A stretch of 64,000 bases of DNA. Source: a virus. Below, piece by piece: positions 1-64,000 of the stretch. Every line of letters begins with the position of its first letter. Positions within the stretch are counted from its first letter, which is position 1. The notes beneath the pieces were generated by a model, which worked only from the letters and a program-made list of their open reading frames with translations, was not told where the DNA came from and did not search any database. Location of the stretch: positions 1 to 64,000 of IMG/VR virus record IMGVR_UViG_3300047472_000231; one strand, 5' to 3'. A program made the translations under genes and the position numbers.

Positions 1-102
1 CCACACACGCCCCACCGGCCCGCCACTAGGCCCCGTCCACTACTGAACCACCGGTCAGTAACACCACCGCCCGTACTGAACAACCAGTCAGGAGCAGCAC
101 CC

Positions 103-708
103 GTGACCAGCAACAACACCCCCGACCCGCTCGCCTACGGACCCACCGGCGTCCCCTGCGGCTGCGGCAAGGATGCGCACTCCAATCTCGTCACCTGCCA
201 GCCCGACCCGCTTACCGGCCAGCAGCTCGACGACATCGACGCGTGGGCCAACAGCCCGCTCGGCCCCGGCGTGGCCGCCGAACAGCGGCTCTTCGCCTCG
301 CTGGTCGCCGAAGTCCGCCGCCTGCGTACCGAGTCGGAGCGCCGCACCGAGGACCTCGCGGCAGCCGACAATCCGACACCGCTCCGCTGGGGCCTCAACG
401 ACGTTCTGTGGGGCGACGACGACACCGTGACCGTGCTCCTGTCCGGGCCCGGCGGTGAGCCGTACTGGTTGGAGCTGGATCTGGAGCGGGCCGCCGTGTT
501 GCGGCAGGACTTGGCCGGACCGCCCGCCGAGGAGCAGCCGGCCGTCGCCGAGTCCGAGACCTGCGGGAAGTGCAAGCAGCCGTTCGACCCGGCCGACACC
601 CGCTTCGACGGCCGCGGCCGCTACGCCTCCACCCCGTGGTGCCGCGGCGGCGTCGACCGCTGCCACGACAACGAGAGCGCCGATCACCGGTGCGTCATCT
701 GCGCCTGA
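103..708 (+). CDS. Hypothetical phage protein with Cys/His clusters
   Basis: GTG start after AGGAG; high-GC3 codon pattern. Confidence 0.7.
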   Translation: MTSNNTPDPLAYGPTGVPCGCGKDAHSNLVTCQPDPLTGQQLDDIDAWANSPLGPGVAAEQRLFASLVAEVRRLRTESERRTEDLAAADNPTPLRWGLNDVLWGDDDTVTVLLSGPGGEPYWLELDLERAAVLRQDLAGPPAEEQPAVAESETCGKCKQPFDPADTRFDGRGRYASTPWCRGGVDRCHDNESADHRCVICA

Positions 709-756
709 CCCTGCCGACCACCACCACACCCGTACACCCGGCAAGGAGCCACACCC

Positions 757-1023
757 GTGAGCAAGCGTTACCCGCCTGGCGCGCCTGTCGCCGTCTACCC
801 CGGAAACGGTCACCGCCCCGAAGCCCACTGGCACGGCGTCGTCCTCCACCACCACGACAACGGCGTCGGAGGACTCCTCGGCCTGACCGACGTCCGCTGC
901 ACCGACCCGCACGGGTTCCTCAACCAGCGGATCGACCACGTCACCACGGTCGAGACGAAGACGTTGCGCCTCGCAGCCTCTGACGAGCCCGAGCAGACCG
1001 CGCTCTTCGACCCCACGGCCTGA
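757..1023 (+). CDS. Hypothetical phage protein
   Basis: AAGGAG RBS; followed by a GC hairpin at ~1036-1066. Confidence 0.7.
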   Translation: MSKRYPPGAPVAVYPGNGHRPEAHWHGVVLHHHDNGVGGLLGLTDVRCTDPHGFLNQRIDHVTTVETKTLRLAASDEPEQTALFDPTA

Positions 1024-1101
1024 CCCGCACAGCACCGGCCGCCCCGCGGGACTCGGGGCGGCCGGCCCGGACATCCTCTCGCACGATCAAGGAGCCACAC
1101 C

Positions 1102-2328
1102 ATGACCGAACAGCCCGACCCGCGTATCGCCGTCCTCTCCGCGTTGTCCTCGCCTGGCTGGCATCCCGTCCCGGAAGCGCACGGCATGCCGTGGGATGAG
1201 GCCGTGGCGCTGCTCGACGCCTACGACGCATCCCGGGCCGCTGCGCCTGCCGCTGCACCGTCTGCGCCCGCCGACCGGGCCACACTTCGCGACCGCATCG
1301 CCGCCGCCATCTGGGAGCGGCAGAACCCCGGCCGCCACTGGGTCGACTGCGAGTACCGGTGGCGTGCCGACGCCGAGGCAGACGCCGACGCGGTGCTGGC
1401 CGTGCTGCCCGAGCCCGCCGACGATGCCGCAGGCGTGGCCGAGGCAATCCGCAGCTTCCCCTTCGACAACTTCGGCATGGACGACGTGTCGTTCGCCCTC
1501 GAAGACGACCCCGAGGCGCAGGAGTGGGTGCCCGCGCTCGCCGACGCGGTGTTGTCCGTGCTGCCCGCGACCACCGACCAGGCGGCCGAGGTCGCCAACC
1601 TTCGCACCATGTACGACGCGGCCAGCGCACGCGAGAACGAACTCATCGACGAGCGGGACAAGCTGATCCGGTGGCACCGAGAGGACGGCGAGAACGGCGC
1701 CAAGATGCTCGGCACGATCAAGCGGCTCCGCGCCGAGTTGAAGCAGCAGCCCGACCGTGCCGCGATCTTGCGGGAGGCCGCCGAGATCGCCGACCGGCTG
1801 ATGGACGAGCGCTACGGCCCCGACTGCTCCTACGCCATCGGCGGCCAGGACGTGGCCCGCGAGCTGCGCCGCATGGCCGACGAGGCGCAGCAGCCCGAGA
1901 CGCAGGCCGCGCGGCGGGTCCTCACACCGAACGAGCACGACCGGGCCTGGCACGCCATCGAAGGCGCTGCTGGCGATCCCGGCGCGGACCCGGGCACCGT
2001 CCTCAACGCTGTCCTGCGTGCGCTCCGCATCGACGCCCCCACCGCCGAGGATGAGCAGGCTGCCAGCCCCCGCCGCAAGGCCGACGGGACGCGACAGGAC
2101 GAGACGCTGCCCGCCGAGGCTCCGGCGCGCATCGACCGCATGCGCCCCGAGTTCACCGACCACGCCAGCGTCGAGTCGATCGACGTCCAGCTTCGGCGAG
2201 CCCGCTCGCACCTGCGCCGCTGGCATCTGCGGGTCGAGTGGCTGATCAGCCTGCGGCAGGCCCGAGTGGAGCAGAAGGAGCGTGGCGAGTGGCCCGCCGC
2301 CGTGTCCCAGCCCGGCAAGGAGGCCTGA
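1102..2328 (+). CDS. Hypothetical mosaic phage protein (408 aa)
   Basis: AAGGAG RBS, long ORF with typical codon bias. Confidence 0.75.
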   Translation: MTEQPDPRIAVLSALSSPGWHPVPEAHGMPWDEAVALLDAYDASRAAAPAAAPSAPADRATLRDRIAAAIWERQNPGRHWVDCEYRWRADAEADADAVLAVLPEPADDAAGVAEAIRSFPFDNFGMDDVSFALEDDPEAQEWVPALADAVLSVLPATTDQAAEVANLRTMYDAASARENELIDERDKLIRWHREDGENGAKMLGTIKRLRAELKQQPDRAAILREAAEIADRLMDERYGPDCSYAIGGQDVARELRRMADEAQQPETQAARRVLTPNEHDRAWHAIEGAAGDPGADPGTVLNAVLRALRIDAPTAEDEQAASPRRKADGTRQDETLPAEAPARIDRMRPEFTDHASVESIDVQLRRARSHLRRWHLRVEWLISLRQARVEQKERGEWPAAVSQPGKEA

Positions 2329-2330
2329 CC

Positions 2331-2510
2331 ATGGCCACCAACCCGAACACCGGTGGCTTCACCGGGATCAGCCTCGCGGGCACCTGGGAGTGCGGCAACT
2401 GCGGCGCCACCGGCGACGGCTGGTACGACGAGGACGACGGCCTTGTCCTGCACGACGAGAACGGGCAGCCCTTCGAGTCCGACGACCACGTCTGCGGGGA
2501 GCCGTCGTGA
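2331..2510 (+). CDS. Small CxxC protein (MATNPNTGG...WECGNCG)
   Basis: AGGAGG RBS overlapping the upstream stop; ATG at 2331. Confidence 0.6.
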   Translation: MATNPNTGGFTGISLAGTWECGNCGATGDGWYDEDDGLVLHDENGQPFESDDHVCGEPS

Positions 2511-2606
2511 TCGCTGAGGCCATCGACACCGCCTGATCCGCCGGCCCGCCTCCGCCGACGGGGGCGGGCCGCAACCCCACACCACCACGAACCCTGGAGG
2601 AACCGC

Positions 2607-3194
2607 ATGACCACCCGCATCTTCACCCGCGCACAGCTCGAAGCCTGGGACCTGCCGGGCGCCTGGGCTGACGACTCCCCGGAGATCCTTTACCGCGAGC
2701 AGGTCGACGCCCGCCGTTGGGTGTCCGTCCATGAGCTCGTCTTCCGCGCCCCCGACGACGGTCTGGCGTACCGCGTCTTCTACGAGCAGGGCCTTACCGA
2801 GGACCAGGACGACACCGACCCGTGGAACGGCGACGACGAGATCAAGGCCACCGAGGTGGAGCAACGCCCCGTCGTCACCCGGCAGTGGCGTGACGTCAAC
2901 GCCCCGGCCGATCCCGGCCTCGACCTCGTGCTGCCCGCGTGGGAGGCCATGTACGAGCCGGGCAACGTCTCCGACTACCTGATCGGCTACGCCAACTCCG
3001 AGGCCGGAGCGAAGGGCGCAGCGGAGGCGTGGCTGCGATCCGAGAAGGACGAACCAGGCCGACTGGAGTGGGTGCCGCAAAACCCGGTGGACGGCTACGA
3101 CACGGAGTTCGAACTCGTTGAGCACCACGACGACGGCATCGACACCGGGCCCGGGATCACCGTCCGGCACCGCACCCAGCGCCCCACGACCTGA
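2607..3194 (+). CDS. Hypothetical acidic phage protein
   Basis: GGAGG RBS, codon bias. Confidence 0.75.
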   Translation: MTTRIFTRAQLEAWDLPGAWADDSPEILYREQVDARRWVSVHELVFRAPDDGLAYRVFYEQGLTEDQDDTDPWNGDDEIKATEVEQRPVVTRQWRDVNAPADPGLDLVLPAWEAMYEPGNVSDYLIGYANSEAGAKGAAEAWLRSEKDEPGRLEWVPQNPVDGYDTEFELVEHHDDGIDTGPGITVRHRTQRPTT

Positions 3195-3252
3195 CCCCGC
3201 CCTGCCGCCCCTGCGCCGTGGGGGCGGCACCCCGCACCGAAAGGCACCACCG

Positions 3253-3429
3253 ATGACGACCCGGATTCTGCGGCTGCTGGTCGACGAGGAGTTCGGCCGC
3301 CTGCTCGCCCTGTACGTGCGGCGGGGCGAGAAGCCTCGCGGCGCCCTGCTGATCGCGCTCCGCCTGCGGGCGACCGCCGACGGGCTGCTCCTGCCCAACG
3401 GGCGGATCAAGAACGGGGGTCGGCCGTGA
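3253..3429 (+). CDS. Small hypothetical protein
   Basis: ATG at 3253; stop overlaps the next start. Confidence 0.55.
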   Translation: MTTRILRLLVDEEFGRLLALYVRRGEKPRGALLIALRLRATADGLLLPNGRIKNGGRP

Positions 3430-3767
3430 CCGCCCCGTCGTCGGCGCCCCGCGGCGAGCGTGCCGGAACGCCGGGCGCCGGCTGGGAGACGGAACTCCGG
3501 TCACTGGGCGAGCAGTACGTGCCCGACGGCCAGCCGGAGCCGTCCGCGAACCGGGCGGCACGACGGGCGGTGAGACGCGGCCAGAAGCGCTCAGATGGCC
3601 GCACGGCGCTTCGGCAGGGTCCGGATGGGGCCGAGGGCGCCCGAGAAGGGCCCTGGGTGCCTCTCTCGCGGCCGAAGTCCCCGCAGCGGTCCGGGAGTCG
3701 CACCGAGCCTGAGAACGCCAGCGAGAGCCCCAACCCCGCCCCGCCGACCCGAACGGAGACCCAATGA
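3426..3767 (+). CDS. Hypothetical protein
   Basis: GTGA/ATGA coupling at both ends. Confidence 0.5.
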   Translation: MTAPSSAPRGERAGTPGAGWETELRSLGEQYVPDGQPEPSANRAARRAVRRGQKRSDGRTALRQGPDGAEGAREGPWVPLSRPKSPQRSGSRTEPENASESPNPAPPTRTETQ

Positions 3768-3915
3768 CCCCCGAACCGCCACCACTCAAGCAGATGCTGC
3801 ACCTCGTCGACCGGGCCGAACGCGGCGTCATCCTCCCCGCCGAAGCCGCCCGACTCCGCATCGCCATACGGGCGTTGTACGCCCGCGCCTACCCGCAGAC
3901 CGAGGAGACCGCAGC

Positions 3916-4131
3916 GTGATCCAGTCCGGCCAGACCTACCGCTCCTGCGACCCGCGCGGCGGCCCCCGCATCCGCATCACGTCGTACCGGCCCGGTGACG
4001 CCCGCGCCCACGTCGTCAACGCCTACGACGGCAAGCGGTTCCGGCAGATCCTCGTCAGCCAGCTGCACGCCACCGACAACACCAGCACCGGAGCCCCGAG
4101 GCGCACCGGCTACGCCCTGGAGACGCCGTGA
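3916..4131 (+). CDS. Small hypothetical protein (IQSGQTYRSCDPRGG...)
   Basis: GAGGAG RBS, GTGA coupling. Confidence 0.6.
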   Translation: MIQSGQTYRSCDPRGGPRIRITSYRPGDARAHVVNAYDGKRFRQILVSQLHATDNTSTGAPRRTGYALETP

Positions 4132-4919
4132 CCAACCAGACCCCAATCACCCCGCAGCAGCCCGCCACCGCCCCCGTGCCCGCCCAGGACGCCCCCGGCG
4201 GTCCCGGACGGCAGCCGGACGCCCCGGAGACGCCACTGGCCGCCCTGCAGCGCCTCCAGCGTCTCCGCGGCCAACTCGCCGCCGAGCACGCCAAAGCGGT
4301 CCGCGCCGACCAGCAGCCGCGCCCCGACCTCGACCACCTGCGCGTTACCCCGCACAACGGGATCGCGGCCGGACTGGAGACGGCGATCTTCTTCGTCGAA
4401 CACCACCTGCGGGAAGTCGGCGAAGAGGCCCGGATAACGCCGGACAACCCCGCGACCAGCAGCGACACGGCGGACAACTCGCTGCGGGAGCGGCTTGCGG
4501 CGGCCGTCGAGTCCGAGATCTACGAATACCGCGAACGCACCATGTTCTGGGAAGAGACCGGCGGCGTCACCGAGGAGATCGCCAGACTCGCCACACGCGG
4601 CGCGATGACAACCCTCGAAGCCGCCCTCGACATCGGCGACGCGGAGGCCATCCTCGACGAGCCCGCGGCAGCCGCAGCGACCCAAGCGACCGACGAGCCC
4701 GGCCTGTACGAGAAGGTCGCCGGCATGTTCAGCGGGCCACTCCCGCCACCCGCAGACGTACCGCCCGCCGTCGCTTTGACGTGCAGCCTCGCGCAGCTGC
4801 GGCAGACGCATGACCCGCACGCGTGGCAGCCGCAGCCGGGCATGCGGCACGTTCAATGCCCCGGATTCGCGCACGTTCCGGCAGGGACCGAAGAGACCAA
4901 AAGTCAGGAGCAGCCGTGA
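4128..4919 (+). CDS. Hypothetical phage protein, last gene of the operon
   Basis: Coupled start; followed by a terminator. Confidence 0.65.
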   Translation: MTNQTPITPQQPATAPVPAQDAPGGPGRQPDAPETPLAALQRLQRLRGQLAAEHAKAVRADQQPRPDLDHLRVTPHNGIAAGLETAIFFVEHHLREVGEEARITPDNPATSSDTADNSLRERLAAAVESEIYEYRERTMFWEETGGVTEEIARLATRGAMTTLEAALDIGDAEAILDEPAAAAATQATDEPGLYEKVAGMFSGPLPPPADVPPAVALTCSLAQLRQTHDPHAWQPQPGMRHVQCPGFAHVPAGTEETKSQEQP

Positions 4920-4926
4920 CACGACG

Positions 4927-4958
4927 ACGCCCCCGGCCGGGATCCGGCGCGGGGGCGT
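4927..4958. terminator. Probable bidirectional intrinsic terminator
   Basis: ACGCCCCCG...CGGGGGCGT stem between convergent genes; near-identical hairpin at 16561. Confidence 0.65.
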
Positions 4959-4968
4959 TCTGCTGCGT

Positions 4969-5283
4969 CTAGAACTGCCCGGTGCAGGCGAGGCAGATCG
5001 TGCGGGAACTCCAGTCCGCCAGCGAAGCCTGATACGCCTGCACACCCTGGTACATGAACACGCCGTAGACGAGGCCGCCCACCGTCACCAGCAGGCCGAG
5101 CAGCACCGCACCCGACACGGCGACCGCGATCCCGCCGATCGTCGCCAACAAGGCGATCCAATAGCTGGCCTGCACCTCACCCGGCGGCGCGTACTGCACC
5201 CGCAACGGCGACTCCGCCGGCAGGGACTGCCAGTAGTGGGACAGGCGTTCCACGTTCGTCGACGAACACGACTTGCACTGCAT
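4969..5283 (-). CDS. Small membrane protein with terminal CxxC motifs (moron-like)
   Basis: MQCKSC...two hydrophobic helices...CLAC; isolated on the opposite strand. Confidence 0.7.
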   Translation of the reverse strand: MQCKSCSSTNVERLSHYWQSLPAESPLRVQYAPPGEVQASYWIALLATIGGIAVAVSGAVLLGLLVTVGGLVYGVFMYQGVQAYQASLADWSSRTICLACTGQF

Positions 5284-5436
5284 TCCAACCCCCGACATCC
5301 ACCCAGCACCTGACGGCAGATTGGCCAGCCGGGGCAGGGTCGGCAAGCAGTACCGGCGGGTCTGTGAGCGGGGCCGCAAGCGGGACGCACCGAGAGCCCC
5401 ACCTGCATCAGATGGGGCCCTCGGGTGACGGTGCGG

Positions 5437-5733
5437 CTACAGCTCCGTCAGCTCGTACATCTCCGGCAGCGGTCCGAGCGGCACGCCGATCACCCGCCCG
5501 AGCATCGCCCGCGCCACTGTGTCCCGCTCGAGGCGCGGCCGGCCCGGCGGCATCGACAAGACCAGGCTCCCGTCCGGCAACTGGACCAGGGCGCCGATGA
5601 AACCGGGGTCGGTGATCTGCGACAGGTGGAGCTTGACGTCCAGCTCGAGGAGTAGGTCGTCGAGTGGTGCGTTCAACAGGTGGGCGGCGGTGATTGTCTG
5701 GCGTGCCGCGGGTGCTAAGGCAGTAGCATTCAC
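5437..5733 (-). CDS. Hypothetical protein (98 aa)
   Basis: AAAAGGAG RBS, GTG start. Confidence 0.7.
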   Translation of the reverse strand: MNATALAPAARQTITAAHLLNAPLDDLLLELDVKLHLSQITDPGFIGALVQLPDGSLVLSMPPGRPRLERDTVARAMLGRVIGVPLGPLPEMYELTEL

Positions 5734-5829
5734 GTGAGCTCCTTTTGACGAGGCGAGCTTGAAGATCGGCGAGTTAGCGCTCGCTGGTTCGAATCGGCCC
5801 GGTGTTGACGCACCGGGCCGTTCGCTGTT

Positions 5830-7032
5830 TCAGGCACCGAGTGCCGCGATCGCCTCCCTCAGATCGGTGGCCGTGTGCCAGTGCTGGAATCGTGGCGCCG
5901 ACAGCATCGAGCCGACACGGTGGGCGCGCTTGTTGATCCAGCTGATCTGGTCCTCGACGGGGAGCGCCAGCACCGGGGCTATCGCCTCGGCCGCCGCCTC
6001 GACCTCGCCGAGTTGAACCTGGGCGGTCGCCAGGTAGATGTGGCACAGCCGCTCGTCATCGAGGGAGCGCTGCTCCGGAGGCATCTGCTCCCACGATGCG
6101 ATAGAGGCCTCGGCCTCGGTCGCCGCGGTGCGCGCGTCGTCGCCGCCGTCCAGCCAGATCAGCGAGGACGCGGCGTAGTAGCGCTGCTTCGTCTCCGAGA
6201 ACTCGAAGAGGCCGGCCAGCGAATCGGGGCGCCGGACGCGCTCGCGTGCCTGCTCGGCAAGGTGCAGGGTGCGGTTGGCGGCCTTGCTGTCGCCGAGGTT
6301 CGCCAGGCACTGGACTTCACCGCAGAGGAGCCGCGCCTCCCCGGTGCCGGGAACGTCGCCGGCGTACTGGAGGCCGTCGCGGACGTAGTCGAGGGCGATG
6401 CCGTAGTCGCCGTTGAACCGCGCGATCAGGGACTGGGTGCCGCGTACCCACATCAGCAGCTCAGTGTCGCCTGCGTACTGGGCGCAGCGGCCCGCGGCGC
6501 GCGCGTGCTCTAACGCGGCGTCGGCGTCGCCAAGGTCGAGGGCCGCGTAGGCGAGGATGCCGGAGAGTCGTCCGGCGGCGACGTAGAGATCAGCCCGCTC
6601 GTTCGGGGCGTGGCGGTAGTCCTTGAGGCGCTGGAGCGCATCGCGGCGCAGCGTGTCGGCTCGGAGCAGCATCGGCGCGGGCGCCTGGGCGAGGTAGTCG
6701 ACTGCCGTCTCTTCGACTCCGGCATGCAGCTGGTCGAGTTCCAGGTCGGCGAGCGCCATGAGGTCGCGCGAGGTGGCGAGTGACGCAGCCAGGGTTTTTC
6801 GGGTAGCCGCCTGCTCCTGTCGCTGTGAATGCTCGCGAAGGTATTCGGCGACAAGCGCACCATTTGCACGCAAGGCGCTGTCTGCGGCTTCTGCCAGTTC
6901 CGCCGTTGGGGCTCGCCGTCCCGCTTCCACGTGGTGGATGTGGGTGCGGTGCATGAGGATTTGGGTGGACAGGTCAGCGAGGGTGAGTCCGGCGTCTTGC
7001 CGGTGTCGGCGGAGCTCCGTTCCGAAGGTCAT
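5830..7032 (-). CDS. XRE-family HTH regulator with C-terminal TPR-like helical domain
   Basis: N-terminal FGTELRRHRQDAGLTLADLS...HHVEAGRRAP; Ala-rich helical repeats. Confidence 0.85.
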   Translation of the reverse strand: MTFGTELRRHRQDAGLTLADLSTQILMHRTHIHHVEAGRRAPTAELAEAADSALRANGALVAEYLREHSQRQEQAATRKTLAASLATSRDLMALADLELDQLHAGVEETAVDYLAQAPAPMLLRADTLRRDALQRLKDYRHAPNERADLYVAAGRLSGILAYAALDLGDADAALEHARAAGRCAQYAGDTELLMWVRGTQSLIARFNGDYGIALDYVRDGLQYAGDVPGTGEARLLCGEVQCLANLGDSKAANRTLHLAEQARERVRRPDSLAGLFEFSETKQRYYAASSLIWLDGGDDARTAATEAEASIASWEQMPPEQRSLDDERLCHIYLATAQVQLGEVEAAAEAIAPVLALPVEDQISWINKRAHRVGSMLSAPRFQHWHTATDLREAIAALGA

Positions 7033-7163
7033 GCCGGTAATCCTGTCGCCGCGTGCGGACTGTGCGGAGGGGGTTACTGTTGTCAGATTCGCCTGTTGCC
7101 GATTGACAACAGGCTGAATCTAGAACGGCACTCAGCGAGATGGTGCGCTGAGTTCATGAGGAA

Positions 7164-7463
7164 TTACTGCTCGGACTCTTTGCTCTCGTTGCCTTTTGGT
7201 GTCGCCTTTTTGGCGGGCCCTCTTCGAGGCTTGTCGCGCTCACGGAAGAACTCCTCTACGGGTTCCCAGTACATGAGCAGGTTCCGTCCGGACTTGAGGT
7301 ATCCATCGGGCGGGATGGGCCAGTCCGGGTCGGTCATCGCGATATGCCGAACGCCCTGTCTCGTGATCGAGCCCTCGATGATCTTCCGCTCAACGAGGCG
7401 CCTGGCGATCTCCGTGAACGTGACCAGGTCGGGCATCCCTCCTTTCTCGCCGTCAGTGTTCAT
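7164..7463 (-). CDS. Small AlpA/Xis-like wHTH regulator divergent from the transfer operon
   Basis: LVTFTEIARRL...ITRQGVRHIA...WPIP; start may be 7436. Confidence 0.7.
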   Translation of the reverse strand: MNTDGEKGGMPDLVTFTEIARRLVERKIIEGSITRQGVRHIAMTDPDWPIPPDGYLKSGRNLLMYWEPVEEFFRERDKPRRGPAKKATPKGNESKESEQ

Positions 7464-7493
7464 GTCCGCATTCTCCCCTTCGCTGCCTACTAC

Positions 7494-7522
7494 TTGTCAA
7501 GGCGTAAGAAGTCCTCTACTGT
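7494..7522 (+). promoter_or_regulatory. Sigma70/HrdB-type promoter of the transfer operon
   Basis: TTGTCA-17 nt-TACTGT. Confidence 0.6.
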
Positions 7523-7535
7523 CGAAGACGAACGA

Positions 7536-7643
7536 AGCCCCGACCGGTGGTTGCACACCAAATCGGGGCTGCTCAACAGCCCTCCCCGGTGGTTGCACAC
7601 CGGAGAGGGCCTGCCCGACCAGGTGGTTGCACACCCGGTCAGG
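7536..7643 (+). repeat. Three tandem hairpins sharing GGTG-GTTGCA-CACC
   Basis: GGTGGTTGCACACC at 7546, 7588 and 7622, each inside a different but self-complementary outer stem. Confidence 0.85.
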
Positions 7644-7680
7644 ACATCCGGAACCGCCTGAGCTACCAGGAGGACCAGAC

Positions 7681-8139
7681 ATGACAGATCGTACTGTCGA
7701 TCTGACCAGTACCGGAACCGGCCTGCTCGACGCACCGATGTCGCCGGCCGACCGCCTGGCCCACGACTCCGCCACCCACGTGACGTGGAGGGCCCGCGAG
7801 AACTACCTGCGCGGCCTGAACGTCAACGGCCGCATCCGCACCGCAGGCGACCAGCTGCTCGCCGACATGGCCAGCCGGTGGGCGCTCATCGAGGTCACCG
7901 TCGAGTACGTGTCGCCGGTAGCCCCGGACGGCACCATCGTCCTCGTGGTCGCTGGTCGCGACCGGCAGGGTGAGGCCCTCGTCCAGATCGACGCCCAGGA
8001 CCGGGCCGAAGCGCTCGACTGGATGGACCGCGACTACGCCTCCCTCCTCGGCAAGGCGACCGTCCTGTACGGGCAGCCCGCACTGGACCTGCGGCGCGCC
8101 ACCCTCGCCCAGCCGCAGAGCGTGAAGGCGGTGGCGTGA
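7681..8139 (+). CDS. Hypothetical protein, first gene of the transfer operon
   Basis: AGGAGG RBS, ATG at 7681. Confidence 0.7.
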   Translation: MTDRTVDLTSTGTGLLDAPMSPADRLAHDSATHVTWRARENYLRGLNVNGRIRTAGDQLLADMASRWALIEVTVEYVSPVAPDGTIVLVVAGRDRQGEALVQIDAQDRAEALDWMDRDYASLLGKATVLYGQPALDLRRATLAQPQSVKAVA

Positions 8140-8423
8140 TGGCCCGCCGGTTCAAGGACATGCAGACGCCGGAGCAGCAGTATGCGGCCCGTCAGGCGCC
8201 CGCGCTTCGACGGATCGCTTACCAGGCTGAGCAGCAGGCCGAGGCGCACCAGATGAGCGCCGACGTGTACGGGCGTAGCGGCCGGGACTACTCCGACCCG
8301 CAGAAGGCCGCGCGTGCCCAGCGGGAAGCCGACCGGCTGCGCGACCGAGGCAGGGGTTTGCGGGCGTCGGCGAACCGTGCCGAAGCCGAGGTCAAGCCGA
8401 AGCCGAAGCGGCGGTGGTTCTGA
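8139..8423 (+). CDS. Small basic helical protein
   Basis: TGATG coupling. Confidence 0.65.
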   Translation: MARRFKDMQTPEQQYAARQAPALRRIAYQAEQQAEAHQMSADVYGRSGRDYSDPQKAARAQREADRLRDRGRGLRASANRAEAEVKPKPKRRWF

Positions 8424-8590
8424 TGGCGCAGAAGATCCTCGCCGCCACCCAGGCCGGCCACCCGCGCGGCAGCTGGCCGGCGGAGGAGCAGGCGAAGCAG
8501 TTCCGCGACCAGGGCATCCCGGTGACCGTCGTCATGGACCAGGACAGCGACCGGTTCCTCGTGGTCTCGGACGAGGGCGACCAGCGATGA
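8423..8590 (+). CDS. Small hypothetical protein (MAQKILAATQAGHPRGSW...)
   Basis: TGATG coupling; translated by hand. Confidence 0.55.
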   Translation: MAQKILAATQAGHPRGSWPAEEQAKQFRDQGIPVTVVMDQDSDRFLVVSDEGDQR

Positions 8591-8775
8591 CCGACGCCGA
8601 GTACGCGGAGCTGCTCCGCAAGCTGCGCGAGCAGAACCACCAGTCCGAGACCCGGCCGAAGTAGCGGCCCCAAGACCGCCGCGGCAGCGGTCCGACAATC
8701 CCCCCGTCCCGCTGCCGCGGCTCTCCACCCCGCACCACCCCTCCCATTCCGATTGACCACGTGAAGGGCACCCCC

Positions 8776-9009
8776 ATGTCTCCCTACATCCTTTCCGACG
8801 CCGATCTGGCCACCAAGACCCAACTGGCGAAGCTGCGCCGGGCCCGCACCACGGTCGCCGATGCGATGACCGAGCTGTTCGGCGACGACTTCACCCGCGC
8901 CCTCTACCGCGAGACGACTTACGCGGTGCCGGACTTGGAGCGGCAGACGTGCCCCGACCACCACGACTGGCGGACGCACTGCCTGCCCCTGCACCTCAAG
9001 GCCGCCTGA
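8776..9009 (+). CDS. Small Cys/His protein
   Basis: GAAGGG RBS; CPDHHDWRTHC motif. Confidence 0.6.
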   Translation: MSPYILSDADLATKTQLAKLRRARTTVADAMTELFGDDFTRALYRETTYAVPDLERQTCPDHHDWRTHCLPLHLKAA

Positions 9010-9045
9010 ACTCCCCACCTCCCCACCCCAACCCGAGAGGAACTC

Positions 9046-9576
9046 ATGACCACCGCCATCGCCTCCCGCACGTTCACCGACGCCGACACGGCAGCCGCCG
9101 TACAGATCGCCGCAGCCGAGCCCCGGTTCTGGAACGGCCCGTCCGGCGAGCCGGCGACCGGAGAGCAGATCGCCCGCCACGTCGATGCCGTCCTGGCGAT
9201 CCTGTCCGAGCGCGGCTGGGCCCGCGTTCACGGCGACCCGGACCCGGAGCCGCCGGGTGTCGACGAGTCGATGTCGTCGAAGGGCCTGCTCCTCGGTTTC
9301 CTGCGCTGGGTGCTCGACATGGCCCGCGACTCCGGCCCCCTCACCCTGGCGATCGCCATGCTGCGGGTGCAGGACGCGGTAGGCGACCAGGACACCTACT
9401 CGGCGGCCGGCCGCGTCATGGACGCCCTGCTCCGGGCCCGCACCGGCGCCCTGTACGTCAGCCACACCGCGTGGGCGGGGAAGCAAGGCCGCACCTTCGA
9501 CGAGGTGCGCGACCTGCTGGAGACCGCCGCCGTATTCGCCCGCACCCACGGGCCGGCGGCGACGGCCGCCGCCTGA
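9046..9576 (+). CDS. DUF6197-like protein
   Basis: ILSERGW...AWAGKQGRTFDEVRDLLETAA C-terminal signature. Confidence 0.6.
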   Translation: MTTAIASRTFTDADTAAAVQIAAAEPRFWNGPSGEPATGEQIARHVDAVLAILSERGWARVHGDPDPEPPGVDESMSSKGLLLGFLRWVLDMARDSGPLTLAIAMLRVQDAVGDQDTYSAAGRVMDALLRARTGALYVSHTAWAGKQGRTFDEVRDLLETAAVFARTHGPAATAAA

Positions 9577-9746
9577 TGGCCAAGCCCGCCCCGCCTGGCG
9601 AGTGCGGGCAGTGCTGGCAGCACGCCCACGACCCGAGCATCCACCGCCGGCTCGCCCCCCGCGAGGACTGCCCGCAATGCGTGGACCACATGATCAACGG
9701 CCACGGTGCGCACCTCGTGCCCAAGAAGAAGTCCAGCTGGTGGTGA
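9576..9746 (+). CDS. pRL2-8-like small Zn-binding protein of Streptomyces plasmid type
   Basis: PPGECGQCWQHAHD...REDCPQCVDHMINGH, recognised from memory. Confidence 0.6.
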   Translation: MAKPAPPGECGQCWQHAHDPSIHRRLAPREDCPQCVDHMINGHGAHLVPKKKSSWW

Positions 9747-9785
9747 CCGACCGGCCGCCACCGTCCACCGCATCGAAGGAGACCC

Positions 9786-9974
9786 ATGGCGATCAAGAAG
9801 CGTGACCGGGTGACCGTCACGTCCAGCCCGGACGCGCCCGGCCTGGTCGGGCGAACCGGCGAGGCCTGGCCGACCGGCGACGGACGGGTGCAGGTCGACG
9901 GCATCCGCGACCCGCAACTCGACCTGGCGCTCGGGACGCCGACGTTCACCGAAGACCAGCTCCGCAAGGCCTGA
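9786..9974 (+). CDS. Small SH3-like hypothetical protein
   Basis: AAGGAG RBS. Confidence 0.6.
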   Translation: MAIKKRDRVTVTSSPDAPGLVGRTGEAWPTGDGRVQVDGIRDPQLDLALGTPTFTEDQLRKA

Positions 9975-10053
9975 CCGACTGCCCGATCCGCCCGTCTCGC
10001 ACGGGCGGTGAGGGGAACCGCTCAGCGTTCCAACCCGACCCGAGGAGAACCGC

Positions 10054-10251
10054 ATGCCGAAGTTCAACACCGTCGCGAAGGTCACCGGCCGCGACGGCAC
10101 CACCCGCGAGGTCACCGGCACCGTCCAGAACGACAGCCCCCTGTACGGGCACGACAGGGCCCGCAACGACGCCGCCGACCAGCTCAGCAAGAACATCGCG
10201 TCCGGCGAAAAGGTCGACACCAACAACATCCAGGTCCGCTACGGCCACTGA
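10054..10251 (+). CDS. Small hypothetical protein
   Basis: GAGGAG RBS. Confidence 0.65.
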   Translation: MPKFNTVAKVTGRDGTTREVTGTVQNDSPLYGHDRARNDAADQLSKNIASGEKVDTNNIQVRYGH

Positions 10252-10279
10252 CTCTCAATCACCCAGCGAGGAGCCTCCC

Positions 10280-10576
10280 GTGCACGCCTATCTGATCACT
10301 GCGAAGCCTGGCCGGCCGACGCGTGCCGTCCGGTTCGTGGGCCGGTGGACGGTGCGGCTCCTCGCCCTGCTGGTGATGGTCGGCCTTGGCGCCGTCGTGT
10401 TCCCGCTGCGCGCTGCCCGCCCGGTCCTCAACTACGTGGCCACCAGGGCGGCCTGGTTGGAGCTGTGGGCGGCCTCGGTGACCGGGATCGGCCCGGTCGG
10501 GGCTGCTGTCGGCTCCGGCCTGACCGACGAGTTTGTCCGCGAATTCCACAAGGCGCGCACCGGCGCGCCCGCCTAG
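10280..10576 (+). CDS. Small membrane protein (spread-protein candidate)
   Basis: GAGGAG RBS; hydrophobic segment LLALLVMVGLGAVVF. Confidence 0.6.
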   Translation: MHAYLITAKPGRPTRAVRFVGRWTVRLLALLVMVGLGAVVFPLRAARPVLNYVATRAAWLELWAASVTGIGPVGAAVGSGLTDEFVREFHKARTGAPA

Positions 10577-10589
10577 AGAGGAGATCTGC

Positions 10590-11054
10590 ATGCTCCGTAA
10601 GCCCCGCTGGTCGGTGACCTGGCCGACCCGCCCGAACGGCGTCTACACCCAGCTGGTCCGCGCCGGCGACCCGACCGACGCAGTCCGGGTCGCCGCCGAA
10701 CTCGAGTGGCAGACCACGCCCGGCTACTCGGTCGCCTTCGACTACACGCCGCAGGTGTGGCGGCTGCTCCGCCCGTACCGGCTGCGCTCCCGCTCGGTCG
10801 CTGGCCCCGACTACCCGGACACGGTGCCTGGTGAGGTGGCGTTCACGTCGGAGCCGCTGGACCTCGCCGCGATCGCCGACCAGGTCGTGTCTGTGATCCG
10901 CGTCTCGGACGCCCTCGGCAAGGACAAGCACGAGCTGCGCGCTGCGGTCGGCCAGATCGTCGGCAACCTGATCCCCGCCGAGGCCGAGCAGGTCCTGGCC
11001 ATCGTTGCCGCAGAGACCCGGGAGATCAACGCGTACACAGGCGGCTGGGCCTGA
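10590..11054 (+). CDS. Hypothetical protein
   Basis: GAGGAG RBS, ATG at 10590. Confidence 0.65.
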   Translation: MLRKPRWSVTWPTRPNGVYTQLVRAGDPTDAVRVAAELEWQTTPGYSVAFDYTPQVWRLLRPYRLRSRSVAGPDYPDTVPGEVAFTSEPLDLAAIADQVVSVIRVSDALGKDKHELRAAVGQIVGNLIPAEAEQVLAIVAAETREINAYTGGWA

Positions 11055-11257
11055 TGCCGATCACGTTCCGCAAGAGCTTCCGGATCCTGCCCGGCGTCCG
11101 TCTCAACATCAACCGGCGCAGCTGGTCGGTGACGTTGGGCGGCGGCCGGGGCCCGCACCACACGATCTCGTCGACCGGACGGCGCACCACCTCCATGGAC
11201 CTGCCCGGCCCGTTCGGTTACAGGTCCACCCGCACCCGACGCAACCGAGAGGGCTGA
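11054..11257 (+). CDS. DUF4236 domain protein
   Basis: FRKSFRILPGVRLNINRRSWSVTLGG signature. Confidence 0.75.
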   Translation: MPITFRKSFRILPGVRLNINRRSWSVTLGGGRGPHHTISSTGRRTTSMDLPGPFGYRSTRTRRNREG

Positions 11258-11258
11258 C

Positions 11259-11468
11259 ATGCGCTTCCTCGACTACCTCAACCGCCGCTACACGGTGCGC
11301 GAGTCGTTCACGCTCCTGATCCCCGCCGTGGCCGTCGTCCTCGGCGTCCAGCTCGGCCTGACCGCCCTCGGCATCAGCCGGCCGGTCGCCGCCCTGATGT
11401 CCCTCACCGCAGCCCTCGGCGTCTACTTCGCCACCGCCGCCCTCATCGACCGCCGCACCCGCGGCTGA
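11259..11468 (+). CDS. Small two-TM membrane protein (spread-protein candidate)
   Basis: Two hydrophobic helices. Confidence 0.65.
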   Translation: MRFLDYLNRRYTVRESFTLLIPAVAVVLGVQLGLTALGISRPVAALMSLTAALGVYFATAALIDRRTRG

Positions 11469-11487
11469 CCCGAAAGGACCGAACGTC

Positions 11488-12816
11488 ATGACCGCCAGCC
11501 CGCCCAAGGCCAACGGCAGCACCAGGCCGCGCACGCCCCTGCAGTTCGCGGACTGGCGTATCACCGCCGACCCCGAGGAGCAGCGCACCCCCCAGCCCGA
11601 GCCGGCCGCAGACCGGGCTGACCTTGTTGCCGCGGCGGAGGCTGCCGCGATCCGCGCCCGCGGCGAGGCCGAAGCCGAGGCCATCCGCATCGCGGCCGAA
11701 GCCGCAGCCCAGGCCGAGATCGTCAAGGCCGAAGAGGAAGCCCGCAAGCAGAAGATCGTCAACGACCGGGCCGCCCGGAAGGCCGCCGAGGAGCAGGCCG
11801 CATCCAACGCGCGGATCGCCGATCACAACCGGCGCCGCGATGAAGCCGACCGCGCCCGAGCCGACGCCCACGAAGCGGCCCAGGCCGAGAAGGCGACCGA
11901 GCGGAAGGCCGCCGAAGAGATCGCTGAGGCGGACGACAAGTGGCGGGCCTACGCGATCCGCTTCGCAATCGTCTGCGGCATCGTCTCCCTGCCCGTCCAG
12001 ATGTCGTTCTTCTGGAACCCGCACGCCCCCTGGATGGCCGCCGCCCCGATCATGCTCGAAGGCGCCGCCTGGGTCGTCCACCGCGGCGCCCGAGCCGCCG
12101 CGGTCAGCAAGCGGCCCGTCTGGCACTACCGGGCCATCGTCTGGCTGCTCGCCCTGATCGCCGCCGCGATCAACCTCTATCACGGGCTCCACAGCTTCGA
12201 CCCCGGCACCGCCCTCGCGACCGCGTTCGCATCCATCGCCGGCCCCGGCGTCTGGGATCTCCACGAGCACGGCCGCATCCGCCGCCGTGACGGGGTCCTG
12301 ACGCGGAAGGAGCGGAAGGCAAAGAAGCGGGCCGATGCCCGCGCCGAGGCTCTGAAGAAGCTCGAGGAGAAGGCGCAGCGCTTCGAGAAGGAGGCCGCAG
12401 ACAAGGCCGCCGAGGAGGCTCGCCAGAAGCTCGCGGCGGACCGTGAGGCGACGTACCCCAAGGTGTGGGACGAGGCGAAGAAGATCGCTGCGGCGGTCGG
12501 CGAGACCACCGTCACCGACGCCGTCTGGGCGCGCGCCTACCGCAACATCCAAGGCACCGACCCCGGCGAGTCCATCGAGTCCATCACCGCCCGCCGTGCC
12601 GCCGAGAAGCGCGTCCAAGCCGCCCTCACCGGGACCCCCGTGAACACCCTCAGCAAGACCACGAACGCGCAGCGTGCGATCCAAACACCCCGCTCTTCGT
12701 ACAAGCCTGTTCCGCCCCGCCGCACACCCGGCGACACGCCTCGCTACAGCCGTGCCGCCGGCCGCGCGCACGGCGACCTCCTCCGCCGCAAGAACACCCG
12801 CACGAAGGACCAGTGA
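11488..12816 (+). CDS. DUF2637/SpdB-like membrane protein with coiled coils
   Basis: Coiled coil, about four TM helices, second coiled coil and basic tail; directly upstream of the TraB-like gene. Confidence 0.65.
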   Translation: MTASPPKANGSTRPRTPLQFADWRITADPEEQRTPQPEPAADRADLVAAAEAAAIRARGEAEAEAIRIAAEAAAQAEIVKAEEEARKQKIVNDRAARKAAEEQAASNARIADHNRRRDEADRARADAHEAAQAEKATERKAAEEIAEADDKWRAYAIRFAIVCGIVSLPVQMSFFWNPHAPWMAAAPIMLEGAAWVVHRGARAAAVSKRPVWHYRAIVWLLALIAAAINLYHGLHSFDPGTALATAFASIAGPGVWDLHEHGRIRRRDGVLTRKERKAKKRADARAEALKKLEEKAQRFEKEAADKAAEEARQKLAADREATYPKVWDEAKKIAAAVGETTVTDAVWARAYRNIQGTDPGESIESITARRAAEKRVQAALTGTPVNTLSKTTNAQRAIQTPRSSYKPVPPRRTPGDTPRYSRAAGRAHGDLLRRKNTRTKDQ

Positions 12817-14816
12817 TGACGACCGAAGCCACCCCTGAGTTCCCCGCCGACTGGGACCTCACGAAGGTGATCCCCGGCGAGCTGCACGTGCCCGACGACC
12901 TGTCCGGCGAGGACATCGCGCCCGGCATCGTCGTCCCCTACGAGCCGCGCCTGCCCGCCCTGCGCACCGCAGGCTCGGCCGCCATGGTCGTCGCCGCGAC
13001 AACCGGGCGGGCGTGCGGGCTCACCGCCCGCTGGTTCTTCACCGGCACCCGCGCGGTCGGCTTCCTCGGCTGGCGCTACGTCCGCGCCCACGACCTCCAA
13101 GAGGTCATCGGCGGCATGTCGAAGGCCGGCGACTGGAACAAGGTCGACATCGTCCGCAAGAAGCGGTGGCGGATCCTCGGCTGGGCCGCCGGCATCACCG
13201 CCGGCCTCAACCTCGCCGGCTGGATAGCCCTCGCCTCCGGTGCGGGCATGGACGCAGGCGGCGCAGCGATGGCCATCCCGCCCACCATCACCGGAGCTGT
13301 CGTCGCCGCGGCGGTCACCCTGTACGGCCGCTACCGGACCAACCGGCCCGAGCTCGCCCCGCAGATGATGATCGCCGATCAGGACGACCCCAACAGCGAT
13401 GAGCCGTTCCCGCTGGCGCTCGCTACGTCGCCGGGCATGGTCGAGGACTGCGTGTCCCGAGCCCTGGCCTGGGAGGGCATCGACGTCCGGCAGGTTCGCG
13501 CGCTCGGCTTCCACGGCAAGTTCTGGGAGATCGACGTGATCCTCAAGGGCTCCACCCCGGGCAAGGTCAATGCGGTCGCCGAGCAGCTGGACACCCACTT
13601 CAACATCAAGCAAGGCGGGACCCTGATCGACCCTGACCCGCAGCAGTCCGCGCACATCGTGCTGCGCCTCGTCACCGGCAACCCGTTCGACGACATGCCG
13701 AAGCCAGCCATCCACGCCCCGAACAGCCTAGACATCACCCAGGCGCACAACTTCGGCCGGTGCATGGACGGTTCCCTGCTCGACCTCGTCCTCGAGGGCC
13801 TGCGGATCCTCGTCATCGGCGTGTCCGGCGCCGCCAAGTCCACCGGCGTGCTGCGTGACCTCGCCGAGGTCATTACCGCCTGCCACAACGCGATCGCCAT
13901 CGAGATGGACCCGGTCAAGGACGGGCTGCGTGAGTTCGACGGCGCCATGGCCGTCCCGCCGATCCGCGGCACCAAGGCGTGCGAGGAGTGGCTCGAAAAC
14001 CTGGTGAAGATGGCGAAGGGCCGTCAGGTCGTCCGGAACCGGCTCAACATGGGCGACACGTGGGTGGCCACCCGGGAACGCCCGGCGATCTTCGCGCTGG
14101 TTGATGAGTTTATCTACCTCAGCCCCCGAGGGAAGGAGCTGTTCATCGAGCTTCTGCGGCTGGGGAAGCAGTCTGGGATCTACCCGATCGCCGCCGGGCA
14201 GGACGCCACCTCCGACGCCATGGGTGATGCGATCGCCGACTCCTTCACCCTGCAGGTCATGCTCGCCTCCCGGTGGGACGACATCCGCATCGTGTTCGGG
14301 CAAGGTGCCGCCGCGAAGGGCTTCCGCCCCGACCGGCTTGTGCCCGCCCAGAACCGGCAGATAAAGAACGACGCCGGCCAGTCCTACATCAAGGGCCCCG
14401 GTCTGGATCGGCCGCTGCTGTACGGGTGGAACGAGCACAGCGGCGAGGCGATCAAGCGTGCCGTCGAAGCCCGCAAGCAGGCGGGGCGGCCGTGGTTCGA
14501 CCGGGACACCCTCGCCGCCGCCGGCCTCCTGCACCTGGCCGATGGCGGGGCGGGGGAGCGGATCATAGGGGACCGGAAGATCGCGGCCGACTGCATGGCG
14601 GTCATGGCTGACGCGGGCGTGGACCGGATGAAGACCGAGGCGCTCGCCGAGGCGCTCGCCCAGTTCGCTCCGGACGCATACGGAGATCTGACGGCCGCCG
14701 AGCTGCGGGCGCTGCTGAAGGCGGCTGGGGCCGGGTCACCGGTGACCCTCGGCTACCTCAACGGCGAGAACAACCCGCGCGGATTCAAGCTCGAAGCCCT
14801 GACTGCTTTGACCTAG
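12816..14816 (+). CDS. traB: TraB-like FtsK/SpoIIIE DNA translocase
   Basis: N-terminal TM helices; Walker A VIGVSGAAKST; Walker B IFALVDEF; LLRLGKQSGIYPIAAGQ; C-terminal wHTH-like domain. Confidence 0.8.
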   Translation: MTTEATPEFPADWDLTKVIPGELHVPDDLSGEDIAPGIVVPYEPRLPALRTAGSAAMVVAATTGRACGLTARWFFTGTRAVGFLGWRYVRAHDLQEVIGGMSKAGDWNKVDIVRKKRWRILGWAAGITAGLNLAGWIALASGAGMDAGGAAMAIPPTITGAVVAAAVTLYGRYRTNRPELAPQMMIADQDDPNSDEPFPLALATSPGMVEDCVSRALAWEGIDVRQVRALGFHGKFWEIDVILKGSTPGKVNAVAEQLDTHFNIKQGGTLIDPDPQQSAHIVLRLVTGNPFDDMPKPAIHAPNSLDITQAHNFGRCMDGSLLDLVLEGLRILVIGVSGAAKSTGVLRDLAEVITACHNAIAIEMDPVKDGLREFDGAMAVPPIRGTKACEEWLENLVKMAKGRQVVRNRLNMGDTWVATRERPAIFALVDEFIYLSPRGKELFIELLRLGKQSGIYPIAAGQDATSDAMGDAIADSFTLQVMLASRWDDIRIVFGQGAAAKGFRPDRLVPAQNRQIKNDAGQSYIKGPGLDRPLLYGWNEHSGEAIKRAVEARKQAGRPWFDRDTLAAAGLLHLADGGAGERIIGDRKIAADCMAVMADAGVDRMKTEALAEALAQFAPDAYGDLTAAELRALLKAAGAGSPVTLGYLNGENNPRGFKLEALTALT

Positions 14817-14825
14817 AAAGTCCCC

Positions 14826-14981
14826 TGCTCAAGAGGTGCTCAACACTGCTCAACCGCAGGTCAGAGCCGCTCAATCACCTGCTCAAGCACGTGCTCAGCG
14901 AGATCGTGAGCAGGGCCTGAGCGGCACCTTGAGCGGCTGTGACCTGCAACGGAGCACCCCTGAGCAGTCGTTGAGCACCTC
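14826..14981. repeat. clt-like locus: phased TGCTCAA repeats followed by inverted TGAGCA repeats
   Basis: (T)GCTCA(A) at 14826, 14837, 14847, 14868, 14880, 14892; TGAGCR or GGAGCA at 14907, 14918, 14930, 14951, 14961, 14972; starts ~10 bp after the traB stop. Confidence 0.8.
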
Positions 14982-15024
14982 GCAAACCATCACAAACCGA
15001 TCACCTGTCCGAGGAGCCCCGATC

Positions 15025-15801
15025 ATGCCCGCGAAGCGTCAGCCGGCCCGCCGGACCACCCCGGCGAAGCGCCGCAAGCCGTCCGCCCGCAACCACCCCG
15101 CCCGCCGCGTCAAGATCCCCCGCAAGGGCCCGCTGCACCACCAAATCGGCGCCCGCATGGTCCTGTTCGCCGTCTCCCACCTCGACACCCACGGCGACAC
15201 CGTCCGCTCCCGCAAAGACGCCGCCATCCTCCGCGCCACCCACAAGGGCTGCACCACCTGCCAGGGCAACGGGCAGATCTTCACCAAGGGCAAAGACGGC
15301 TCCTTCACCGGCTCCAAGCCCTGCCCAGCCAAACCCACCAAGGAGCGCGTCTCTCGGTGGGAGGTGTACAAGGCCAGCCGCTTCGGCGCCGACAAGAACA
15401 CCGGTCTCGTCGGCTGGGCCTGCCCCTGCGGCAAGAAGGAGAAGCCCCGCTACCGCGACGCGAAGGAAGCCACCAAGGCCCTGCGCACCCACGAACGGCA
15501 GAAGCATGGCGGCAAGAGCGTCGGAGGCGCCTGGTACGCGCAGGCCACTGAGGGCGCCAAGCAGGCTGCAGACCCGAAGCCCGAGCCGATGCCGTCAAAG
15601 GTCGTCCCCAACTCCGGCATGACCGACGAGCAGTGGGTCGGCCAGAACAAGGGCATGCCCGTCGGTAAGGCCATCGCCAAGGGCAAGTGCTGGAAGTGCT
15701 CCGGCGAAGGCAAGCTCCACGGGACCTTCGGCAACGAGCAGATCCTTACCGTCTGCCCGGAATGCAGGGGCAGCGGCAAGCCGACGAAGGTCGCCGCCTG
15801 A
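15025..15801 (+). CDS. Basic protein with DnaJ-type CxxCxGxG zinc fingers
   Basis: GAGGAG RBS; CTTCQGNG, CWKCSGEG, CPECRGSG. Confidence 0.75.
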   Translation: MPAKRQPARRTTPAKRRKPSARNHPARRVKIPRKGPLHHQIGARMVLFAVSHLDTHGDTVRSRKDAAILRATHKGCTTCQGNGQIFTKGKDGSFTGSKPCPAKPTKERVSRWEVYKASRFGADKNTGLVGWACPCGKKEKPRYRDAKEATKALRTHERQKHGGKSVGGAWYAQATEGAKQAADPKPEPMPSKVVPNSGMTDEQWVGQNKGMPVGKAIAKGKCWKCSGEGKLHGTFGNEQILTVCPECRGSGKPTKVAA

Positions 15802-16307
15802 TGATCGCGCTCACCACGGCCAATACAGCCGCCGCCCCGGTCGAACTCGACCTGGACGCGCGGCTCGCCATGGTGGGCGCGGTCATGGATGAACGCTGCA
15901 ACCTTGCCGTCCTCGCCGTCGACGTGAACAGCGCGCACATCGTCACACCCGAACTCTCTCAGGTCACGGGCCCGTTGCCCCTCGTGCCCACCATGGCACC
16001 CAACCCGTACTCCACGCCGATCGCCGCCACCCTCCATCGGGCTCGCCTCCAGCTCGACGCCGACGGCTGGTGCACCGGGCAGCTGCGCGACGAGCAAGGC
16101 GCCGCATGCCTGATCGGCGTCATCCGCAGCGAAGCCAGCAGTCGCAGCACGGCAGATGATGCGTGCGTCCTGCTGCTGGAGGCGATCCGTAGGGACTTCC
16201 CCACCGCCGAAACCGTGCCCAGCTGGAACGACAACCAGCGCGACCCGCGCATCCCCGCCCGCTACCTCGAGCGGGCCGCCGAACTCGCCCACAACCGCAA
16301 CCTCTAA
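15801..16307 (+). CDS. DUF6197-like protein
   Basis: GWCTGQL...ACLIGVIR...VPSWND. Confidence 0.65.
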   Translation: MIALTTANTAAAPVELDLDARLAMVGAVMDERCNLAVLAVDVNSAHIVTPELSQVTGPLPLVPTMAPNPYSTPIAATLHRARLQLDADGWCTGQLRDEQGAACLIGVIRSEASSRSTADDACVLLLEAIRRDFPTAETVPSWNDNQRDPRIPARYLERAAELAHNRNL

Positions 16308-16323
16308 CCCGACAGGAACCGCC

Positions 16324-16545
16324 ATGCCCAAGCCCACCGCCGAACAGCTCCGCGTCGACGCCGAGGAGAACGAACTCCTCGCCGCGTTCCGCCGCGCCCA
16401 AGCCGACCTCTACGCCAACGCCGCCCGCGAATCGGCCGCCGGAATCTTCCACGAAACCCCGGAGTATCTGCGCCTCAACCAGGCCGTCATCGACGCCGGA
16501 CGGAAGCTGCCCAAGGGGCTCAAGCGCCTCGCCAAGGACATCTGA
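16324..16545 (+). CDS. Small hypothetical protein
   Basis: AGGA RBS; precedes a terminator. Confidence 0.6.
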   Translation: MPKPTAEQLRVDAEENELLAAFRRAQADLYANAARESAAGIFHETPEYLRLNQAVIDAGRKLPKGLKRLAKDI

Positions 16546-16560
16546 CCTGCCGCGCGATCG

Positions 16561-16588
16561 CGCCCCCGGCCGATCCGGTCGGGGGCGT
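16561..16588 (+). terminator. Intrinsic terminator ending the transfer operon
   Basis: CGCCCCCGGCCG...CGGTCGGGGGCG stem followed by TTCT. Confidence 0.65.
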
Positions 16589-16679
16589 TCTGCTCGAACC
16601 GGTGGAACATCCGCCATCCCGCCGCCCACCAGCATCAACCGCCGATAGCCTGCCGACTCCACACATCCCTGGGGGGACC

Positions 16680-17042
16680 ATGACGAACGACCTGCCACCG
16701 ATGCCCGACACGCCGCCTATGCCCGCGCACGCACCGAAGCCCGCGGCTAAGAGACGCCTCCCGCTGATCATTGTCGCCATCCTGGCGGTCGCCCTCGCTA
16801 TCGGCGGGACCGTCTACTGGGTCAGCCGGCCGTCCTACGACGACATCGTGAAGGGCTGCCAGAAGGCGCTCGCCGCCCAGTCGAAGGCAGGCGGGAAGGG
16901 CAAGCCCGACGCGTGCAAGGACGTGAAGAAGGACGACTACGACACGCTCGTAATCGCCAGCGTGATCGACGGCATGTCCAAGACGGACCGGGACACGCTC
17001 GACTACTACGACGACGGTTCGATCAACGGCAGCCTCAACTGA
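16680..17042 (+). CDS. Single-pass membrane protein with a Cys pair (moron-like)
   Basis: Pro-rich N-terminus, KRR followed by a TM helix; own terminator at ~17054-17089. Confidence 0.7.
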   Translation: MTNDLPPMPDTPPMPAHAPKPAAKRRLPLIIVAILAVALAIGGTVYWVSRPSYDDIVKGCQKALAAQSKAGGKGKPDACKDVKKDDYDTLVIASVIDGMSKTDRDTLDYYDDGSINGSLN

Positions 17043-17046
17043 CGGA

Positions 17047-17241
17047 TTACAGCGAGGCCCCGCTCCCGGGTGTCGGGGGCGGGGCCTTCGTTGTGCGGGC
17101 GGGGACGGCGCGGGCCATCCACCCGTTGCTGATCATGTCGGTGGGCGGCATCTTCTCCCGCAGCCCGAGCGTCAGCAGCAGCTGCAACCCGGCCGCCGTC
17201 TCCTGCTCGTCGTCACCCTGCACCGTGAACCGAAGCGCCAT
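17047..17241 (-). CDS. Small hypothetical protein
   Basis: ATG ORF downstream of the HTH gene. Confidence 0.45.
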   Translation of the reverse strand: MALRFTVQGDDEQETAAGLQLLLTLGLREKMPPTDMISNGWMARAVPARTTKAPPPTPGSGASL

Positions 17242-17297
17242 ACCGGCAGTGTGCCCGCGGTGGTGGGGGAGACGGGGCGGAATGCGGGAAGCGGCCG

Positions 17298-17573
17298 TCA
17301 GGCGTCGGGTGTCTCGGCTCGCTTGGCTTCGACCTCGCGGCCGACGGTGGGTTCCCGCTTGCGCTCGGCTCCGACTTTGCGGGCGATGCGACGGAAGAAC
17401 TCGTCGGACAGGCCGGTGAGTTTGGCGAGTTCGGCGGGGGTGGATCCCGCGAGCAGGTCAGCCTCGGCGCGCGTGCGGACTTCCTCCAGCTCGGCCTTGG
17501 CGGCTTCGTGGTGCCGCTTGTGGCGGGCATAGATCCGCTGGTTCTCGTCGTCGGGCGTGTGATCGGTGGCCAT
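17298..17573 (-). CDS. Small HTH repressor
   Basis: AGSTPAELAKLTGLSDEFFRRIAR HTH; divergent from a promoter carrying palindromic operators. Confidence 0.75.
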   Translation of the reverse strand: MATDHTPDDENQRIYARHKRHHEAAKAELEEVRTRAEADLLAGSTPAELAKLTGLSDEFFRRIARKVGAERKREPTVGREVEAKRAETPDA

Positions 17574-17597
17574 GGGCTCATGCTCCCACAACGCGTT

Positions 17598-17691
17598 GGC
17601 CAACGGGAAGGCCACTCGGGTTGGCGGTCCTAAAGAATCATTGAGGCCAACATGGTGGCCTCTTGCGTGGCCAACAGTTGGCCTCTAGAGT
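17598..17691 (+). promoter_or_regulatory. Promoter TTGCGT-17-TAGAGT with three GGCCAAC...GGCC operators
   Basis: Operators at 17598-17613, 17645-17660 and 17669-17683; the third lies in the -35/-10 spacer. Confidence 0.75.
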
Positions 17692-17697
17692 GGAGCT

Positions 17698-18005
17698 ATC
17701 GCCAAGCAAGACGGCGAAACAACTCCACAGAGAGCGAAGCAGAACCGGGGTAGGGGCGCCGAAAGGCGTACCGGGAATCGACCCGTAAACCCACACTCAG
17801 TGGCTAAGCCCCGGGCGAGCGCGATGATAGAGGAACCCTGCCGCTGTTGGACTGAGGCAGCACTCTGGCCGAGCCGGACACCGCAAGGTGGCCCGTGGGG
17901 CATCTGGATTACAGACGGATGCAAGCGCCTAGGTATGGGTCGTCCCGACATACGGGGACAGCACCGCTCCTATCGCGTGATGAAGGTTGCTTCGCTCTCT
18001 GTGGA
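17698..18005 (+). ncRNA. Putative large structured non-coding RNA, family unknown
   Basis: Perfect 18-bp closing stem 17724-17741/17988-18005; GNRA-capped hairpins (GCGCC-GAAA-GGCGT, CACC-GCAA-GGTG); directly after a promoter; no credible ORF. Confidence 0.7.
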
Positions 18006-18034
18006 CCCAGAGGTCCGATCGGGGGGTGGCGAGA

Positions 18035-18520
18035 GTGGAGCAGCAGGACCAGGAGTACGTCACCTGCCCGAAGTGCAACGGCAAGCAGGGCTTCGATACG
18101 TACCGCCACGTCCCCCACAAGCACGTTGGTGGCCTGTGCTTCGAGTGCGACGGCGACGGTGTCATCCCCGTCGCCAACGCCGCCGCCTACCTCCGCCGCC
18201 AGCAGGCCGCCAAGGACGCCCGCCGTACCCGAGAGCAGGCCCGCGCCGACGAGCGCCAGGCGCAGGAGGACGCAGCCCACGACGCCGCCTTCGACCGCTA
18301 CGGCGAGGAGTACCGGCTGGTGTACGCGCTGTCCCGCTACGACCATCCCGCCACCCTGGCCGCCGTATTCGACCTGAACGCCTACCGGGCAAACGACGCA
18401 GCCGCCATGCGCCGCGTCCACGACCGCCTCCCGTACATGGTCGAGGAAGCCGGACTGGACGGCCTCGGCCTGGAAGAGATCGAAGCACTCGCCGCCGACA
18501 GCGAGAACCGCACCAACTGA
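18035..18520 (+). CDS. Zinc-finger protein (CPKCNG...CFECDGDG) with coiled coil
   Basis: GTG at 18035; codon bias resumes after the ncRNA. Confidence 0.7.
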   Translation: MEQQDQEYVTCPKCNGKQGFDTYRHVPHKHVGGLCFECDGDGVIPVANAAAYLRRQQAAKDARRTREQARADERQAQEDAAHDAAFDRYGEEYRLVYALSRYDHPATLAAVFDLNAYRANDAAAMRRVHDRLPYMVEEAGLDGLGLEEIEALAADSENRTN

Positions 18521-18585
18521 CCCGCCCCGCCCGGCCTTTCGGGGCTGGGCTTCACCACCGAACCACCGCACCAAGGGGGACCCGA

Positions 18586-18984
18586 ATGCTCGCCACCGCC
18601 AAGATCCGTCGCCGCACCCAGGCCGCCGCCCGCACCGCCCCCAAAGCACTCCGCTACCGGGCCATCAGCGGCAACATCGCGGTCCTCGTCGACGCTGGCA
18701 CCCTCGTCCGCACCGGCGACATCCTGGCCCGGCTCGGCGCATCCGACCTCAAGGACGGCTACCAGTCCTGGTACGGCCGCCACGTCAAGAAGGCCTACAT
18801 CGCCGCCAACGAGCAGCCCCCCGTCCAGGTCTGGGCGCAGCACCGAACCACCGGCAAGTGGATCCACGTCGCCGTCTACAGCCCCTACGACATCGCCCTC
18901 TACGTCGGACTCGTCACCTACAAGCGGACCGCCCACCTTGCCCAGCCCGCCTTCTTCCAGGCTGCCTACACGGAGGCCGCCTAG
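18586..18984 (+). CDS. Basic hypothetical protein
   Basis: AAGGGGG RBS, ATG at 18586. Confidence 0.7.
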   Translation: MLATAKIRRRTQAAARTAPKALRYRAISGNIAVLVDAGTLVRTGDILARLGASDLKDGYQSWYGRHVKKAYIAANEQPPVQVWAQHRTTGKWIHVAVYSPYDIALYVGLVTYKRTAHLAQPAFFQAAYTEAA

Positions 18985-19029
18985 ACCAACTTCACGGCCC
19001 GGTTCGCCCCTCGCTTTCAGGAGTCCGCC

Positions 19030-19389
19030 ATGCCTAACCTCGACGAGACCCAGCCGTTCACCGTGGACGTCAACTCCGCCCGGATCGGCCGCTACGCCAC
19101 CGCCGAGGAGGCGTACAAGACGGCCCGCTCCTACCTGGCGACGGCGGAGGCGGGCAGTCCCATCGCGTTCGCCGACGAGTTCGGGCACGCGCGGTCCTTC
19201 ACCCGCATCTCGATCATCGAAATCTTCCGGTGGAATCCGATCACCGGCGAGCGTGTCCGGCATGCGCGCAGTTGGCGGCGCACCTGGCCGGCTCCCTGCT
19301 CCGCCGACGTCGGCCCCCTCACGCCCCTGCCCAGGGACTGGCACCTCTGCGACCTGCCCGCCGACTGGTACGACGGAGCCCCGCAGTGA
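19030..19389 (+). CDS. Hypothetical protein
   Basis: AGGAG RBS. Confidence 0.65.
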   Translation: MPNLDETQPFTVDVNSARIGRYATAEEAYKTARSYLATAEAGSPIAFADEFGHARSFTRISIIEIFRWNPITGERVRHARSWRRTWPAPCSADVGPLTPLPRDWHLCDLPADWYDGAPQ

Positions 19390-19563
19390 TCGCCCGCGCG
19401 GCTCGCGCTCGTCTGCGCAGGAGGCCCGTGATGCGCACCCAGACCTCCGGCCTGTGCCTGCTCCTGTCGCTGCTGTTCGCGTGGTGCGTCCTCGCCCCGC
19501 ACAACGTGCACGCCGTAACCCCGCAGCCCGCCGTCACCGTCACCACCCCGTAAGGAGAACCCG

Positions 19564-19710
19564 ATGGCTGCCCCGACCGAACCCGCCCCGAAGCCCGCCA
19601 TCCCGGGCGAGGAGACCGCTGCCGAGGTCCGCCGCGCCGACCGCGACTACTGGGTCGACCGCGACTGGGACGGCGAGTACGACGACCCGTCCGACCACTA
19701 CTACTACTGA
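19564..19710 (+). CDS. 48-aa acidic/aromatic peptide (ends DPSDHYYY)
   Basis: AAGGAG RBS; translated by hand. Confidence 0.55.
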   Translation: MAAPTEPAPKPAIPGEETAAEVRRADRDYWVDRDWDGEYDDPSDHYYY

Positions 19711-19719
19711 GGGGCCTCC

Positions 19720-19890
19720 ATGCAGGTCATCAAAGTTGCCGACGACGGCACCGTCACCATCGAACTCACCGCCCGCGACGTGCGAGACGTCCACCGCGAC
19801 CTGGAAGAGATTCCCTGGCCTGACCTGTCGCTGGCCAGCCAGAACCTGCGGCGACACCTCGAGGCGCAGCAGGCGGGGGGCGGGGCGTGA
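19720..19890 (+). CDS. Small hypothetical protein
   Basis: GAGGGG RBS; coupled to the next ORF. Confidence 0.55.
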   Translation: MQVIKVADDGTVTIELTARDVRDVHRDLEEIPWPDLSLASQNLRRHLEAQQAGGGA

Positions 19891-20120
19891 GCGCCGAACC
19901 GACCGGCATTCCCGCCGGCCCGATCGAATCCGAACCCCTCGACTACCGGCCGCATGTTGAGCAGGAGGCCATCCTCCGCGACGTGCTGGCCGCCGCCGGA
20001 GTCGAACTCGGCGCCTATGACGAACGGATCGTCCGCTGGTTCGCCGGCTATGCGGACTGGTCGACGTTCGCCGTCATCGCGTCCTGGATCCAGCGGGCAG
20101 CTGCCGACACCCGCCGATGA
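19887..20120 (+). CDS. Small hypothetical protein
   Basis: GTGA coupling; AGVELGAYDERI motif typical of actinobacterial elements. Confidence 0.6.
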   Translation: MSAEPTGIPAGPIESEPLDYRPHVEQEAILRDVLAAAGVELGAYDERIVRWFAGYADWSTFAVIASWIQRAAADTRR

Positions 20121-20171
20121 CCCGCACCGTGCAGGGCCCGCCTCCAGTCTGGGGCGGGCCCTGTGGCGCGC

Positions 20172-20405
20172 TCACGGCGTTGTCGCTCTCGCCGCCTGGC
20201 GCCGCTGCCACCACCGCCAGCCTGCCCGCGGCGCCTCCCAATACACGGCCCGCAGGATCCAGTAGCCCGCGTACAGCATCCAGAGCATCAGCTTGAACAT
20301 GCCGACGATCGCCGCAATCCCCAGCCCGAAGAAGCCGGACGCGGCACGCCCAGGCGAGGCCGACACCCTGAGCGGGCCGATCCCGCCCGACAGTCGAATC
20401 CCCAT
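20172..20405 (-). CDS. Small membrane protein (moron-like)
   Basis: GGGGG RBS; long hydrophobic/aromatic segment. Confidence 0.6.
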   Translation of the reverse strand: MGIRLSGGIGPLRVSASPGRAASGFFGLGIAAIVGMFKLMLWMLYAGYWILRAVYWEAPRAGWRWWQRRQAARATTP

Positions 20406-20730
20406 CGCAATCCCCCCAACAAGCGCACGCACCCCCGCGCGCGGTCCGCGGATGCTACCGCCGACGGCCGCGCGCCTGACGGGTCTTCGCCGCTTTCCGC
20501 CCCATAAGGGATCGCTGCGGCCACGTCCGGCCCGCGTTGCTGATCCTCGCCGCCTTGGACTCGCTCGCACCCTTGCGGCGCAGTGCGCGGTACACCGCGA
20601 AGCGGCTTCGGTACACGAAGCCGGCGCGTCCGCCTCGATCCGAGACCATCTCTACTCCTTCCGTCGCCTTCAATGCTGCCCCCGCGACAGGCGTTGCGGT
20701 AGCGGAGTAGCGACTAATGTGCGCCGATGT

Positions 20731-20745
20731 CCTACGATTCGAAGG
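20731..20745 (+). promoter_or_regulatory. Late-gene palindromic site CCTACGATTCGAAGG
   Basis: Same motif recurs before the portal and lysis genes; contains a TACGAT -10. Confidence 0.6.
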
Positions 20746-20793
20746 TGAAGGTGATGTAATTTTGAAGAATCGACGGGACGAGGAGGGTGGGGG

Positions 20794-21393
20794 ATGGCTG
20801 CAGGACCCGGCCCGTACAACCGGAAGAACCCTGCCGAGCAAGCCGAGAAGGCCGCAATCGTCTTCCAACTCAAGCTCGACGGGCACTCCTTCCGTGCCAT
20901 CGAAGCGATCACCGCCGCCCCCGACGGGCCCACCCGCGGAGACCGCATCCCCTGGACCACCGCCCGAGACCTCCTGCGCGAAGAGCTCGCCCGCCGCGTC
21001 GACCCGAAGATCGACCAGTACCGGGCCCTCCACCTCGAACGCCTCGAAGGCGAGTTGGTCCGTCTCAACGAGCTGGAGGAGCGCGCCAAGCTCGTCCTCG
21101 GCCGGCATCACATCACCGTCAACAACGGCCGCGTCATCGCCGTCGACGGCGAACCCCTCCAGGACGACGGCCCCGTCCTCGCCGCCATCGACCGCCTCAT
21201 CAAGATCGAAGACGCCCGGCGCAAGAACAACGAATCCCAGCGCAAACTCCTCGGCCTCGACGCCCCCACCAAGGTCGACGCCCAAGTCACCGAAGTCACG
21301 CAGCAGGACATCGAGCTCGCCGAGCTCGTGCGTGAAGCGCAGGCAAAGAGCGCCGTCAAAGAGGCAGCGATCAAGGGCGAATTGGACGCATGA
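20794..21393 (+). CDS. terS: Terminase small subunit
   Basis: HTH N-terminus; IEDARRK...RKLLGLDAPTK motif; position before terL. Confidence 0.75.
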   Translation: MAAGPGPYNRKNPAEQAEKAAIVFQLKLDGHSFRAIEAITAAPDGPTRGDRIPWTTARDLLREELARRVDPKIDQYRALHLERLEGELVRLNELEERAKLVLGRHHITVNNGRVIAVDGEPLQDDGPVLAAIDRLIKIEDARRKNNESQRKLLGLDAPTKVDAQVTEVTQQDIELAELVREAQAKSAVKEAAIKGELDA

Positions 21394-21518
21394 CTCTCAT
21401 GCAAACTCGCCCAACTCCCGCTCTGAGCTGGGACAATGGAGTCACACCTAAATACGGAAGACCCCGGCGGATGCTGGAAACACCCCCGGGGCATGGCCGA
21501 TCTGCGAAGGAGATCGAC

Positions 21519-22340
21519 ATGACGGAGCCTACCTGCGCAGTCAACGGGTGCGACAGGCCGTCGCGCACGCGTGGCTGGTGCAATGCCCACTACCTGAAGT
21601 GGTATCGAACTGGCGACCCGGAATACCAACGACCTGCTCGCGTAAAACCTGCGTGTTCAGTGGACGGCTGTTTGCGTCCGGCGCACAGTCGGGGCTGGTG
21701 CAAGACGCACTACTTGCGATGGTGGTCAAAGAGCGACCTCGGCAAGGCGGCCATCCGGGCGTACAACAACGTACGAGCAGACTGCTCGTTCGACGGCTGC
21801 AACAACACGTCCAGTGCGGTCGGGTTGTGTGGTGGGCACTGGAGGCAGCAGGCGAAGGGTCAGGCGCTACGACCGCTCAAGAGGAAGACCGATCCGCAGG
21901 CTCGGGACGACGCCGGCCGGAAATTGTGCGGCACCTGCGACGGGTGGCTCCCTGTCAGTCGCTTCACCCGGAGCATCAGCCGATCGGACGGCCTGGCGGC
22001 GCGCTGTACCAAGTGCGAACGCAGTCAGGCGCTGAAGCGGAAGTTCGGGATCACTCTTGAACAGTACGAGGAGCTGCTTGAGGCGCAGGCTGGTGGCTGC
22101 GCTGTATGCGGAAAGACCCAGCAGGAGAACCGCCGCCGACTTGCAGTCGATCACGACCACTCCTGCTGCCCCGGGCAGATCACTTGCGGCAGGTGCATCC
22201 GCGGCCTGCTGTGCAGCAGCTGCAACCTTCATTTCGGTGCGATAGGGGACAGTCTCACTCACATCGAGGCGATGGCGGCCTATCTCCGCTCCAAGACGAG
22301 CCTGGAGGGCGCCTGCCCAGTTGATGCGGATACGCAGTGA
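21519..22340 (+). CDS. Endonuclease VII-family homing endonuclease with N-terminal Zn repeats
   Basis: YEELLEAQAGGCAVCG...LAVDHDH...IRGLLCSSCN. Confidence 0.85.
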   Translation: MTEPTCAVNGCDRPSRTRGWCNAHYLKWYRTGDPEYQRPARVKPACSVDGCLRPAHSRGWCKTHYLRWWSKSDLGKAAIRAYNNVRADCSFDGCNNTSSAVGLCGGHWRQQAKGQALRPLKRKTDPQARDDAGRKLCGTCDGWLPVSRFTRSISRSDGLAARCTKCERSQALKRKFGITLEQYEELLEAQAGGCAVCGKTQQENRRRLAVDHDHSCCPGQITCGRCIRGLLCSSCNLHFGAIGDSLTHIEAMAAYLRSKTSLEGACPVDADTQ

Positions 22341-23914
22341 CCGAGTACTTGCATGACCCGCGCACAGGTGAGCCGTACAACTCGGCGACCTTCGATCTGG
22401 ACGACTACCTCGCGGGGATCGACGCGCGCCTCCTTGCATCGAGCGAGGGCCGGAAGGTGCTCACCCGTCTTGATCCACTCCTGTTCGGCCTCCTCTACCT
22501 GCCCCACCACATGAAGGGGAAGCAGACCGGCGAACAGATCACCCTCGCCGACTGCCACCTGGACTGGGCCCGCCGGGCTCTCCAGTGGGTCCGCCCCGTC
22601 ACGGAACCGCGGAGCGCCCGAGACGTGTTCATCAGTCCGCGCGAGTCCGCGAAGAGCACATGGTGGTTCTTGATCATTCCGATGTGGGCTGCCGCTCATG
22701 GACTCGTGCGCTTTGTGGCTGCGTTTTCAGATAGCGCCAGCCAGAGCGAGACGCACCTGGCCACGTTCAAAGCGGAGCTCGACGGCAATCGGCTGCTACG
22801 CGAGGACTTCCCTAGCCTCACGAAGCCGGCCACCCGCCCCCGCGGCTCCGTTGTTGCCGACCGCCAGTCGCAGATCCAGATGGCGTCCGGGTTCACCTTC
22901 GCTGCGCGCGGTATCGACTCCGGCAACCTTGGCCTCAAGGTCGGTCGCGAGCGCCCGGATGCCTTGATCTGCGACGACATTGAGAGCGGGGAGGCCAATT
23001 ACTCGATTCACCAGGCGAAGAAGCGACTCTCCACGCTGCAGAACGTGATCCTTCCCCTGTCGGAGTTCGCACGGGTGGTCGTCGTGGGCACCACCACCAT
23101 GGCGGGAGGGCTGATTCATCAGTGCGTCAAGAGCGTCACGACCACGGAGGAGCCCGCCGAGTGGATTAAGGAAGAGAAGTTCCGCGTCCACTACTACGAG
23201 CCGATCGTCAACACCGAGGCTGGCGAACGATCGATCTGGCCCGCCAAGTGGCCCATGAGCTACATGGTGCAGGTCCGTGCGACGCGCAGCTTCAAGCTCA
23301 ACTTCCTGAACCAGCCGTCCAGCGCGAACTCCGATTACTGGACCGAGGGCGACTTCACCTACGGCCGCTTCCCGGTGGCCCGTACCTACCTGTCCGTCGA
23401 TGGCGCTGTCACAACCAAGACGAAGTCGGACTACACGGGACTGGCGGTTGTCGGCTGCGCCCCCGCGCGACCGGCGCGCGAGGGTAGCCGGGCCGTACCA
23501 GCGCGATGCCTGGTCGAGCACGCCGAGGCGGTAAAGCTGAAGGGTAGGGCGCTTCGGGATCGAGTCCTGCAGCTGCTGGATTCGTATCCGGAGATTGGCG
23601 CGATCCTCGTTGAGGCGAATCAGGGTGGGGACCTTTGGCATGAGGTGTTCCATGACCTGCCGGTGCGGGTGGTCACCTTCTCGAACTCTGAAGCCAAAGA
23701 GGTCCGCGCGGCCCGCGTATTGAACCTCTACCAGCTGTTGCCCGCGCGTGTGGTCCATGCCGAGGCCCTGCCTGCCCTGGAAGAGCAGATGTGCGCGTTC
23801 CCGAATGGGCTCAACGATGACCTCGTCGACGCCGTGGGGAACCCGGTGCTGCGATTCCTGCGGCCCCCGCCCAGGAAGGCGCCTCCGTCGGCGGAGAGCG
23901 CCAGCTACGTCTAG
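22337..23914 (+). CDS. terL: Terminase large subunit
   Basis: Walker A SPRESAKST, Walker B ALICDD, RNase H-like LSVDGA...DDLVDA. Confidence 0.88.
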   Translation: MTEYLHDPRTGEPYNSATFDLDDYLAGIDARLLASSEGRKVLTRLDPLLFGLLYLPHHMKGKQTGEQITLADCHLDWARRALQWVRPVTEPRSARDVFISPRESAKSTWWFLIIPMWAAAHGLVRFVAAFSDSASQSETHLATFKAELDGNRLLREDFPSLTKPATRPRGSVVADRQSQIQMASGFTFAARGIDSGNLGLKVGRERPDALICDDIESGEANYSIHQAKKRLSTLQNVILPLSEFARVVVVGTTTMAGGLIHQCVKSVTTTEEPAEWIKEEKFRVHYYEPIVNTEAGERSIWPAKWPMSYMVQVRATRSFKLNFLNQPSSANSDYWTEGDFTYGRFPVARTYLSVDGAVTTKTKSDYTGLAVVGCAPARPAREGSRAVPARCLVEHAEAVKLKGRALRDRVLQLLDSYPEIGAILVEANQGGDLWHEVFHDLPVRVVTFSNSEAKEVRAARVLNLYQLLPARVVHAEALPALEEQMCAFPNGLNDDLVDAVGNPVLRFLRPPPRKAPPSAESASYV

Positions 23915-23915
23915 A

Positions 23916-23993
23916 CCTGCGAATCGTAGGCAGATGTGAGCAATCAGGAAAGTATGTATTGCTACTAAGCTCAGCTATCCTTCGAATCATCGG
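23916..23993 (+). promoter_or_regulatory. Two late-gene palindromic sites upstream of the portal gene
   Basis: CCTGCGAATCGTAGG (23916) and CCTTCGAATCATCGG (23979). Confidence 0.6.
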
Positions 23994-24013
23994 TCGATGG
24001 TCGGGAGGTCTGG

Positions 24014-25555
24014 GTGGATGACGAGCGTGCCGACCTCATGTACGGCATCGAGGAGCTCAACGAGGCGCGCCCCGGATATGACCAGGCGCAGACCTACTAC
24101 GACGGCAAGGTCCCCGAGGTCTTCACCTCGACCCGGATCCGCCGCGCCCTCCGCGCGCACGGCATCGACTTCGACCTGAATTTTGCGAAGACGCCCGTCA
24201 ATGCGGTCACGAACCGGCTGAAGATCGCGTCGATCACCAGCCCCGACGAGGCCACGAACACGCTGATCTCGCAGATCTGGCAAGACAACCAGCTCAACCT
24301 GGAGATGCCCGACCTGTTCCGTCGGGCCGGCGAGTTCGGCGACGCGTACCTGATGGTGCTGCCTGTCGAGGACGACAAGGGCAACGTCGTCCGCGTCGAC
24401 ATGTTCTACAACTCGCCTCAGACCGTGCGCGTGATCTACAGCCAGGACAATCCGCGCCGCAAGGCGTACACGATCAAGAAGTGGTGTGACGGCCCCTATC
24501 ACCGCGCCGAGTTGCTGTATGACGACCGGATCGAGCGGTGGACCACCGGCAAGAACTCGAACGGCGACAAGCCCGCCGACTGGATGCACTGGCTGGCCGA
24601 CCCGGAGGATGGCGCCGCCGCCGACCCCGAATCGTGGACCATCGACCACGACTGGGGCGAGCAGCCCGTCTTCCACTACCGCAACGACCGCCCCTACGGA
24701 TGCCCGGAGCACTACGGCGCCTACGGCCCGCAGAACGCGATCACCAAGCTGCAGCAAACCCACATGGGCACCGTCGACTACCAGGGCTTCCCGCAGCGCT
24801 ACGCCCTCACCGAAGCCGCCAACACCGACACCTCCGACCTCGAGCCCGGCGACTTCGACGACAACGACTGGCCCCTCCCCGAGAAGGGAGTCGGCCCGAA
24901 GGACTCCGGCGACGACAGCTCCCTCAAGGCCGGGCCCGGCGAAATGATGCTGCTGCGCGGGTTCAAGGCTGTCGGCCAGTTCGATGCGGCACAGCCTGGC
25001 GTGTTCCTGGAGCCGATCAACTTCAACATCCGCGCGATGGCGCAGATCACCGACACGCCGCTACGGATGTTCGACCCGCAGTCCAGCCGCCAACGCTCCG
25101 GGGTCTCCTACCAGGAAGAGGACGGCCCGTTCATCAGCAAAGTCGAAATCCGACAGACGTCCTACGGAGCCGCGACGCACGAGGCGTTCACCTTCGCCCT
25201 GCGCCGCCTCGGAGTCATCGACCCGGTCCTGTCCGTGGACTGGGTGCCCGCCAAGAGCGTCACGGACGCGCAGGGCTGGCAGACCGTCAACGAGAAGATC
25301 CGGGCCGGTGTCCCGCGCAGGCAAGCGCTCATGGAAGCCGGGTATCGGGCGGAGCAGGTCGACGAGTGGCTGACCGGGGTCGACGACTCCGAGCTGCAGC
25401 GCCGCGTCGACGTCCTCGCCAGTCTGGCGGACTCGGCTCAGAAGCTGGGCGCTGCCGCAGCTCTCGGCGTCATCAGCAGCGAGCAGGTGACCGCGCTGCT
25501 GTCCGGGACGATCGACGACCTCGAACTCCTCGCACAGGCGCAGGAGGAGGGCTGA
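24014..25555 (+). CDS. Portal protein (SPP1 gp6-like)
   Basis: YYDG...NFAKTPVNAVTNRL...GDAYLMV; follows terL. Confidence 0.88.
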   Translation: MDDERADLMYGIEELNEARPGYDQAQTYYDGKVPEVFTSTRIRRALRAHGIDFDLNFAKTPVNAVTNRLKIASITSPDEATNTLISQIWQDNQLNLEMPDLFRRAGEFGDAYLMVLPVEDDKGNVVRVDMFYNSPQTVRVIYSQDNPRRKAYTIKKWCDGPYHRAELLYDDRIERWTTGKNSNGDKPADWMHWLADPEDGAAADPESWTIDHDWGEQPVFHYRNDRPYGCPEHYGAYGPQNAITKLQQTHMGTVDYQGFPQRYALTEAANTDTSDLEPGDFDDNDWPLPEKGVGPKDSGDDSSLKAGPGEMMLLRGFKAVGQFDAAQPGVFLEPINFNIRAMAQITDTPLRMFDPQSSRQRSGVSYQEEDGPFISKVEIRQTSYGAATHEAFTFALRRLGVIDPVLSVDWVPAKSVTDAQGWQTVNEKIRAGVPRRQALMEAGYRAEQVDEWLTGVDDSELQRRVDVLASLADSAQKLGAAAALGVISSEQVTALLSGTIDDLELLAQAQEEG

Positions 25556-26571
25556 TGCCGTACCGCAGCGAGCACCTGGCCCGCCTCGTGCAGGACGAGC
25601 ACACTGGCCAGGTCATCGACCTTGAGGACCGCATCGTGGGGGAGGCGTTCGGCGACAGCGAATCCCTGTTCGCCCAGCTGATCCGGCGCACCCTCGCTGC
25701 CTGGACCCGCGCCTTCGGCGGCCCAGACGAGCCTGCCGTGCCTGGGGGCGTGCTGCGCCGCATTCTCGCGGCCGTGCGTGCCGCCGTGCGCCGCATCCTC
25801 GACGGCGTCATCCCGCGGGCCGACACGGCACTCGGAGACAGCCTCGGCGAGGCGCTGACCTTGGGGATACAGCAGGGCGGCGAGTTCTTGCGAGCCGCTA
25901 CGGGGCGCCGCCGCCGTGCGCCAGCCCGGCCGCGGTTGAGCCGGACGGTCCGCAGCGAAGCCAGCCGCATCGGCGACCTCATCACCCAGCGCCGCGACCG
26001 CGCCCTGCAGCTGCTGCTCCCGGACCGGGTATCGCGCTGGACGCACCTGCTGACCGGGATCGGCGCCGGCCGCGCCACCTTCTCCGCGATTCGCGCGCAC
26101 GTCGCCTGGGTCGTCAGCACCGCCGTTAACGAGGGCCTGGACGCTGTGATCCGGGCGTCGGCGAAGGTCAGGCTGTGGGTGTCGGAGGCAGACGCCTGTG
26201 TGCGATGCCTCGCCTACACCGGCCGCATCGTCCCCATCGACGAACCCTTCCCGGGCGGCCTGTCGTGGGATCCCCGCCAGCGCCACATCGGTGCCGAGGG
26301 CATCGACGGGCCTCCCCTGCATGCTCACTGCAGATGCAGGACAGTGCCCTGGAACGACAGCTGGACGACGTCCGGCGTGCCGTTTCCGCTGGCGTTGCAG
26401 CGGGAGGCGCACCGGTCCCTCGGCTACGGCACCGCACGCCCCTCCGAGTCCCGCGCTGCCCGGCTGCGCGCCGCCCGCGAACTCCTGCGCACCGAACCCG
26501 ACCTGCTGCCTGCGGTGGAGGCGCGCGCCCGTACCGCCGTGCGTACTGGCCGCTTCACCCAAGCCGCATAA
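25555..26571 (+). CDS. Minor head morphogenesis protein (MuF/gp7-like)
   Basis: ACVRCLAY...PPLHAHCRC motif. Confidence 0.8.
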   Translation: MPYRSEHLARLVQDEHTGQVIDLEDRIVGEAFGDSESLFAQLIRRTLAAWTRAFGGPDEPAVPGGVLRRILAAVRAAVRRILDGVIPRADTALGDSLGEALTLGIQQGGEFLRAATGRRRRAPARPRLSRTVRSEASRIGDLITQRRDRALQLLLPDRVSRWTHLLTGIGAGRATFSAIRAHVAWVVSTAVNEGLDAVIRASAKVRLWVSEADACVRCLAYTGRIVPIDEPFPGGLSWDPRQRHIGAEGIDGPPLHAHCRCRTVPWNDSWTTSGVPFPLALQREAHRSLGYGTARPSESRAARLRAARELLRTEPDLLPAVEARARTAVRTGRFTQAA

Positions 26572-26625
26572 CCCCCGGGCGTCCGCGACGGACGCCGACA
26601 ACCAACCCCGCGATGGGAGAACACG

Positions 26626-27321
26626 ATGGGCATCCAGACAGACACCGCCACCGACGAGCCCGACATCGACGTTGAGGTCGACGAAGATCCGGACACCGAG
26701 CTCGACGCCGACGCCGACGCCGAGCCGGACGAGGCGCCGAAGCCGAAGCCGCCGGCGAAGAAGGACGAGCCGAAGCCCGGCGACGACGACTACGCGCCGC
26801 CCTCCAAGTCGGAGTGGGCGCGCACCCAGGCCGCGTTGAAGAAGGCCAACGACGACGCCAAGCGGCACCGGCTCCGCAACAAGGAGCTGGAAGAGCAGGG
26901 CCGCGCCAACGAGTCCGACCACGAGAAGGCGCTGCGTGAAGCCCGCGAGGAAGGCGAGAAGCGCTACCGGCAGCCGCTGGTGCGCACCGCCGCCCGGTCT
27001 GCGCTCGTCGAAGCGGGGGCGCTCGCGTTCCTGCAGGACGAGAAGGAGCCCGACTCGCAGGCCGCCCGCGAGAAGGGCGAGTCCCGCCTGTCCCGGCTAC
27101 TGAAGCTCGTCGACACCGAGAGCCTCGACGTCGACGAGGACGGATCCGTGTCCGGCCTGGAGGCCGCGATAGACGATCTGCGCCGCGACTACCCGGAGTT
27201 GTTCGCCACTCCTGCCAGGAAGCCGAAGGCCCGGCCTACCGGTGCGCCGCGCCAGGCGGCCCCGGAGAAGCCGAAGTCGACGGCCGAGCAGCACGCCGCT
27301 CGGCTCCTGGGCAGGGCTTGA
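26626..27321 (+). CDS. Capsid scaffolding protein
   Basis: Acidic N-terminus, coiled coil (AKRHRLRNKELE), position before the capsid gene. Confidence 0.8.
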   Translation: MGIQTDTATDEPDIDVEVDEDPDTELDADADAEPDEAPKPKPPAKKDEPKPGDDDYAPPSKSEWARTQAALKKANDDAKRHRLRNKELEEQGRANESDHEKALREAREEGEKRYRQPLVRTAARSALVEAGALAFLQDEKEPDSQAAREKGESRLSRLLKLVDTESLDVDEDGSVSGLEAAIDDLRRDYPELFATPARKPKARPTGAPRQAAPEKPKSTAEQHAARLLGRA

Positions 27322-27456
27322 CCCCAAGAGGTATATTCAGCACCAGGTGAATTGTTCCGGTGATCGGAGCAGGCCGCCGCCCTGCTTTGCGAAGGCGCCC
27401 GTGATGGGGCCCGAGCCCAACAGCTTCCCCATCACGCCGCCCGCAGGAGGGCCACA

Positions 27457-28371
27457 ATGGCGCGCAATACGCTCGAGGCATGGATCCCAGAAGAGTGGGA
27501 GACCAGCCGCGTAGTCCAGTCCATCACCCAGATCTCCGCCGTTGAGTCGCTCGCCGCCCGCATTCCCATGGGCTCCGACACCAAGCACGTCCCCCGCACC
27601 GCGGGCATGGACGTCGCGGTCGTCGCCAAGGGCGGCACCTACGGCGAGGACACCTCCCTCAACGACGAAGTCCTGCTCTCCGCGATCAAGTTCGGCAAGG
27701 CCGCGCGCATCGCCGAAGAGGACATCGACGACTCCGTCGCCAACATCATCGAAGCGAAGATGATCGGCTGGGGTAAGTCCTACGCCAAGCTGATCGACAA
27801 CGCCAGCCTCGCCGTCAGCGCGGCCAGCAACGGCACCACGGTTCCGTTCACGTCGCTGTACCAGCTGCTGAACACCACCGACGCCACCCTCAGCTACACC
27901 GGCGGCGCGAACATCACCACCGCCGCATCCTCCGGCGCCCCGAGCTACGCGGAGTTCTCCACCGCGATCGGCAACGTCGAGTCCGGCGACTACTTCGACC
28001 CGGGCTCCATGGTCGCCATCGCGCACCCCGCGTTCCGCAAGAGCCTCCGCGGCGTCCTCGACTCCCAGAACCGGCCCATCTTCATCGAGGGCCTGTCCGG
28101 GACCCCTGACACCGTCTTCGGCGTCAACGTCCGTTGGAGCCTCGGCGCGAAGCTCACCGCGACCGCCACCTCGACGCCGACCGGGCGCGCACTCATGGCG
28201 TTCGTCAACCCCGAGCTGATGCTCCTCGGCGTCCGCTCCGGCCCCGAGTCGGTGTTCATCGACGGACGCGACGGCCTCAGCGCGCTGACCGACGAGTCGA
28301 TCCTCAAGATGCGCGCCCGCCGCGGCTGGGCCTACGGCCACCCCAACGGCGCATCCATCCTCGTCGGCTGA
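27457..28371 (+). CDS. Major capsid protein (HK97 fold)
   Basis: WIPEE...; LRGVLDSQNRPIF; strong RBS. Confidence 0.88.
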   Translation: MARNTLEAWIPEEWETSRVVQSITQISAVESLAARIPMGSDTKHVPRTAGMDVAVVAKGGTYGEDTSLNDEVLLSAIKFGKAARIAEEDIDDSVANIIEAKMIGWGKSYAKLIDNASLAVSAASNGTTVPFTSLYQLLNTTDATLSYTGGANITTAASSGAPSYAEFSTAIGNVESGDYFDPGSMVAIAHPAFRKSLRGVLDSQNRPIFIEGLSGTPDTVFGVNVRWSLGAKLTATATSTPTGRALMAFVNPELMLLGVRSGPESVFIDGRDGLSALTDESILKMRARRGWAYGHPNGASILVG

Positions 28372-28439
28372 CCATCCCTTCAATCCCCGCACCGCCCGAC
28401 GGCTCCGGGCGGTGCGGCGGACAACCAGGGAGGTGAGCC

Positions 28440-28817
28440 ATGGCAGCAGCCAAGAAGACCGCGAGCAGCAGCCGCGCCAGGCAGCACCCGGCCAAGGCCG
28501 GCGAGCCTGAGGTCGAAGTCGACGAGCGATCCCCGGACGGGTCCGAGGGCACGCGGTTCGTCAAGGAGTTCGTCGTGCTCGCCGCACGCTGGACCGACGA
28601 GGACTATCAGCACGAGGCCAACCGCGCCGGCGTCGTCAACGAGGCGATCCAGCGAGGCCTGCACCCGCGCGGCGACGTGTCCTTCGACGGCCAGGAGCAG
28701 CACCCCGACGGCCTGTCGCTGGTGCTCACCTACTCGGTGGACACGGTGCCCGCCTCCGTCGACCACCAGCCTGAGGACACCACCACGCCCCGCGACGTGA
28801 TTGACGGCGAGGGCTGA
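28440..28817 (+). CDS. Hypothetical virion protein
   Basis: GGAGGT RBS; follows the capsid gene. Confidence 0.65.
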   Translation: MAAAKKTASSSRARQHPAKAGEPEVEVDERSPDGSEGTRFVKEFVVLAARWTDEDYQHEANRAGVVNEAIQRGLHPRGDVSFDGQEQHPDGLSLVLTYSVDTVPASVDHQPEDTTTPRDVIDGEG

Positions 28818-28818
28818 C

Positions 28819-29265
28819 ATGGTCAACGCCTGGGCGACCGCGCAGGACGTCACCGACTCCACGGGAGTCACGGTGACGGATCAGCAGCTTGTCCAGGCAC
28901 AGAAAGCTGTGGAGGTCTTCAGCAATCGCATCTTCGGCGACGAGGCGCGCATGAGGACGCGAGACCTCTACTGGCTGGGTCAGGCCGTCGCCCATCAAGC
29001 AGCGTGGATCGCGGGCCAGTTCGGGCTGGAGACGCGGCTGGATGCCACGCAGATCCAGCAAGACCAGGTCTCGACCACACTGCAGGGCGACGGCCTGGTC
29101 CTCGCACCCATGGCCGCCCGCTCCCTGAAGCGCGTGTCGTGGATGCGATCCAGGACCGTGCACATCCGGTCCGCCATCGAAGGAGCTGGCCCGATCGTCG
29201 GGGATGCTCTCACGGACGGCTCCGACGATCACCTGTACTGGGCGCCGTACCGGGGCGGTGCGTGA
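28819..29265 (+). CDS. Head-tail adaptor
   Basis: WATAQDV...QAVAHQAAW; synteny. Confidence 0.65.
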   Translation: MVNAWATAQDVTDSTGVTVTDQQLVQAQKAVEVFSNRIFGDEARMRTRDLYWLGQAVAHQAAWIAGQFGLETRLDATQIQQDQVSTTLQGDGLVLAPMAARSLKRVSWMRSRTVHIRSAIEGAGPIVGDALTDGSDDHLYWAPYRGGA

Positions 29266-29597
29266 TGCCCGTCGCTATCGCCACCACCAGCATCGCCATC
29301 CTGCGCGGCACCACCACCGACGCCTACGGCGACGAGCAGGACACCGACACCCCCATCTACACAGGGATCCCGGCCAGCCTGACCGAACAGTCCCGGCGGG
29401 TTACCACCAGCGACGACCCCACCCCGCGGATCGTCCGCTACGCCGTCGCCCGCGTGGCCGCTGGAACGGACGTCACCGATCAGGACCGGGTGCGTGACGA
29501 ACGGACCGGCGCCGTGTACATCGTCGACGCCGTCTCATCGATGGCCAACCCAGCACTCACCGCAGACCTACGGCTCGACCTGCGGCGCACCACCTAA
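29265..29597 (+). CDS. Head closure (stopper) protein
   Basis: TTDAYGDE...QDRVRDERTGAVYIV; synteny. Confidence 0.65.
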   Translation: MPVAIATTSIAILRGTTTDAYGDEQDTDTPIYTGIPASLTEQSRRVTTSDDPTPRIVRYAVARVAAGTDVTDQDRVRDERTGAVYIVDAVSSMANPALTADLRLDLRRTT

Positions 29598-29667
29598 CCG
29601 AACACGGCCACACGCCCGGGGAGACCAGGCAGGCCAGCACGACCACCCACCGGAGAGGAGGGCGGCC

Positions 29668-30039
29668 ATGGCACGATCCCGCATGCGGATCGACCCGTCC
29701 GCACGCACGCACGTCGACGCCGCCATCAACCGGTGGCTCGAAGTAGACATTGGCCGCCCCATTCTCGGTGACGCCCAGAACTACGTGCACAAGCGCAGCG
29801 GACGGCTCCATGATTCGCTGCGGGCCGAGGTCCACGACAAGGTGCTGCGCGTCGGCTCGCTGGACTGCAACTACGCCACCGACGTCGAGATGGGTACCAG
29901 CGCCCACGTCATCAGGCCGACCAACAAGAAGGCCTTGTTCTGGCCCGGCGCCGACCACCCCGTCGCCAAGGTCAACCACCCCGGCACCCCGCCGTTCCCG
30001 TACCTCCGCCCGGCCCTGTTCCAGCGGAGGACCGCGTGA
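29668..30039 (+). CDS. HK97 gp10-like neck protein
   Basis: SGRLHDSL...YATDVEMGT...HPGT...PYLRPAL. Confidence 0.75.
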   Translation: MARSRMRIDPSARTHVDAAINRWLEVDIGRPILGDAQNYVHKRSGRLHDSLRAEVHDKVLRVGSLDCNYATDVEMGTSAHVIRPTNKKALFWPGADHPVAKVNHPGTPPFPYLRPALFQRRTA

Positions 30040-30485
30040 GCCTCCTGCTGCGCGCCAACCATGAGCTGGTCACGATCGCCTGGCTGAAGACCGTCGTTGG
30101 CGACCGCGTCTCCATGACCCTCCCCAAGGACAACAGCAGCTGGGCGGCGTCCGGGTTCTGCACGATCGACACCGTCGGCGGCACCCCCAACATGTACGTC
30201 CCACTGCGTGAGCCCGTCATGTCCGTCGACTGCTGGGCCTTCAACCCCGGCAGCCAGAAGCCCCCGTGGAACAAGGCGTCGACGCTCGCGCAGGCCATTC
30301 AGGCTGCCTGCTGGGACCACCGCGGAATTCCGCAGACCGTCACCCTGCCCGCCGGATACCCCGCGGTGCAGGTGCGGTCTGCGTACTGCACCGGAGACCC
30401 GCGCCGCATCCCCGACGACCCTTCGTCCTACGCCCGGTACACCATCCCCGGCCTCGCCATCGCCTGGGTGGAGGTGCCGTCATGA
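30036..30485 (+). CDS. Tail terminator protein
   Basis: Synteny; MSVDCWA motif. Confidence 0.65.
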   Translation: MSLLLRANHELVTIAWLKTVVGDRVSMTLPKDNSSWAASGFCTIDTVGGTPNMYVPLREPVMSVDCWAFNPGSQKPPWNKASTLAQAIQAACWDHRGIPQTVTLPAGYPAVQVRSAYCTGDPRRIPDDPSSYARYTIPGLAIAWVEVPS

Positions 30486-30706
30486 GCCGCTACGCCCTCC
30501 AAGGCGCCCTCAGCCGGGACCTCCTCACGTGGAACGGCAAGGTCCTCGTCCACGACGACCGGGCCGAGATGGAGTTCCTGGTCACCGGAGACGTCCGCGT
30601 CATCGACTGCCCCCGCGACATTCCGCCCGAGCAGACCATCGAGATCCGCTTCCACCCCAACTTCGCCTCCGTGACGTGGCCATTGACCAAGGAGCAGTTC
30701 CGGTGA
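30482..30706 (+). CDS. Small hypothetical protein
   Basis: GGAGG RBS, ATGA coupling. Confidence 0.6.
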   Translation: MSRYALQGALSRDLLTWNGKVLVHDDRAEMEFLVTGDVRVIDCPRDIPPEQTIEIRFHPNFASVTWPLTKEQFR

Positions 30707-30879
30707 CCCACACCATCGCTACGACCATGCAGCCCGACAAGCCCATCGAGGTCGACGACGCCGAATACGTCGACCTCAAGCGCCAGGGCCTCGTCCTCGT
30801 CGACCACACCGAGCAGGCCGCGGCACCCGCCCCGGCCACCAAGAAGGCCGCTACGCCGGCCACCAGCAAGGAGGGCTGA
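30703..30879 (+). CDS. Small virion-associated protein
   Basis: AAGGAG RBS, coupling. Confidence 0.55.
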   Translation: MTHTIATTMQPDKPIEVDDAEYVDLKRQGLVLVDHTEQAAAPAPATKKAATPATSKEG

Positions 30880-30882
30880 CCC

Positions 30883-31446
30883 GTGGCGGTCACCGCAACC
30901 AACCTCGTTCAGGGCCCGGCCACGCTGTACAGCGGAGCCTTCGGCGCCCTCGAGCCCACCGACGCCACCGTCAACACGACGCCCGCGGCCTCCAGCTGGA
31001 CGGACGTCGGCGGCACCCAGGACGGCGTCAAGCTGACCATCGACCAGTCCTACACGGAGCTGGAAGTCGACCAGGTCGTCGACCGCGTCGGCAGCCGCCT
31101 CACCAAGCGGGACTTCACCGTCGAGACGAGCATGGCGGAGCCCACCCTCGCGAACCTGTCGCTCGCCCTCAATGGCGGCACCAGCGCCTCGGCCGCAGGC
31201 TACGCGAGCTTCGAACCCAGCTTCGCGAGCTCGGCGACGCAGCCCACCTATAAGGCGTTGCTGTTCGACGGCTGGGCCCCGGGCGGCACGTTCACGAGGC
31301 GCGTCATCGTCCGCAAGGCCCTGTCCACGGACGCCGTCGAGCTTGCCTACACCAAGGACAAGCAGACCTTGTACGGCGTCAAGTTCTCCGGCCACTACGT
31401 GACCGCGTCGATCGCGCCCATCCACATCGTCGACCAGACCAGCTAG
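30883..31446 (+). CDS. Major tail protein
   Basis: WTDVGGTQDGVKL...MAEPTLANL. Confidence 0.8.
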   Translation: MAVTATNLVQGPATLYSGAFGALEPTDATVNTTPAASSWTDVGGTQDGVKLTIDQSYTELEVDQVVDRVGSRLTKRDFTVETSMAEPTLANLSLALNGGTSASAAGYASFEPSFASSATQPTYKALLFDGWAPGGTFTRRVIVRKALSTDAVELAYTKDKQTLYGVKFSGHYVTASIAPIHIVDQTS

Positions 31447-31484
31447 CCGACGCCTGTCCCTGCACGTATCGAGGAGCACCACCC

Positions 31485-31880
31485 ATGGCATCCACCACCG
31501 CACGTACCCGCCAGACCGCCGCGGCCCGGAAGCGGGCCGCGGCCAAGCCCGCCCCAGTCGACGAGGAGTTCGAGCTCGTCGAACTCTCCAGCTCCGTCGA
31601 CGAAGAGGAGCGCGTCGGCTTGTTCTCCATCGACGGCACGATCTACACGATCCCCAAGGTCGTACCGCAGGGCGTCTCCCTGGAGTTCGTGAGGATCGGC
31701 CGCGAGTACGGCGAGGAAGCCGCCGCTGTCCGTCTGCTGGAGCGGCTTCTCGGCCCGGAGCCGTACAAGGCGCTGGAGCAGTGTCCGACGCTGGATGACA
31801 AGAAGATGCAGAAGATCCTCGACATGGCGCAGAAGATCGCGTTCGGGAAGGCCGAGGTTAAGGGGGGAAAAGCGGGCTGA
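31485..31880 (+). CDS. Tail assembly chaperone (gpG-like)
   Basis: Between the major tail and tape measure genes; slippery G-GGA-AAA at 31865-31871. Confidence 0.8.
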   Translation: MASTTARTRQTAAARKRAAAKPAPVDEEFELVELSSSVDEEERVGLFSIDGTIYTIPKVVPQGVSLEFVRIGREYGEEAAAVRLLERLLGPEPYKALEQCPTLDDKKMQKILDMAQKIAFGKAEVKGGKAG

Positions 31881-32224
31881 CCTGGACGGTCGGGCTGGCC
31901 GAACGGCTGGAACAGATCGTATGGGTCCTCGACCACCAGGGCGATATCGACGCCGACTTCCTCGCGATCTACGGCATCGACCTCTATGAGCAAGAGGTCG
32001 ACGGGCCCCGCTACTTCGCCCTCGCCCACCGGCTGACCGCCTACCAGGGCGTGATGACCGCCCGCGTCGACCAAGAGCAAGACCAGACCAGCAGCACAAC
32101 CACCCGCACCAGTAGCACCCAGCCCGCCCAACAGGGCGGCGGCGAGAACCGTGAGGTCTCGCTGACGGCGTTCCGGGTCATGTTCCCCGGAATCGTGAGC
32201 GGAGGAAGCGCAGGTGGCGGGTAG
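31865..32224 (+). CDS. -1 frameshift extension of the tail chaperone (gpGT-like)
   Basis: -1 frame is open from the slippery site: ...IVWVLDHQGDIDADFLAIYGIDL...LTAYQGVM...; stop at 32222-32224. Confidence 0.75.
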   Translation, partial: GKSGLTWTVGLAERLEQIVWVLDHQGDIDADFLAIYGIDLYEQEVDGPRYFALAHRLTAYQGVMTARVDQEQDQTSSTTTRTSSTQPAQQGGGENREVSLTAFRVMFPGIVSGGSAGGG

Positions 32225-35200
32225 CTTTCGCATAGCCGAGGGATACGTCGAGGTCAGTGCCGACGAGTCCGCCTACGACCGCGCCATGGCCCGCCTCAAG
32301 TCCAAGGACCAGCGGATCAAGGTCGGTGTCGACCTCGACGACCGGGCTGCCCTCGCCAAGCTGGACCGCCTCGCCCGCGAGCGCATCATCACCGCCAAGA
32401 TCAAGGTCGACGAGACGGCACTGTCCCGCCTCCGTCTGCGAGACCTCGACGTCACCGTCACGCCGAAGATGAACGACACGGCCCTCCGCCGCGTACAGGC
32501 GCAGTTGGACCGGCTCACCGCCGACCGCGTGGTCAACATCCGAGCGAGCGTGGACACCCGGGTCGCCGCGGCAGAGATCCGCAACCTCATCCAGCGCCGT
32601 CAGGTCCGCATCGGCGTCGACGTCGACACCCGGGTCGCCGCCGATGAGATCAACAACCTGACCCGGCGACGCACCGCACGCATCGTCGCCGACGCCGACA
32701 CGGCAGCTGCACGTGCTCGCCTCGACGCCCTGGCCCGCGACCGCCACGCCAACGTGCGCGTAGACGTCGACCGGTCCGCACTGTCCAGCCTCGGAGGAGG
32801 CGGGGGAGGACTTGGCGGGCTCGTCTCAAGCCTGACCAGCCTCTCCAGCATCGCCGTCGGCGCACTGCCCACCGTGGCATCCCTGGGGCAGGCCATCATC
32901 CAGATGGGGCCCGCCGCAGCCGTCGCCGCGCCCGCCGTGCTGTCGCTCGGCGCAGCCTTCACCGCAATCAAGATCGGCACCAGCGGTATCGGGGACGCGT
33001 TCAAGGCGGCGTTCGCGCCGGCCACAGCCAGCGCGGGCGCGGCCACCAAGAGCATCCGGCAGGTCGAGAACGCGCAGCGCTCCCTCGCCAAGGCCCAGCA
33101 GGGCGTGAAGGACGCCGAGGTCAACGCCGCTGCGGCACGGGTGCAGGCGGCCCGGCAGATCGAGGACGCGCAGCGCTCCCTCAAGTCGACCGTCTCGGAT
33201 GTGGCGGACGCCAACCGGCGCGCAGCCGAGCAGGTCGCGCAGGCCGAGCAGGATCTCACCGACGCCCAGAAGTCGGCCCGGCAGGCACAACTGGACCTGA
33301 CCGCGGCCCGCAAGGACGCTGCCCGCCAGCTCGAAGACCTCGCCAACCAGCAGAAGGATGTAGAGCTCGACCGGCGCGAGGGAGTCCTCCGCGTTCAGGA
33401 TGCCCAGGACGAGCTGAACAAGACGCTCGCCGACCCGAAGGCCACCCAGCAGCAGCGGGCCGAGGCGCAGCTCACCTACGACGAAGCGGTCCAGCACCTG
33501 CAGGAGGTTCAGCTCCAGCAGGATCGGCTGACGAAGGATGCGGCCGACGCGAACAAGGCCGGCGTCGAGGGCTCGAAGCAGGTCACGGACGCCAAGGCCA
33601 AGGTTGCCGACGCCAACCAGACGATCTCCGACAAGACCCGGGCGTTGAAGGACGCGGAGATTGAGGCGTCCCGCACGCAGGTTGAGGGCGCACAGAAGGT
33701 CGCCGACGCCGAACGCGCGGTCGCTGACGCCCGCGAGGCGGCCCGCAAGGCAGCCGTCGACGGTGCACGGCAGATCGCCGACGCGCAGGCCGCCGTCGCG
33801 GACGCGGCCCGCGCCATGGCCGACGCACAGACGTCCGGTGCTGCGGCGACGAACAAGGTCGGCACGGCCCTGGCGAAGCTCGCACCAAACGCGCGGGCCT
33901 TTGTCGACGCGGTCCTCGCCCAGCGGGAGGCCTGGCGCGGCCTCAAGCTCGACGTGCAGAACGCCCTGTTCGCCGGGCTCGGGCAGACGTTCACGACTAT
34001 GTCGGCGGCCATCCTGCCGTCGCTGCGCACGGGCCTGACCGGCACGGCAACCATCCTCAACCAGACGGCGAAGAACGCCGCGAGCGCAGTCACCGAGCTC
34101 GGCAAGACGGGGATGCTGCGACGGTTGTTCGATGGCCTCAACGAGGGGATGAAGCCGCTCACGCGGATCCCGGGTCAGTTCATCACCGGCCTCACGCAGA
34201 TCTCCGTAGCCGCCTCGCCCGCGTTCAAGCGGCTCACCACCGCGGCGGGCGGAGTCGCCGACACCATCTCGAAGAAGCTCGGCGACGCGTTCAAGAGCGG
34301 CCGGATGGCCGACGCCATCAACACCGCCGTAGGCATCGCCAAACAGTTCGGGCGCCTGATCGCGGACATCGCCGGAACGATCGGCAACGTACTGAAGGCA
34401 GCCGCAGCCGGCGGCGGGGACGCCCTCGGCGCGATAGGCGAGGCCTTCAAAGAGCTCCGCAAAATCACCGCCATGCCGGAAGTGCAGAAGGCCCTCACGA
34501 GCATCTTCACGGCGATCAACTCCATCGCGAAGCTGCTGGCTGGCACGCTCGGCGCGGTGATTCAGGCGGCACTCCCACTGCTCGCCGCACTCGCGCCCGT
34601 CGTAACCGAACTCGCCCAGAAGTTCGCGCCGGTGCTGGCCGATCTGGCGACATCGCTGGGCAAAGCCCTGATGCCGATCATCGAAGCGCTGCTGCCCGTG
34701 GTGAAGGACGTCGGTGGCGTCCTCGTCGGCCTGGTGCAGGCGGTCATGCCGCTGCTGCAGCCCATCGGCAACTTGATCGCCACCGTCGTCAAGGCGATCG
34801 CACCGTTCATCAAGACCCTGCTCGACGCCCTCGTCCCGTTCGTCGCCATGCTGGCCCAGGCCCTCGTGCCGATCTTCGCCGCGCTGCTGCCAGCGGTTCA
34901 GCTGGTGGGCCAGTTCCTTGCCGCGATGGCCCCGCTGTTCCCGCAGCTGCTGACGGCGCTGACGCCGCTACTTCCGCCGCTCGGGCAGCTCATTACGGCG
35001 CTGCTGCAGCTGGCAATGCAGGTGATTACTCCGCTGATGCCGCTGGTCACCGGTCTGGCGACGTTGCTGGCGACCGTGCTGGCTGGGGCGGTCAACCTGC
35101 TGGTGCCCGTCATTACGACGGTGATCGGCTGGCTCACGGCCCTCGCCGACGGGGTGAAGAAGGTTGTGGGCTGGATTGTTGACGCCTTCCAGTGGCTGTA

Positions 35201-36857
35201 CGACAAGCTCGTCGGGCACAGCATCATCCCGGATATGGTGCGGGCGATCATCTCGTGGTTCGGGTCGCTGTGGACCGGCACGAAGAAGATCTTTACCGAC
35301 CTGAAGAACTGGGTCGTGAGCACGTGGAACAGCCTGTGGGATGGCGTGCGCACGAAGTGGAACAGCTTCTGGTCCGGTCTGAAGTCGGCGATCTCCGGGG
35401 CGTGGACGACCGTGCGGAACGGCGTGTCCGACCTCAAGAACGGCGTCACGAACACGTGGAATAACCTCTGGAATGGGGCCCGCGACAAGATCTCGTCGAT
35501 CTTCTCCACGATCAACGGGAAGATCAGCACGTTCAAGTCCAGCATGAAGACGGCGTTCTCAACCTTGCGCGACAGCCTGGGAACGATCTGGGACGGCGTG
35601 AAGTCGAAGATCGCCTCACCGGTCCGGTTCGTTGTGAACTCGGTCTACAACAACGGCATCCGCAAAATGTGGAACTCCATCGCCGGAAAGATCTCCAGCA
35701 AAATCACGCTGCCTCCGGTTCCCCTCAACTTCAACACCGGCGGCGTCGTCCCCGGCTCCGGGAACAAAGACACCGTCCCCGCAATGCTCACCCCCGGCGA
35801 ACGCATCCTCTCCAACAGCCAAGTCGCCGCACTCGGCGGCCACCGCGGCATCGACGCCATGCTCGGCACAGACCGCCCCACCAAGACCGGCGGCAACCCG
35901 ACCAGCCAGCAAGAACGCAAACGCCAGCAGGCCACACCCCACTTCGGGCACGGCGGCATCGCCGGGACCATCGGGACCATCGGCAGCGCCATCGGAGGCG
36001 CCGTCAGCTCCGCCGCCTCCTGGACGAAAGACCTCGTCCTCGGCGGGCTGAAGGCCGCCGCGCAGAAGGCGCTCTCGGCTCTCGTCCGGCCGCTCATCAA
36101 CCAGATCCCGGGCAGTGGCATCGGCAACCTGATGCGCGGGCTGAGCAACAAGGCCGTCGACGGGATGTTGTCCTGGTTCACCACCGAGGACAAGAAGGCA
36201 GTCGGCGGCCCCGCCGTACAGCGGGCGTTGTCGTGGGTGAAGACGCAGAACGGGCTGCCCTATCAGTGGGCCGGCAACGGGAACCCCAGCTGGGACTGCA
36301 GCGGTCTGATGAGCGCCATCGAGTCCGTGATCCGCGGAGAGCACCCGCATCGCCGGTGGGCAACGGGTGCGTTCTCCGGATCGAGCGGCCCGCCCGGCTG
36401 GGTCCGCAACCTGAACTCACCATTTGAAATCGGGATCACGAATGCGGGAGTCGGGCACACCGCGGGCACTCTTGCCGGAATGAACGTCGAAAGCAGCGGC
36501 GGGCGCGGCGTCCACATGGGCAAGAGCGCCCGCGGCTACAACGACAGCCTGTTCACCTCGCGCTGGGGGTTCGCCCCGGCCGCCAAGTTCGACAGCGGCG
36601 GGTTGTTGCAGCCCGGGGCGACGATGTCCGTCAACGCCACCGGCCGCCCCGAGCGGGTCCTGTCGGCGGACCACACGGCCAAGCTCGACGCGATGCTGGC
36701 CAGCTCCGGCGCGGGCGGCCCGGTCACCATCCAGGAGATCAACATCAGTGGGACGTTCGACTTCTCCAGCCCCGCTAGCCGTCGGGCCGCCGCGAACGCG
36801 ATGGTCGCCGAGATGAAGGAAGCCATCCGTCTCTACGACAAGGCGAGGGCCCGATGA
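32214..36857 (+). CDS. Tape measure protein with C-terminal NlpC/P60-like domain
   Basis: 1547 aa; coiled coil, amphipathic repeats, PYQWAG...WDCSGL...GHT. Confidence 0.9.
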   Translation: MAGSFRIAEGYVEVSADESAYDRAMARLKSKDQRIKVGVDLDDRAALAKLDRLARERIITAKIKVDETALSRLRLRDLDVTVTPKMNDTALRRVQAQLDRLTADRVVNIRASVDTRVAAAEIRNLIQRRQVRIGVDVDTRVAADEINNLTRRRTARIVADADTAAARARLDALARDRHANVRVDVDRSALSSLGGGGGGLGGLVSSLTSLSSIAVGALPTVASLGQAIIQMGPAAAVAAPAVLSLGAAFTAIKIGTSGIGDAFKAAFAPATASAGAATKSIRQVENAQRSLAKAQQGVKDAEVNAAAARVQAARQIEDAQRSLKSTVSDVADANRRAAEQVAQAEQDLTDAQKSARQAQLDLTAARKDAARQLEDLANQQKDVELDRREGVLRVQDAQDELNKTLADPKATQQQRAEAQLTYDEAVQHLQEVQLQQDRLTKDAADANKAGVEGSKQVTDAKAKVADANQTISDKTRALKDAEIEASRTQVEGAQKVADAERAVADAREAARKAAVDGARQIADAQAAVADAARAMADAQTSGAAATNKVGTALAKLAPNARAFVDAVLAQREAWRGLKLDVQNALFAGLGQTFTTMSAAILPSLRTGLTGTATILNQTAKNAASAVTELGKTGMLRRLFDGLNEGMKPLTRIPGQFITGLTQISVAASPAFKRLTTAAGGVADTISKKLGDAFKSGRMADAINTAVGIAKQFGRLIADIAGTIGNVLKAAAAGGGDALGAIGEAFKELRKITAMPEVQKALTSIFTAINSIAKLLAGTLGAVIQAALPLLAALAPVVTELAQKFAPVLADLATSLGKALMPIIEALLPVVKDVGGVLVGLVQAVMPLLQPIGNLIATVVKAIAPFIKTLLDALVPFVAMLAQALVPIFAALLPAVQLVGQFLAAMAPLFPQLLTALTPLLPPLGQLITALLQLAMQVITPLMPLVTGLATLLATVLAGAVNLLVPVITTVIGWLTALADGVKKVVGWIVDAFQWLYDKLVGHSIIPDMVRAIISWFGSLWTGTKKIFTDLKNWVVSTWNSLWDGVRTKWNSFWSGLKSAISGAWTTVRNGVSDLKNGVTNTWNNLWNGARDKISSIFSTINGKISTFKSSMKTAFSTLRDSLGTIWDGVKSKIASPVRFVVNSVYNNGIRKMWNSIAGKISSKITLPPVPLNFNTGGVVPGSGNKDTVPAMLTPGERILSNSQVAALGGHRGIDAMLGTDRPTKTGGNPTSQQERKRQQATPHFGHGGIAGTIGTIGSAIGGAVSSAASWTKDLVLGGLKAAAQKALSALVRPLINQIPGSGIGNLMRGLSNKAVDGMLSWFTTEDKKAVGGPAVQRALSWVKTQNGLPYQWAGNGNPSWDCSGLMSAIESVIRGEHPHRRWATGAFSGSSGPPGWVRNLNSPFEIGITNAGVGHTAGTLAGMNVESSGGRGVHMGKSARGYNDSLFTSRWGFAPAAKFDSGGLLQPGATMSVNATGRPERVLSADHTAKLDAMLASSGAGGPVTIQEINISGTFDFSSPASRRAAANAMVAEMKEAIRLYDKARAR

Positions 36858-38497
36858 GCGCGTTCAACTGGGGCGACCTCCAGCTCGGCCGCATCCCCCT
36901 CAGGGAGACATTCGTCGCGACCGAGTCCGGCGGAGGTGACGGCCGCGGCCTCGACCTCGAAGGGCAGGAGTCGTATCCGCCGCTCACCCGGGCGCAGGTC
37001 ATCGCCCGGCATGACGGCATCAACTCGCTGATCCCCGGGCAGGTCATCAACGTCACATTCACGGATAAACCGGAGCGCAACGGCTTCTACGCCGTGAAAA
37101 GCTCCGGGGCGACCTACACCGAATACCTCAACGAGGCGGTCACCAGCTCCTGGAAGGTCAGCCTCGACCGGATCGGCTCCGACGCGGAAACCGATCTGCA
37201 GAGCAGGCTCACCGGCGCGGTCAGGTTGAACGACTTCGCGTTGGCGGGCGAGCGCTGGCACGCCCCGCCGATCGGCCACTACGGCTACTACACCGGCGCC
37301 ACGAACGCGACGACGATGACCCGCACCGGAGCAGACGGCACCATCACCGTCTACCGCGGCGTACCCGCCAACGTCTCCCCGCGCTGGGGCTGCGTACCGA
37401 CCGCCTACCTTGCCGGCCGAGTCCGCGCCACGACGACGGGCGGGCAGGAGGTGTACGGCGTCGACGTACCCCTTGCTGCGACCGGCTGGTCCCTGACGAA
37501 CGGGCTCATCAACGTCACCGGCGGAGGTGCTGCCACCCTGGACGTGCAGACGTACAGCGGGGGCGCCTACCGCTCCAAGCTGTGGAACGTCTCCGTGGCG
37601 GGCAGTGCGTCGTCGATCACCACGTGGGATGGGGCGACACTGCTCCGCAACGACCCCGAAATGATCGTCCTGCGCCTGACGAAGGGCCTCAACCCGGGCC
37701 GCGCCACCCTCGATCTGACACTGCGCCGCGGCTCCCGCACCGTCGAGGGCTACCTGCAAGTCGGCACCGCCAACACCCTGTGCGCCTATCGGGCAACAGC
37801 TGAGGCCGCCACGAACAACACGTCCTACCTGGTCGCCACCAGCGACGACGCAGACGGCAACGCCTACGCCTGCGGCAGCGCCCGCACTTTCACCGCGCAC
37901 GCCAACGGCGGCATCGTCAAAGCCGCCACCACAGCCCTGGACTTCTGGATCGGCGCCGTCGCCAGCCAGACCACCCTCAACGTCAACCCCACCTTTGAGG
38001 TTGACGTCTCCGACTGGACCCCCACATCAGCGACGCTTACCCGCAGCAACGTGCAGGTGAAGTGGGGCGCCTGGTCCGGGCTGCTCACCACCACAGCCGC
38101 CGCCAACCCCCGTGCAGAGTCGAGCCAGATCGCCGTCACCGCAAGCGGCTCGTACCGGGCATCCGGATGGCTGTACGCCCCGGCCGCAATCCCGACCGGC
38201 TGCGGAGTGAACATCAACTGGTTCGACAACACGCACGCCTACCTGTCCACCTCGGCGAACTCGTCCGTGCCCGCGACCGGGGCGTGGATTCCCTACGACC
38301 AGACGTTCGCCGCGCCTGTGAATGCGGCCTACGCGACCCTCGTGTTCTCCATCGGGGGCACTCCCGGCGCCGGGGTCCTGCTGTACGGCGACGACGTGCG
38401 ACTGCGTGCAGCGACACCATCCGGGGACGCCGCCACCGACCTGCGAAATATGTACATCGCCGCCATGCCGGAAGCCGTCTACGGAGTCCGGAGGTAG
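36854..38497 (+). CDS. Minor tail/distal tail protein with CBM-like insert
   Basis: Follows the tape measure gene; NPTFEVDVSDW...YRASGW...DDVRL. Confidence 0.7.
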   Translation: MSAFNWGDLQLGRIPLRETFVATESGGGDGRGLDLEGQESYPPLTRAQVIARHDGINSLIPGQVINVTFTDKPERNGFYAVKSSGATYTEYLNEAVTSSWKVSLDRIGSDAETDLQSRLTGAVRLNDFALAGERWHAPPIGHYGYYTGATNATTMTRTGADGTITVYRGVPANVSPRWGCVPTAYLAGRVRATTTGGQEVYGVDVPLAATGWSLTNGLINVTGGGAATLDVQTYSGGAYRSKLWNVSVAGSASSITTWDGATLLRNDPEMIVLRLTKGLNPGRATLDLTLRRGSRTVEGYLQVGTANTLCAYRATAEAATNNTSYLVATSDDADGNAYACGSARTFTAHANGGIVKAATTALDFWIGAVASQTTLNVNPTFEVDVSDWTPTSATLTRSNVQVKWGAWSGLLTTTAAANPRAESSQIAVTASGSYRASGWLYAPAAIPTGCGVNINWFDNTHAYLSTSANSSVPATGAWIPYDQTFAAPVNAAYATLVFSIGGTPGAGVLLYGDDVRLRAATPSGDAATDLRNMYIAAMPEAVYGVRR

Positions 38498-38500
38498 CAA

Positions 38501-41365
38501 GTGGCGGTCAATGAAGTCCTCAAAGCCCTCGGCTCGTGGGAGATCAAACTCCTGCCCGGGACGCCCCGCGACGTCCTCGACAGCCTTGATTACTTCGGGC
38601 ACGTCGCGATCGCCCCCGGCCGGCTGGACCCGCTGCAGTACGGCGACAACCTGCTGACGACCGCCCGCTACGTCGGCGTCCTCCGCACCAAGACGATCGG
38701 CGACGACGGCCGCACCAGCGCGCCCCAGGACGACCTCGCCGTCGGCGGCGTCGGCATGGCCATGTGGCTCGGCGACGAAGACGGCAAAGGCGCGATCTAC
38801 GAAAACGCGATCACGCCCGCGTCCGCATCCTTCGCCACCACCATCAACATGCTGCTCCCCGCCTCCGGCGCAGGCGCCGTCACCGCGGGAACCATCTACT
38901 CCGTGGCAGGCCAGTACACGGGCCACCACCAGTACGAGTCCCCGCGGACCGCCATCGGCTACGTGTGCGACACCATGTCCACCACGTCGGTACCCGTCTC
39001 CTGGCGCGTCAACGGCAACGGCACCCTTGACGCCGGCCCGGACGCGAACCTGTTCGTCACCAACCCGACGTGCGTGATCCTCGCGACCGGCGCCGGCGAG
39101 GATATGGCGCTGCGGGCCCTCCCCGGCTCGATGGACGTCACCCGCGACATGGAGGACTACAGCACCCGCGTTGTCCTCCTCGCCGAGGGGGAAGGCTCGA
39201 GCATCGCCACGGGTACGGCGGATATCACCCCGGCGACGCCATACAAGGACATCCACGGCAACGCCTTGAAGTTGACCAGGCTGGTCAGCGAGTCGGACAC
39301 GGCGACCGGGAACGCCGCCACACGCGCGCAGTTGGCGTTGTCGCAGTTCATCTCCACCCGCAACGCGTTGACCTTGTCGACGGCCGACTACGACGTTCAC
39401 GGGTCCTTCCAGGTCGGCGACCGGGTGTGGGTGTACAACCCCGACGCCGGACTCGTCGACACCACCACGGAGATCACGTTCCGGGGGGTGCGGATCAACC
39501 CGCTCAAACTCCAGGTCACCGAGACGTCGTGGGCGATCACCAAGGGGTACACGGTCGCCTACCGCACCGTGAACGGGGCGTGGATCGACCTCACCCAGTA
39601 CGTCGAATGGGAGACCGACGGCACCAACACGGTGACCGTCGGGGACTTCTCCCGGCAGCTCGCCAACACTGGCACAGAGCCTGTCGGCTCCCGCCCCAAT
39701 GCCGACACGTCCACGCCCGGCCAGCCCGTCTTCGTCACCCCGTTCACCGGCGTCGCCTACCTCGATAACCGGGGCTTCACGAGGGCGCGCGTTATCCTCA
39801 ACTGGAACGCACCCCTCAACGTCGACGGCTCCACCGTCCTCGACGGCGACCACTACGAGATCCGCTACGCCGTCGACACCGACATGCTGTACCCGGCGAC
39901 CTGGACGCAGGTCTCCCAGGTCAGGTGGCAGGACTTGCAGTCGTGGGCGCAGCCGTTCGCCGCCCCGACCGGCAAGTGGCAGTCGATGGTCGTCAACTGG
40001 GACACCACCACAGCCCAGCTACAGGACCTGTCCCCGGGCGTCGGCTACGACATCCAGATCCGCGGCGTCGACAAGACCGGCAACACCGGCGCCTGGTCGC
40101 CGACGACGACGTTCGTGGCCTCGGCCGACAACCTGCCGCCCAGCACACCCGCGGCCCCGTCGGTGGCGGGCAGCCGCATCGCCGTGCAGATCACCCACCA
40201 GCTCGGCAAGAGCTCGGGCGGCACGTTCAACCTGGAGTCGGACCTCGATCACCTCGAAGTCCACGTGAGCTACGAGCCCACGTTCACACCGGACGCCACG
40301 ACCCTGAAGGGGAAGGCGGTCGCCAACGCGGGGATGATCCAGGCGCAGATCCCCGTCGTGGTCACCGTGCAGGTCGAGGAGACGTCGGCCCGCTACGTGC
40401 GGGTCGTCGCAGTCGACAAGACCGGCAACAAGAGCGGGCCGTCCGATTCGGCGACAGCGACCGCGCTCCTCATCGACGACGCCCACATCTCCGACCTGAC
40501 CGTCTCGAAGGTCACCGCCGGGCAGATCAACGCCGACTGGATCGTGGGCGCCCGCATCAAGACCGCCGACACCGGGTCGCGCGTCGAGCTCAACAGCGCC
40601 GGCCTCCAGGCCTACGACTCCACCGGCACGCAGACCGTCAACATCGCCGCCGCCGACGGATCCGTGTCCATCATCGGCCAGCTCAAATCCGGCACGTCGG
40701 GTAAGCGTATCGAGATCAACCCGACCAACACCTACCTGCCAGAAATCCGCTGGTACGCCAACACCGGCACTGACTACGGCTACATCAACGCCCTCTCATC
40801 AGGCACGGACGTTAGCCTCGGCATGAACTCGTCGCCCTACGACGACGGCACCGGCACCCAGGTCATCTCCCGCGCCATCCTCAGCACCAGTGCCGCGCAA
40901 CTGTCCGTCATCCGCCAGGACGACCAGTCCCGGCGCGGCGGCTACGTACTGGCGGCGGCAGGAAGCTTGTTCGCCGGGTTCGTCAGGGCAGGAGTAGACG
41001 GCGGCTACTACTACGCCGATTCAGTGCAGGGCCGCTTCGGCTGGAACCCGAACGATGCCGACGGCCAGCACCTGGATTTCAGCAGCGGCAACACCCACCA
41101 CATCGGCCGCTGGGCCGACTTCGCCTCAGCCGGAACCACCGACGGCATCTGGACCGCCAGCGAGCCCTTCGTCGCCTCCGGCGACATCGCCCTCAGCCTG
41201 GGGTATGGGGCGACGATGGCGTCCGGCATGGTGCCCCTCGTGACGCTGCGGCACACCGTGCTGCGGACCTGGCAGGTCACCTCCTCAACCGCGACCGGCA
41301 TCACGGTGACGGTCGGAACATCCAGTGGAATCCCTTCTCTTAGTTGCTGGGTCTATCGTGTCTGA
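38501..41365 (+). CDS. Minor tail/hub protein with FN3-like domains
   Basis: LSPGVGYDIQIRGVDKTGNTGAWS; VRVVAVDKTGNKSGPS. Confidence 0.75.
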   Translation: MAVNEVLKALGSWEIKLLPGTPRDVLDSLDYFGHVAIAPGRLDPLQYGDNLLTTARYVGVLRTKTIGDDGRTSAPQDDLAVGGVGMAMWLGDEDGKGAIYENAITPASASFATTINMLLPASGAGAVTAGTIYSVAGQYTGHHQYESPRTAIGYVCDTMSTTSVPVSWRVNGNGTLDAGPDANLFVTNPTCVILATGAGEDMALRALPGSMDVTRDMEDYSTRVVLLAEGEGSSIATGTADITPATPYKDIHGNALKLTRLVSESDTATGNAATRAQLALSQFISTRNALTLSTADYDVHGSFQVGDRVWVYNPDAGLVDTTTEITFRGVRINPLKLQVTETSWAITKGYTVAYRTVNGAWIDLTQYVEWETDGTNTVTVGDFSRQLANTGTEPVGSRPNADTSTPGQPVFVTPFTGVAYLDNRGFTRARVILNWNAPLNVDGSTVLDGDHYEIRYAVDTDMLYPATWTQVSQVRWQDLQSWAQPFAAPTGKWQSMVVNWDTTTAQLQDLSPGVGYDIQIRGVDKTGNTGAWSPTTTFVASADNLPPSTPAAPSVAGSRIAVQITHQLGKSSGGTFNLESDLDHLEVHVSYEPTFTPDATTLKGKAVANAGMIQAQIPVVVTVQVEETSARYVRVVAVDKTGNKSGPSDSATATALLIDDAHISDLTVSKVTAGQINADWIVGARIKTADTGSRVELNSAGLQAYDSTGTQTVNIAAADGSVSIIGQLKSGTSGKRIEINPTNTYLPEIRWYANTGTDYGYINALSSGTDVSLGMNSSPYDDGTGTQVISRAILSTSAAQLSVIRQDDQSRRGGYVLAAAGSLFAGFVRAGVDGGYYYADSVQGRFGWNPNDADGQHLDFSSGNTHHIGRWADFASAGTTDGIWTASEPFVASGDIALSLGYGATMASGMVPLVTLRHTVLRTWQVTSSTATGITVTVGTSSGIPSLSCWVYRV

Positions 41366-41903
41366 ACCTCGAATCCACACCGTCGACGCGGTGACCGAGC
41401 GCCTCACCAACGGCGCCCCACGCTGGGCCGTCCACCACGTCGACCAGGACGGCAACGGCGGCGGATACGTCTTCCCGAAGGACGCGCTGGAATGGCGGGC
41501 CGCCGAGTACGGGCTTACGGACGCCGACGAAATCCTCGACATCGTCCTACACGAGCCGTACCTACCCGACGCGCCAGACAGAGACGACGCGGCGGCCCGG
41601 GTAGGGCTTGTGACCTCCACGGGACCCGAGGCCGAGCCCATCACACTGCTCAACGCCACATCCACCGCCGATGCCGCCACGGCGCACCGGCTGCGCATCG
41701 CCGACGCCAAGCGCCGCTCAGGCCGGATCGCGCCCCCCGGCAAGGGCAAAGACCCGCTCGACGTCATCAGAGCCAACCACGGCATCGACGCGGAACGCGT
41801 CCGGGCGAAACGCGAGGCCATCGACGTTCATCGCTGGCAGCTGCTGTACGGGGGCTTCCCCGTACCCATCCCTACGGCCACCCTGGAGGTGCCTCGTGCC
41901 TGA
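41358..41903 (+). CDS. Hypothetical tail-region protein
   Basis: Overlapping GTG start; codon bias. Confidence 0.65.
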   Translation: MSEPRIHTVDAVTERLTNGAPRWAVHHVDQDGNGGGYVFPKDALEWRAAEYGLTDADEILDIVLHEPYLPDAPDRDDAAARVGLVTSTGPEAEPITLLNATSTADAATAHRLRIADAKRRSGRIAPPGKGKDPLDVIRANHGIDAERVRAKREAIDVHRWQLLYGGFPVPIPTATLEVPRA

Positions 41904-42861
41904 TCCGTCCACCACCAGGATCTCGCTCTACAAGTCCAAGTCGGACGGGTCCGAGCTGGTCAACTACACCCAGGATCTAGGTCAAAACTGGGACAAGGTC
42001 GACCTCGCCGTCGGCTACCAGGTCGTCACCTCCGGCACCCGCCCAGCAACGCCCTACTCGGGTAAGCCGATCGCGCAGTCCGACACCGCCTACAGCACGT
42101 TCTTCTCCAACGGCACCGCGCCCGCATCCGCCTCCTGGGTCGAAATCCCCAACAGCAGCTCGACTTTCGGCTCCAACCTGAAACTCGCCTCCGGCGCGCA
42201 GCTCACCATCGGCGCAGACGTCAACCTCTTCCGCAACGCCGCCAACGTGCTGCGAACCAACGACGCCCTCATCGTCGACGGCGCCCTCACAGCCAGCAGC
42301 AACGTCGCCATCAGCGGCGACCTCAAACTCGTCGGCGGCACCACCACCTACCGCAACCAGCTCAGCGCACAGACCACCGTCGCGAACACCGCGACAGAAA
42401 CCGTCATCGCCTCCATGACCGTCCCCGCAAACGATGCCGTCGTCGGCGCCGTCTACCGCATCAAAGCGTGGGGCACCGTCTCCGCCGCCGCCGCAACAAC
42501 ACCCACCATGAACTGGAAATGGAAGATCGGCGGCACCGGCGGCTACCAGATGGCGCAAAGCCAAAACCGCACCGCAGCCGCCGCCGGAGTCACCGGCCGG
42601 GCCTGGCAGTGCGTCGGCGAAGTCGTGTGCCTCGCCACCGGCGCCTCAGGATCCTTCCAGGGATCACTGCTCACCATCGAAGGCTGGAGCGTCACCGGCG
42701 GCCCCCCGATCGTCACCCCCGCCACCATCCTCGACGGCATCACCCCCGGCACCCGCGACTCCACCGCCAGCCAGCAGATCTGCCTCACCGCCACGTGGGG
42801 CACCGCCAACGCCGCCAACACCCTGACCTGCCTCGGCTACTACGCCGAACGCATCGCATAG
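41896..42861 (+). CDS. Tail fibre/receptor-binding candidate
   Basis: GGAGG RBS; DLGQNWDKVD N-terminal anchor; Thr/Ala/Gly-rich beta composition. Confidence 0.65.
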   Translation: MPDPSTTRISLYKSKSDGSELVNYTQDLGQNWDKVDLAVGYQVVTSGTRPATPYSGKPIAQSDTAYSTFFSNGTAPASASWVEIPNSSSTFGSNLKLASGAQLTIGADVNLFRNAANVLRTNDALIVDGALTASSNVAISGDLKLVGGTTTYRNQLSAQTTVANTATETVIASMTVPANDAVVGAVYRIKAWGTVSAAAATTPTMNWKWKIGGTGGYQMAQSQNRTAAAAGVTGRAWQCVGEVVCLATGASGSFQGSLLTIEGWSVTGGPPIVTPATILDGITPGTRDSTASQQICLTATWGTANAANTLTCLGYYAERIA

Positions 42862-42872
42862 GAGGAAGTCAC

Positions 42873-42953
42873 ATGACCACGTTCGAGGTCATCCTGCTCA
42901 TCGAGGTCGGCATCATCGCCATCGGTGCACTCCTTGGCTGGCGGCGGCCCTAA
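42873..42953 (+). CDS. 26-aa hydrophobic peptide
   Basis: AGGAGG RBS; MTTFEVILLIEVGIIAIGALLGWRRP. Confidence 0.55.
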   Translation: MTTFEVILLIEVGIIAIGALLGWRRP

Positions 42954-43156
42954 CCCTGCTCGTCCTCCGGGTACGGCGGCTGCGCGGCCAGATCCGGGCC
43001 GCCGGCCGCCGACTGCTGTGCGGCTTGCTCGAGTTCCTTCACGCGCCGCTCCAGCACCTCGACCTGCGCCCGCAGGACGAGGGTCTCGTCGAACAGCTCG
43101 CCGCAGCGCTTCCGGTAGACGGGGAACGCGTCTTCCACGCTGATCTGCTGGCCCAT
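42950..43156 (-). CDS. Small coiled-coil protein
   Basis: Coupled to the HNH gene stop. Confidence 0.55.
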   Translation of the reverse strand: MGQQISVEDAFPVYRKRCGELFDETLVLRAQVEVLERRVKELEQAAQQSAAGGPDLAAQPPYPEDEQG

Positions 43157-43668
43157 CACGCCACCGCTTTCTTCCTGCGGGCCCGCTTGCGGGGGCCGGT
43201 ACGTGCTTCGTATTCCGCGTTCCGTCGCCGGGCGCACCGTCGGCACTCGCGTCCACCGTCTGGTCGGCGGTAGGTGTTCGCTGCGTCGTAGGGGTTGCCG
43301 CAGACGCCGCAATGCGTCTTTGCGGCGTTGACGTTCTGGCCGTGGGTGACGGCGTCGAGCATGTTCTGCGATCGGCTACCGAATGCGAGGTTGGCAGCTC
43401 TGCAGTCAGCCTTCACGCCATTGAGGTGACGGACGTCCACGCCTTCGGAGCGGGGTCCTATGAAGGCCTCGGCGACCAGTTGGTGCACGGATCGGAGTCG
43501 ACGCTTGCCGCCCGTGTAGATGTACAGGGTCATATAGCCGTGGGTGCCCTTGGAAGGCTTGAGGATCTGCGGCGTCTTGCGCAGCAGACTCCGAACGCGC
43601 CCTAGGCTGCTGACCTCGTAGCGCCCTTCGGCGCCAGTCACGGACCGCCACTCTTCTGATTCGGTCAT
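43156..43668 (-). CDS. NUMOD4-HNH homing endonuclease
   Basis: EEWRSV...YEVSSLGRVRS; VHQLVAEAF...VRHLNG...NL. Confidence 0.88.
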   Translation of the reverse strand: MTESEEWRSVTGAEGRYEVSSLGRVRSLLRKTPQILKPSKGTHGYMTLYIYTGGKRRLRSVHQLVAEAFIGPRSEGVDVRHLNGVKADCRAANLAFGSRSQNMLDAVTHGQNVNAAKTHCGVCGNPYDAANTYRRPDGGRECRRCARRRNAEYEARTGPRKRARRKKAVA

Positions 43669-44543
43669 GCCGCCGCCCCCTGGTTGGGGATCTTCTCGGC
43701 GAGCGCCCGGTATCTGTCGAGGAGATCCGTCGCGTTCAGGAAGGGATGTTGAGGAAAAAAGGACCAATGGGACACAACGGCGTTGCCGCGGAGGATGTTG
43801 GGCCGTCCGGTCGCGAGCGGCTGGTGCACGGTGTGGAATGACTCCTCCTCGTCGGGGACGAGGATCCCGGGGCCGTGGGGCAGGTCGGCGTACATGCTGC
43901 CCAGGCTTGCGAAACAGCTGACGGAGAACTGGGTTCCAGGCTGGAGCGGGAAGTCCTGGTACATGTAGAGCGACTCGACGGTCCCCGCCTCTATGTGGTC
44001 GAGGAGCAGCTCGTGCAGCTTCACGGCGAAGGGTCCGTTGGCCCAGCCGGTGGGGTCCATGCAGTAGGCGTTGACGGCGCCCCACTCCATGGGAACCTTC
44101 CCGCACAGCTGCAGGAAGTGGGAGCAGATCGCGTTGTTGATGATGATCGGGAACACGGCGGTCGGCGCGGGCATCTCGATACGGGCGCGTACCAGGTTCT
44201 CGACGGCCGCCTCGTGCAGGTAGACGACATCGTCATCGAGCCGTAGGTAGATCGCGTCGGGGTCGGTCATCTCCCGGTAGGCGTAACCGGTGTTGCGCTG
44301 CTTCTGCCCGTGAATGAGCACCCCCTCCGGCCTGTGCTTGAGAACAAACCAGGGGTACTGCTCCGCCAGCTCGTGCGCGTAGGCGACGTCGTCTTCCTGG
44401 CCGGTCGGGTCGGTGTTCATGAACGCCCAGACCTCGTCGACGAGGCCGCGGGCGACGTCCCGCTTCAGGTACTTGATCAAGATGCTGTACGTTCTGCGGC
44501 GCCCGTAGGGTGTCCAGGCGATCACGCGGCGGCCGTCAATCAT
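43665..44543 (-). CDS. Putative GT-A fold glycosyltransferase
   Basis: TPYGRRR...YLRLDDDVVY (DxD); operon with a GT-B gene and an epimerase. Confidence 0.7.
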   Translation of the reverse strand: MIDGRRVIAWTPYGRRRTYSILIKYLKRDVARGLVDEVWAFMNTDPTGQEDDVAYAHELAEQYPWFVLKHRPEGVLIHGQKQRNTGYAYREMTDPDAIYLRLDDDVVYLHEAAVENLVRARIEMPAPTAVFPIIINNAICSHFLQLCGKVPMEWGAVNAYCMDPTGWANGPFAVKLHELLLDHIEAGTVESLYMYQDFPLQPGTQFSVSCFASLGSMYADLPHGPGILVPDEEESFHTVHQPLATGRPNILRGNAVVSHWSFFPQHPFLNATDLLDRYRALAEKIPNQGAAA

Positions 44544-45556
44544 GCTGCTGTCCTCTCTGCTGCGGGCGCAGAGAGCGCCGCTTCCCACTGTCGGTTGATG
44601 GCCTGGAGGATCGATCCGGAGGCCTCTGCGCGGGCGGCCATGCCCATCTGCTGCCGCAGCCCGGGATCGTCCACGAGGCGCTTCAGGTAGCGGCCCCACT
44701 CGTGCTCGCGCCGCACCAGGAACCCGTTCTCCCCGTGCCGGATCACCCGGCGGTACGGCTCTATGTCCGACGCAATCAACGGGATGCCGAGGATCGAGGA
44801 CTCCAGCCACTTCGTCGGATACTTCGCCCGGTTGAACGGGATGTCCCGGTACGGCGCCACCCAGACGTCCCATTCGCCGACCGCCTGCATGTAGTGCTCG
44901 TGCCGCTCCACCCACCCCAACGCCCCGATCTGCCAGCCGCGGAGCCCGAGCGCCATGGCGTGCTCGGGAGTGATACCGACGATGCGGACCTGCACGCCGC
45001 CGGGCCGCCGGTACTGCGAGATCCGGTTCAGCGCCCGGACCGCCTCCGGGAGTTCGGCGACCGTGGACGACGTGCCGGCCCAGCCAACCGACAGCGGCCG
45101 GCCCTTCGCCTGATAGTCGCGGGGCGTCCCCAGGTACTGCGCCGGCAGCCCATTGGGGACGACTCGGACGTCGGCCGCATAGTCGCGGAGGACGGCGGCC
45201 AGCGGCTCTGAGCAGCAGGTGACGAGGTCGGCGAGCTGCATGTTGTCGGCGAGGCGTTGCAGCATCGCCTTGTCCCAGGTGCGGACGGCGGCCTGGTTGA
45301 CGGGGTCGAGGTGGAAGTAGTCGTCGTCGAGATCGAGGACGAGCCGCTTCCCCTGCTCTTTCAGCCGCTGCCACATCATGGTCGGCTCTGGTTTGGCGAC
45401 GCGGCAGCCAACGACCGTGTCCAGGGCGGGCCAGTCCTTCGGGAGCCGCATCCCGCCAGATACGGCGTGCCCGAGCCATTGCAGGCTCATGCCGGGCAGG
45501 ATCGCCCTATACAGGGCGGAACCTGCCTCGTCGGCCGACCAGAAGTGAACGCGCAC
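44540..45556 (-). CDS. GT-B (GT4-like) glycosyltransferase
   Basis: VLDLDDDYF; VGWAGTSS; FNRAKYPTKWLE...IPLIASD...HGENGFL. Confidence 0.85.
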   Translation of the reverse strand: MRVHFWSADEAGSALYRAILPGMSLQWLGHAVSGGMRLPKDWPALDTVVGCRVAKPEPTMMWQRLKEQGKRLVLDLDDDYFHLDPVNQAAVRTWDKAMLQRLADNMQLADLVTCCSEPLAAVLRDYAADVRVVPNGLPAQYLGTPRDYQAKGRPLSVGWAGTSSTVAELPEAVRALNRISQYRRPGGVQVRIVGITPEHAMALGLRGWQIGALGWVERHEHYMQAVGEWDVWVAPYRDIPFNRAKYPTKWLESSILGIPLIASDIEPYRRVIRHGENGFLVRREHEWGRYLKRLVDDPGLRQQMGMAARAEASGSILQAINRQWEAALSAPAAERTAA

Positions 45557-45557
45557 G

Positions 45558-45884
45558 TCAGGCCACACCGCTTCGCAGCTGAGCCTGAGCCTTCCGGATC
45601 TCGTCCTTGACCTGCTCGCGGAACTTCTCGAAGTCGCCTTCGATCTGGACGTGAAGCGGGTAGCTGTCGGGACCGGTCGGCACCTCGTTGGCGGGGATCT
45701 CAACTTCCTCGTCGAAGACGAGGATGGTTCGAGCTCCGAGCTCGTCCCTCAAGTGGGGTGGATCGCGCAGGAAGTCCAGCATGCTTTCTGGATTCTGGAC
45801 CTTGTCGATGACCAGGACGAACGGCGTGACCATGTCGTCGCCGTGGTGCTCGGTCGGAAGTTCGAGGATCTGCAGACGCGCCAT
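45558..45884 (-). CDS. Hypothetical protein
   Basis: MARLQILELP...PFVLVID; coupled to its neighbours. Confidence 0.65.
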   Translation of the reverse strand: MARLQILELPTEHHGDDMVTPFVLVIDKVQNPESMLDFLRDPPHLRDELGARTILVFDEEVEIPANEVPTGPDSYPLHVQIEGDFEKFREQVKDEIRKAQAQLRSGVA

Positions 45885-46855
45885 CAGACCGTCACCGCCT
45901 GCGAATCGACCAGATACCCGGGGAGCCACTGTTCGGCGTAGTAGCGGACGGTGTGGTGGATGCCTTCGTCGAGGGGCACGAAGTCGGCGGCCGTCATCCC
46001 GATCTGCTGGAGCGTCGTCGTGTCGGAGGAGACGACGGCGTTGGGGACTTCGCCGGGCCGCATCGGCAGGTGCTTGATGGCGACGGGCTCGCGACCCGTG
46101 TACCGGGTGGCTTCTTCGGCGACGAGGCGGGCGATGTCGTTGACGGTGAGGGACTCCAGCGGCCCGACCTCGACCGGCTTCTCGGTGGGCCCGTGGGCGG
46201 CGGTGTGCTCGAGCGCGGTGACGAACGCGCGGGCGACGTCGGCGACGTACACGCAGTCGGAGATCTGGGTGCCGTCTCCGTACACCTCGATTGGGGCGCC
46301 GGTCAGGGCGCGGCACGACAGCGAAGGCATGATCTTCCGAACCTTGCTGGTGCCGTAGGGGGCGGCGATCGACTGCCCCGGCCCGTAGGCGTTGACGGGG
46401 CGGACGATGGTGATCCGGCCGCCGTCCCGGTAGAGGTTGTACATGCGGGCCAGGTCCTCGGCCGCGCTCTTGGTGATCGTGTAGCAGCCGGTTCCCTGGA
46501 GCCGCATGAAGTGGTTGCCCACCCCTGCATAGGCGACCGGTAGCCCGTACTGCGTGGCGGCCTCGAAGACGTTCAGCGAGCCGAGGATGTTCGTCTCCGC
46601 CGACGGGCGCGGGTTGCTGATCGTCTCCTGCGTGCCGAGGACGGCCGCGAGGTGGATGATCCCCTCGCAGTGCGCGGCGGCCTCCGTCACGGCGGTGGCG
46701 TCGCGGACGTCGCCGAGGAAGAACTCCTCGCCGGGCGCGAGCTGCTGGCGGCGGTCCTGGTGGTCCATGACGAGCACCGTGTGGCCGCGCGCGAGGAGTT
46801 CCTTGCGGATCCATGAAGCGATGAAGCCGGAGCCCCCAGTGACGAGTGTCTTCAT
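45884..46855 (-). CDS. NAD-dependent nucleotide-sugar epimerase/dehydratase
   Basis: LVTGGSGFIA, IHLAA, YTITK (YxxxK), NAYGPGQ, GDGTQISD. Confidence 0.92.
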   Translation of the reverse strand: MKTLVTGGSGFIASWIRKELLARGHTVLVMDHQDRRQQLAPGEEFFLGDVRDATAVTEAAAHCEGIIHLAAVLGTQETISNPRPSAETNILGSLNVFEAATQYGLPVAYAGVGNHFMRLQGTGCYTITKSAAEDLARMYNLYRDGGRITIVRPVNAYGPGQSIAAPYGTSKVRKIMPSLSCRALTGAPIEVYGDGTQISDCVYVADVARAFVTALEHTAAHGPTEKPVEVGPLESLTVNDIARLVAEEATRYTGREPVAIKHLPMRPGEVPNAVVSSDTTTLQQIGMTAADFVPLDEGIHHTVRYYAEQWLPGYLVDSQAVTV

Positions 46856-47280
46856 GCCTGCTGCTCCTTGCTGGTGATGTCGCTGTCGAGGGCTTCGATG
46901 AGTTCGCCGGTCGGGCAGGGCCAGAGCACCCCGCAGCTGGGACAGACGTTGTCGGACTCCATCCGCCCGCCGCCCGCCGTGTCGAAGCTGCCGTGACCTT
47001 CGTGGTGCAGGTCGCGGAACTGTTGGACGTAGCGCTGGAGGCGGACGATCTCGCGGACGTAGTCGAGGTTCGTGTGGGTGGTGGCGAGGTGCTCGCAAAC
47101 GGCGGCCTCAACGCGTCCGACCCGCTCGGTCATGGCGTGTTCGACTAGGGCCGCGATCCCGGCTTGGATGCCGTCTTCGATGCGGACGGTGGGCCAGGTG
47201 GTGGGGAGTTGTCCGTCGGGTTCGTCGTGGTGCCAGCCGCAGTCGGGCATGGGGCACAGGTAACGGGTGCCGCTGGTCAC
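46852..47280 (-). CDS. Cys-rich hypothetical protein
   Basis: CPMPDC...CPSC...WPCPT; coupled. Confidence 0.6.
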   Translation of the reverse strand: MTSGTRYLCPMPDCGWHHDEPDGQLPTTWPTVRIEDGIQAGIAALVEHAMTERVGRVEAAVCEHLATTHTNLDYVREIVRLQRYVQQFRDLHHEGHGSFDTAGGGRMESDNVCPSCGVLWPCPTGELIEALDSDITSKEQQA

Positions 47281-47429
47281 GGCGTCTCCTTGCCCTTGTC
47301 GCAGGTGCAGGTCTTGCAGTGCGCGGCTGCCTGGTGTTTGGCCTTGGCAACGTCACGGGCGGCCACGATTGCCGAGTTGATGAGCAGAGTGGCGGCGATG
47401 ATCGCTGTGATGGCGATGGCGGTGGTCAC
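47277..47429 (-). CDS. Small TM peptide
   Basis: GGAGG RBS; hydrophobic N-terminus. Confidence 0.5.
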   Translation of the reverse strand: MTTAIAITAIIAATLLINSAIVAARDVAKAKHQAAAHCKTCTCDKGKETP

Positions 47430-47959
47430 GACACCTCCCCTTCGAGCGCCTTGAGGGTGGCGCAGTGGGCGTAGCCGACTGGCGAGTTGTCGGTGCTGGA
47501 ACCATCGAAAGCGGAGCACTCGGCGCAGATGGTGCCCCGGTCGCGGAATTCGACTGGCCGATGCAGCTGGCGCACGCGCTCGATCGCGGCTTCAGCGCGG
47601 GTCAGGCGGGTCGCGGCAGTTGGCGGCGCGGCAGGCTCCAACCCTCGCCACTTCGCTCGATGAAGCCATCCGCGAACCGTAGAGACGGGGACACCGCGCC
47701 TTTCGGCGATGACTCCTGCTGCGTTCCTCACACCCTCTCTACGGAGGGCGTCACATTCATGCACCACGGATACAAGGTTCAGCAGTGCGTTGAAACTGCG
47801 GGCTTGGCCAGCACCCGCTTCTGGGTTGAGGTCGGGGCGCAGTCTGCGAACGACGTCTTCGGGCGATTCGGTCCGCTCGCGCGGGCACCGGATCGGCGTA
47901 CCCCAGCCGTCGGTGTGGACTTCGCCGCCGCACTCCGGGCGCGGGCAGGGGGCGCTCAT
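47426..47959 (-). CDS. HTH-containing protein
   Basis: AGVIAERRGVPVSTVRGWLHRAK HTH; Cys motifs. Confidence 0.6.
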   Translation of the reverse strand: MSAPCPRPECGGEVHTDGWGTPIRCPRERTESPEDVVRRLRPDLNPEAGAGQARSFNALLNLVSVVHECDALRREGVRNAAGVIAERRGVPVSTVRGWLHRAKWRGLEPAAPPTAATRLTRAEAAIERVRQLHRPVEFRDRGTICAECSAFDGSSTDNSPVGYAHCATLKALEGEVS

Positions 47960-48181
47960 CGCGAACTCCGGGCGGCAGATGTGTAGTCGACGCGCATCTC
48001 GGCGGGCTGCGCGAGCGCGACGAACGCGAAGAGGACAGCTAGCGCTGTGGTGATAGCGGTCATGACGCTCCTGTGCGGGTGCGTGTGCGGGTTGGCGCGG
48101 GATTTGAGCGGCAGGGGTGCAGACCCGCACGGCCACACCCCTGCCACAGGCCCTCTGAGCAAAGAACCCACTCACACGATA

Positions 48182-48228
48182 CCTGCGATTCGTAGGTGAA
48201 TGGCGGGTCTAGGACTACGATTCCAAGG
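48182..48228 (+). promoter_or_regulatory. Late-gene palindromic sites in the divergent glyco/lysis promoter region
   Basis: CCTGCGATTCGTAGG (48182) and ACTACGATTCCAAGG (48214). Confidence 0.6.
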
Positions 48229-48254
48229 TAAAGGCTCGTCGTGAGGAGACCCGC

Positions 48255-49067
48255 ATGGCCACACAGCACAGACAGCTCGGCCGCCACGTCGAACACGACC
48301 CCCGCAGCCTCCAGTTCGCCCACGGCGTCCTACCGAAGACCGCCATCAAGACGGTCGACTGGACCCGCAGGGCGCCGATCTTCGACCAAGGCCAACTCGG
48401 CAGCTGCACCGGAAACGCTGCGGCCGGACTCCTCGGGACCGACAGCGCAGCCCGCACCGGCCTCACCTCGGCGACGATCGGCGACAGCGTCGTCCCCGTC
48501 GACGAAAACCTCGCGGTGAAGGTGTACGAGCTGGCCACGCAACTGGACGGCATCAAGGGCACCTACCCGCCCGACGACACTGGTTCGTCCGGCATAGGCG
48601 CGGCGAAGGCCCTGAAGAAACTCGGCCTCGCCGTCTCCTATACGCACGCGTTCAGCCTCGACGCCCTCAAGTCCGCCCTACAGACAGGCCCGGTCATGGT
48701 CGGCACGGTCTGGCTGGAGTCGATGTTCGACCCCGACCCGACAACCGGGTTCGTGAAGGTCGACCGCAAGAGCCAGGTCGCCGGCGGCCACGAGTACGTG
48801 CTCTCCGCCTACGACGCCACCCGGCAGGCGTTCCGCATCGACAACAGCTGGGGCGACTCCTGGGGTGTACGCGGGTCCGCCTGGTTCCAGGAGTCGGACG
48901 TCCAGTGGCTCCTCTCCCAGCAAGGCGACGTCACCGTCCCCGCCTGGGTCACCGCACCGGCACCCACCCCTCCTCCATCGCCCGCTCCTGCTCCGGATCC
49001 TCGACTGGTTGAGGTCGTGGCTCTGATGCAGGCGTGGGCGCGCGACAACCACGTGACGGGAGCCTGA
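48255..49067 (+). CDS. C1 (papain-like) cysteine peptidase
   Basis: DQGQLGSCTG, GGHEY, DNSWGDSWG catalytic motifs. Confidence 0.88.
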   Translation: MATQHRQLGRHVEHDPRSLQFAHGVLPKTAIKTVDWTRRAPIFDQGQLGSCTGNAAAGLLGTDSAARTGLTSATIGDSVVPVDENLAVKVYELATQLDGIKGTYPPDDTGSSGIGAAKALKKLGLAVSYTHAFSLDALKSALQTGPVMVGTVWLESMFDPDPTTGFVKVDRKSQVAGGHEYVLSAYDATRQAFRIDNSWGDSWGVRGSAWFQESDVQWLLSQQGDVTVPAWVTAPAPTPPPSPAPAPDPRLVEVVALMQAWARDNHVTGA

Positions 49068-49069
49068 CC

Positions 49070-49966
49070 ATGCCTGAGCTCTGGATGCCGGGCGCGACCC
49101 GGCTCGATATAGGCGACCACGCCGCAACCGACGGCGGCCCCGCGAAAGCGATCGCGCACATCACGTGGGACAAGAACGCGACCGCCGCGAAGCCGATCGA
49201 CCTGGTGCCCTACGAGAACCTGCGCGCCTACTTCTCCGAGGGCGGCAAGACCGTCGCCCCGCACATTCTCTGGGACCCGTTCGGCGGCAGGTTCACGCAG
49301 TTCGTGCCCGCCAACTCCCGCTCGAAGAGCCTGGTCGACCTGGCCGGCGGAACCCGGACCAACCGGGCGGGCTCCGTCGTCATCCAGATCGAGGCGCTCT
49401 TCTTCCCCTACTGCCGCGTCGGGAAGGCCGTGTACCCGAGGCTCGCGGACACCCCGTGCAAGGGCTGGGACGAGCTGCACGCCTGGGTGAAGAGCTGGGG
49501 CGTGCCGGACGCGTGGCCCAACGGCAGGCCGGAGAACTGCACGCGCGACGAGCACACGTGGGAGACCAAGGCGGGCTACTACCCGCACAAGGGCACCCCC
49601 GAGAACACGCACGACGACCCGCTGACCTGGCCCGCGTTCCCGACCGTTGCGCCGCCCGTAACGCCTCCCGCCGCCAAGCCCAAGGTCTCGCTGGCGCACG
49701 TCATCTACGCCGCCCGCCACGACCCGGCCGCAGCGCAGGGCCACACCACCTACCGGGCCGAAGTCCTCCTCGTCGAGAAGGCGCTGCACGCCGAGGGCCT
49801 CCTGGCGACGCAGTACGTCGACGGCAGTTTCGGCACGAGGACCATCTCGGCCTACGCCGCCCTCCAGCGCCGCTACGGCTACTCCGGAGCTGCCGCCGAC
49901 GGCATCCCCGGCAAGGCCTCCCTGTCGAAGCTCGGCAACGCCCACGGCTTCATCGTCACCGACTGA
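49070..49966 (+). CDS. Endolysin (amidase-like domain plus peptidoglycan-binding domain)
   Basis: AHIT...PHILWDP...IQIE...HKGTPENTHDDP; DGSFGTRT...ADGIPGK. Confidence 0.85.
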   Translation: MPELWMPGATRLDIGDHAATDGGPAKAIAHITWDKNATAAKPIDLVPYENLRAYFSEGGKTVAPHILWDPFGGRFTQFVPANSRSKSLVDLAGGTRTNRAGSVVIQIEALFFPYCRVGKAVYPRLADTPCKGWDELHAWVKSWGVPDAWPNGRPENCTRDEHTWETKAGYYPHKGTPENTHDDPLTWPAFPTVAPPVTPPAAKPKVSLAHVIYAARHDPAAAQGHTTYRAEVLLVEKALHAEGLLATQYVDGSFGTRTISAYAALQRRYGYSGAAADGIPGKASLSKLGNAHGFIVTD

Positions 49967-49986
49967 CCCAACCCCGAAGGAACGCC

Positions 49987-50316
49987 ATGACCGTCAACCT
50001 CGACTCGGCCTACTGGCTGGGCCTCGTCATATCCGTCGTCCTGCCCGTCCTCGTCGGCCTCGTCACCACCCGCGTCACCTCGCCTGGCGTCAAGTCGGTG
50101 CTCCTGCTCGCGCTCAGCACTGCGAACGGCTTCCTGGTCGAGCTCGCTGGTCCGCATGACGCCGGGTACAGCGTGCAGACCGCGGCGGTGCTCTCCCTCG
50201 TCTCCTTCGCGGTCGGCGTGCTCTCGCACTTCGGCCTGCTCAAGCCGACCGGGATCAGCGGCAAGGCGCAGGACAGCCTCGTCACCGCCCGCCCGCGCAC
50301 CACTCAGGGCGTCTGA
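49987..50316 (+). CDS. Holin
   Basis: Three TM helices directly after the endolysin. Confidence 0.75.
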   Translation: MTVNLDSAYWLGLVISVVLPVLVGLVTTRVTSPGVKSVLLLALSTANGFLVELAGPHDAGYSVQTAAVLSLVSFAVGVLSHFGLLKPTGISGKAQDSLVTARPRTTQGV

Positions 50317-50331
50317 ACGTAGGAGCTCCAC

Positions 50332-50679
50332 GTGGCCGACGAGCCGACACTCGGCGAGGTCGCCAGACGCCTCGAGGCCATCCATGCCGACCTCAAAGAG
50401 GATCTCCGGGAGTACGGGGCCCGGCTCGACAAGAAGGTCAGCGTCGAGCGGTACGAGCTCGAGCGGCGTGCCGCCGACGAAGTGCACCGGCAAGTGATCG
50501 AGCGGGTCGCAGCCATCGAAGCGGGCCGCCTCCAAGAGCAGCGAGAAGCCGAAGCGGACCGGCGGAAACGGCAGGACGAGCGGCGCTCCGACAGGAGGCT
50601 CGTGTTCTCCTGCCTCGCAGCGCCGGTCCTCCTCCTGCTACTGCAGGCGTATTTGGCGGCGAGAGGAGCAGGTTCGTGA
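50332..50679 (+). CDS. Coiled-coil protein with C-terminal TM helix
   Basis: EPTLGEV...; part of the lysis cassette. Confidence 0.7.
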   Translation: MADEPTLGEVARRLEAIHADLKEDLREYGARLDKKVSVERYELERRAADEVHRQVIERVAAIEAGRLQEQREAEADRRKRQDERRSDRRLVFSCLAAPVLLLLLQAYLAARGAGS

Positions 50680-51281
50680 AGGGCCACCGGAGTCGAGAAC
50701 AGATACAGCACCGCCGGGACATCACCTACGGCGTACTCGTCCTGGCCGGGGTCGTCCTGTTCACGCTGCTCGTTCTCTGGCTGCAGGAACTCAACCACAA
50801 CCTGCGGACCGCCAACGACGCCCGCGACGCGTTGGCGCGGCAGGTGCAGCAGCTGGGGCACAAGCCGGTGGGCGGACCGCCAGGCAGCCGAGGCGAGCCG
50901 GGCAAGAGCATCGTCGGCCCCCAGGGACCGAAAGGCGACACCGGCGAGCCCGGACCCGTCGGCCCGATCGGACCCTCCGGCGCGCCAGGAAAGAACGGCA
51001 TCAACGGCAGCAACGGCGTCGGAACGCCCGGAATCGCAGGCGCCAACGGAGCCGCCGGCCAGCAAGGAGCCCGCGGCGAAACCGGAGCCACCGGACCGCA
51101 AGGCCCACAAGGCGACACCGGGCCGGCAGGACCGCAAGGCGACAAGGGCGAGAAGGGCGATCCCGGGCCGGCATGCCCCGACGGCTACAGTCTCCAGACG
51201 CCCGCCTACGACCCGGACGCCCTCGTCTGCCGCAAGGACGGCGCACCGCAGCCCTCAGAGAAGAAGGGCCTACTCGGCTAG
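50676..51281 (+). CDS. Membrane-anchored collagen-like protein
   Basis: TM helix, coiled coil, Gly-X-Y run, CPDGY...LVC. Confidence 0.8.
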   Translation: MKGHRSREQIQHRRDITYGVLVLAGVVLFTLLVLWLQELNHNLRTANDARDALARQVQQLGHKPVGGPPGSRGEPGKSIVGPQGPKGDTGEPGPVGPIGPSGAPGKNGINGSNGVGTPGIAGANGAAGQQGARGETGATGPQGPQGDTGPAGPQGDKGEKGDPGPACPDGYSLQTPAYDPDALVCRKDGAPQPSEKKGLLG

Positions 51282-51436
51282 GAGCCGCCATGGACGAAGA
51301 CCCTCCGCCGTTCTGGCTGTCGCCGCGGCCGTTCCTCGAACCCGACCTGCCGCCCCCGCCCGACGACGAGACCGAGTGACGACGCCCCTGCAGCTTCGGC
51401 TGTGGGGGCGCTTCTCCTTGCCCGGTCGCAGCGGGA

Positions 51437-51465
51437 CTAGCGCATAACGTTCCCTTATGCGCTAG
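51437..51465. other. dif/lox-like recombination site
   Basis: Perfect 11-bp arms CTAGCGCATAA/TTATGCGCTAG around the asymmetric spacer CGTTCCC; upstream of the recombinase operon. Confidence 0.7.
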
Positions 51466-51474
51466 AATTTGACT

Positions 51475-51906
51475 ATGCCTCAGCCCCTTGGAGACGCCGC
51501 CAAGCAGGCGTCAGATGTAGCTCCGGTCGAGTTCCTGTACGGCATCGAGGCCGAACACGGATCCGGACCCGACTGGGTACCGACGCGCGTCGTGAAGTTC
51601 CGCGTTACCAAGAAGACCGCACGTCGCATCTACTACCTCCCGCGAGAGTGGCGAGACGAGCAGCGCTTCGTGGACAGGCTCACGCTGGAGCGAGATGGCC
51701 AGGTCACCCGGAAGTCCGGCGGATGGTGGGAGTCCGACCTCACGGTGTACCTCGACCCGCCCGTCATTGAGCAGACGCAGAGCCCCGACCTGATTGAGCT
51801 GAAGGCGGCCATGGCCGCAGCGCATCCCGACCGAGGCGGAACTGATGAGGCGTTCATCGCTGCGCGCCAACGGTACGACCGCGCGCGAACGGCGTTGAGC
51901 GCGTGA
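51475..51906 (+). CDS. Protein with C-terminal J-domain-like HPD motif
   Basis: LKAAMAAAHPDRGGTDEAFIAARQRYD. Confidence 0.65.
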   Translation: MPQPLGDAAKQASDVAPVEFLYGIEAEHGSGPDWVPTRVVKFRVTKKTARRIYYLPREWRDEQRFVDRLTLERDGQVTRKSGGWWESDLTVYLDPPVIEQTQSPDLIELKAAMAAAHPDRGGTDEAFIAARQRYDRARTALSA

Positions 51907-52178
51907 CCGAGCCCTACGACCCGCTGCCAGATCTCATCGACCGCGCCGAGAAGCGCCCCGACGGCATAGGGCAACTCAAGGACCTCGCCCGACTCGCTCT
52001 CCACTGGCACCGGGCTGAACTCGGCTGGGCGACCGACGGTGTCACGAAGGACCCAGAGACCGGAGAGCTGATGTACACGCTGTCCACTGGCTGCGCCTGC
52101 GGGTCTGGAGAGTTCCCCTGCCGCGCACGACGCCAGATCACGGCCATCTTCGGCGTGGAAGAGAAGGAACGCCGGTGA
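51903..52178 (+). CDS. Small Cys-containing hypothetical protein
   Basis: GTGA coupling. Confidence 0.6.
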   Translation: MTEPYDPLPDLIDRAEKRPDGIGQLKDLARLALHWHRAELGWATDGVTKDPETGELMYTLSTGCACGSGEFPCRARRQITAIFGVEEKERR

Positions 52179-53317
52179 CCGCCCACCTCCCCACCCAGTC
52201 GGCCGGGCAGTCGATCGCGCTGCCCGGCTCGGACCTGTTCGAAGAAGTCCGCCGCAAGCTCGTCGACGACCTCGGCATGGTGCAGGTCGACCGGCGCGGC
52301 CAAGAGCGCATCTACCGGCCCCGCGCCGAACTCGTCGCCGAAGCCGTCACCCCCGAGACGTTCGTCATGGTCATGGACTGGCTGTCCTCCACCCGGCGCG
52401 GCAGCCTCCAGACCAAACGCAACTACGTCGACGACATCCGCCGCGTCTGGGGCGGCTACGCGCAAGAACTGGGCCACGAGCGGTTCTTCCTCGGCTGCTT
52501 CACTGCCGACCACATCCGCGCCTGGCGCCTCCGCATGGAAGGCCGCGGGAACCCGCCGACGACGATCGCCCGCTACCTCAACGCGCTCTCCTCGCTCCAC
52601 ACCTACGCCGCCGAAAAGATCGACCTCCCCAAGAACCCCGTCACCCAAGACGACCGACCCAAAGTCGACAAGGGCAACACCTCCCGCAGCACCCCCGTAC
52701 TGGAGGTCGAGGAGATCCAAGCCGTCGCCAACGCCGCAGAGAACGAGTTCGACGCCCTCGTCGTCCTCCTCCTCTACACCCTCGCCGGACGCGTCACCGA
52801 AATGGTCGCCGCCGACGTCGACAAGAGGATCGAACGCGGACGCCGCTCCTACCTCGACGTCACCCGCAAAGAACACAAGGAACGCATCCTCCCGCTCCCC
52901 GTCACCGTCGCCGAACTCCTCGACGCCCACACGGTCGGCCGCACCGAAGGCCCGCTCCTCCTCGACGCCGACGGCCGCCGGCTCGACCGGCACGACGTCG
53001 CCCGACTCCTCACCCGCCTCGGCCGCAAAGCCCGCGTCCTCACCTGCCCGGCCGTCGACAAGCCGGGGCACGCCTTCACCCGGTGCAAAATCTGCCGGAA
53101 GCTCACCCCCCACGTCCTCCGCGCCAGCCGAATCACCCACATGCTCGACGCCGGCGAACCCCTCGCCGAAGTCCAAGCCTTCGCCGACCACGACAACCCC
53201 GCCACCACCGTCGGCTACTGGAACCGCCGCAAGAAGGGCGAGCGGAACGCCGCCCACGTCGACGCAGCCGAAGCCCTGTTCGCCGGGATCACCGACCGCT
53301 TTCGCCCGATCGCCTGA
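52175..53317 (+). CDS. Xer-like tyrosine recombinase (resolvase)
   Basis: TIARYLNALSS; AGRVTE (R), TRK (K), PHVLRAS (HxxR), ADH, TTVGY (Y); no obvious arm-binding domain. Confidence 0.88.
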   Translation: MTAHLPTQSAGQSIALPGSDLFEEVRRKLVDDLGMVQVDRRGQERIYRPRAELVAEAVTPETFVMVMDWLSSTRRGSLQTKRNYVDDIRRVWGGYAQELGHERFFLGCFTADHIRAWRLRMEGRGNPPTTIARYLNALSSLHTYAAEKIDLPKNPVTQDDRPKVDKGNTSRSTPVLEVEEIQAVANAAENEFDALVVLLLYTLAGRVTEMVAADVDKRIERGRRSYLDVTRKEHKERILPLPVTVAELLDAHTVGRTEGPLLLDADGRRLDRHDVARLLTRLGRKARVLTCPAVDKPGHAFTRCKICRKLTPHVLRASRITHMLDAGEPLAEVQAFADHDNPATTVGYWNRRKKGERNAAHVDAAEALFAGITDRFRPIA

Positions 53318-53325
53318 ACAAGCGA

Positions 53326-53357
53326 ACGCCCCCGCAGTCGTCGGGCTGCGGGGGCGT
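53326..53357 (+). terminator. Intrinsic terminator
   Basis: ACGCCCCCGCAG...CTGCGGGGGCGT. Confidence 0.65.
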
Positions 53358-53547
53358 GCATTGTTTGGTGCGGCCCGCCGGGCGGGTTTTCCCGCGCCCG
53401 TGTCGCTGCGAACGACCGCGGGCCGCCCGGACACGCTAAGCGGAATGTGGCCGTCCTGCCAGAGACCGGCGTCACATTTGCCTCGCGCTCGCCTCGCACC
53501 CCCATCAGGCGGGCGCTCGTGCGTCGGCCCTCGACTTGCCCCATAAT

Positions 53548-53563
53548 TCGAACGCGCGCTCTA
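53548..53563 (+). promoter_or_regulatory. Degenerate actinobacterial SOS box
   Basis: TCGAAC-GCGC-GCTCTA versus consensus TCGAAC-N4-GTTCGA; overlaps the promoter of the LexA-like gene. Confidence 0.5.
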
Positions 53564-53571
53564 ATCGACCC

Positions 53572-53796
53572 ATGGGCCACTACAAGGTGCCGCACCTCAC
53601 CGAAACCCAGGAGCGGATCCTCCGCTGCATCCGCCAGGCCATCGCCGACCGCGGCGAGGCGCCGACCGTGCAGGAGATCGGGGATCGGGTCGGCATGCGC
53701 AGCCGCGCCTCCGTGCACTACCAGCTGGGGGAACTGGAGACGAAGGGCGCGATCCGCCGCGAGCGCGGCCGACGCCGCGGGATCCGGCTGGCGTGA
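53572..53796 (+). CDS. LexA DNA-binding-domain-only protein
   Basis: LTETQERIL...GEAPTVQEIGDRVGMRSRASVHYQLGELETKGAIRR; no peptidase domain. Confidence 0.8.
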   Translation: MGHYKVPHLTETQERILRCIRQAIADRGEAPTVQEIGDRVGMRSRASVHYQLGELETKGAIRRERGRRRGIRLA

Positions 53797-54008
53797 TGGA
53801 CGACCAGCGCTATCACCTCACCCTGTCGACCGGCGGCCGGCCCGTCATGCACGGGTGGTGGGGCAAGCGGGCGACGGCTGACGACAAGTTCCGCCGCTGG
53901 ATCGGCGAGCACGGGACCGTCGACGGCGCCCGGGTCGTCCTCGTCGACGAGCAGGAGCAGCTGGTCCTCGCGTCCTGGCCCGACGAGGCGGACGGCCTGC
54001 CAGACTGA
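53796..54008 (+). CDS. Small hypothetical protein
   Basis: Coupled; YHLTL...MHGWW...F..W motif. Confidence 0.65.
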   Translation: MDDQRYHLTLSTGGRPVMHGWWGKRATADDKFRRWIGEHGTVDGARVVLVDEQEQLVLASWPDEADGLPD

Positions 54009-54050
54009 TACCGCCCCCGTCGCAATCCCCCGTCGGCGGGGGCGCCTCGT

Positions 54051-54072
54051 TGTCAGTGGCCGCCCCTAGAGT
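54051..54072 (+). promoter_or_regulatory. PafBC/RecA-NDp-like promoter
   Basis: TGTCAG-N10-TAGAGT. Confidence 0.55.
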
Positions 54073-54157
54073 GGACGTCAACATAACGACTAGCCAGTCG
54101 GGTTGTTGCTGATGCCCCGCCCCGGCGTGATGCACCGGGCGCGGGGCTCGCTGCTAT

Positions 54158-54358
54158 CTAGGCCGCTGTCTCGTACCGCACGAGCGTCTTGAGTCCGAGC
54201 TCGACGTCCATCCGCCGCAGCCCGGACTCCGCCGCGAACGCGCCGACCGCCTCGTGTACGGCGCGCGCCGTGTCCAGGGTCAGCTCGCCACGCTGGATCT
54301 CAGCCCAGGAGGTGCGGGCCAGCGCGATCAGATCTTCAGGAAATTCGATAGATGCCAC
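54158..54358 (-). CDS. Small hypothetical protein
   Basis: ORF convergent on a terminator. Confidence 0.55.
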   Translation of the reverse strand: MASIEFPEDLIALARTSWAEIQRGELTLDTARAVHEAVGAFAAESGLRRMDVELGLKTLVRYETAA

Positions 54359-54367
54359 CGGGAGATC

Positions 54368-54559
54368 CTAGGCGGCGGTGGTCACGTCCCCGCGCTCGAC
54401 CTGCCGCAGCTCGGCCAGCAGCAGCTGATACTCGGCCCGCCGCTCGGCATTGAGCGGCAGCGTGGGGTGTGTGCCCGGCCCCGTCCAGAGCGCACGGATC
54501 CGCGCGTTCAGCTCCGCAGCCGAGCGCGGAGAGCCGTCAGGCGGGGGAGTGGGGGGCAT
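54368..54559 (-). CDS. Small hypothetical protein, probably leaderless
   Basis: RSAAELNARIRALW...YQLLL; TGACAG-N10-TAGGCT just upstream. Confidence 0.65.
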   Translation of the reverse strand: MPPTPPPDGSPRSAAELNARIRALWTGPGTHPTLPLNAERRAEYQLLLAELRQVERGDVTTAA

Positions 54560-54591
54560 GGATCAAGCCTAGCGGCGCCCACTGTCAGCGG

Positions 54592-54852
54592 TCAGCCCTC
54601 TGCAGGCGGCTCGACGATGAACGTCCCCTTGCTGGCCACGGTCTGCGCCAGCCCGCGATCCCGCAGCTCCTGAATGACCCGCCGGGCTGTCCCGTAGGCG
54701 ATCCGGTACTGGTCGGCGAGCTCCCGCTCTCCGGGAAGCCGCGCGCCCGGCTGTAGCTGCCCGGCCTCGATGCGGGCCTGGATGTTGTCGGCGACTTGCA
54801 CGTACACGTACACGGGCGAGTTCGGATCCACCACCGACGCTTGATCATCCAT
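54592..54852 (-). CDS. GntR-family wHTH-only regulator
   Basis: YVQVADNIQARIEAG...LPGERELA...GKGTF-like motif. Confidence 0.85.
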   Translation of the reverse strand: MDDQASVVDPNSPVYVYVQVADNIQARIEAGQLQPGARLPGERELADQYRIAYGTARRVIQELRDRGLAQTVASKGTFIVEPPAEG

Positions 54853-55017
54853 GCCGTCAACGTAGGACGCCATGCACCCCCATGCGTCGACAGGAGGCCG
54901 CATGGTGCTGCATGTGGCGGTATGGAGCAGTGTGTAGCGGTAGCCTGCAATTGCAAGAGCCCCCGAGGCGCAGGCAGCGCACCCCAGGGGCAGTGCCGAC
55001 GAACTGGAGCCGTCGAC

Positions 55018-55254
55018 GTGGACGAGCGTAGAGAACCCCCACCCCCGCCCGTAACCCGGCCGCCGGTCATAACCTCGGTCGCCGGAAACCTCTCCCCTCT
55101 TCAGCAGGCCTACAGTCGCTACGTCACCCACACCACGAACTGCGACGTCTGCCGGGACCTCGACCGCGGGCGGTGCAAGGAGTCCGAGCGGCTGTGGAAC
55201 GCCTACCGGGCGCAGGGGGATGAGGCGTACCAGCGGCTGTCCGAAGAGGCGTGA
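55018..55254 (+). CDS. Small HxxxCxxC protein divergent from the GntR gene
   Basis: LQQAYSRYVTHTTNCDVC...C. Confidence 0.6.
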   Translation: MDERREPPPPPVTRPPVITSVAGNLSPLQQAYSRYVTHTTNCDVCRDLDRGRCKESERLWNAYRAQGDEAYQRLSEEA

Positions 55255-55458
55255 CGGGATCTTGCCCGACAGGCACTAAACGGGCGCTGGCGTTGCCGCC
55301 AAGGTAAGCGCTGGCCACGGCTTGACCTGCGGTTACGGAAACGTGCGGGATACACAAGATGCGCGCAGATATATGCAACCTTCACACTTCCCTTACGACC
55401 TGCCGTGCTGTTGACTCGGACTCAAGTCGCAACGGAACAACTCCTTCCGGGCGTCCCC

Positions 55459-55710
55459 CTAGCCGTGGAAGAGGTCAGTGACGTGCACCCGCAGGGCGTG
55501 AGCAATGAGCAGCAGATCCGAATACTGCGGGTCCCGCACCGCGTTCTCGTAGCGCTGGATCGACCGCCGCTCCAAGCCGGCGAGGTGGGCGAGCTGCTCC
55601 TGCGATAACTCCGCCTGCCGTCGCAGATCGGCGATGCGGTGGCCGAGGGCTCTTCGGCGGTCGAGGACCCAGTCGGGTCGGGGATTGCGGCGGGCTGGCA
55701 CCCGGGACAC
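55459..55710 (-). CDS. XRE-family HTH protein
   Basis: LRRQAELSQEQLAHLAGLERRSIQRYE. Confidence 0.85.
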   Translation of the reverse strand: MSRVPARRNPRPDWVLDRRRALGHRIADLRRQAELSQEQLAHLAGLERRSIQRYENAVRDPQYSDLLLIAHALRVHVTDLFHG

Positions 55711-55909
55711 GCTTCGGCGTCAACGATCTTGTGTCAGTACCCAAATGGTCGCCACTTGAGAAAGATGGGAATCCGTGCGACGGACCGTCAGCCTCCCCGC
55801 GTAGAGCAGATGCGGGAGCCGCTCCATGGGGGCGGCACCTCGACGACACAGCGTGCAAGCCCTGCGACGCTCTGGCATATGCCGCAGGGCTCCAGGTAGT
55901 GTCTTGGAA

Positions 55910-55925
55910 TCGAACGCCCGTTCGC
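55910..55925 (+). promoter_or_regulatory. Actinobacterial SOS (LexA) box
   Basis: TCGAAC-GCCC-GTTCGC. Confidence 0.6.
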
Positions 55926-56032
55926 TCGATCGGGTGAACAACGCCCAACCCGCGCTTCCCGCTGGCCTCAGCGGGAACTAGCGCAAGACCCCCAGCACCC
56001 CCTACACACGCACCCTCTGCGGGAGACGCTCC

Positions 56033-56284
56033 ATGGACCGACAGCAGATCCTCGACCTCTACGAGTGGGAGCTAGGGGTCTGCTTCCGGCACCCCTCCAA
56101 AGGCGAGGTCCCGACGGCCCACGTCGAAACGATCCGCCCGCCGGCAGGAGGGCTGCAGGACGTTCGAGCTTGCAGCGAGTGCGTAGTCGACATGGAGGCG
56201 CACCGTCAGGCGACCGCCCTGCGCCACGGCGAGCCCTACTCCCCGGGACACCTGGCAGACTCGCAGGATGGACAACAGGCCTGA
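56033..56284 (+). CDS. Small Zn-binding protein
   Basis: GVCFRHP...ACSEC. Confidence 0.65.
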   Translation: MDRQQILDLYEWELGVCFRHPSKGEVPTAHVETIRPPAGGLQDVRACSECVVDMEAHRQATALRHGEPYSPGHLADSQDGQQA

Positions 56285-56309
56285 CCGGAGGGCCGGTAGG
56301 GGTGGATTT

Positions 56310-56703
56310 CCGGGGAGCGTCTGGGGAGAATGGGCGGCGGGGGAGCGCTCGGGGGGCGCCAGGTTACTCGGTACCGTTCGACTGTGTTCCGCTAAGTTCT
56401 CCAGTGCTTCGCTGGTCAGCGGGGTGACGGAGACTCACCGAGCCAAAGCCCCAAGTCACGCTCCCCAGCGATGACATATGGAGAACATCTGGCTCCGTAC
56501 CAAGAGGTACAACGCCTCCGGGAGCGTCGTCTCCGGTACGGGCGGGGTCTGCTATCTGTACTTCCCGGCGAAGCTTTCCCCAGCTCAGGAGCGTGCACTG
56601 GCCGCCGTGGGGGTCCGCTGAGCGCACAATGAGGGCCGCTCCCGATATCGTGGGAGAGGCCCTCATTCGCGTGATCGAAAGCGCCTGGGGAGTATCTGGG
56701 GAG
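56310..56703. other. Probable attP region
   Basis: Region at the integrase 3' end bounded by 11-bp-spaced CYGGGGAG pairs (56310/56321 and 56685/56696), resembling arm-type sites. Confidence 0.55.
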
Positions 56704-56708
56704 ATCTT

Positions 56709-58001
56709 TTAGGAAGATCCCTCGAACCAGTTCTGCATCGCCGTGCGGCCCCGCCCGTCTGCCTCCGGCATCATGTGCGCGTAGATCCTCAACGTGATCG
56801 ACGCGTTCTCGTGCCCCAGCCACTGAGAGACTGCCACGATCGGCTCCCGCGCATCCAGCTGCACCGACGCGAACGTGTGCCGCAGGGCATGGAACCCGTT
56901 CTCCCGGCTCTCCGCGTAGGTCTTCACCGTGCGGGTCACACCGGGGCGCGACGCGATCGGCTGCTTCGTTACCTCAGGCGGTCCGATGACGCCCGCCCCC
57001 GAGAGGGCCGGCTTCCAGATGCGCGTGTCCCAGGCGTCTCGGCGCATCCCGCCCCCGTTCGGCCCGGGAAGGATGAGCGCGTGCTCCCGCGGCTCCCGCA
57101 GCTCCTTCTCGCGCTCCGTCTCGCCCGGGGCGGGGTTCGACCACGGCAGCTTCACCAACTGCGCGGGCCGTGCAGCCAGATGATCCGAAATACGCTTCAG
57201 GAGATACGACGGCACCGGCACGTCCCGCGTCTTCTGCCCCTTCGGCAGCGCGTAGCAGAGTTTGGATCCGACCTTCTTGATCTGCCGCCTGACGTGGATC
57301 CGCTCGTTCTCCTCGTCGATGTCCTCCAGGGCGAGCCCGAAGACCTCGCCGGCCCTCAGGCCGGCCCCGACGCCGATGTCGACGGCGATCTGGAACCGCG
57401 GGTCCATCGCCTTTTGAACGGCAAGCACCCGCTCCTTGTCCCAGGCGCGCGGCTTCGGTGACGGCCGCGAGGGGGGCCGCACCGACTGCTGGGAACGGCA
57501 GTAGTTTTTGGTGATCCGTTCGTCATCGACTGCCGACTGCAGGATCGAAGCCAGGTAGTGCCAGGCCTCATTGACCGTCCCCGGGCCGACGCCGCCTTTG
57601 AGCTCGGCGAGCCAGCGTTTCAGCTGGGGCGTCTTGACCGCGTTCAACTGCAGGTTGCCGAGGTGCGGAAGGATGTGCGTCCAGACCCGGCTGTGCACCG
57701 TGTTCGCCGTCGCCGGGTCGTCGTAGCCCTTGTTCGGCCACCACTCCTCCTCGATGTAGTCCCGGAGGAGGAGTTCGCCGCGGCGTGGATCGATGAACTC
57801 CCCTGCCGACGCCTGGTGCTGAGCCTTCGCCAGCCAGGCCTTCGCCCCCTTGACGCCGGTCAGGTTGTCGAAGGAGCGAGCCCGGACGCCGGGGATCCCG
57901 GCGACCTTGTAGCGCTTGCCCTGGCCGTTTCGGTCGGTGGGCAGGCTGCGCTTCCCATCGGGGCCCTTCTTGTACCAGCGGTCTTCGATGTATCCGGGCA
58001 T
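56709..58001 (-). CDS. int: Tyrosine integrase
   Basis: GEFIDPRRG; GLRAGE, PKG, FHALRHTFAS, WLGH, LRIYAH. Confidence 0.93.
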   Translation of the reverse strand: MPGYIEDRWYKKGPDGKRSLPTDRNGQGKRYKVAGIPGVRARSFDNLTGVKGAKAWLAKAQHQASAGEFIDPRRGELLLRDYIEEEWWPNKGYDDPATANTVHSRVWTHILPHLGNLQLNAVKTPQLKRWLAELKGGVGPGTVNEAWHYLASILQSAVDDERITKNYCRSQQSVRPPSRPSPKPRAWDKERVLAVQKAMDPRFQIAVDIGVGAGLRAGEVFGLALEDIDEENERIHVRRQIKKVGSKLCYALPKGQKTRDVPVPSYLLKRISDHLAARPAQLVKLPWSNPAPGETEREKELREPREHALILPGPNGGGMRRDAWDTRIWKPALSGAGVIGPPEVTKQPIASRPGVTRTVKTYAESRENGFHALRHTFASVQLDAREPIVAVSQWLGHENASITLRIYAHMMPEADGRGRTAMQNWFEGSS

Positions 58002-58025
58002 GCGGTGTCCACTTCGTGGTTCGCG

Positions 58026-58475
58026 TCAGGCGGCGCGGCTGTCGGGCGAGTCCATGGTGATGATCTCCCCGTGCCACAGCTGGAACCACTGTCCTCCGGC
58101 CAGGAAGCGCTCGGTGGCGGGGTTCAGGGCGCGAACGAACTCTTCCGTTGTGGCGTTGGTTGAGACGTGGACCTTGACGAGTCCGCACGATTCACGGACC
58201 TCTACGCACCGGACGCGATCTATCTTGTCGTCGGGTTCGTACTCGACGGTGAGCGGGCTCTCGGGGGAGTCGGCGCTGATGATCTGGCCTCGCCAGATCT
58301 GGAACCAGCCGCAGTGGGCGAGGAACGCCTTGAGCGCGGCGTTGAGGGCCTCGGTGTACTGCTCTGCCGGAACGTCCGGATTGATCTTTACGCTGATGTG
58401 TCCGCGGGATTCGCGGATTTCGACGATCCGGCCTGGGTCGAGGTCTCTGGTTGCTTCGTAGACGACGCGCAGCAT
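58026..58475 (-). CDS. Hypothetical protein made of two tandem ~70-aa repeats
   Basis: VEIRESRG...ALN...FLA..WFQIWRGQII and VEVRESCG...ALN...FLA..WFQLWHGEII. Confidence 0.75.
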   Translation of the reverse strand: MLRVVYEATRDLDPGRIVEIRESRGHISVKINPDVPAEQYTEALNAALKAFLAHCGWFQIWRGQIISADSPESPLTVEYEPDDKIDRVRCVEVRESCGLVKVHVSTNATTEEFVRALNPATERFLAGGQWFQLWHGEIITMDSPDSRAA

Positions 58476-58633
58476 GCACCCTCCCGGTGTCACGGTACGC
58501 GTGGGCGCAATGCGCCGGACGCGCACGGTTGTGGAAGGGTACGCCGAGTGAGCGGACGTCGACAATCAGTTGAAGAGAATGTCTACTTGAGGACTTTTTC
58601 AGTCAACCTGCGACACGGGGCGCGACGCCACCG

Positions 58634-59065
58634 CTACTCGTTGTCGTGCCGCGCGCGCTCGTCGGCTTCAATCATCGCGCGCCAACGCCGCAGCTCAGGC
58701 TCAGACATGCCCGCCAAGTGGCCCACGATGATGCGAACGTTGTCGTTGTAGCCCGCAAGTTCCGTGGCCTCATATTCCAGCCACTGCGACGCTGCGGCGG
58801 CCTTGAGGCGCCGCTCGCTCACGTTGAGGGCCTTGGAGAGGGCCTTGATCTGCTTGGGGCTGGGGGAGTTCGCCGGCGGGTTGACGACGAGCCGTTGCAG
58901 GTAGGGCTTGGACAGCTTGGTGCCGGACTCGGGGTCGACGGCACGCTCGGACATCTTCTGGTAGGAGAGGCCTCGGTCGTTCGCGTCCTGGATGAGCTGC
59001 GAGAGCGCACCCCGGGGACTCGGCTCGTCCGTACCGGTTGCCCGGTCGGGGGCCGCTGCCGTCAT
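58634..59065 (-). CDS. Immunity repressor candidate (XRE-like)
   Basis: GLSYQKMSER...LSKPYLQRL...IKALSKALNV; divergent from the cro-like gene. Confidence 0.75.
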   Translation of the reverse strand: MTAAAPDRATGTDEPSPRGALSQLIQDANDRGLSYQKMSERAVDPESGTKLSKPYLQRLVVNPPANSPSPKQIKALSKALNVSERRLKAAAASQWLEYEATELAGYNDNVRIIVGHLAGMSEPELRRWRAMIEADERARHDNE

Positions 59066-59307
59066 GTCCTCTTCCTCTCGGGTCACGTCAGATACCGACT
59101 GTCTCTGTAGATACGTGCGGGCGCCCGAAAATTACCAGGTCAGTCAGTACAACCTTCCTGGATCCGAGACAGTTCGTCTACAAGTCGATGCTATCCAGCC
59201 AAGACTCTTACCGATACTCGACCCTCGGTCGTCTCGGATCTGTAGACGAAACGGCTCCACTGTGCTTTGCTGTGTTAGGCAAACACACCGCACCACTCGG
59301 GGGCATC

Positions 59308-59604
59308 GTGAGCCGACGTGCAAGCAGACGCTGGACCCTACGCAGCGTCGAGATCCTCAAGCACTACATGGAATTTCCGGGCCGAGGGCAATCCTTCTCG
59401 GTCCGCGGCCTGGCCGAAGACTCAGGGGTCAGTAAGGGCGTCATAGAGAACCTTCTGGCCGGCAGGCAGGACAACGCTGACGTCGATGATGCGACCGCCC
59501 TCTCGGAGGCCGTCGGTAGCGCGATCTTCCCCCTTTTCGCGCCTCCACCGTCTCCAGATATGAACCAAACGTCTCGTCCCCCCACCCCCATCAGTGAGGA
59601 ATAG
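59308..59604 (+). CDS. Cro-like XRE protein
   Basis: SVRGLAEDSGVSKGVIENLLAG. Confidence 0.7.
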   Translation: MSRRASRRWTLRSVEILKHYMEFPGRGQSFSVRGLAEDSGVSKGVIENLLAGRQDNADVDDATALSEAVGSAIFPLFAPPPSPDMNQTSRPPTPISEE

Positions 59605-59608
59605 ACCA

Positions 59609-59836
59609 ATGCCGAACAAGCCCAAGCCCCCGCCGAAGGGCTGGCTCTGGAGTGAAGACGCCGCCGACTACCTGGGTGTCCACGTCGTCACCCTCTACCG
59701 CTGGCGACGCGACGACATCGGACCAGAAAGCAAGCGCCACGGTGCCCGTCGCTACCGCTACAAGATCAGCGAACTCGACGCCTGGATGAACGGCGACCAC
59801 GCCGGCGCCAGCGAGATGAGCCACACCGCCGCCTAA
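59609..59836 (+). CDS. xis: Excisionase/AlpA-type HTH protein
   Basis: EDAADYLGVHVVTLYRWR...GP...YRYKISELDAW. Confidence 0.75.
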   Translation: MPNKPKPPPKGWLWSEDAADYLGVHVVTLYRWRRDDIGPESKRHGARRYRYKISELDAWMNGDHAGASEMSHTAA

Positions 59837-60096
59837 CGCGGCAAGCCCCCACCGCCGGGCTTCCACACACCGGCAGCAGGGGCCTCGCGGCCCGAGAGCC
59901 GCAGCGATCCACCCCGCAACCTCACGAAACGAAAGGGGCTTCACGTGCCTCGATCATCCCAGACTCCCAGGCCGAAGCCGCCGGTGCTGACGCCGGAGCA
60001 GAAGGCTCGCGCGATCGACCAGCGCAACGAGCAGGCCCGCACTCGCCCGGTCGCCCCCGTCCTCAAGGGCGCACCGAAGCCGACGGACGGTGCCCG

Positions 60097-60705
60097 ATGA
60101 GCGACTACTCCGAGTCCGCTGCCCGGTTCGCCCGGGAGACGCGCGGCCACGAGATGACCGTCGAGCACGAGGACGGCTTGTACCGGCACCTCAAGTTCAT
60201 GACCGAGGGGCGCGGCAGCATCGGCTCGTTCCAGCTGATCACGTGGCCGTACAACCTGGTCGTGAAGACGGGCTGGACGTTCCACTTCGACATCGACGCC
60301 ACCCCGGACATGTTCGACCTGTTCCGGAACACCGCTTTCAGCGGCGAGATCAACCCGAGCTACTGGCAGGAGAAGGTCCGCGCGGGCCGCGACGAGATCG
60401 ACGGCTTCTCCGACGGCCTGTTCGAGCAGCAGGTCAAGCAGCACGTCGTCGAAGCCATCCGTAGTGGCGACGCGCCGCGTGGCATCGGTGCCGAGGTCAC
60501 CCGAGAGATCTTCGAGTGGGGCGACATCTCCCACGAGGCGGGCGCCCGACGGGCGTTGGAGGACTTCCGCTTCCAGGAGTGGACCTTCGGTGAGACGTGG
60601 GAGTGGAACTTCCGCGACTACACGCCGGGCTTCCTGCACTCGTGCCACGCGATCCGTCACGGCATCGACATGTACGACGCCGCCCCGAAGGCGGTGGCCG
60701 CGTGA
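60097..60705 (+). CDS. Conserved phage hypothetical protein
   Basis: HEDGLYRHLKF...ITWP...INPSYWQEK. Confidence 0.75.
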   Translation: MSDYSESAARFARETRGHEMTVEHEDGLYRHLKFMTEGRGSIGSFQLITWPYNLVVKTGWTFHFDIDATPDMFDLFRNTAFSGEINPSYWQEKVRAGRDEIDGFSDGLFEQQVKQHVVEAIRSGDAPRGIGAEVTREIFEWGDISHEAGARRALEDFRFQEWTFGETWEWNFRDYTPGFLHSCHAIRHGIDMYDAAPKAVAA

Positions 60706-61502
60706 ACGCCGCCGAGTTCAACGCCCGCTACCCGATTGGTACTCCGGTCTTCGCCTACCCGGGCTGCCGCCCGGAGGACGACGCGAACGACGAGCGTCTC
60801 GTCACCTTCACCCGCAGCAAGGCGGAGGTGCTGGGCGGCCACACCGACGTCGTCTGGGTCGACGGGCACGGCGCCTGCATCGCCCTCGCCCACATCGACG
60901 TGCGGGCCGACGACGACGCGCCAGTCGGTATCACCAACCCCGCCCTGGCCGCCGGGATCGCCGAGCTGGGCGTCCCGCTGTCGGCGGACTGGGCGCCGCA
61001 GCCCGCCACCCCCCGCTGGCACCAGCTTCGCACCGAGCTGATCCGCACGTTCCGCCCCTACATGCCGGAGACGGCCGCGACCAAGGCAGTCGACACGCTC
61101 GACGAGGTGATCACGGAGGCGCTGCTGGAGGGCACCGCCGAGATCCGGCGCCTGAAGGACGAGCTGGAGCGGCGCACTGAAGACCTCGCCTTCCTGGAGC
61201 GGACCACTCTCCCGGAGCTGCGCCGCACGATCCAGCGCCACGAGGACGGCAAGAAGCGCTGGCGCGACCGGGCAGAAAAGGCGGAGGGCGAGCGTGCTCG
61301 CTTCAAGGCGGCCTGGCAGTCGGCCCGCTTCCGGGCGCAGGCCTACAGCGAGGGCATCCTCCGCGTCGTCAGCGACCGCGAGCAGTACCAGGTCTGGCTG
61401 AAGCAGGCCGAGGCCAAGCTCCTCAAGCTCCAGTACGGCTGCGAGACGCCCGAGAGCCACCTGCACGGCTGCTCCTGCATTCGGGCCGGGGGTGCGTCGT
61501 GA
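60702..61502 (+). CDS. Mosaic phage protein with coiled coil
   Basis: FNARYPIGTPV...TRS...GHTDVVWV. Confidence 0.7.
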   Translation: MNAAEFNARYPIGTPVFAYPGCRPEDDANDERLVTFTRSKAEVLGGHTDVVWVDGHGACIALAHIDVRADDDAPVGITNPALAAGIAELGVPLSADWAPQPATPRWHQLRTELIRTFRPYMPETAATKAVDTLDEVITEALLEGTAEIRRLKDELERRTEDLAFLERTTLPELRRTIQRHEDGKKRWRDRAEKAEGERARFKAAWQSARFRAQAYSEGILRVVSDREQYQVWLKQAEAKLLKLQYGCETPESHLHGCSCIRAGGAS

Positions 61503-61783
61503 AGGCCTTCCAGACCCCCGCCCCGCACATCACCCGCGCGGACCGTGCGGCCGGCGAACTGGCCGCCGACATCCGGGCGATCGTCGCCCGTCAGCGCAAC
61601 TGCCAGACCCTGGCCGACGCCGCCGCACACACACACTCCCCGTCCGACCGCATCGCCTACGCCCACGACGCATGGCTCCTCAGCCACCCCGATGGGGCGT
61701 GCTCCAGCGACGACGACTACCCGGCGTGGGCCACCGCTCTTGCCGCCCAGCCCACCTATTACCGCCCGTTGGAGGCGTCGTGA
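61499..61783 (+). CDS. Hypothetical protein
   Basis: GTGA coupling. Confidence 0.6.
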   Translation: MKAFQTPAPHITRADRAAGELAADIRAIVARQRNCQTLADAAAHTHSPSDRIAYAHDAWLLSHPDGACSSDDDYPAWATALAAQPTYYRPLEAS

Positions 61784-62154
61784 CCCTCTCCGAGATCTAC
61801 CTGAAGGCCGCCAAGGTCATCGAGTCGAACGGCCACGCCAAGGGCGACTTCTACAGCGTCCCCGAGAGCGGAGTCGGCATCGAGAAGAGCCGCAGCGAGT
61901 ACCCGGTGTGTGCGGCCGGGGCCCTGTCGGTCGTCATCTTCGACGACCCGGTCCCGCCCTGCGAAGGAGAAGACGGGCGCGCCGAGTTCGAAGCGGTCGT
62001 CGCACGCCTGAACGCGCGCATCGAGGACTTCCACCTGTACAGCTTCCACGGCGAGCCGCCCGTGCTGCGGCTGACCGGCTGGAACGACGCCGCCGAACGC
62101 ACCGCCGCCGACGTCATCGCCGCGTTCGAGCGCACTGCGAAGGCGGTGGCGTGA
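61780..62154 (+). CDS. DUF6197-like protein
   Basis: KAAKVIESNGHAKG...CAAGAL...WNDAAERTAADVI. Confidence 0.7.
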   Translation: MTLSEIYLKAAKVIESNGHAKGDFYSVPESGVGIEKSRSEYPVCAAGALSVVIFDDPVPPCEGEDGRAEFEAVVARLNARIEDFHLYSFHGEPPVLRLTGWNDAAERTAADVIAAFERTAKAVA

Positions 62155-62654
62155 TGGCGACCGTGATCGAACTCCGCCCGCTGGCCGACGACGTCGAGGA
62201 ATCCCTCATCCTGCTGGACCGGGACTTCGCCGCCGTCTACGGCCCCGACATGGGCGTCTGGGCGAAGGGCGTGCGCGGGGAGCTGCTGGAGATGCAGCGG
62301 GCCCGCCGCACCGCCGACCGCGAGACGCACCCGCTGCACCCGCGACGGGCCTCGGCTTCCCGCCGGCGCAGGCACCTGAAGCAACTCTCGTGGCGTGTTC
62401 GCGCGATCGCGCCCGGGGCCATCACCGTCCTCGTCACGCCGCTGTGGACCGACACCACCGGAACCGGAGTCCGTCACGTCGTCGCCCGCGCCCTCACCGC
62501 CGACGGGCAGATCGTCAAGTTCCCGGCCGGCGGATCCCGGCAGATCACCGCACTGCTGCAAGGCGCCTACCCGGCCGCGAACTGGGACCACCCGCAGACG
62601 TGGAGCGCCGCCAACAACACCCTCACCGACCGCATCAGCAAGGCGGTCGCTTGA
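62154..62654 (+). CDS. Hypothetical protein
   Basis: TGATG coupling. Confidence 0.65.
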   Translation: MATVIELRPLADDVEESLILLDRDFAAVYGPDMGVWAKGVRGELLEMQRARRTADRETHPLHPRRASASRRRRHLKQLSWRVRAIAPGAITVLVTPLWTDTTGTGVRHVVARALTADGQIVKFPAGGSRQITALLQGAYPAANWDHPQTWSAANNTLTDRISKAVA

Positions 62655-62893
62655 TGGGCGCCGAGCTCACCGACTACAGCCCGAAGCCGACCACCGCCGA
62701 GGCAGACGAACAGCGCCGGGCCGCGGTCCGCATCGCCGACCAGTTCGGCAAGGAAAACCCGCACCCGCTCGACGACGAGGACCCGGCCCAGGCCGGACGT
62801 GAGCTGGCCAAAGACCCGGCCATCGCCGCCGGAATCCTCGAACTCGTCGCCCAGCTCGGCATCCGACCCGACCAGATCCGGAGGACGCCGTGA
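62654..62893 (+). CDS. Small hypothetical protein
   Basis: TGATG coupling. Confidence 0.6.
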   Translation: MGAELTDYSPKPTTAEADEQRRAAVRIADQFGKENPHPLDDEDPAQAGRELAKDPAIAAGILELVAQLGIRPDQIRRTP

Positions 62894-63017
62894 TCCCGAT
62901 CCCGTCCATCCTCGCCGCCGCCCACATCTCCGTGACCGGCTGGACCGTCCTCGCCGCCATGGGCTTCCTCGCCGTGTTCGGCACCCGCATCAGTGACCAG
63001 ATCTCCAGGGGGAACCA

Positions 63018-63488
63018 GTGACCACTCGCACCCTTCCGCACGACGACTACATCAACGCCGTCACCGACGCGCTCACCGCCGCCAGCATGGAGCCCGCCGA
63101 CGCGTGGACGTCCGACGGGGAGACCCGCGGCATCTACTGCTACCTCAACGCCGTCCTCACCCTCCACCCCGACACCTCCGGCCTCAACGCCGAACGGTGG
63201 CCGAACGGCCTGATCCTCAGCTGGGAATGGCACACCGGCATCGAGGACGGCGAGCCCGAACGCGGCCCGGTCTGGGAGTGGGCCGAACTCCGCCCCAACC
63301 ACGGCGGCAACGACGAACCGGCCGCGCTCACCGCGGAGGGATACGCGGCTCCGGCCTACGTCGTCGAGAGCGTTCGCGCGCTGATCGAGCACCGCAACCA
63401 GTCCGTCACTGCCTCCCGCTGGGAGCGCGCCGACGAATTGAACGCGGCGTGCGAGGCGTGGGGCACGGACGAGGGGGCCGAGTCGTGA
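63018..63488 (+). CDS. Hypothetical Trp-rich protein
   Basis: AGGGGG RBS; codon bias. Confidence 0.65.
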   Translation: MTTRTLPHDDYINAVTDALTAASMEPADAWTSDGETRGIYCYLNAVLTLHPDTSGLNAERWPNGLILSWEWHTGIEDGEPERGPVWEWAELRPNHGGNDEPAALTAEGYAAPAYVVESVRALIEHRNQSVTASRWERADELNAACEAWGTDEGAES

Positions 63489-63588
63489 GCACCGCCATCT
63501 GGATCGCAGTCTCGCTGCCGTGTTGCGGGTGGCTGTCGATCGTCGCCCGCGAAATCCGCGACCTGCTCCAGCCCGCCAAGGAGGGCCA

Positions 63589-63948
63589 GTGACCACCCTG
63601 ACCATCCCCACCGACGCCGAGGTTGCCGACCTCATCGGCAAGGCCGCCGACGTCATCGACACCAACGGCCACTGCAAGCGGGACCTGTACGACCACAAGC
63701 AGGCCGCGGGCGGCACCAAGCCCGCCGGCTGCCGGGTCGACATCATCGGCGCCCTCAACATCGCCGCACACGGCACGCCCGTCTACACCGGCCGCGACCT
63801 GCGGGTGTGGGCTGCCGAGCAGGCGATCCTCGCCCGCATCCCGGAAGCGGCGATCGTCTCCTGGAACGACGCCCGCGGCCACGGCAAGCGGGAAGCCGCC
63901 AAGCTGCTCCGCGACACCGCGGCCAGCCTGCGGGAGGTGGCGGCATGA
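63589..63948 (+). CDS. DUF6197-like protein
   Basis: KAADVIDTNGHCK...IIGAL...SWNDARG. Confidence 0.7.
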   Translation: MTTLTIPTDAEVADLIGKAADVIDTNGHCKRDLYDHKQAAGGTKPAGCRVDIIGALNIAAHGTPVYTGRDLRVWAAEQAILARIPEAAIVSWNDARGHGKREAAKLLRDTAASLREVAA

Positions 63949-64000
63949 GCGAGGACATCACCGCCTGTGGCGAATGCCGGGAGATGGCAGCAAGCCGTCC

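What the first reader, a model, noticed from the sequence alone, without database searches (positions are those of the whole stretch)
7494..16588. A complete tailed phage carrying a Streptomyces TraB/clt conjugation module (candidate conjugative phage)
Seen: one promoter-to-terminator operon holding a pRL2-8-like gene, several small membrane proteins, a DUF2637/Spd-like membrane protein, an FtsK/SpoIIIE ATPase with TM anchors, and a phased repeat array directly after it. It sits in the same element as intact terminase, capsid, tail, lysis, integrase and immunity genes. No separate integrase or rep gene lies next to the module, so it does not look like an independent AICE insertion. Established: Streptomyces plasmids and AICEs transfer dsDNA using TraB alone acting on clt repeats, and Spd proteins spread the element within the mycelium. 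Inference: this phage may move both as a virion and hypha-to-hypha as an excised circle, bypassing receptor-based resistance.
Basis: partly seen in the sequence, partly recalled or inferred. Interest (0 to 1): 0.92.

Follow-up and report, generated by a model that had tools for sequence, protein, structure and literature searches.

The report
Streptomyces phage carrying TraB transfer module
A temperate tailed Streptomyces phage from a rhizosphere metagenome carries, as a conserved part of its own genome, the plasmid-type membrane DNA pump (TraB), its matching docking repeats and a spread-type membrane protein, so its DNA may also move between or along hyphae without virus particles; this is untested here, and the plasmid-phage pZL12 is reported in papers I read to transfer conjugally.

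Summary
Positions 7738-16545 form one plus-strand gene block. It holds a pRL2-8-like gene, small membrane proteins, a SpdB2-like four-helix membrane protein and a membrane-anchored FtsK-fold ATPase. A real repeat array (14826-14978) lies directly after the ATPase gene. Terminase, portal, capsid, tape measure, endolysin and two tyrosine recombinases lie in the same 76.6-kb viral contig.

The ATPase is not chromosomal FtsK. Its nearest plasmid relative is the TraB-like gene of the Streptomyces plasmid pFP1, which has the same gene order and a homologous array.

All 28 related loci keep the four-gene core and an array, but the repeat word differs between lineages. The only protein columns that track the word lie in the ATPase's C-terminal winged-helix domain.

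Phages with closely related structural genes carry other Tra/FtsK-type ATPases at the same position. The module is therefore native and exchangeable, not a single AICE insertion or a misassembly.

Transfer itself is untested. Precedents exist: pZL12, SpdB2 homologues in phiC31 and VWB, and FtsK-like genes in lytic Streptomyces phages. This scan has already noted the same theme in about 49 other genomes. "Complete" is overstated, because CheckV estimates 84% completeness.

The parts
5830..6759 (-). NsdA-family TPR-like regulator, leftward, upstream of the module (the open frame may extend to 7032)
   Evidence: NCBIfam NF053720 1.9e-24; phrog_10886, transcriptional regulator, 2.9e-11
7164..7463 (-). 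99-aa gene transcribed divergently from the module; candidate local regulator, no family match
   Evidence: gene call; no Pfam or PADLOC hit
7494..7737 (+). Leader region: TTGTCA-N17-TACTGT promoter-like site and three copies of a hairpin core GGTGGTTGCACACC (7546, 7588, 7622)
   Evidence: the core occurs only here in the genome and in none of the 28 related loci
7738..10251 (+). Variable small genes of the block, including a DUF6197 protein (9046-9576) and a pRL2-8-like 56-aa protein (9576-9746)
   Evidence: Pfam DUF6197 1.3e-6; 64% identity to the pFP1 pRL2-8-type gene; patchy conservation across loci
10280..10576 (+). Conserved 98-aa membrane protein, a core member
   Evidence: present in 27 of 28 related loci at 45-91% identity; hydrophobic helix at 27-45
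11259..11468 (+). 69-aa protein with two predicted transmembrane helices, an accessory member
   Evidence: found in 5 of 28 loci
11488..12816 (+). SpdB2-like membrane protein: Ala/Glu-rich coiled N-terminus, four central hydrophobic helices and a charged C-terminus; a core member
   Evidence: sequence; DUF2637 E 0.0024; homologue of the pFP1 DUF2637 protein, E 2.6e-13; in 27 of 28 loci; same architecture as described for SpdB2
12813..14816 (+). TraB-like dsDNA translocase: N-terminal membrane anchor, FtsK-fold motor and C-terminal winged helix (aa 587-667)
   Evidence: phrog_12531 6e-66; pFP1 TraB-like gene 34% identity, E 2.5e-59, over aa 188-666; AF2 model pLDDT 93.5; Foldseek top hits are FtsK motor domains, E 6e-17
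14826..14978 (.). clt-like array: six direct (T)GCTCA(A) units, a central GCAGGTCA.AGCCGCTC inverted pair, and five inverted units; spacing about 10-12 bp
   Evidence: a homologous array follows the TraB-like gene in pFP1
15025..15801 (+). Conserved 258-aa protein: very basic N-terminus and C-terminal CxxC zinc finger; a core member of unknown role
   Evidence: in 28 of 28 loci at 46-83% identity; DnaJ-type zinc finger 1.5e-5, below the cut-off; a gene of the same size and position in pFP1-type plasmids
15762..16545 (+). Second DUF6197 protein (15762-16307) and a 73-aa protein (16324-16545) that close the block
   Evidence: Pfam DUF6197 1.9e-16; gene calls
16560..16588 (+). GC-rich 13-bp hairpin, a likely terminator of the block

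Best explanation
The block is a Streptomyces plasmid-type double-stranded-DNA transfer and spreading module of the pFP1 lineage. It is a resident, exchangeable cassette of a lineage of temperate tailed Streptomyces phages.

Proposed mechanism:
- The 667-aa protein sits in the membrane through its N-terminal helices and forms an FtsK-like ring.
- Its C-terminal winged helix docks on the roughly eleven phased TGCTCA units just after its own gene.
- The motor then pumps the circular (excised or replicating) phage genome as double-stranded DNA through the hyphal envelope or septal cross-walls.
- The SpdB2-like four-helix membrane protein, the small membrane proteins and the basic zinc-finger protein assist.
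- The outcome would be movement of the phage genome between hyphae or between compartments of one mycelium without virions.

Shown here: the gene content, the FtsK fold, the homology and synteny with a Streptomyces plasmid, the conservation of the array, and the co-variation of the array word with the winged helix.

Inferred: hexamer formation, DNA pumping, and any actual transfer.

Confidence, split: about 0.85 that this is a TraB-type translocase with its cognate site and native to the phage; about 0.5 that it moves the phage genome between or along hyphae. The figure given is for the whole statement.
For: 1. Fold. The AF2 model of aa 181-667 has pLDDT 93.5. Its best PDB matches are FtsK motor domains (2iut, 6t8o, 2ius; E 6e-17 to 1e-15; TM-score by target 0.61-0.70), followed by the conjugation coupling protein TcpA. 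Walker A and B motifs and N-terminal transmembrane helices are present.

2. Homology. The protein is 34% identical (E 2.5e-59, aa 188-666 including the C-terminal domain) to the TraB-like gene of plasmid pFP1. It has no significant pairwise match to chromosomal FtsK.

3. Synteny. pFP1-type plasmids have the same order: small genes, DUF2637 protein, translocase, array, a gene of about 258 aa, and later pRL2-8.

4. Array homology. After its TraB-like gene, pFP1 has direct CTCTAC and inverted GTAGAG units around the same CCGCAGGTCA...TGACCTGCG core.

5. Conservation with changing word. All 28 related loci keep an array between the translocase gene and the next gene. The architecture is the same but the word differs: TGCTCA, TGCTCG, TGCTAC, CCCTCG, or CCGTCTA/CCGGCTA.

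6. Co-variation. Among the four core proteins, only the translocase has columns that perfectly separate TGCTCA loci (n=5) from TGCTCG loci (n=11). These are positions 606, 645 and 646, all in the winged helix. The adjacent downstream gene has none, and N-terminal identity does not track the word.

7. Site-like symmetry. Mirror symmetry holds in the units but not in the spacers, as expected for protein sites and not for a selected hairpin.

8. Native to phages. At least 22 of 26 IMG/VR contigs with the module also have a capsid, tape-measure, terminase or portal gene. Some have terminal repeats and some are proviruses.

9. Exchangeable cassette. Phages with 75-94% identical portals carry other Tra/FtsK-type ATPases at the same place, resembling pIJ101 Tra or AICE Tra, pZL12.71c, or pFP1.

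10. Contiguity. Depth is even at about 26-35x across the module and the late genes in run X1. An independent run bridges the 16318-16347 junction with an identical contig.

11. [quoted passage not shown]
Against: - No transfer, pock formation or expression data exist for this element or any relative, and no RNA run was listed.
- Pfam FtsK_SpoIIIE, NCBIfam and PDB sequence searches do not recognise the protein.
- Similarity to the best-studied Tra protein available here, pIJ101 Tra, is marginal (profile E 2.8e-4). pSVH1 TraB could not be compared.
- The functional status of pFP1 traB rests on a paper I could not open.
- No GntR repressor flanks the module, unlike in plasmids. The only GntR-type gene is about 40 kb away.
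- Eighty-nine lytic Streptomyces phages of about 130 kb carry a homologous ATPase with no detectable match to the membrane partner or the basic protein. A non-conjugative phage role for this ATPase family is therefore possible.
- The winged-helix codons lie next to the array, so part of the co-variation could be co-inheritance of one recombination block.
Confidence: 0.55

Rival explanations
1. Inheritance, not transfer. The translocase and its array act like FtsK or SffA for the phage's own DNA. They would pump the extrachromosomal or replicating phage genome out of closing vegetative or sporulation septa, so that each compartment or spore keeps a copy.
For: The fold is that of FtsK, whose natural job is septal DNA clearance guided by short oriented words. 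The element has no ParA or ParB, so another segregation device could be useful. pFP1-type plasmid TraB-like proteins even carry an FtsK gamma domain.
Against: The closest non-phage relatives sit in plasmid regions with Spd-type and pRL2-8 genes. The element has a normal integrase, and several relatives are proviruses, for which segregation is provided by the chromosome. The units form a local mirror-symmetric cluster and are not spread and oriented along the genome as KOPS-like words are.
Confidence: 0.17
2. A lytic-cycle helper only. During infection the pump moves replicating phage DNA across cross-walls into neighbouring compartments and so enlarges the burst. It would have no role in the lysogen or in mating.
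For: Homologous ATPases are kept by 89 lytic Streptomyces phages of about 130 kb that have no lysogeny. The module lies between early and late genes on the same strand. Thoma et al. proposed that phage SpdB2 homologues assist spreading of phage DNA.
Against: The lytic phages have no detectable match to the SpdB2-like gene or the basic protein, so their ATPase may do something else. Here the block has its own divergent regulators and terminator, like a separately controlled plasmid operon.
Confidence: 0.15
3. The module is a separate mobile element (AICE or plasmid fragment) inserted into this phage, or a chimeric join made by the metagenome assembler.
For: The record comes from a rhizosphere metagenome. 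Logan unitigs break at 16318-16347 and in 7790-10030, where related genomes diverge. A perfect 17-bp direct repeat (6809-6825 and 19456-19472) brackets the block.
Against: - No integrase or Rep lies within or beside the block.
- The 17-mer is about what chance gives (about 0.2 expected, by my own estimate) and lies inside coding sequence.
- Depth is even across the block and the late genes, and an independent run bridges the right junction.
- Twenty-six other viral contigs, many from isolate genomes, have the same core inside phage genomes.
- Related phages have other Tra-type ATPases at the same place.
Confidence: 0.04
4. The array is not a transfer site. It would be an operator or terminator that controls the downstream basic zinc-finger gene, or a site bound by that protein.
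For: The array lies in the intergenic region just upstream of 15025-15801 and can fold (-104 kcal/mol for 208 nt). The downstream protein is very basic and has a zinc finger.
Against: No column of the downstream protein tracks the repeat word, while three columns of the translocase winged helix do. The spacers are not complementary. Published clt sites lie at or just after the 3' end of tra genes and consist of 7-9-bp direct and inverted repeats.
Confidence: 0.07

Closest known systems
Transfer region of Streptomyces circular plasmid pFP1 (NC_006912) and its relatives, for example the NBC_00285 plasmid CP108056
   Same: - The translocase is homologous: 34% identity, E 2.5e-59, including the C-terminal domain.
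- The gene order matches: DUF2637 membrane protein, translocase, repeat array with the same CCGCAGGTCA core, a gene of about 258 aa, and a pRL2-8 gene.

   Different: - The plasmid proteins are longer (863-935 aa) and carry an N-terminal FtsK gamma domain.
- The plasmids have divergent GntR repressors, a small zinc-binding gene and a MOBF relaxase.
- The repeat word is CTCTAC.
- The plasmids have no virion genes; the portal has no match in 72,556 plasmids.
Streptomyces plasmid-phage pZL12 / phage ZL12 (GQ919031; Zhong et al. 2010, J Bacteriol 192:3747)
   Same: It is a tailed-phage genome that also carries an FtsK/SpoIIIE-like tra gene with adjacent membrane genes. Its conjugal transfer is reported to need the major tra gene and two neighbours.
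   Different: - pZL12 is maintained as a plasmid with ParA and ParB; this element has integrases and no ParA or ParB.
- The tra gene pZL12.71c belongs to a different lineage (profile E about 0.01).
- The virion genes are unrelated: pZL12 is absent from the 20 portal hits.
- No clt-like array was examined in pZL12.
TraB/clt/Spd system of pSVH1, pIJ101 and pWTY27
   Same: - The translocase has a membrane anchor, an FtsK-like motor and a C-terminal winged helix.
- The clt consists of short repeated words at or after the 3' end of the tra gene.
- A SpdB2-type protein is present, with a coiled-coil N-terminus and four transmembrane helices.

   Different: - Sequence similarity to pIJ101 Tra is only marginal.
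- The Pfam FtsK_SpoIIIE model, which detects pIJ101 Tra, misses this family.
- There is no adjacent GntR repressor.
- The host replicon is a phage.
FtsK-like DNA translocase of large lytic Streptomyces phages (Coruscant, Jay2Jay, NootNoot and others)
   Same: The motor domain is homologous: 36-38% identity over aa 190-566, in 89 phage records.
   Different: In the lytic phages the similarity covers the motor domain only. No match to the SpdB2-like or basic partner genes was found in them. The gene sits among tRNA genes near the terminase.

Membership tests
Streptomyces TraB-type conjugative dsDNA translocase | FtsK/SpoIIIE-type motor domain with Walker A and B motifs | tested here: met
   The Foldseek top hits are FtsK motor domains (E 6e-17; TM-score by target up to 0.70) on a model with pLDDT 93.5. 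GVSGAAKST and VDEF motifs are present. The Pfam PF01580 sequence model does not hit, but it also fails or falls below its cut-off for the pFP1-type and pZL12 proteins.
Streptomyces TraB-type conjugative dsDNA translocase | N-terminal membrane anchor | tested here: met
   Hydrophobic helices lie between about aa 55 and 175. This is prediction only.
Streptomyces TraB-type conjugative dsDNA translocase | C-terminal winged helix that reads short repeated words of the clt | tested here: inconclusive
   Residues 587-667 of the protein (407-487 of the model, which starts at residue 181) show helix-strand-helix-helix-hairpin topology at pLDDT about 95. Three columns in this domain, and none elsewhere in the four core proteins, separate TGCTCA loci from TGCTCG loci. 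Binding was not measured, and linkage to the array is a caveat.
Streptomyces TraB-type conjugative dsDNA translocase | Homology to an experimentally characterised Tra or TraB | tested here: inconclusive
   Homology to the pFP1 TraB-like gene is strong. However, the paper on the pFP1 conjugation locus could not be read. The statement that its traB is functional is from my memory of the abstract. Similarity to pIJ101 Tra is marginal (E 2.8e-4). No pSVH1 TraB sequence was available.
[quoted passage not shown] | Cluster of short direct and/or inverted repeats at or just after the 3' end of the tra gene | tested here: met
   Eleven units lie in 153 bp, starting 10 bp after the stop codon. The array is conserved in 28 of 28 loci and in pFP1. 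This matches the published descriptions for pWTY27, pJV1, pIJ101 and pSVH1.
[quoted passage not shown] | Required in cis for transfer | not testable with these tools
   Needs a mating assay with an array deletion.
Spd (spread) proteins, SpdB2 type | Integral membrane protein with an N-terminal coiled coil, four transmembrane helices and a C-terminal domain, encoded beside traB | tested here: met
   The sequence of 11488-12816 shows this layout, compared with the description in Thoma et al. 2015. The DUF2637 match is below the cut-off. It is homologous to the pFP1 DUF2637 protein. It has no detectable similarity to pIJ101 SpdB, which itself has no Pfam match.
Plasmid tra operon regulation | Divergent GntR-type repressor (TraR/KorA) next to the operon | tested here: not met
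   The neighbours are an NsdA-family TPR regulator and an unclassified 99-aa gene. The only GntR helix-turn-helix gene is at 54592-54873.
AICE (actinomycete integrative and conjugative element) | Own integrase and replication gene adjacent to the transfer genes, bounded by att repeats | tested here: not met
   No integrase or Rep lies between 4969 and 21393. The recombinases are at 52-58 kb. There are no convincing flanking repeats.
Phage-plasmid of the pZL12 type | Plasmid maintenance genes (ParA/ParB, RepA with iterons) together with virion genes | tested here: not met
   Virion genes are present. ParB_N and ParA-type AAA_31 are absent from the 76.6-kb record. A phage-type replication initiator lies at 72385-73542. 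The record may be incomplete (84%).

The most novel reading that the evidence does not exclude
A whole lineage of integrating temperate Streptomyces siphophages has two routes of spread. One is by virions. The other is as naked double-stranded DNA pumped by a phage-encoded TraB along and between hyphae. The translocase cassette and its docking words are swapped between phages and plasmids as a specificity unit. Receptor-based resistance would then not stop spread within a mycelial community.
Probability: 0.4. Interest if true: 0.8.

Novelty: new variant of a known kind. Interest (0 to 1): 0.6.

Why it matters
If the module works, these phages blur the line between virus and conjugative element in mycelial bacteria. 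A prophage could colonise neighbouring hyphae without lysis, capsids or receptors. That would change how phage spread, resistance and gene flow in soil Streptomyces should be modelled.

The co-varying winged helix and repeat word also give a natural series of matched pump-and-site pairs for studying how TraB/FtsK-type motors choose their DNA. Several related elements sit in sequenced isolate genomes, so the idea is directly testable in ordinary laboratory strains.

Tried and rejected
- Megablast of the module against phage and plasmid collections found no match.
- The single genome-contig scan, run with one protein, returned only two loci.
- The papers on pZL12 (PMC2897331) and on pFP1/pFP11 (PMC2423013) are not held. 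SCP2 is not in the plasmid collection.
- Pfam, NCBIfam, PADLOC and PDB sequence searches gave nothing for the ATPase.
- The first AF2 model, built on 13 close sequences, was unusable (pLDDT 43.5). It was replaced by a 66-sequence alignment.
- phrog_38 as a general terminase probe hit only one of ten relatives, so capsid and tape-measure families were used instead.
- The sigma-70 and terminator consensus scan found no promoter and no terminator at the block ends.
- No RNA holder was listed among the sequencing runs.
- One MAFFT run timed out and was redone on trimmed domains.
- I considered an AICE insertion, a misassembly, an RNA hairpin and an operator for the downstream gene; reasons for rejecting each are under the rival explanations.

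Full report
**What the record is.** The window is the first 64 kb of a single 76,639-bp virus record. It has no terminal repeat, and CheckV estimates it at 84% complete. Near-identical DNA occurs only in rhizosphere and soil metagenome runs. G+C is about 68-70%, so I called genes by third-position G+C.

Every close protein relative that carries an organism name is from Streptomyces. The host is therefore almost certainly Streptomyces.

**The phage.** PHROGs identifies:
- an HNH/endonuclease VII gene (21660-22340), the large terminase (22337-23914), the portal (24014-25555), the major head protein (27457-28371), a 1547-aa tape measure (32214-36857) and a minor tail protein (38501-41365);
- a peptidase and an endolysin at 48255-49966;
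- an exonuclease, a replication initiator with an HNH insert, and a DNA methyltransferase at 65.9-75.9 kb.

Pfam finds two tyrosine recombinases, at 52175-53317 (plus strand) and 56709-58001 (minus strand), and a reverse-strand sugar epimerase and glycosyltransferase cassette. The portal is at most 35% identical to that of any sequenced phage and has no match in plasmids. Because the integrase lies in the middle of the record, the contig represents the free (attP) form and not a provirus.

**The block.** From 7738 to 16545 all genes are on the plus strand and closely packed. Upstream lie two leftward genes: an NsdA-family TPR regulator and a 99-aa gene. Then come a promoter-like TTGTCA-N17-TACTGT and three copies of a hairpin core. 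A 13-bp GC hairpin follows the last gene.

- a pRL2-8-like gene (9576-9746);
- membrane proteins at 10280-10576 and 11259-11468;
- a 442-aa protein with a coiled Ala/Glu-rich N-terminus and four hydrophobic helices. Its DUF2637 match is weak, and it is homologous to the DUF2637 protein of pFP1;
- the 667-aa ATPase.

The layout of the 442-aa protein matches the published description of SpdB2.

**The ATPase.** Sequence models for FtsK_SpoIIIE, NCBIfam and PDB chains do not detect it. The Pfam model also listed no match on the contig carrying the homologue (L002) when run over that whole Streptomyces genome. PHROGs places the protein in an FtsK/SpoIIIE-like family (6e-66).

A search of 1.84 billion representative proteins found only 189 relatives, so this is a small, distinct family. 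With 66 of them as an alignment, AlphaFold gave a confident model of residues 181-667 (pLDDT 93.5). Its best structural matches are FtsK motor domains, then the conjugation coupling protein TcpA, then EccC. The last 80 residues form a winged helix.

**Relation to plasmids.**
- tblastn finds the protein in 45 Streptomyces or Kitasatospora plasmids. The alignments that reach the C-terminus are to pFP1 and similar 40-60-kb plasmids.
- In pFP1 and a sister plasmid the order is: GntR repressors, small genes, a DUF2637 protein, a zinc-binding gene, a translocase of 863-935 aa, an intergenic array, a gene of about 258 aa, and further on pRL2-8.
- The pFP1 array has direct CTCTAC and inverted GTAGAG units around the same CCGCAGGTCA...TGACCTGCG core as the phage array.
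- By pairwise and profile comparison the phage protein matches pFP1 TraB-like at E 2.5e-59. It matches pIJ101 Tra, pZL12.71c and a chromosomal FtsK only marginally or not at all.
- In a tree of the motor domain, the phage family forms its own clade beside clades that hold the pFP1 plasmids and the lytic phage Coruscant.
- The title of Zhang et al. 2008 refers to the conjugation loci of pFP11 and pFP1. That its traB is functional is my recollection of the abstract, because the paper is not held.

**The array is real and specific.**
- Five of the twelve TGCTCAA words in the genome lie within 150 bp.
- Twenty-six IMG/VR contigs and two Streptomyces genome loci encode relatives of the ATPase at 53-83% identity.
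- Four genes are kept in essentially all of them: 10280-10576, 11488-12816, the ATPase, and 15025-15801.
- Every one has an array between the ATPase gene and the next gene. The architecture is the same but the word is different: TGCTCA, TGCTCG, TGCTAC, CCCTCG, or CCGTCTA/CCGGCTA.

I then asked which protein tracks the word. Across the four core proteins, only three alignment columns perfectly separate the five TGCTCA loci from the eleven TGCTCG loci. All three (606, 645, 646) lie in the ATPase winged helix. Identity in the rest of the ATPase does not follow the word.

The gene on the other side of the array has no such column. This argues against simple co-inheritance of neighbouring DNA, although it does not exclude it. 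Mirror comparison of the two arms shows matching units and non-matching spacers. That is the pattern of protein sites and not of a selected hairpin.

**Native or inserted?**
- No integrase, Rep, ParA or ParB lies near the block.
- The only notable flanking repeat is a 17-mer of marginal significance inside coding sequence.
- At least 22 of the 26 module-bearing viral contigs have a capsid, tape-measure, terminase or portal gene. Several have terminal repeats or are proviruses.
- Forty-three contigs share the portal at 67-97% identity. Among them, the closest (L055 and L056, with gene 16324-16545 at 95-97%) lack the pFP1-type genes. At the same position L055 has a different FtsK_SpoIIIE-like gene, L063 a pIJ101/AICE-Tra-like gene, L078 a pZL12.71c-like gene (E 2e-33), and L077 a distant pFP1-like set.
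- The translocase cassette is therefore a fixed but exchangeable slot in this phage lineage.
- Logan contigs of the likely source run tile the region at even depth (about 26-35x). They break exactly at this mosaic boundary (16318-16347). A contig from an independent run crosses the boundary without a difference.

**What is already known.**
- pZL12 (phage ZL12, GQ919031) is a Streptomyces plasmid-phage with ParA and ParB, virion genes, an FtsK/SpoIIIE-like gene and two large neighbours. [quoted passage not shown]
- Thoma et al. 2015 state that SpdB2 homologues occur in some actinophages (phiC31 and VWB) and might help spread phage DNA.
- Eighty-nine lytic Streptomyces phage records annotate a homologous 'FtsK-like DNA translocase'.
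- No sequenced phage in the 50,697-record collection has a detectable match to the SpdB2-like or basic partner genes of this module.
- Literature searches found no description of integrating temperate phages with a TraB-clt-SpdB2 set.
- This scan has noted the same theme 56 times in at least 49 genomes. It is recurrent, not unique to this window.

**Verdict.** The reading 'TraB/clt/Spd-type module native to a tailed phage' is well supported by fold, homology, synteny, conservation and co-variation. The step to 'conjugative phage' remains an inference. Two live alternatives are septal segregation and purely lytic-cycle spreading. It is a new variant of a kind for which one laboratory precedent is cited.

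Noticed in passing
window 7537-7635: Three copies of a 23-nt unit with the hairpin core GGTGGTTGCACACC lie between the promoter-like site and the first gene of the block. The core occurs nowhere else in the genome and in none of the 28 related loci, so it is a lineage-specific control element (operator or RNA leader).
   Followed up: partly
window 6809-6825 and 19456-19472: A perfect 17-bp direct repeat (GCCTGCTCCTGTCGCTG) brackets the module. Both copies lie in coding sequence, and about 0.2 such pairs are expected by chance in this stretch by my own estimate.
   Followed up: partly
window 16318-16347: This is a mosaic boundary. Unitigs of the source run break here, and the closest portal relatives (L055, L056) share the sequence to the right at 95-97% protein identity but carry different genes to the left.
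   Followed up: yes
window 54592-54873 (-): A short (93-aa) GntR-type helix-turn-helix gene is the only GntR in the record and lies about 40 kb from the module. Homologues lie 6-8 kb upstream of the translocase in L020 and L021. It could be a trans-acting TraR/KorA analogue.
   Followed up: partly
L044:5990-8581 and L029 (pFP1-type plasmids): The plasmid TraB-like proteins carry an N-terminal FtsK gamma domain (Pfam 2.2e-18) that is about 59% identical to the C-terminus of a chromosomal Streptomyces FtsK. The phage proteins lack it.
   Followed up: partly
window 43665-47280 (-): A reverse-strand cassette with an NAD-dependent sugar epimerase/dehydratase and a GT1-family glycosyltransferase lies between the tail and lysis genes.
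   Followed up: no
window 52175-53317 (+) and 56709-58001 (-): There are two tyrosine recombinases: one Xer-like (SAM_1 N-terminus) and one typical phage integrase. The integrase sits mid-record, so the contig is the free form of the phage.
   Followed up: no
window 9046-9576 and 15762-16307: Two DUF6197 paralogues lie inside the block. The second is kept in 8 of 28 related loci. Their role is unknown.
   Followed up: no
L043 (Streptomyces phage Coruscant, 73077-74921): In the large lytic phages the homologous ATPase (614 aa) lies in a tRNA-rich stretch just after the terminase. No match to the SpdB2-like or basic partner genes was found in these phages.
   Followed up: partly
G000:C1:72385-73542 (outside the window): The replication initiator carries an inserted HNH endonuclease domain (phrog_5718, 1.7e-155).
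   Followed up: no
window 10574-11055, 8144-8452 and 11217-11486: Contigs from other rhizosphere runs skip or replace these accessory genes while keeping the core. Natural variants without 10590-11054 and 11259-11468 therefore exist.
   Followed up: partly

Follow-up and report, generated by a model that had tools for sequence, protein, structure and literature searches.

A candidate new family of structured RNA between a predicted phage promoter and a zinc-finger gene

The window (the whole 64-kb stretch of DNA that was analysed) is part of an IMG/VR virus record of 76.6 kb with a G+C content of 68%. The direction of the genes switches near 17.6 kb. Two small genes are read leftward, one at 17047-17241 and one encoding a 91-aa protein. 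The rightward series starts at 18035 and reaches, after 4 kb, the gene of the large terminase (22337-23914; PHROG 38, E = 4e-52), followed by structural genes. The 460-nt gap at the switch holds a promoter, operator-like sites and an RNA element (Table 1).

Table 1. Features of the locus, in window positions.
Feature	Position	Strand	Remarks
91-aa HTH-like gene, candidate operator-binding regulator	17298-17573	-	ORF with GC3 0.85
GGCCAAC/GTTGGCC palindromic operator-like cluster	17595-17683		sites 17595-17604, 17643-17662, 17669-17683
Promoter TTGCGT-17 nt-TAGAGT	17663-17691	+	read from sequence; conserved in L002-L004
P0, 5-bp hairpin, predicted transcript 5' end	17699-17717	+	predicted in all four homologues
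Linker AACAAC between P0 and P1	17718-17723	+	
P1, 5' arm	17724-17742	+	18-nt perfect repeat plus G.U
P2 domain, 70-nt four-way junction with 7-bp stem	17745-17814	+	helices 2-5
P2a, GAAA/GAGA loop	17753-17772	+	
P2b	17773-17784	+	
P2c	17791-17803	+	
P3	17819-17825 with 17971-17977	+	helices 6-7
P3a	17831-17834 with 17967-17970	+	helices 6-7
P4 hairpin	17843-17861	+	
P5 hairpin CUGGCC-GAG-CCGG	17864-17878	+	
P6 GNRA hairpin	17879-17890	+	
Variable region	17891-17966	+	length differs between homologues
P7, in variable region	17900-17922	+	helix 10, 4 compensatory pairs
Window-specific hairpin, in variable region	17942-17959	+	
P1, 3' arm	17987-18005	+	preceded by conserved junction GAYGAAGGU, 17978-17986
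Small hairpin GGACC-CAGA-GGUCC overlapping the end of P1	18003-18016	+	read from sequence
Shine-Dalgarno box GGGGGGTGG (18021-18029) and 161-aa CxxCxGxG zinc-finger gene, start codon GTG at 18035	18021-18520	+	

The promoter proposed in the original prediction, TTGCGT-17-TAGAGT with a palindromic operator in its spacer, can be read directly from the sequence. Its -35 box occupies positions 17663-17668 and its -10 box positions 17686-17691; the 17-nt spacer GGCCAACAGTTGGCCTC contains the perfect palindrome GGCCAAC-A-GTTGGCC. Both hexamers and the spacer palindrome are kept in three related viral contigs, L002-L004, the hexamers being TTGCAT/TAGAGT in L002. This promoter (7 matches out of 12) was not flagged by a generic sigma-70 scan, the consensus of which is that of E. 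coli. TAGAGT agrees with the Streptomyces -10 consensus TAGAPuT. Two further palindromes with the same half-site are found upstream of the spacer palindrome. Three of the ten copies of GGCCAAC in the 64 kb, and two of the three copies of GTTGGCC, fall within this cluster, and within the 64 kb such clustering of half-sites is restricted to the promoter region. From this operator pattern, the proposed gating of the promoter by a repressor seems plausible. The RNA lies approximately 30 nt behind the operator-bearing promoter. A promoter and terminator scan of the locus detected no terminator belonging to the RNA itself.

A candidate for the regulator binding these operators is the protein encoded by the divergent 91-aa gene. 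It is conserved in the related contigs (67-89% in L002-L004) and in one of the Streptomyces loci described below (36% in L006). It has no family match in Pfam, PHROG or NCBIfam. In its AlphaFold2 model (pLDDT 74) a long helix precedes two helices (46-53 and 57-67) arranged like a helix-turn-helix. The Foldseek matches of this model, weak and non-significant, are nearly all to HTH DNA-binding domains. Thus the earlier description of this small gene as HTH agrees with the modelled fold, but is not backed by a family match.

The RNA element spans positions 17724-18005 (about 285 nt) and is closed by helix P1. The enclosing perfect stem of 18 bp, reported originally, was recovered: segments 17724-17741 and 17988-18005 form an 18-nt inverted repeat with 100% complementarity, or 19 bp if one G.U pair is counted, and enclose 246 nt. 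By our own arithmetic, the chance expectation for such a repeat in 600 nt is about 3e-6. The plus strand folds at -135.6 kcal/mol (z = -3.97), compared with z = -2.39 for the minus strand. Of the cells in the alignment of homologous RNAs, 42 are G.U; among them are four pairs that are invariant. On the opposite strand these would be A.C mismatches, and thus the folded strand is the plus strand, in agreement with the direction of the promoter and of the downstream gene.

Diverged homologues of the RNA (about 72-83% identity) were found in three loci of Streptomyces genomes, L005, L006 and L014, the last being more diverged. Together with the window they form a four-sequence alignment (A4), for which RNAalifold predicted 81 pairs in 13 helices. 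In this alignment 93.5% of the 322 cells are paired, whereas sliding the partners by 1-3 columns leaves 36-44%. Twenty pairs have changed on both sides, against one to four after sliding, and none of 500 shuffles reached the observed values. The compensatory changes are spread over ten internal helices, and P1 itself has three pairs changed on both sides. Covariation among homologues, on which the original prediction had staked the RNA, is therefore present, and all four sequences keep the fold, with compensatory changes. The covariance model R1, restricted to the 5' domain of 139 nt, finds each of the four homologues, with scores of 141-170 bits. With only four genomic homologues and one metagenomic variant to compare, the variable half can be outlined only roughly.

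The anatomy of the folded RNA, taken over positions 17699-18009, includes the predicted hairpin P0, the 19-bp helix P1 and, inside P1, two domains, namely P2 and a larger multi-helix domain P3-P7 bearing a second GNRA hairpin and a variable insert. The sequences of P0 differ among the copies (UCGCC/GGCGA, CGCCG/CGGCG, GUCGGG-GCAA-CCCGGC). In the helices of the P2 domain 92-100% of the cells are paired, with compensatory changes in P2, P2a and P2c. Helices 8 and 9, in the stretch from P4 to P6, have 4 and 1 compensatory pairs, respectively. P6 covaries, being CACC-GCAA-GGUG in the window and CAGC-GAGA/GAAA-GCUG in L005 and L014. Insertions and deletions in the variable region are not multiples of three, and thus this region is non-coding; it contains the conserved sequence AAGCGCC, which is one of the conserved strands together with CCGCUCCUA and GAYGAAGG.

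Several of these helices had been noticed in the window alone. The GAAA hairpin (P2a), the GCAA hairpin (P6) and the GCATCTG/CGGATGC stem (P7) are present and supported by covariation. The GTCCC/GGGAC stem is present as well, but sits in the variable, window-specific region. Where CTGCC/GGCAG had been suggested there is indeed a hairpin (P4); however, its covarying register is GCTGTT/GGCAGC. The pairing of CGCGAT with ATCGCG is a real covarying helix (P3), but it is nested and does not create the pseudoknot for which it had been considered. The other long-range pairing, a 9-bp pseudoknot between CGACCCGTA and TATGGGTCG, was rejected: it is not conserved in the homologues, and a natural variant, T17936A, breaks it. 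CGACCC is better explained by the local hairpin GGG-AAUCGA-CCC. Some further motifs were tried and rejected as unconserved, each of them occurring in at most one sequence of A4: a GGAACC/GGUU tertiary pairing, an 11-nt tetraloop receptor, and the hammerhead, box C/D and K-turn motifs.

The window was scanned with the 4227 models of Rfam 15, including those of riboswitches, ribozymes, introns, RNase P, 6S, Y RNA, raiA, ROOL, GOLLD, HEARO and c4. No match was found at the gathering cut-off in the whole window, and at E<=10 the region 17500-18200 yielded only four chance matches of 14-18 bits. ARAGORN found no tRNA or tmRNA genes in the window. These scans bear out the earlier view that the RNA is neither tRNA nor tmRNA and belongs to no recognised family, and we consider it a candidate for an undescribed family. 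Few structured RNAs as large and complex as this one lack a family, and earlier cases, such as riboswitches, ribozymes, ROOL, GOLLD and raiA, have time and again led to new biology; this one has the useful traits of a fold supported by compensatory evolution and of sharp module boundaries.

The msr-msd RNA of retrons is similar in being a structured RNA of about 200-300 nt with ends that pair via inverted repeats (a1/a2). However, retrons adjoin a reverse transcriptase, whereas there is no RVT_1 match in the whole 76.6-kb record, and this possibility was rejected. No reverse transcriptase was found beside the RNA in L005, L006 and L014 either; its neighbours are small ORFs without families. 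The raiA motif, ROOL, GOLLD and HEARO, all found by covariation and of unknown function, have similarly ornate multi-junction folds with GNRA loops and are often associated with phages or prophages. However, none of their models matches, and ROOL and GOLLD are larger. Moreover, these RNAs stand alone, whereas the one described here lies in a 5' leader and, apart from a metagenomic variant, has so far been seen only in Streptomyces prophage-like loci.

The contexts of the RNA differ. In L005 and L006 it is directly upstream of the zinc-finger gene, as in the window. In L014 the ORF behind it is an unrelated one of 90 aa, and the locus has no protein in common with the window. The contigs L002-L004, found through the 91-aa protein, share with the window the gene for this protein, the operators and the promoter up to position 17705. 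Beyond this point, after about 45 nt, they continue with three different small ORFs. Both the RNA and the zinc-finger gene are absent from these closest phage relatives, and thus the RNA is an accessory cassette rather than a core part of the leader of this promoter. By these comparisons, the first-gene slot behind the promoter of this Streptomyces prophage is hypervariable, and the RNA is a portable module moving between phages. A slot filled by different small genes in related phages is a pattern typical of host-takeover and counter-defence loci.

The 161-aa zinc-finger protein has weak similarity, below the cut-off, to the Anti-TRAP/DnaJ zinc finger. Its 13 homologues are in Streptomyces, and four of them have an additional N-terminal domain. 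Via this protein we examined four genomic loci (L005-L008) and a viral one (L181). L007 and L181 have the gene but lack the RNA, of which L008 retains only the last ~30 nt. Used by itself as a query against viral contigs, the zinc-finger protein gave no match; its alignment led only to L181, a two-domain form. Thus, of the original association of the RNA with this gene, the position stands (same strand, directly upstream), but the RNA and the gene also occur apart. In three flank types (window, metagenomic variant, L014) the RNA is situated 30-45 nt before the start codon and 20-30 nt before the Shine-Dalgarno box, and in all three P1 is directly followed by N-CCA.

The RNA is scarce in genome collections. 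BLAST of a 401-genome sample of the genus Streptomyces found it only in G001 and G032, and contributed the locus L014; a further search of the same sample gave only noise. A pattern search combined with the covariance model produced nothing new in a 401-genome sample of the family, and a 401-genome sample of the class also added nothing. Distant blastn searches gave no match among INPHARED phages or PLSDB plasmids. Pattern scans of viral contigs returned only L009, a chance match inside a low-GC coding region, and all 104 stretches from a pattern scan of metagenome contigs were chance matches by nhmmer.

On the other hand, a word look-up in public sequencing runs found at least 24 runs from at least 18 studies, including at least three RNA libraries; besides the latter, the runs are metagenomes of soil, sediment, groundwater and animal gut. 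The share of words of region 17600-18100 is approximately 23-41% per listed run, the exceptions being the probable source run and two runs with small shares. Four runs were compared in detail, and each yielded one short contig in which the RNA alone matches, at about 98% identity. This variant differs from the window by five or six changes, the same in all four runs. C17759T replaces a C-G pair of P2a by the U.G that L006 and L014 also have, and the other shared changes are located in the P7 loop. T17936A, present in two of the four runs, falls in that part of the variable region which is specific to the window. Leftward of 17718 and rightward of 18004, the sequence around the variant diverges from the window. 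Thus it is the same RNA in another context, with the breakpoints at the base of P1. The 5' flank carries a P0 hairpin of the L005 type. In the 3' flank, where the sequence after the RNA differs from that of the window, there is a Shine-Dalgarno box about 22 nt downstream, and the hairpin after P1 is GGUCC-AGCAA-GGACC, that is, with A and U swapped relative to the window. Given its occurrence in at least 18 independent studies, the variant is environmentally common, though its wide occurrence might conceivably stem from Streptomyces DNA in reagents. In two RNA libraries contigs cover the element, but they may derive from DNA, which such libraries can contain. The starts of the RNA-library contigs fall at 17734 and 17740, their ends at 17987 and at or beyond 18004; since these ends do not coincide, they define no transcript ends.

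The reading that we favour, with a probability of roughly 0.4, is a co-transcribed early leader RNA that would be excised at its closing helix P1 into a stable RNA. If a route via RNase P, considered below, is included, a processed leader has about an even chance. What the analysis shows is the fold and its strand, the modular nature of the element and its place behind a promoter and before an ORF; transcription, processing and action in trans are what we infer from them. Once the repressor leaves the GGCCAAC palindromes, transcription would start at approximately 17698 and the RNA would fold co-transcriptionally. The P1 duplex could then be a processing stalk for RNase III or another nuclease specific for double strands; alternatively, the RNA could be trimmed at the tRNA-like helix-N-CCA end of P1. 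This would release a stable RNA of about 260-285 nt and a downstream mRNA to be translated separately. The released RNA might work in trans during the early phase of lytic growth, with a part in host takeover or counter-defence. Its place in the locus would make it one of the first sequences to be expressed when the prophage is induced. Neither a target nor a partner protein nor a complementary site was found for the RNA.

There are several precedents for parts of this scheme. The leader-trailer stalks of pre-rRNA and the hairpin of the lambda N leader are RNase III substrates. Here too a long duplex behind a promoter joins the ends of a folded RNA or lies within an early leader, and it could mark excision. 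However, boxA, boxB and boxC of the rRNA operons are lacking here, and P1 is perfect, whereas rRNA stalks are interrupted. Mimicry of boxA or of the rRNA leader was rejected, as the host sequences GUUCCUUGAGAACU and GUUGUUUGAGAACU have no counterpart in the RNA locus. Comparison with the Streptomyces 16S leader and 16S-23S spacer (L183) gave a likeness of about 10 nt after these sequences, AACUC[C/A]ACAG, which is within chance. RNase P excises the c4 RNA of phage P1 and the CI RNA of phage P4 from early leader transcripts. Like the RNA considered here, c4 antisense RNA of phages P1 and P7 (Rfam RF01695) and P4 CI RNA are small RNAs of an early or immunity leader, upstream of genes they travel with. 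However, they are about 77-79 nt long and antisense to defined sites, whereas here the RNA is about 285 nt long and no such site was detected.

Mycobacteriophages L5, D29 and StarStuff produce abundant stable RNAs from Pleft, the function of which is unknown (PMC5712189). The arrangement is similar: a repressor-controlled early lytic promoter of an actinobacteriophage is followed by several hundred non-coding bases before the first early genes. However, this is an analogy of position only, and a relationship in sequence is not to be expected. The Pleft RNAs are transcripts documented by RNA-seq and Northern blot with no conserved fold reported, whereas here the fold is known from sequence alone and belongs to an optional cassette that the closest relatives lack. 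A Streptomyces lysogen would be a tractable system for the question raised by Pleft, namely, the role of abundant early leader RNAs in temperate actinophages.

A broader version of the processed-leader reading, which we regard as doubtful, is that the RNA is an autonomous gene cassette, horizontally exchanged between phages and representing a new class of actinobacteriophage RNA, which would be excised from early leaders and would target some host machinery; for instance, it might be a catalyst, or a decoy that diverts a processing enzyme or a defence directed at tRNA or RNA. One would then understand why 285 nt stay 98% identical across contexts and many soils while their surroundings change. 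On the other hand, the constant spacing of 30-45 nt to the ORF suits a role in cis equally well, and an RNA acting in trans would not need it. Nearly as likely as the processed leader is regulation in cis: resembling a riboswitch, or an operator bound by protein or RNA, the leader would sense a signal or partner and thereby gate the translation or stability of the following ORF. Such a leader would agree with the conserved aptamer-like fold in a 5' UTR, its size and GNRA-rich architecture resembling large aptamers, the lack of its own terminator, and the distance to the Shine-Dalgarno box, which is constant across three independent flank types. The 3' arm of P1, being rich in pyrimidines, might serve as an anti-Shine-Dalgarno sequence normally held by the 5' arm. 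In the window, a duplex of this arm with the start region (GAGAGUGGAG) would have -21.9 kcal/mol (p = 0.008, the top 0.8% of 9138 window segments of the same length). However, the alternative pairing does not reach significance elsewhere (p = 0.07 in L006, 0.12 in the metagenomic variant and 0.36 in L014), which makes an anti-Shine-Dalgarno switch doubtful. Further, no alternative comes near the stability of the perfect 19-bp P1, which would form before the start region is transcribed, unlike a P1 that switches. The downstream genes are mutually unrelated, and hence no shared regulated function or ligand is suggested. The RNase P route, which we find improbable, treats P1 as an extended acceptor-type helix with U at position -1 and N-CCA at the 3' end, maturing by tRNA-processing enzymes like P1 c4 and P4 CI; such an RNA might engage CCA-recognising factors, and the P2 junction might be a cloverleaf-like decoy. 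It is consistent with GGA-C-CCA in the window, GG-U-CCA in the variant and GG-C-CCA in L014, with the U preceding the first C-G pair of P1 in every copy, and with the size of P2 (a four-way junction of 70 nt with a closing stem of 7 bp). However, neither ARAGORN nor the tRNA-like families of Rfam gave a match, and the arm sizes differ from those of tRNA. The same CC bases pair in the small hairpin after P1, with the A/U swap in two flank types, and this would bury the CCA; moreover, the three flanks may share ancestry across these few bases.

Compared with a leader processed by host enzymes, it is very unlikely that the RNA removes itself from the leader as a new self-cleaving ribozyme or an intron-like element. 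A catalyst would fit the complex multi-junction fold, the two GNRA loops, the highly conserved junction strands GAUAGAGGAACC and GAYGAAGG, and the sharp module boundaries. However, ribozyme and intron models of Rfam do not score at E<=10, and 19-bp paired termini are unlike those of group I or group II introns. No gene is interrupted: the additional N-terminal domain that the longer zinc-finger homologues carry has no coding sequence near or upstream of the RNA, and a split gene or intron was rejected on this ground. Joined, or spliced, forms are not seen in the contigs of the four runs compared. Least credible is an element acting as DNA, be it a MITE-like mobile element, a single-strand replication origin or a recombination site. 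It would account for the perfect 18-bp terminal inverted repeats, for the presence and absence of the element in relatives, and for the 98% variant in other flanks. However, the compensatory changes concern ten internal helices and not the ends alone, the 42 G.U cells are strand-specific, and the orientation relative to the promoter and the downstream ORF is constant. A MITE in particular, an alternative already raised in the original prediction, was rejected: there is one copy per genome (the virus record, G001 and G002), and the inverted repeats are flanked by AACAAC and CCCAGA, that is, without a target-site duplication; the covariation of internal helices and the strand asymmetry also argue against it. 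A 10-nt direct repeat, AGAGTGGAGC, occurs at 17687 and 18032, outside the homology breakpoints.

The same operator-controlled promoter is present in the three closely related viral contigs that lack the RNA (L002, L003 and L004), and a different small ORF comes first behind it in each. The region behind this promoter in these contigs is a hypervariable early slot. Such slots are a frequent home of host-takeover or counter-defence genes.

A variant of the RNA, 98% identical and with foreign flanks, was found in the sequencing runs X2, X4, X6 and X11, compared across window positions 17718-18004. It occurs in metagenomes and metatranscriptomes of at least 18 studies from very diverse habitats. 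In the genomic locus L008, only the last ~30 nt of the RNA are retained. Since an ORF encoding a PcfJ-like protein adjoins this remnant on the upstream side, the sequence suggests that the RNA was destroyed here by insertion or rearrangement.

One copy of the exact direct repeat AGAGTGGAGC extends over the promoter's -10 box and start region; the second takes in the GTG codon at which the zinc-finger gene begins. About 0.2 exact direct repeats of 10 nt are expected by chance in 600 nt. Neither copy falls on a homology breakpoint.

Some zinc-finger protein homologues (P0009, P0010, P0012, P0013 and the product of L181:1136-1959) have an additional conserved N-terminal domain of ~120 aa. In the viral locus L181, the operator directly 5' of this long form is another palindrome, GGTGGCTTGCCACC / GGTGGCAAGCCACC, and the RNA is absent. 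DnaJ-type CxxCxGxG zinc-finger motifs were observed in two genes of the region, 14836-15801 and 18035-18520; their Pfam matches, DnaJ_CXXCXGXG and Anti-TRAP, are weak and sub-threshold.

Coordinates of the features (window positions unless a locus is named)
Feature	Position	Strand	Remark
10-nt direct repeat	17687-17696		promoter copy
10-nt direct repeat	18032-18041		zinc-finger gene copy
PcfJ-like ORF, 586 aa	L008:880-2640		immediately upstream of RNA remnant
First small ORF behind promoter	L002:1990-2345	-	
First small ORF behind promoter	L003:2010-2340	-	
First small ORF behind promoter	L004:2030-2345	-	
ORF-poor gap	18521-19029		
ORF-poor gap	20121-20793		
ORF-poor gap	21394-22336		
DUF6197 gene	9046-9576		
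DUF6197 gene	15687-16307		
Glycosyltransferase and NAD-dependent epimerase/dehydratase	44540-47098	-	

Three gaps of 0.5-0.9 kb each, without convincing high-GC3 ORFs, lie between the zinc-finger and terminase genes. Past ~42 kb, the record has probably left the prophage, and the sugar-modification genes there would belong to the host or be cargo.
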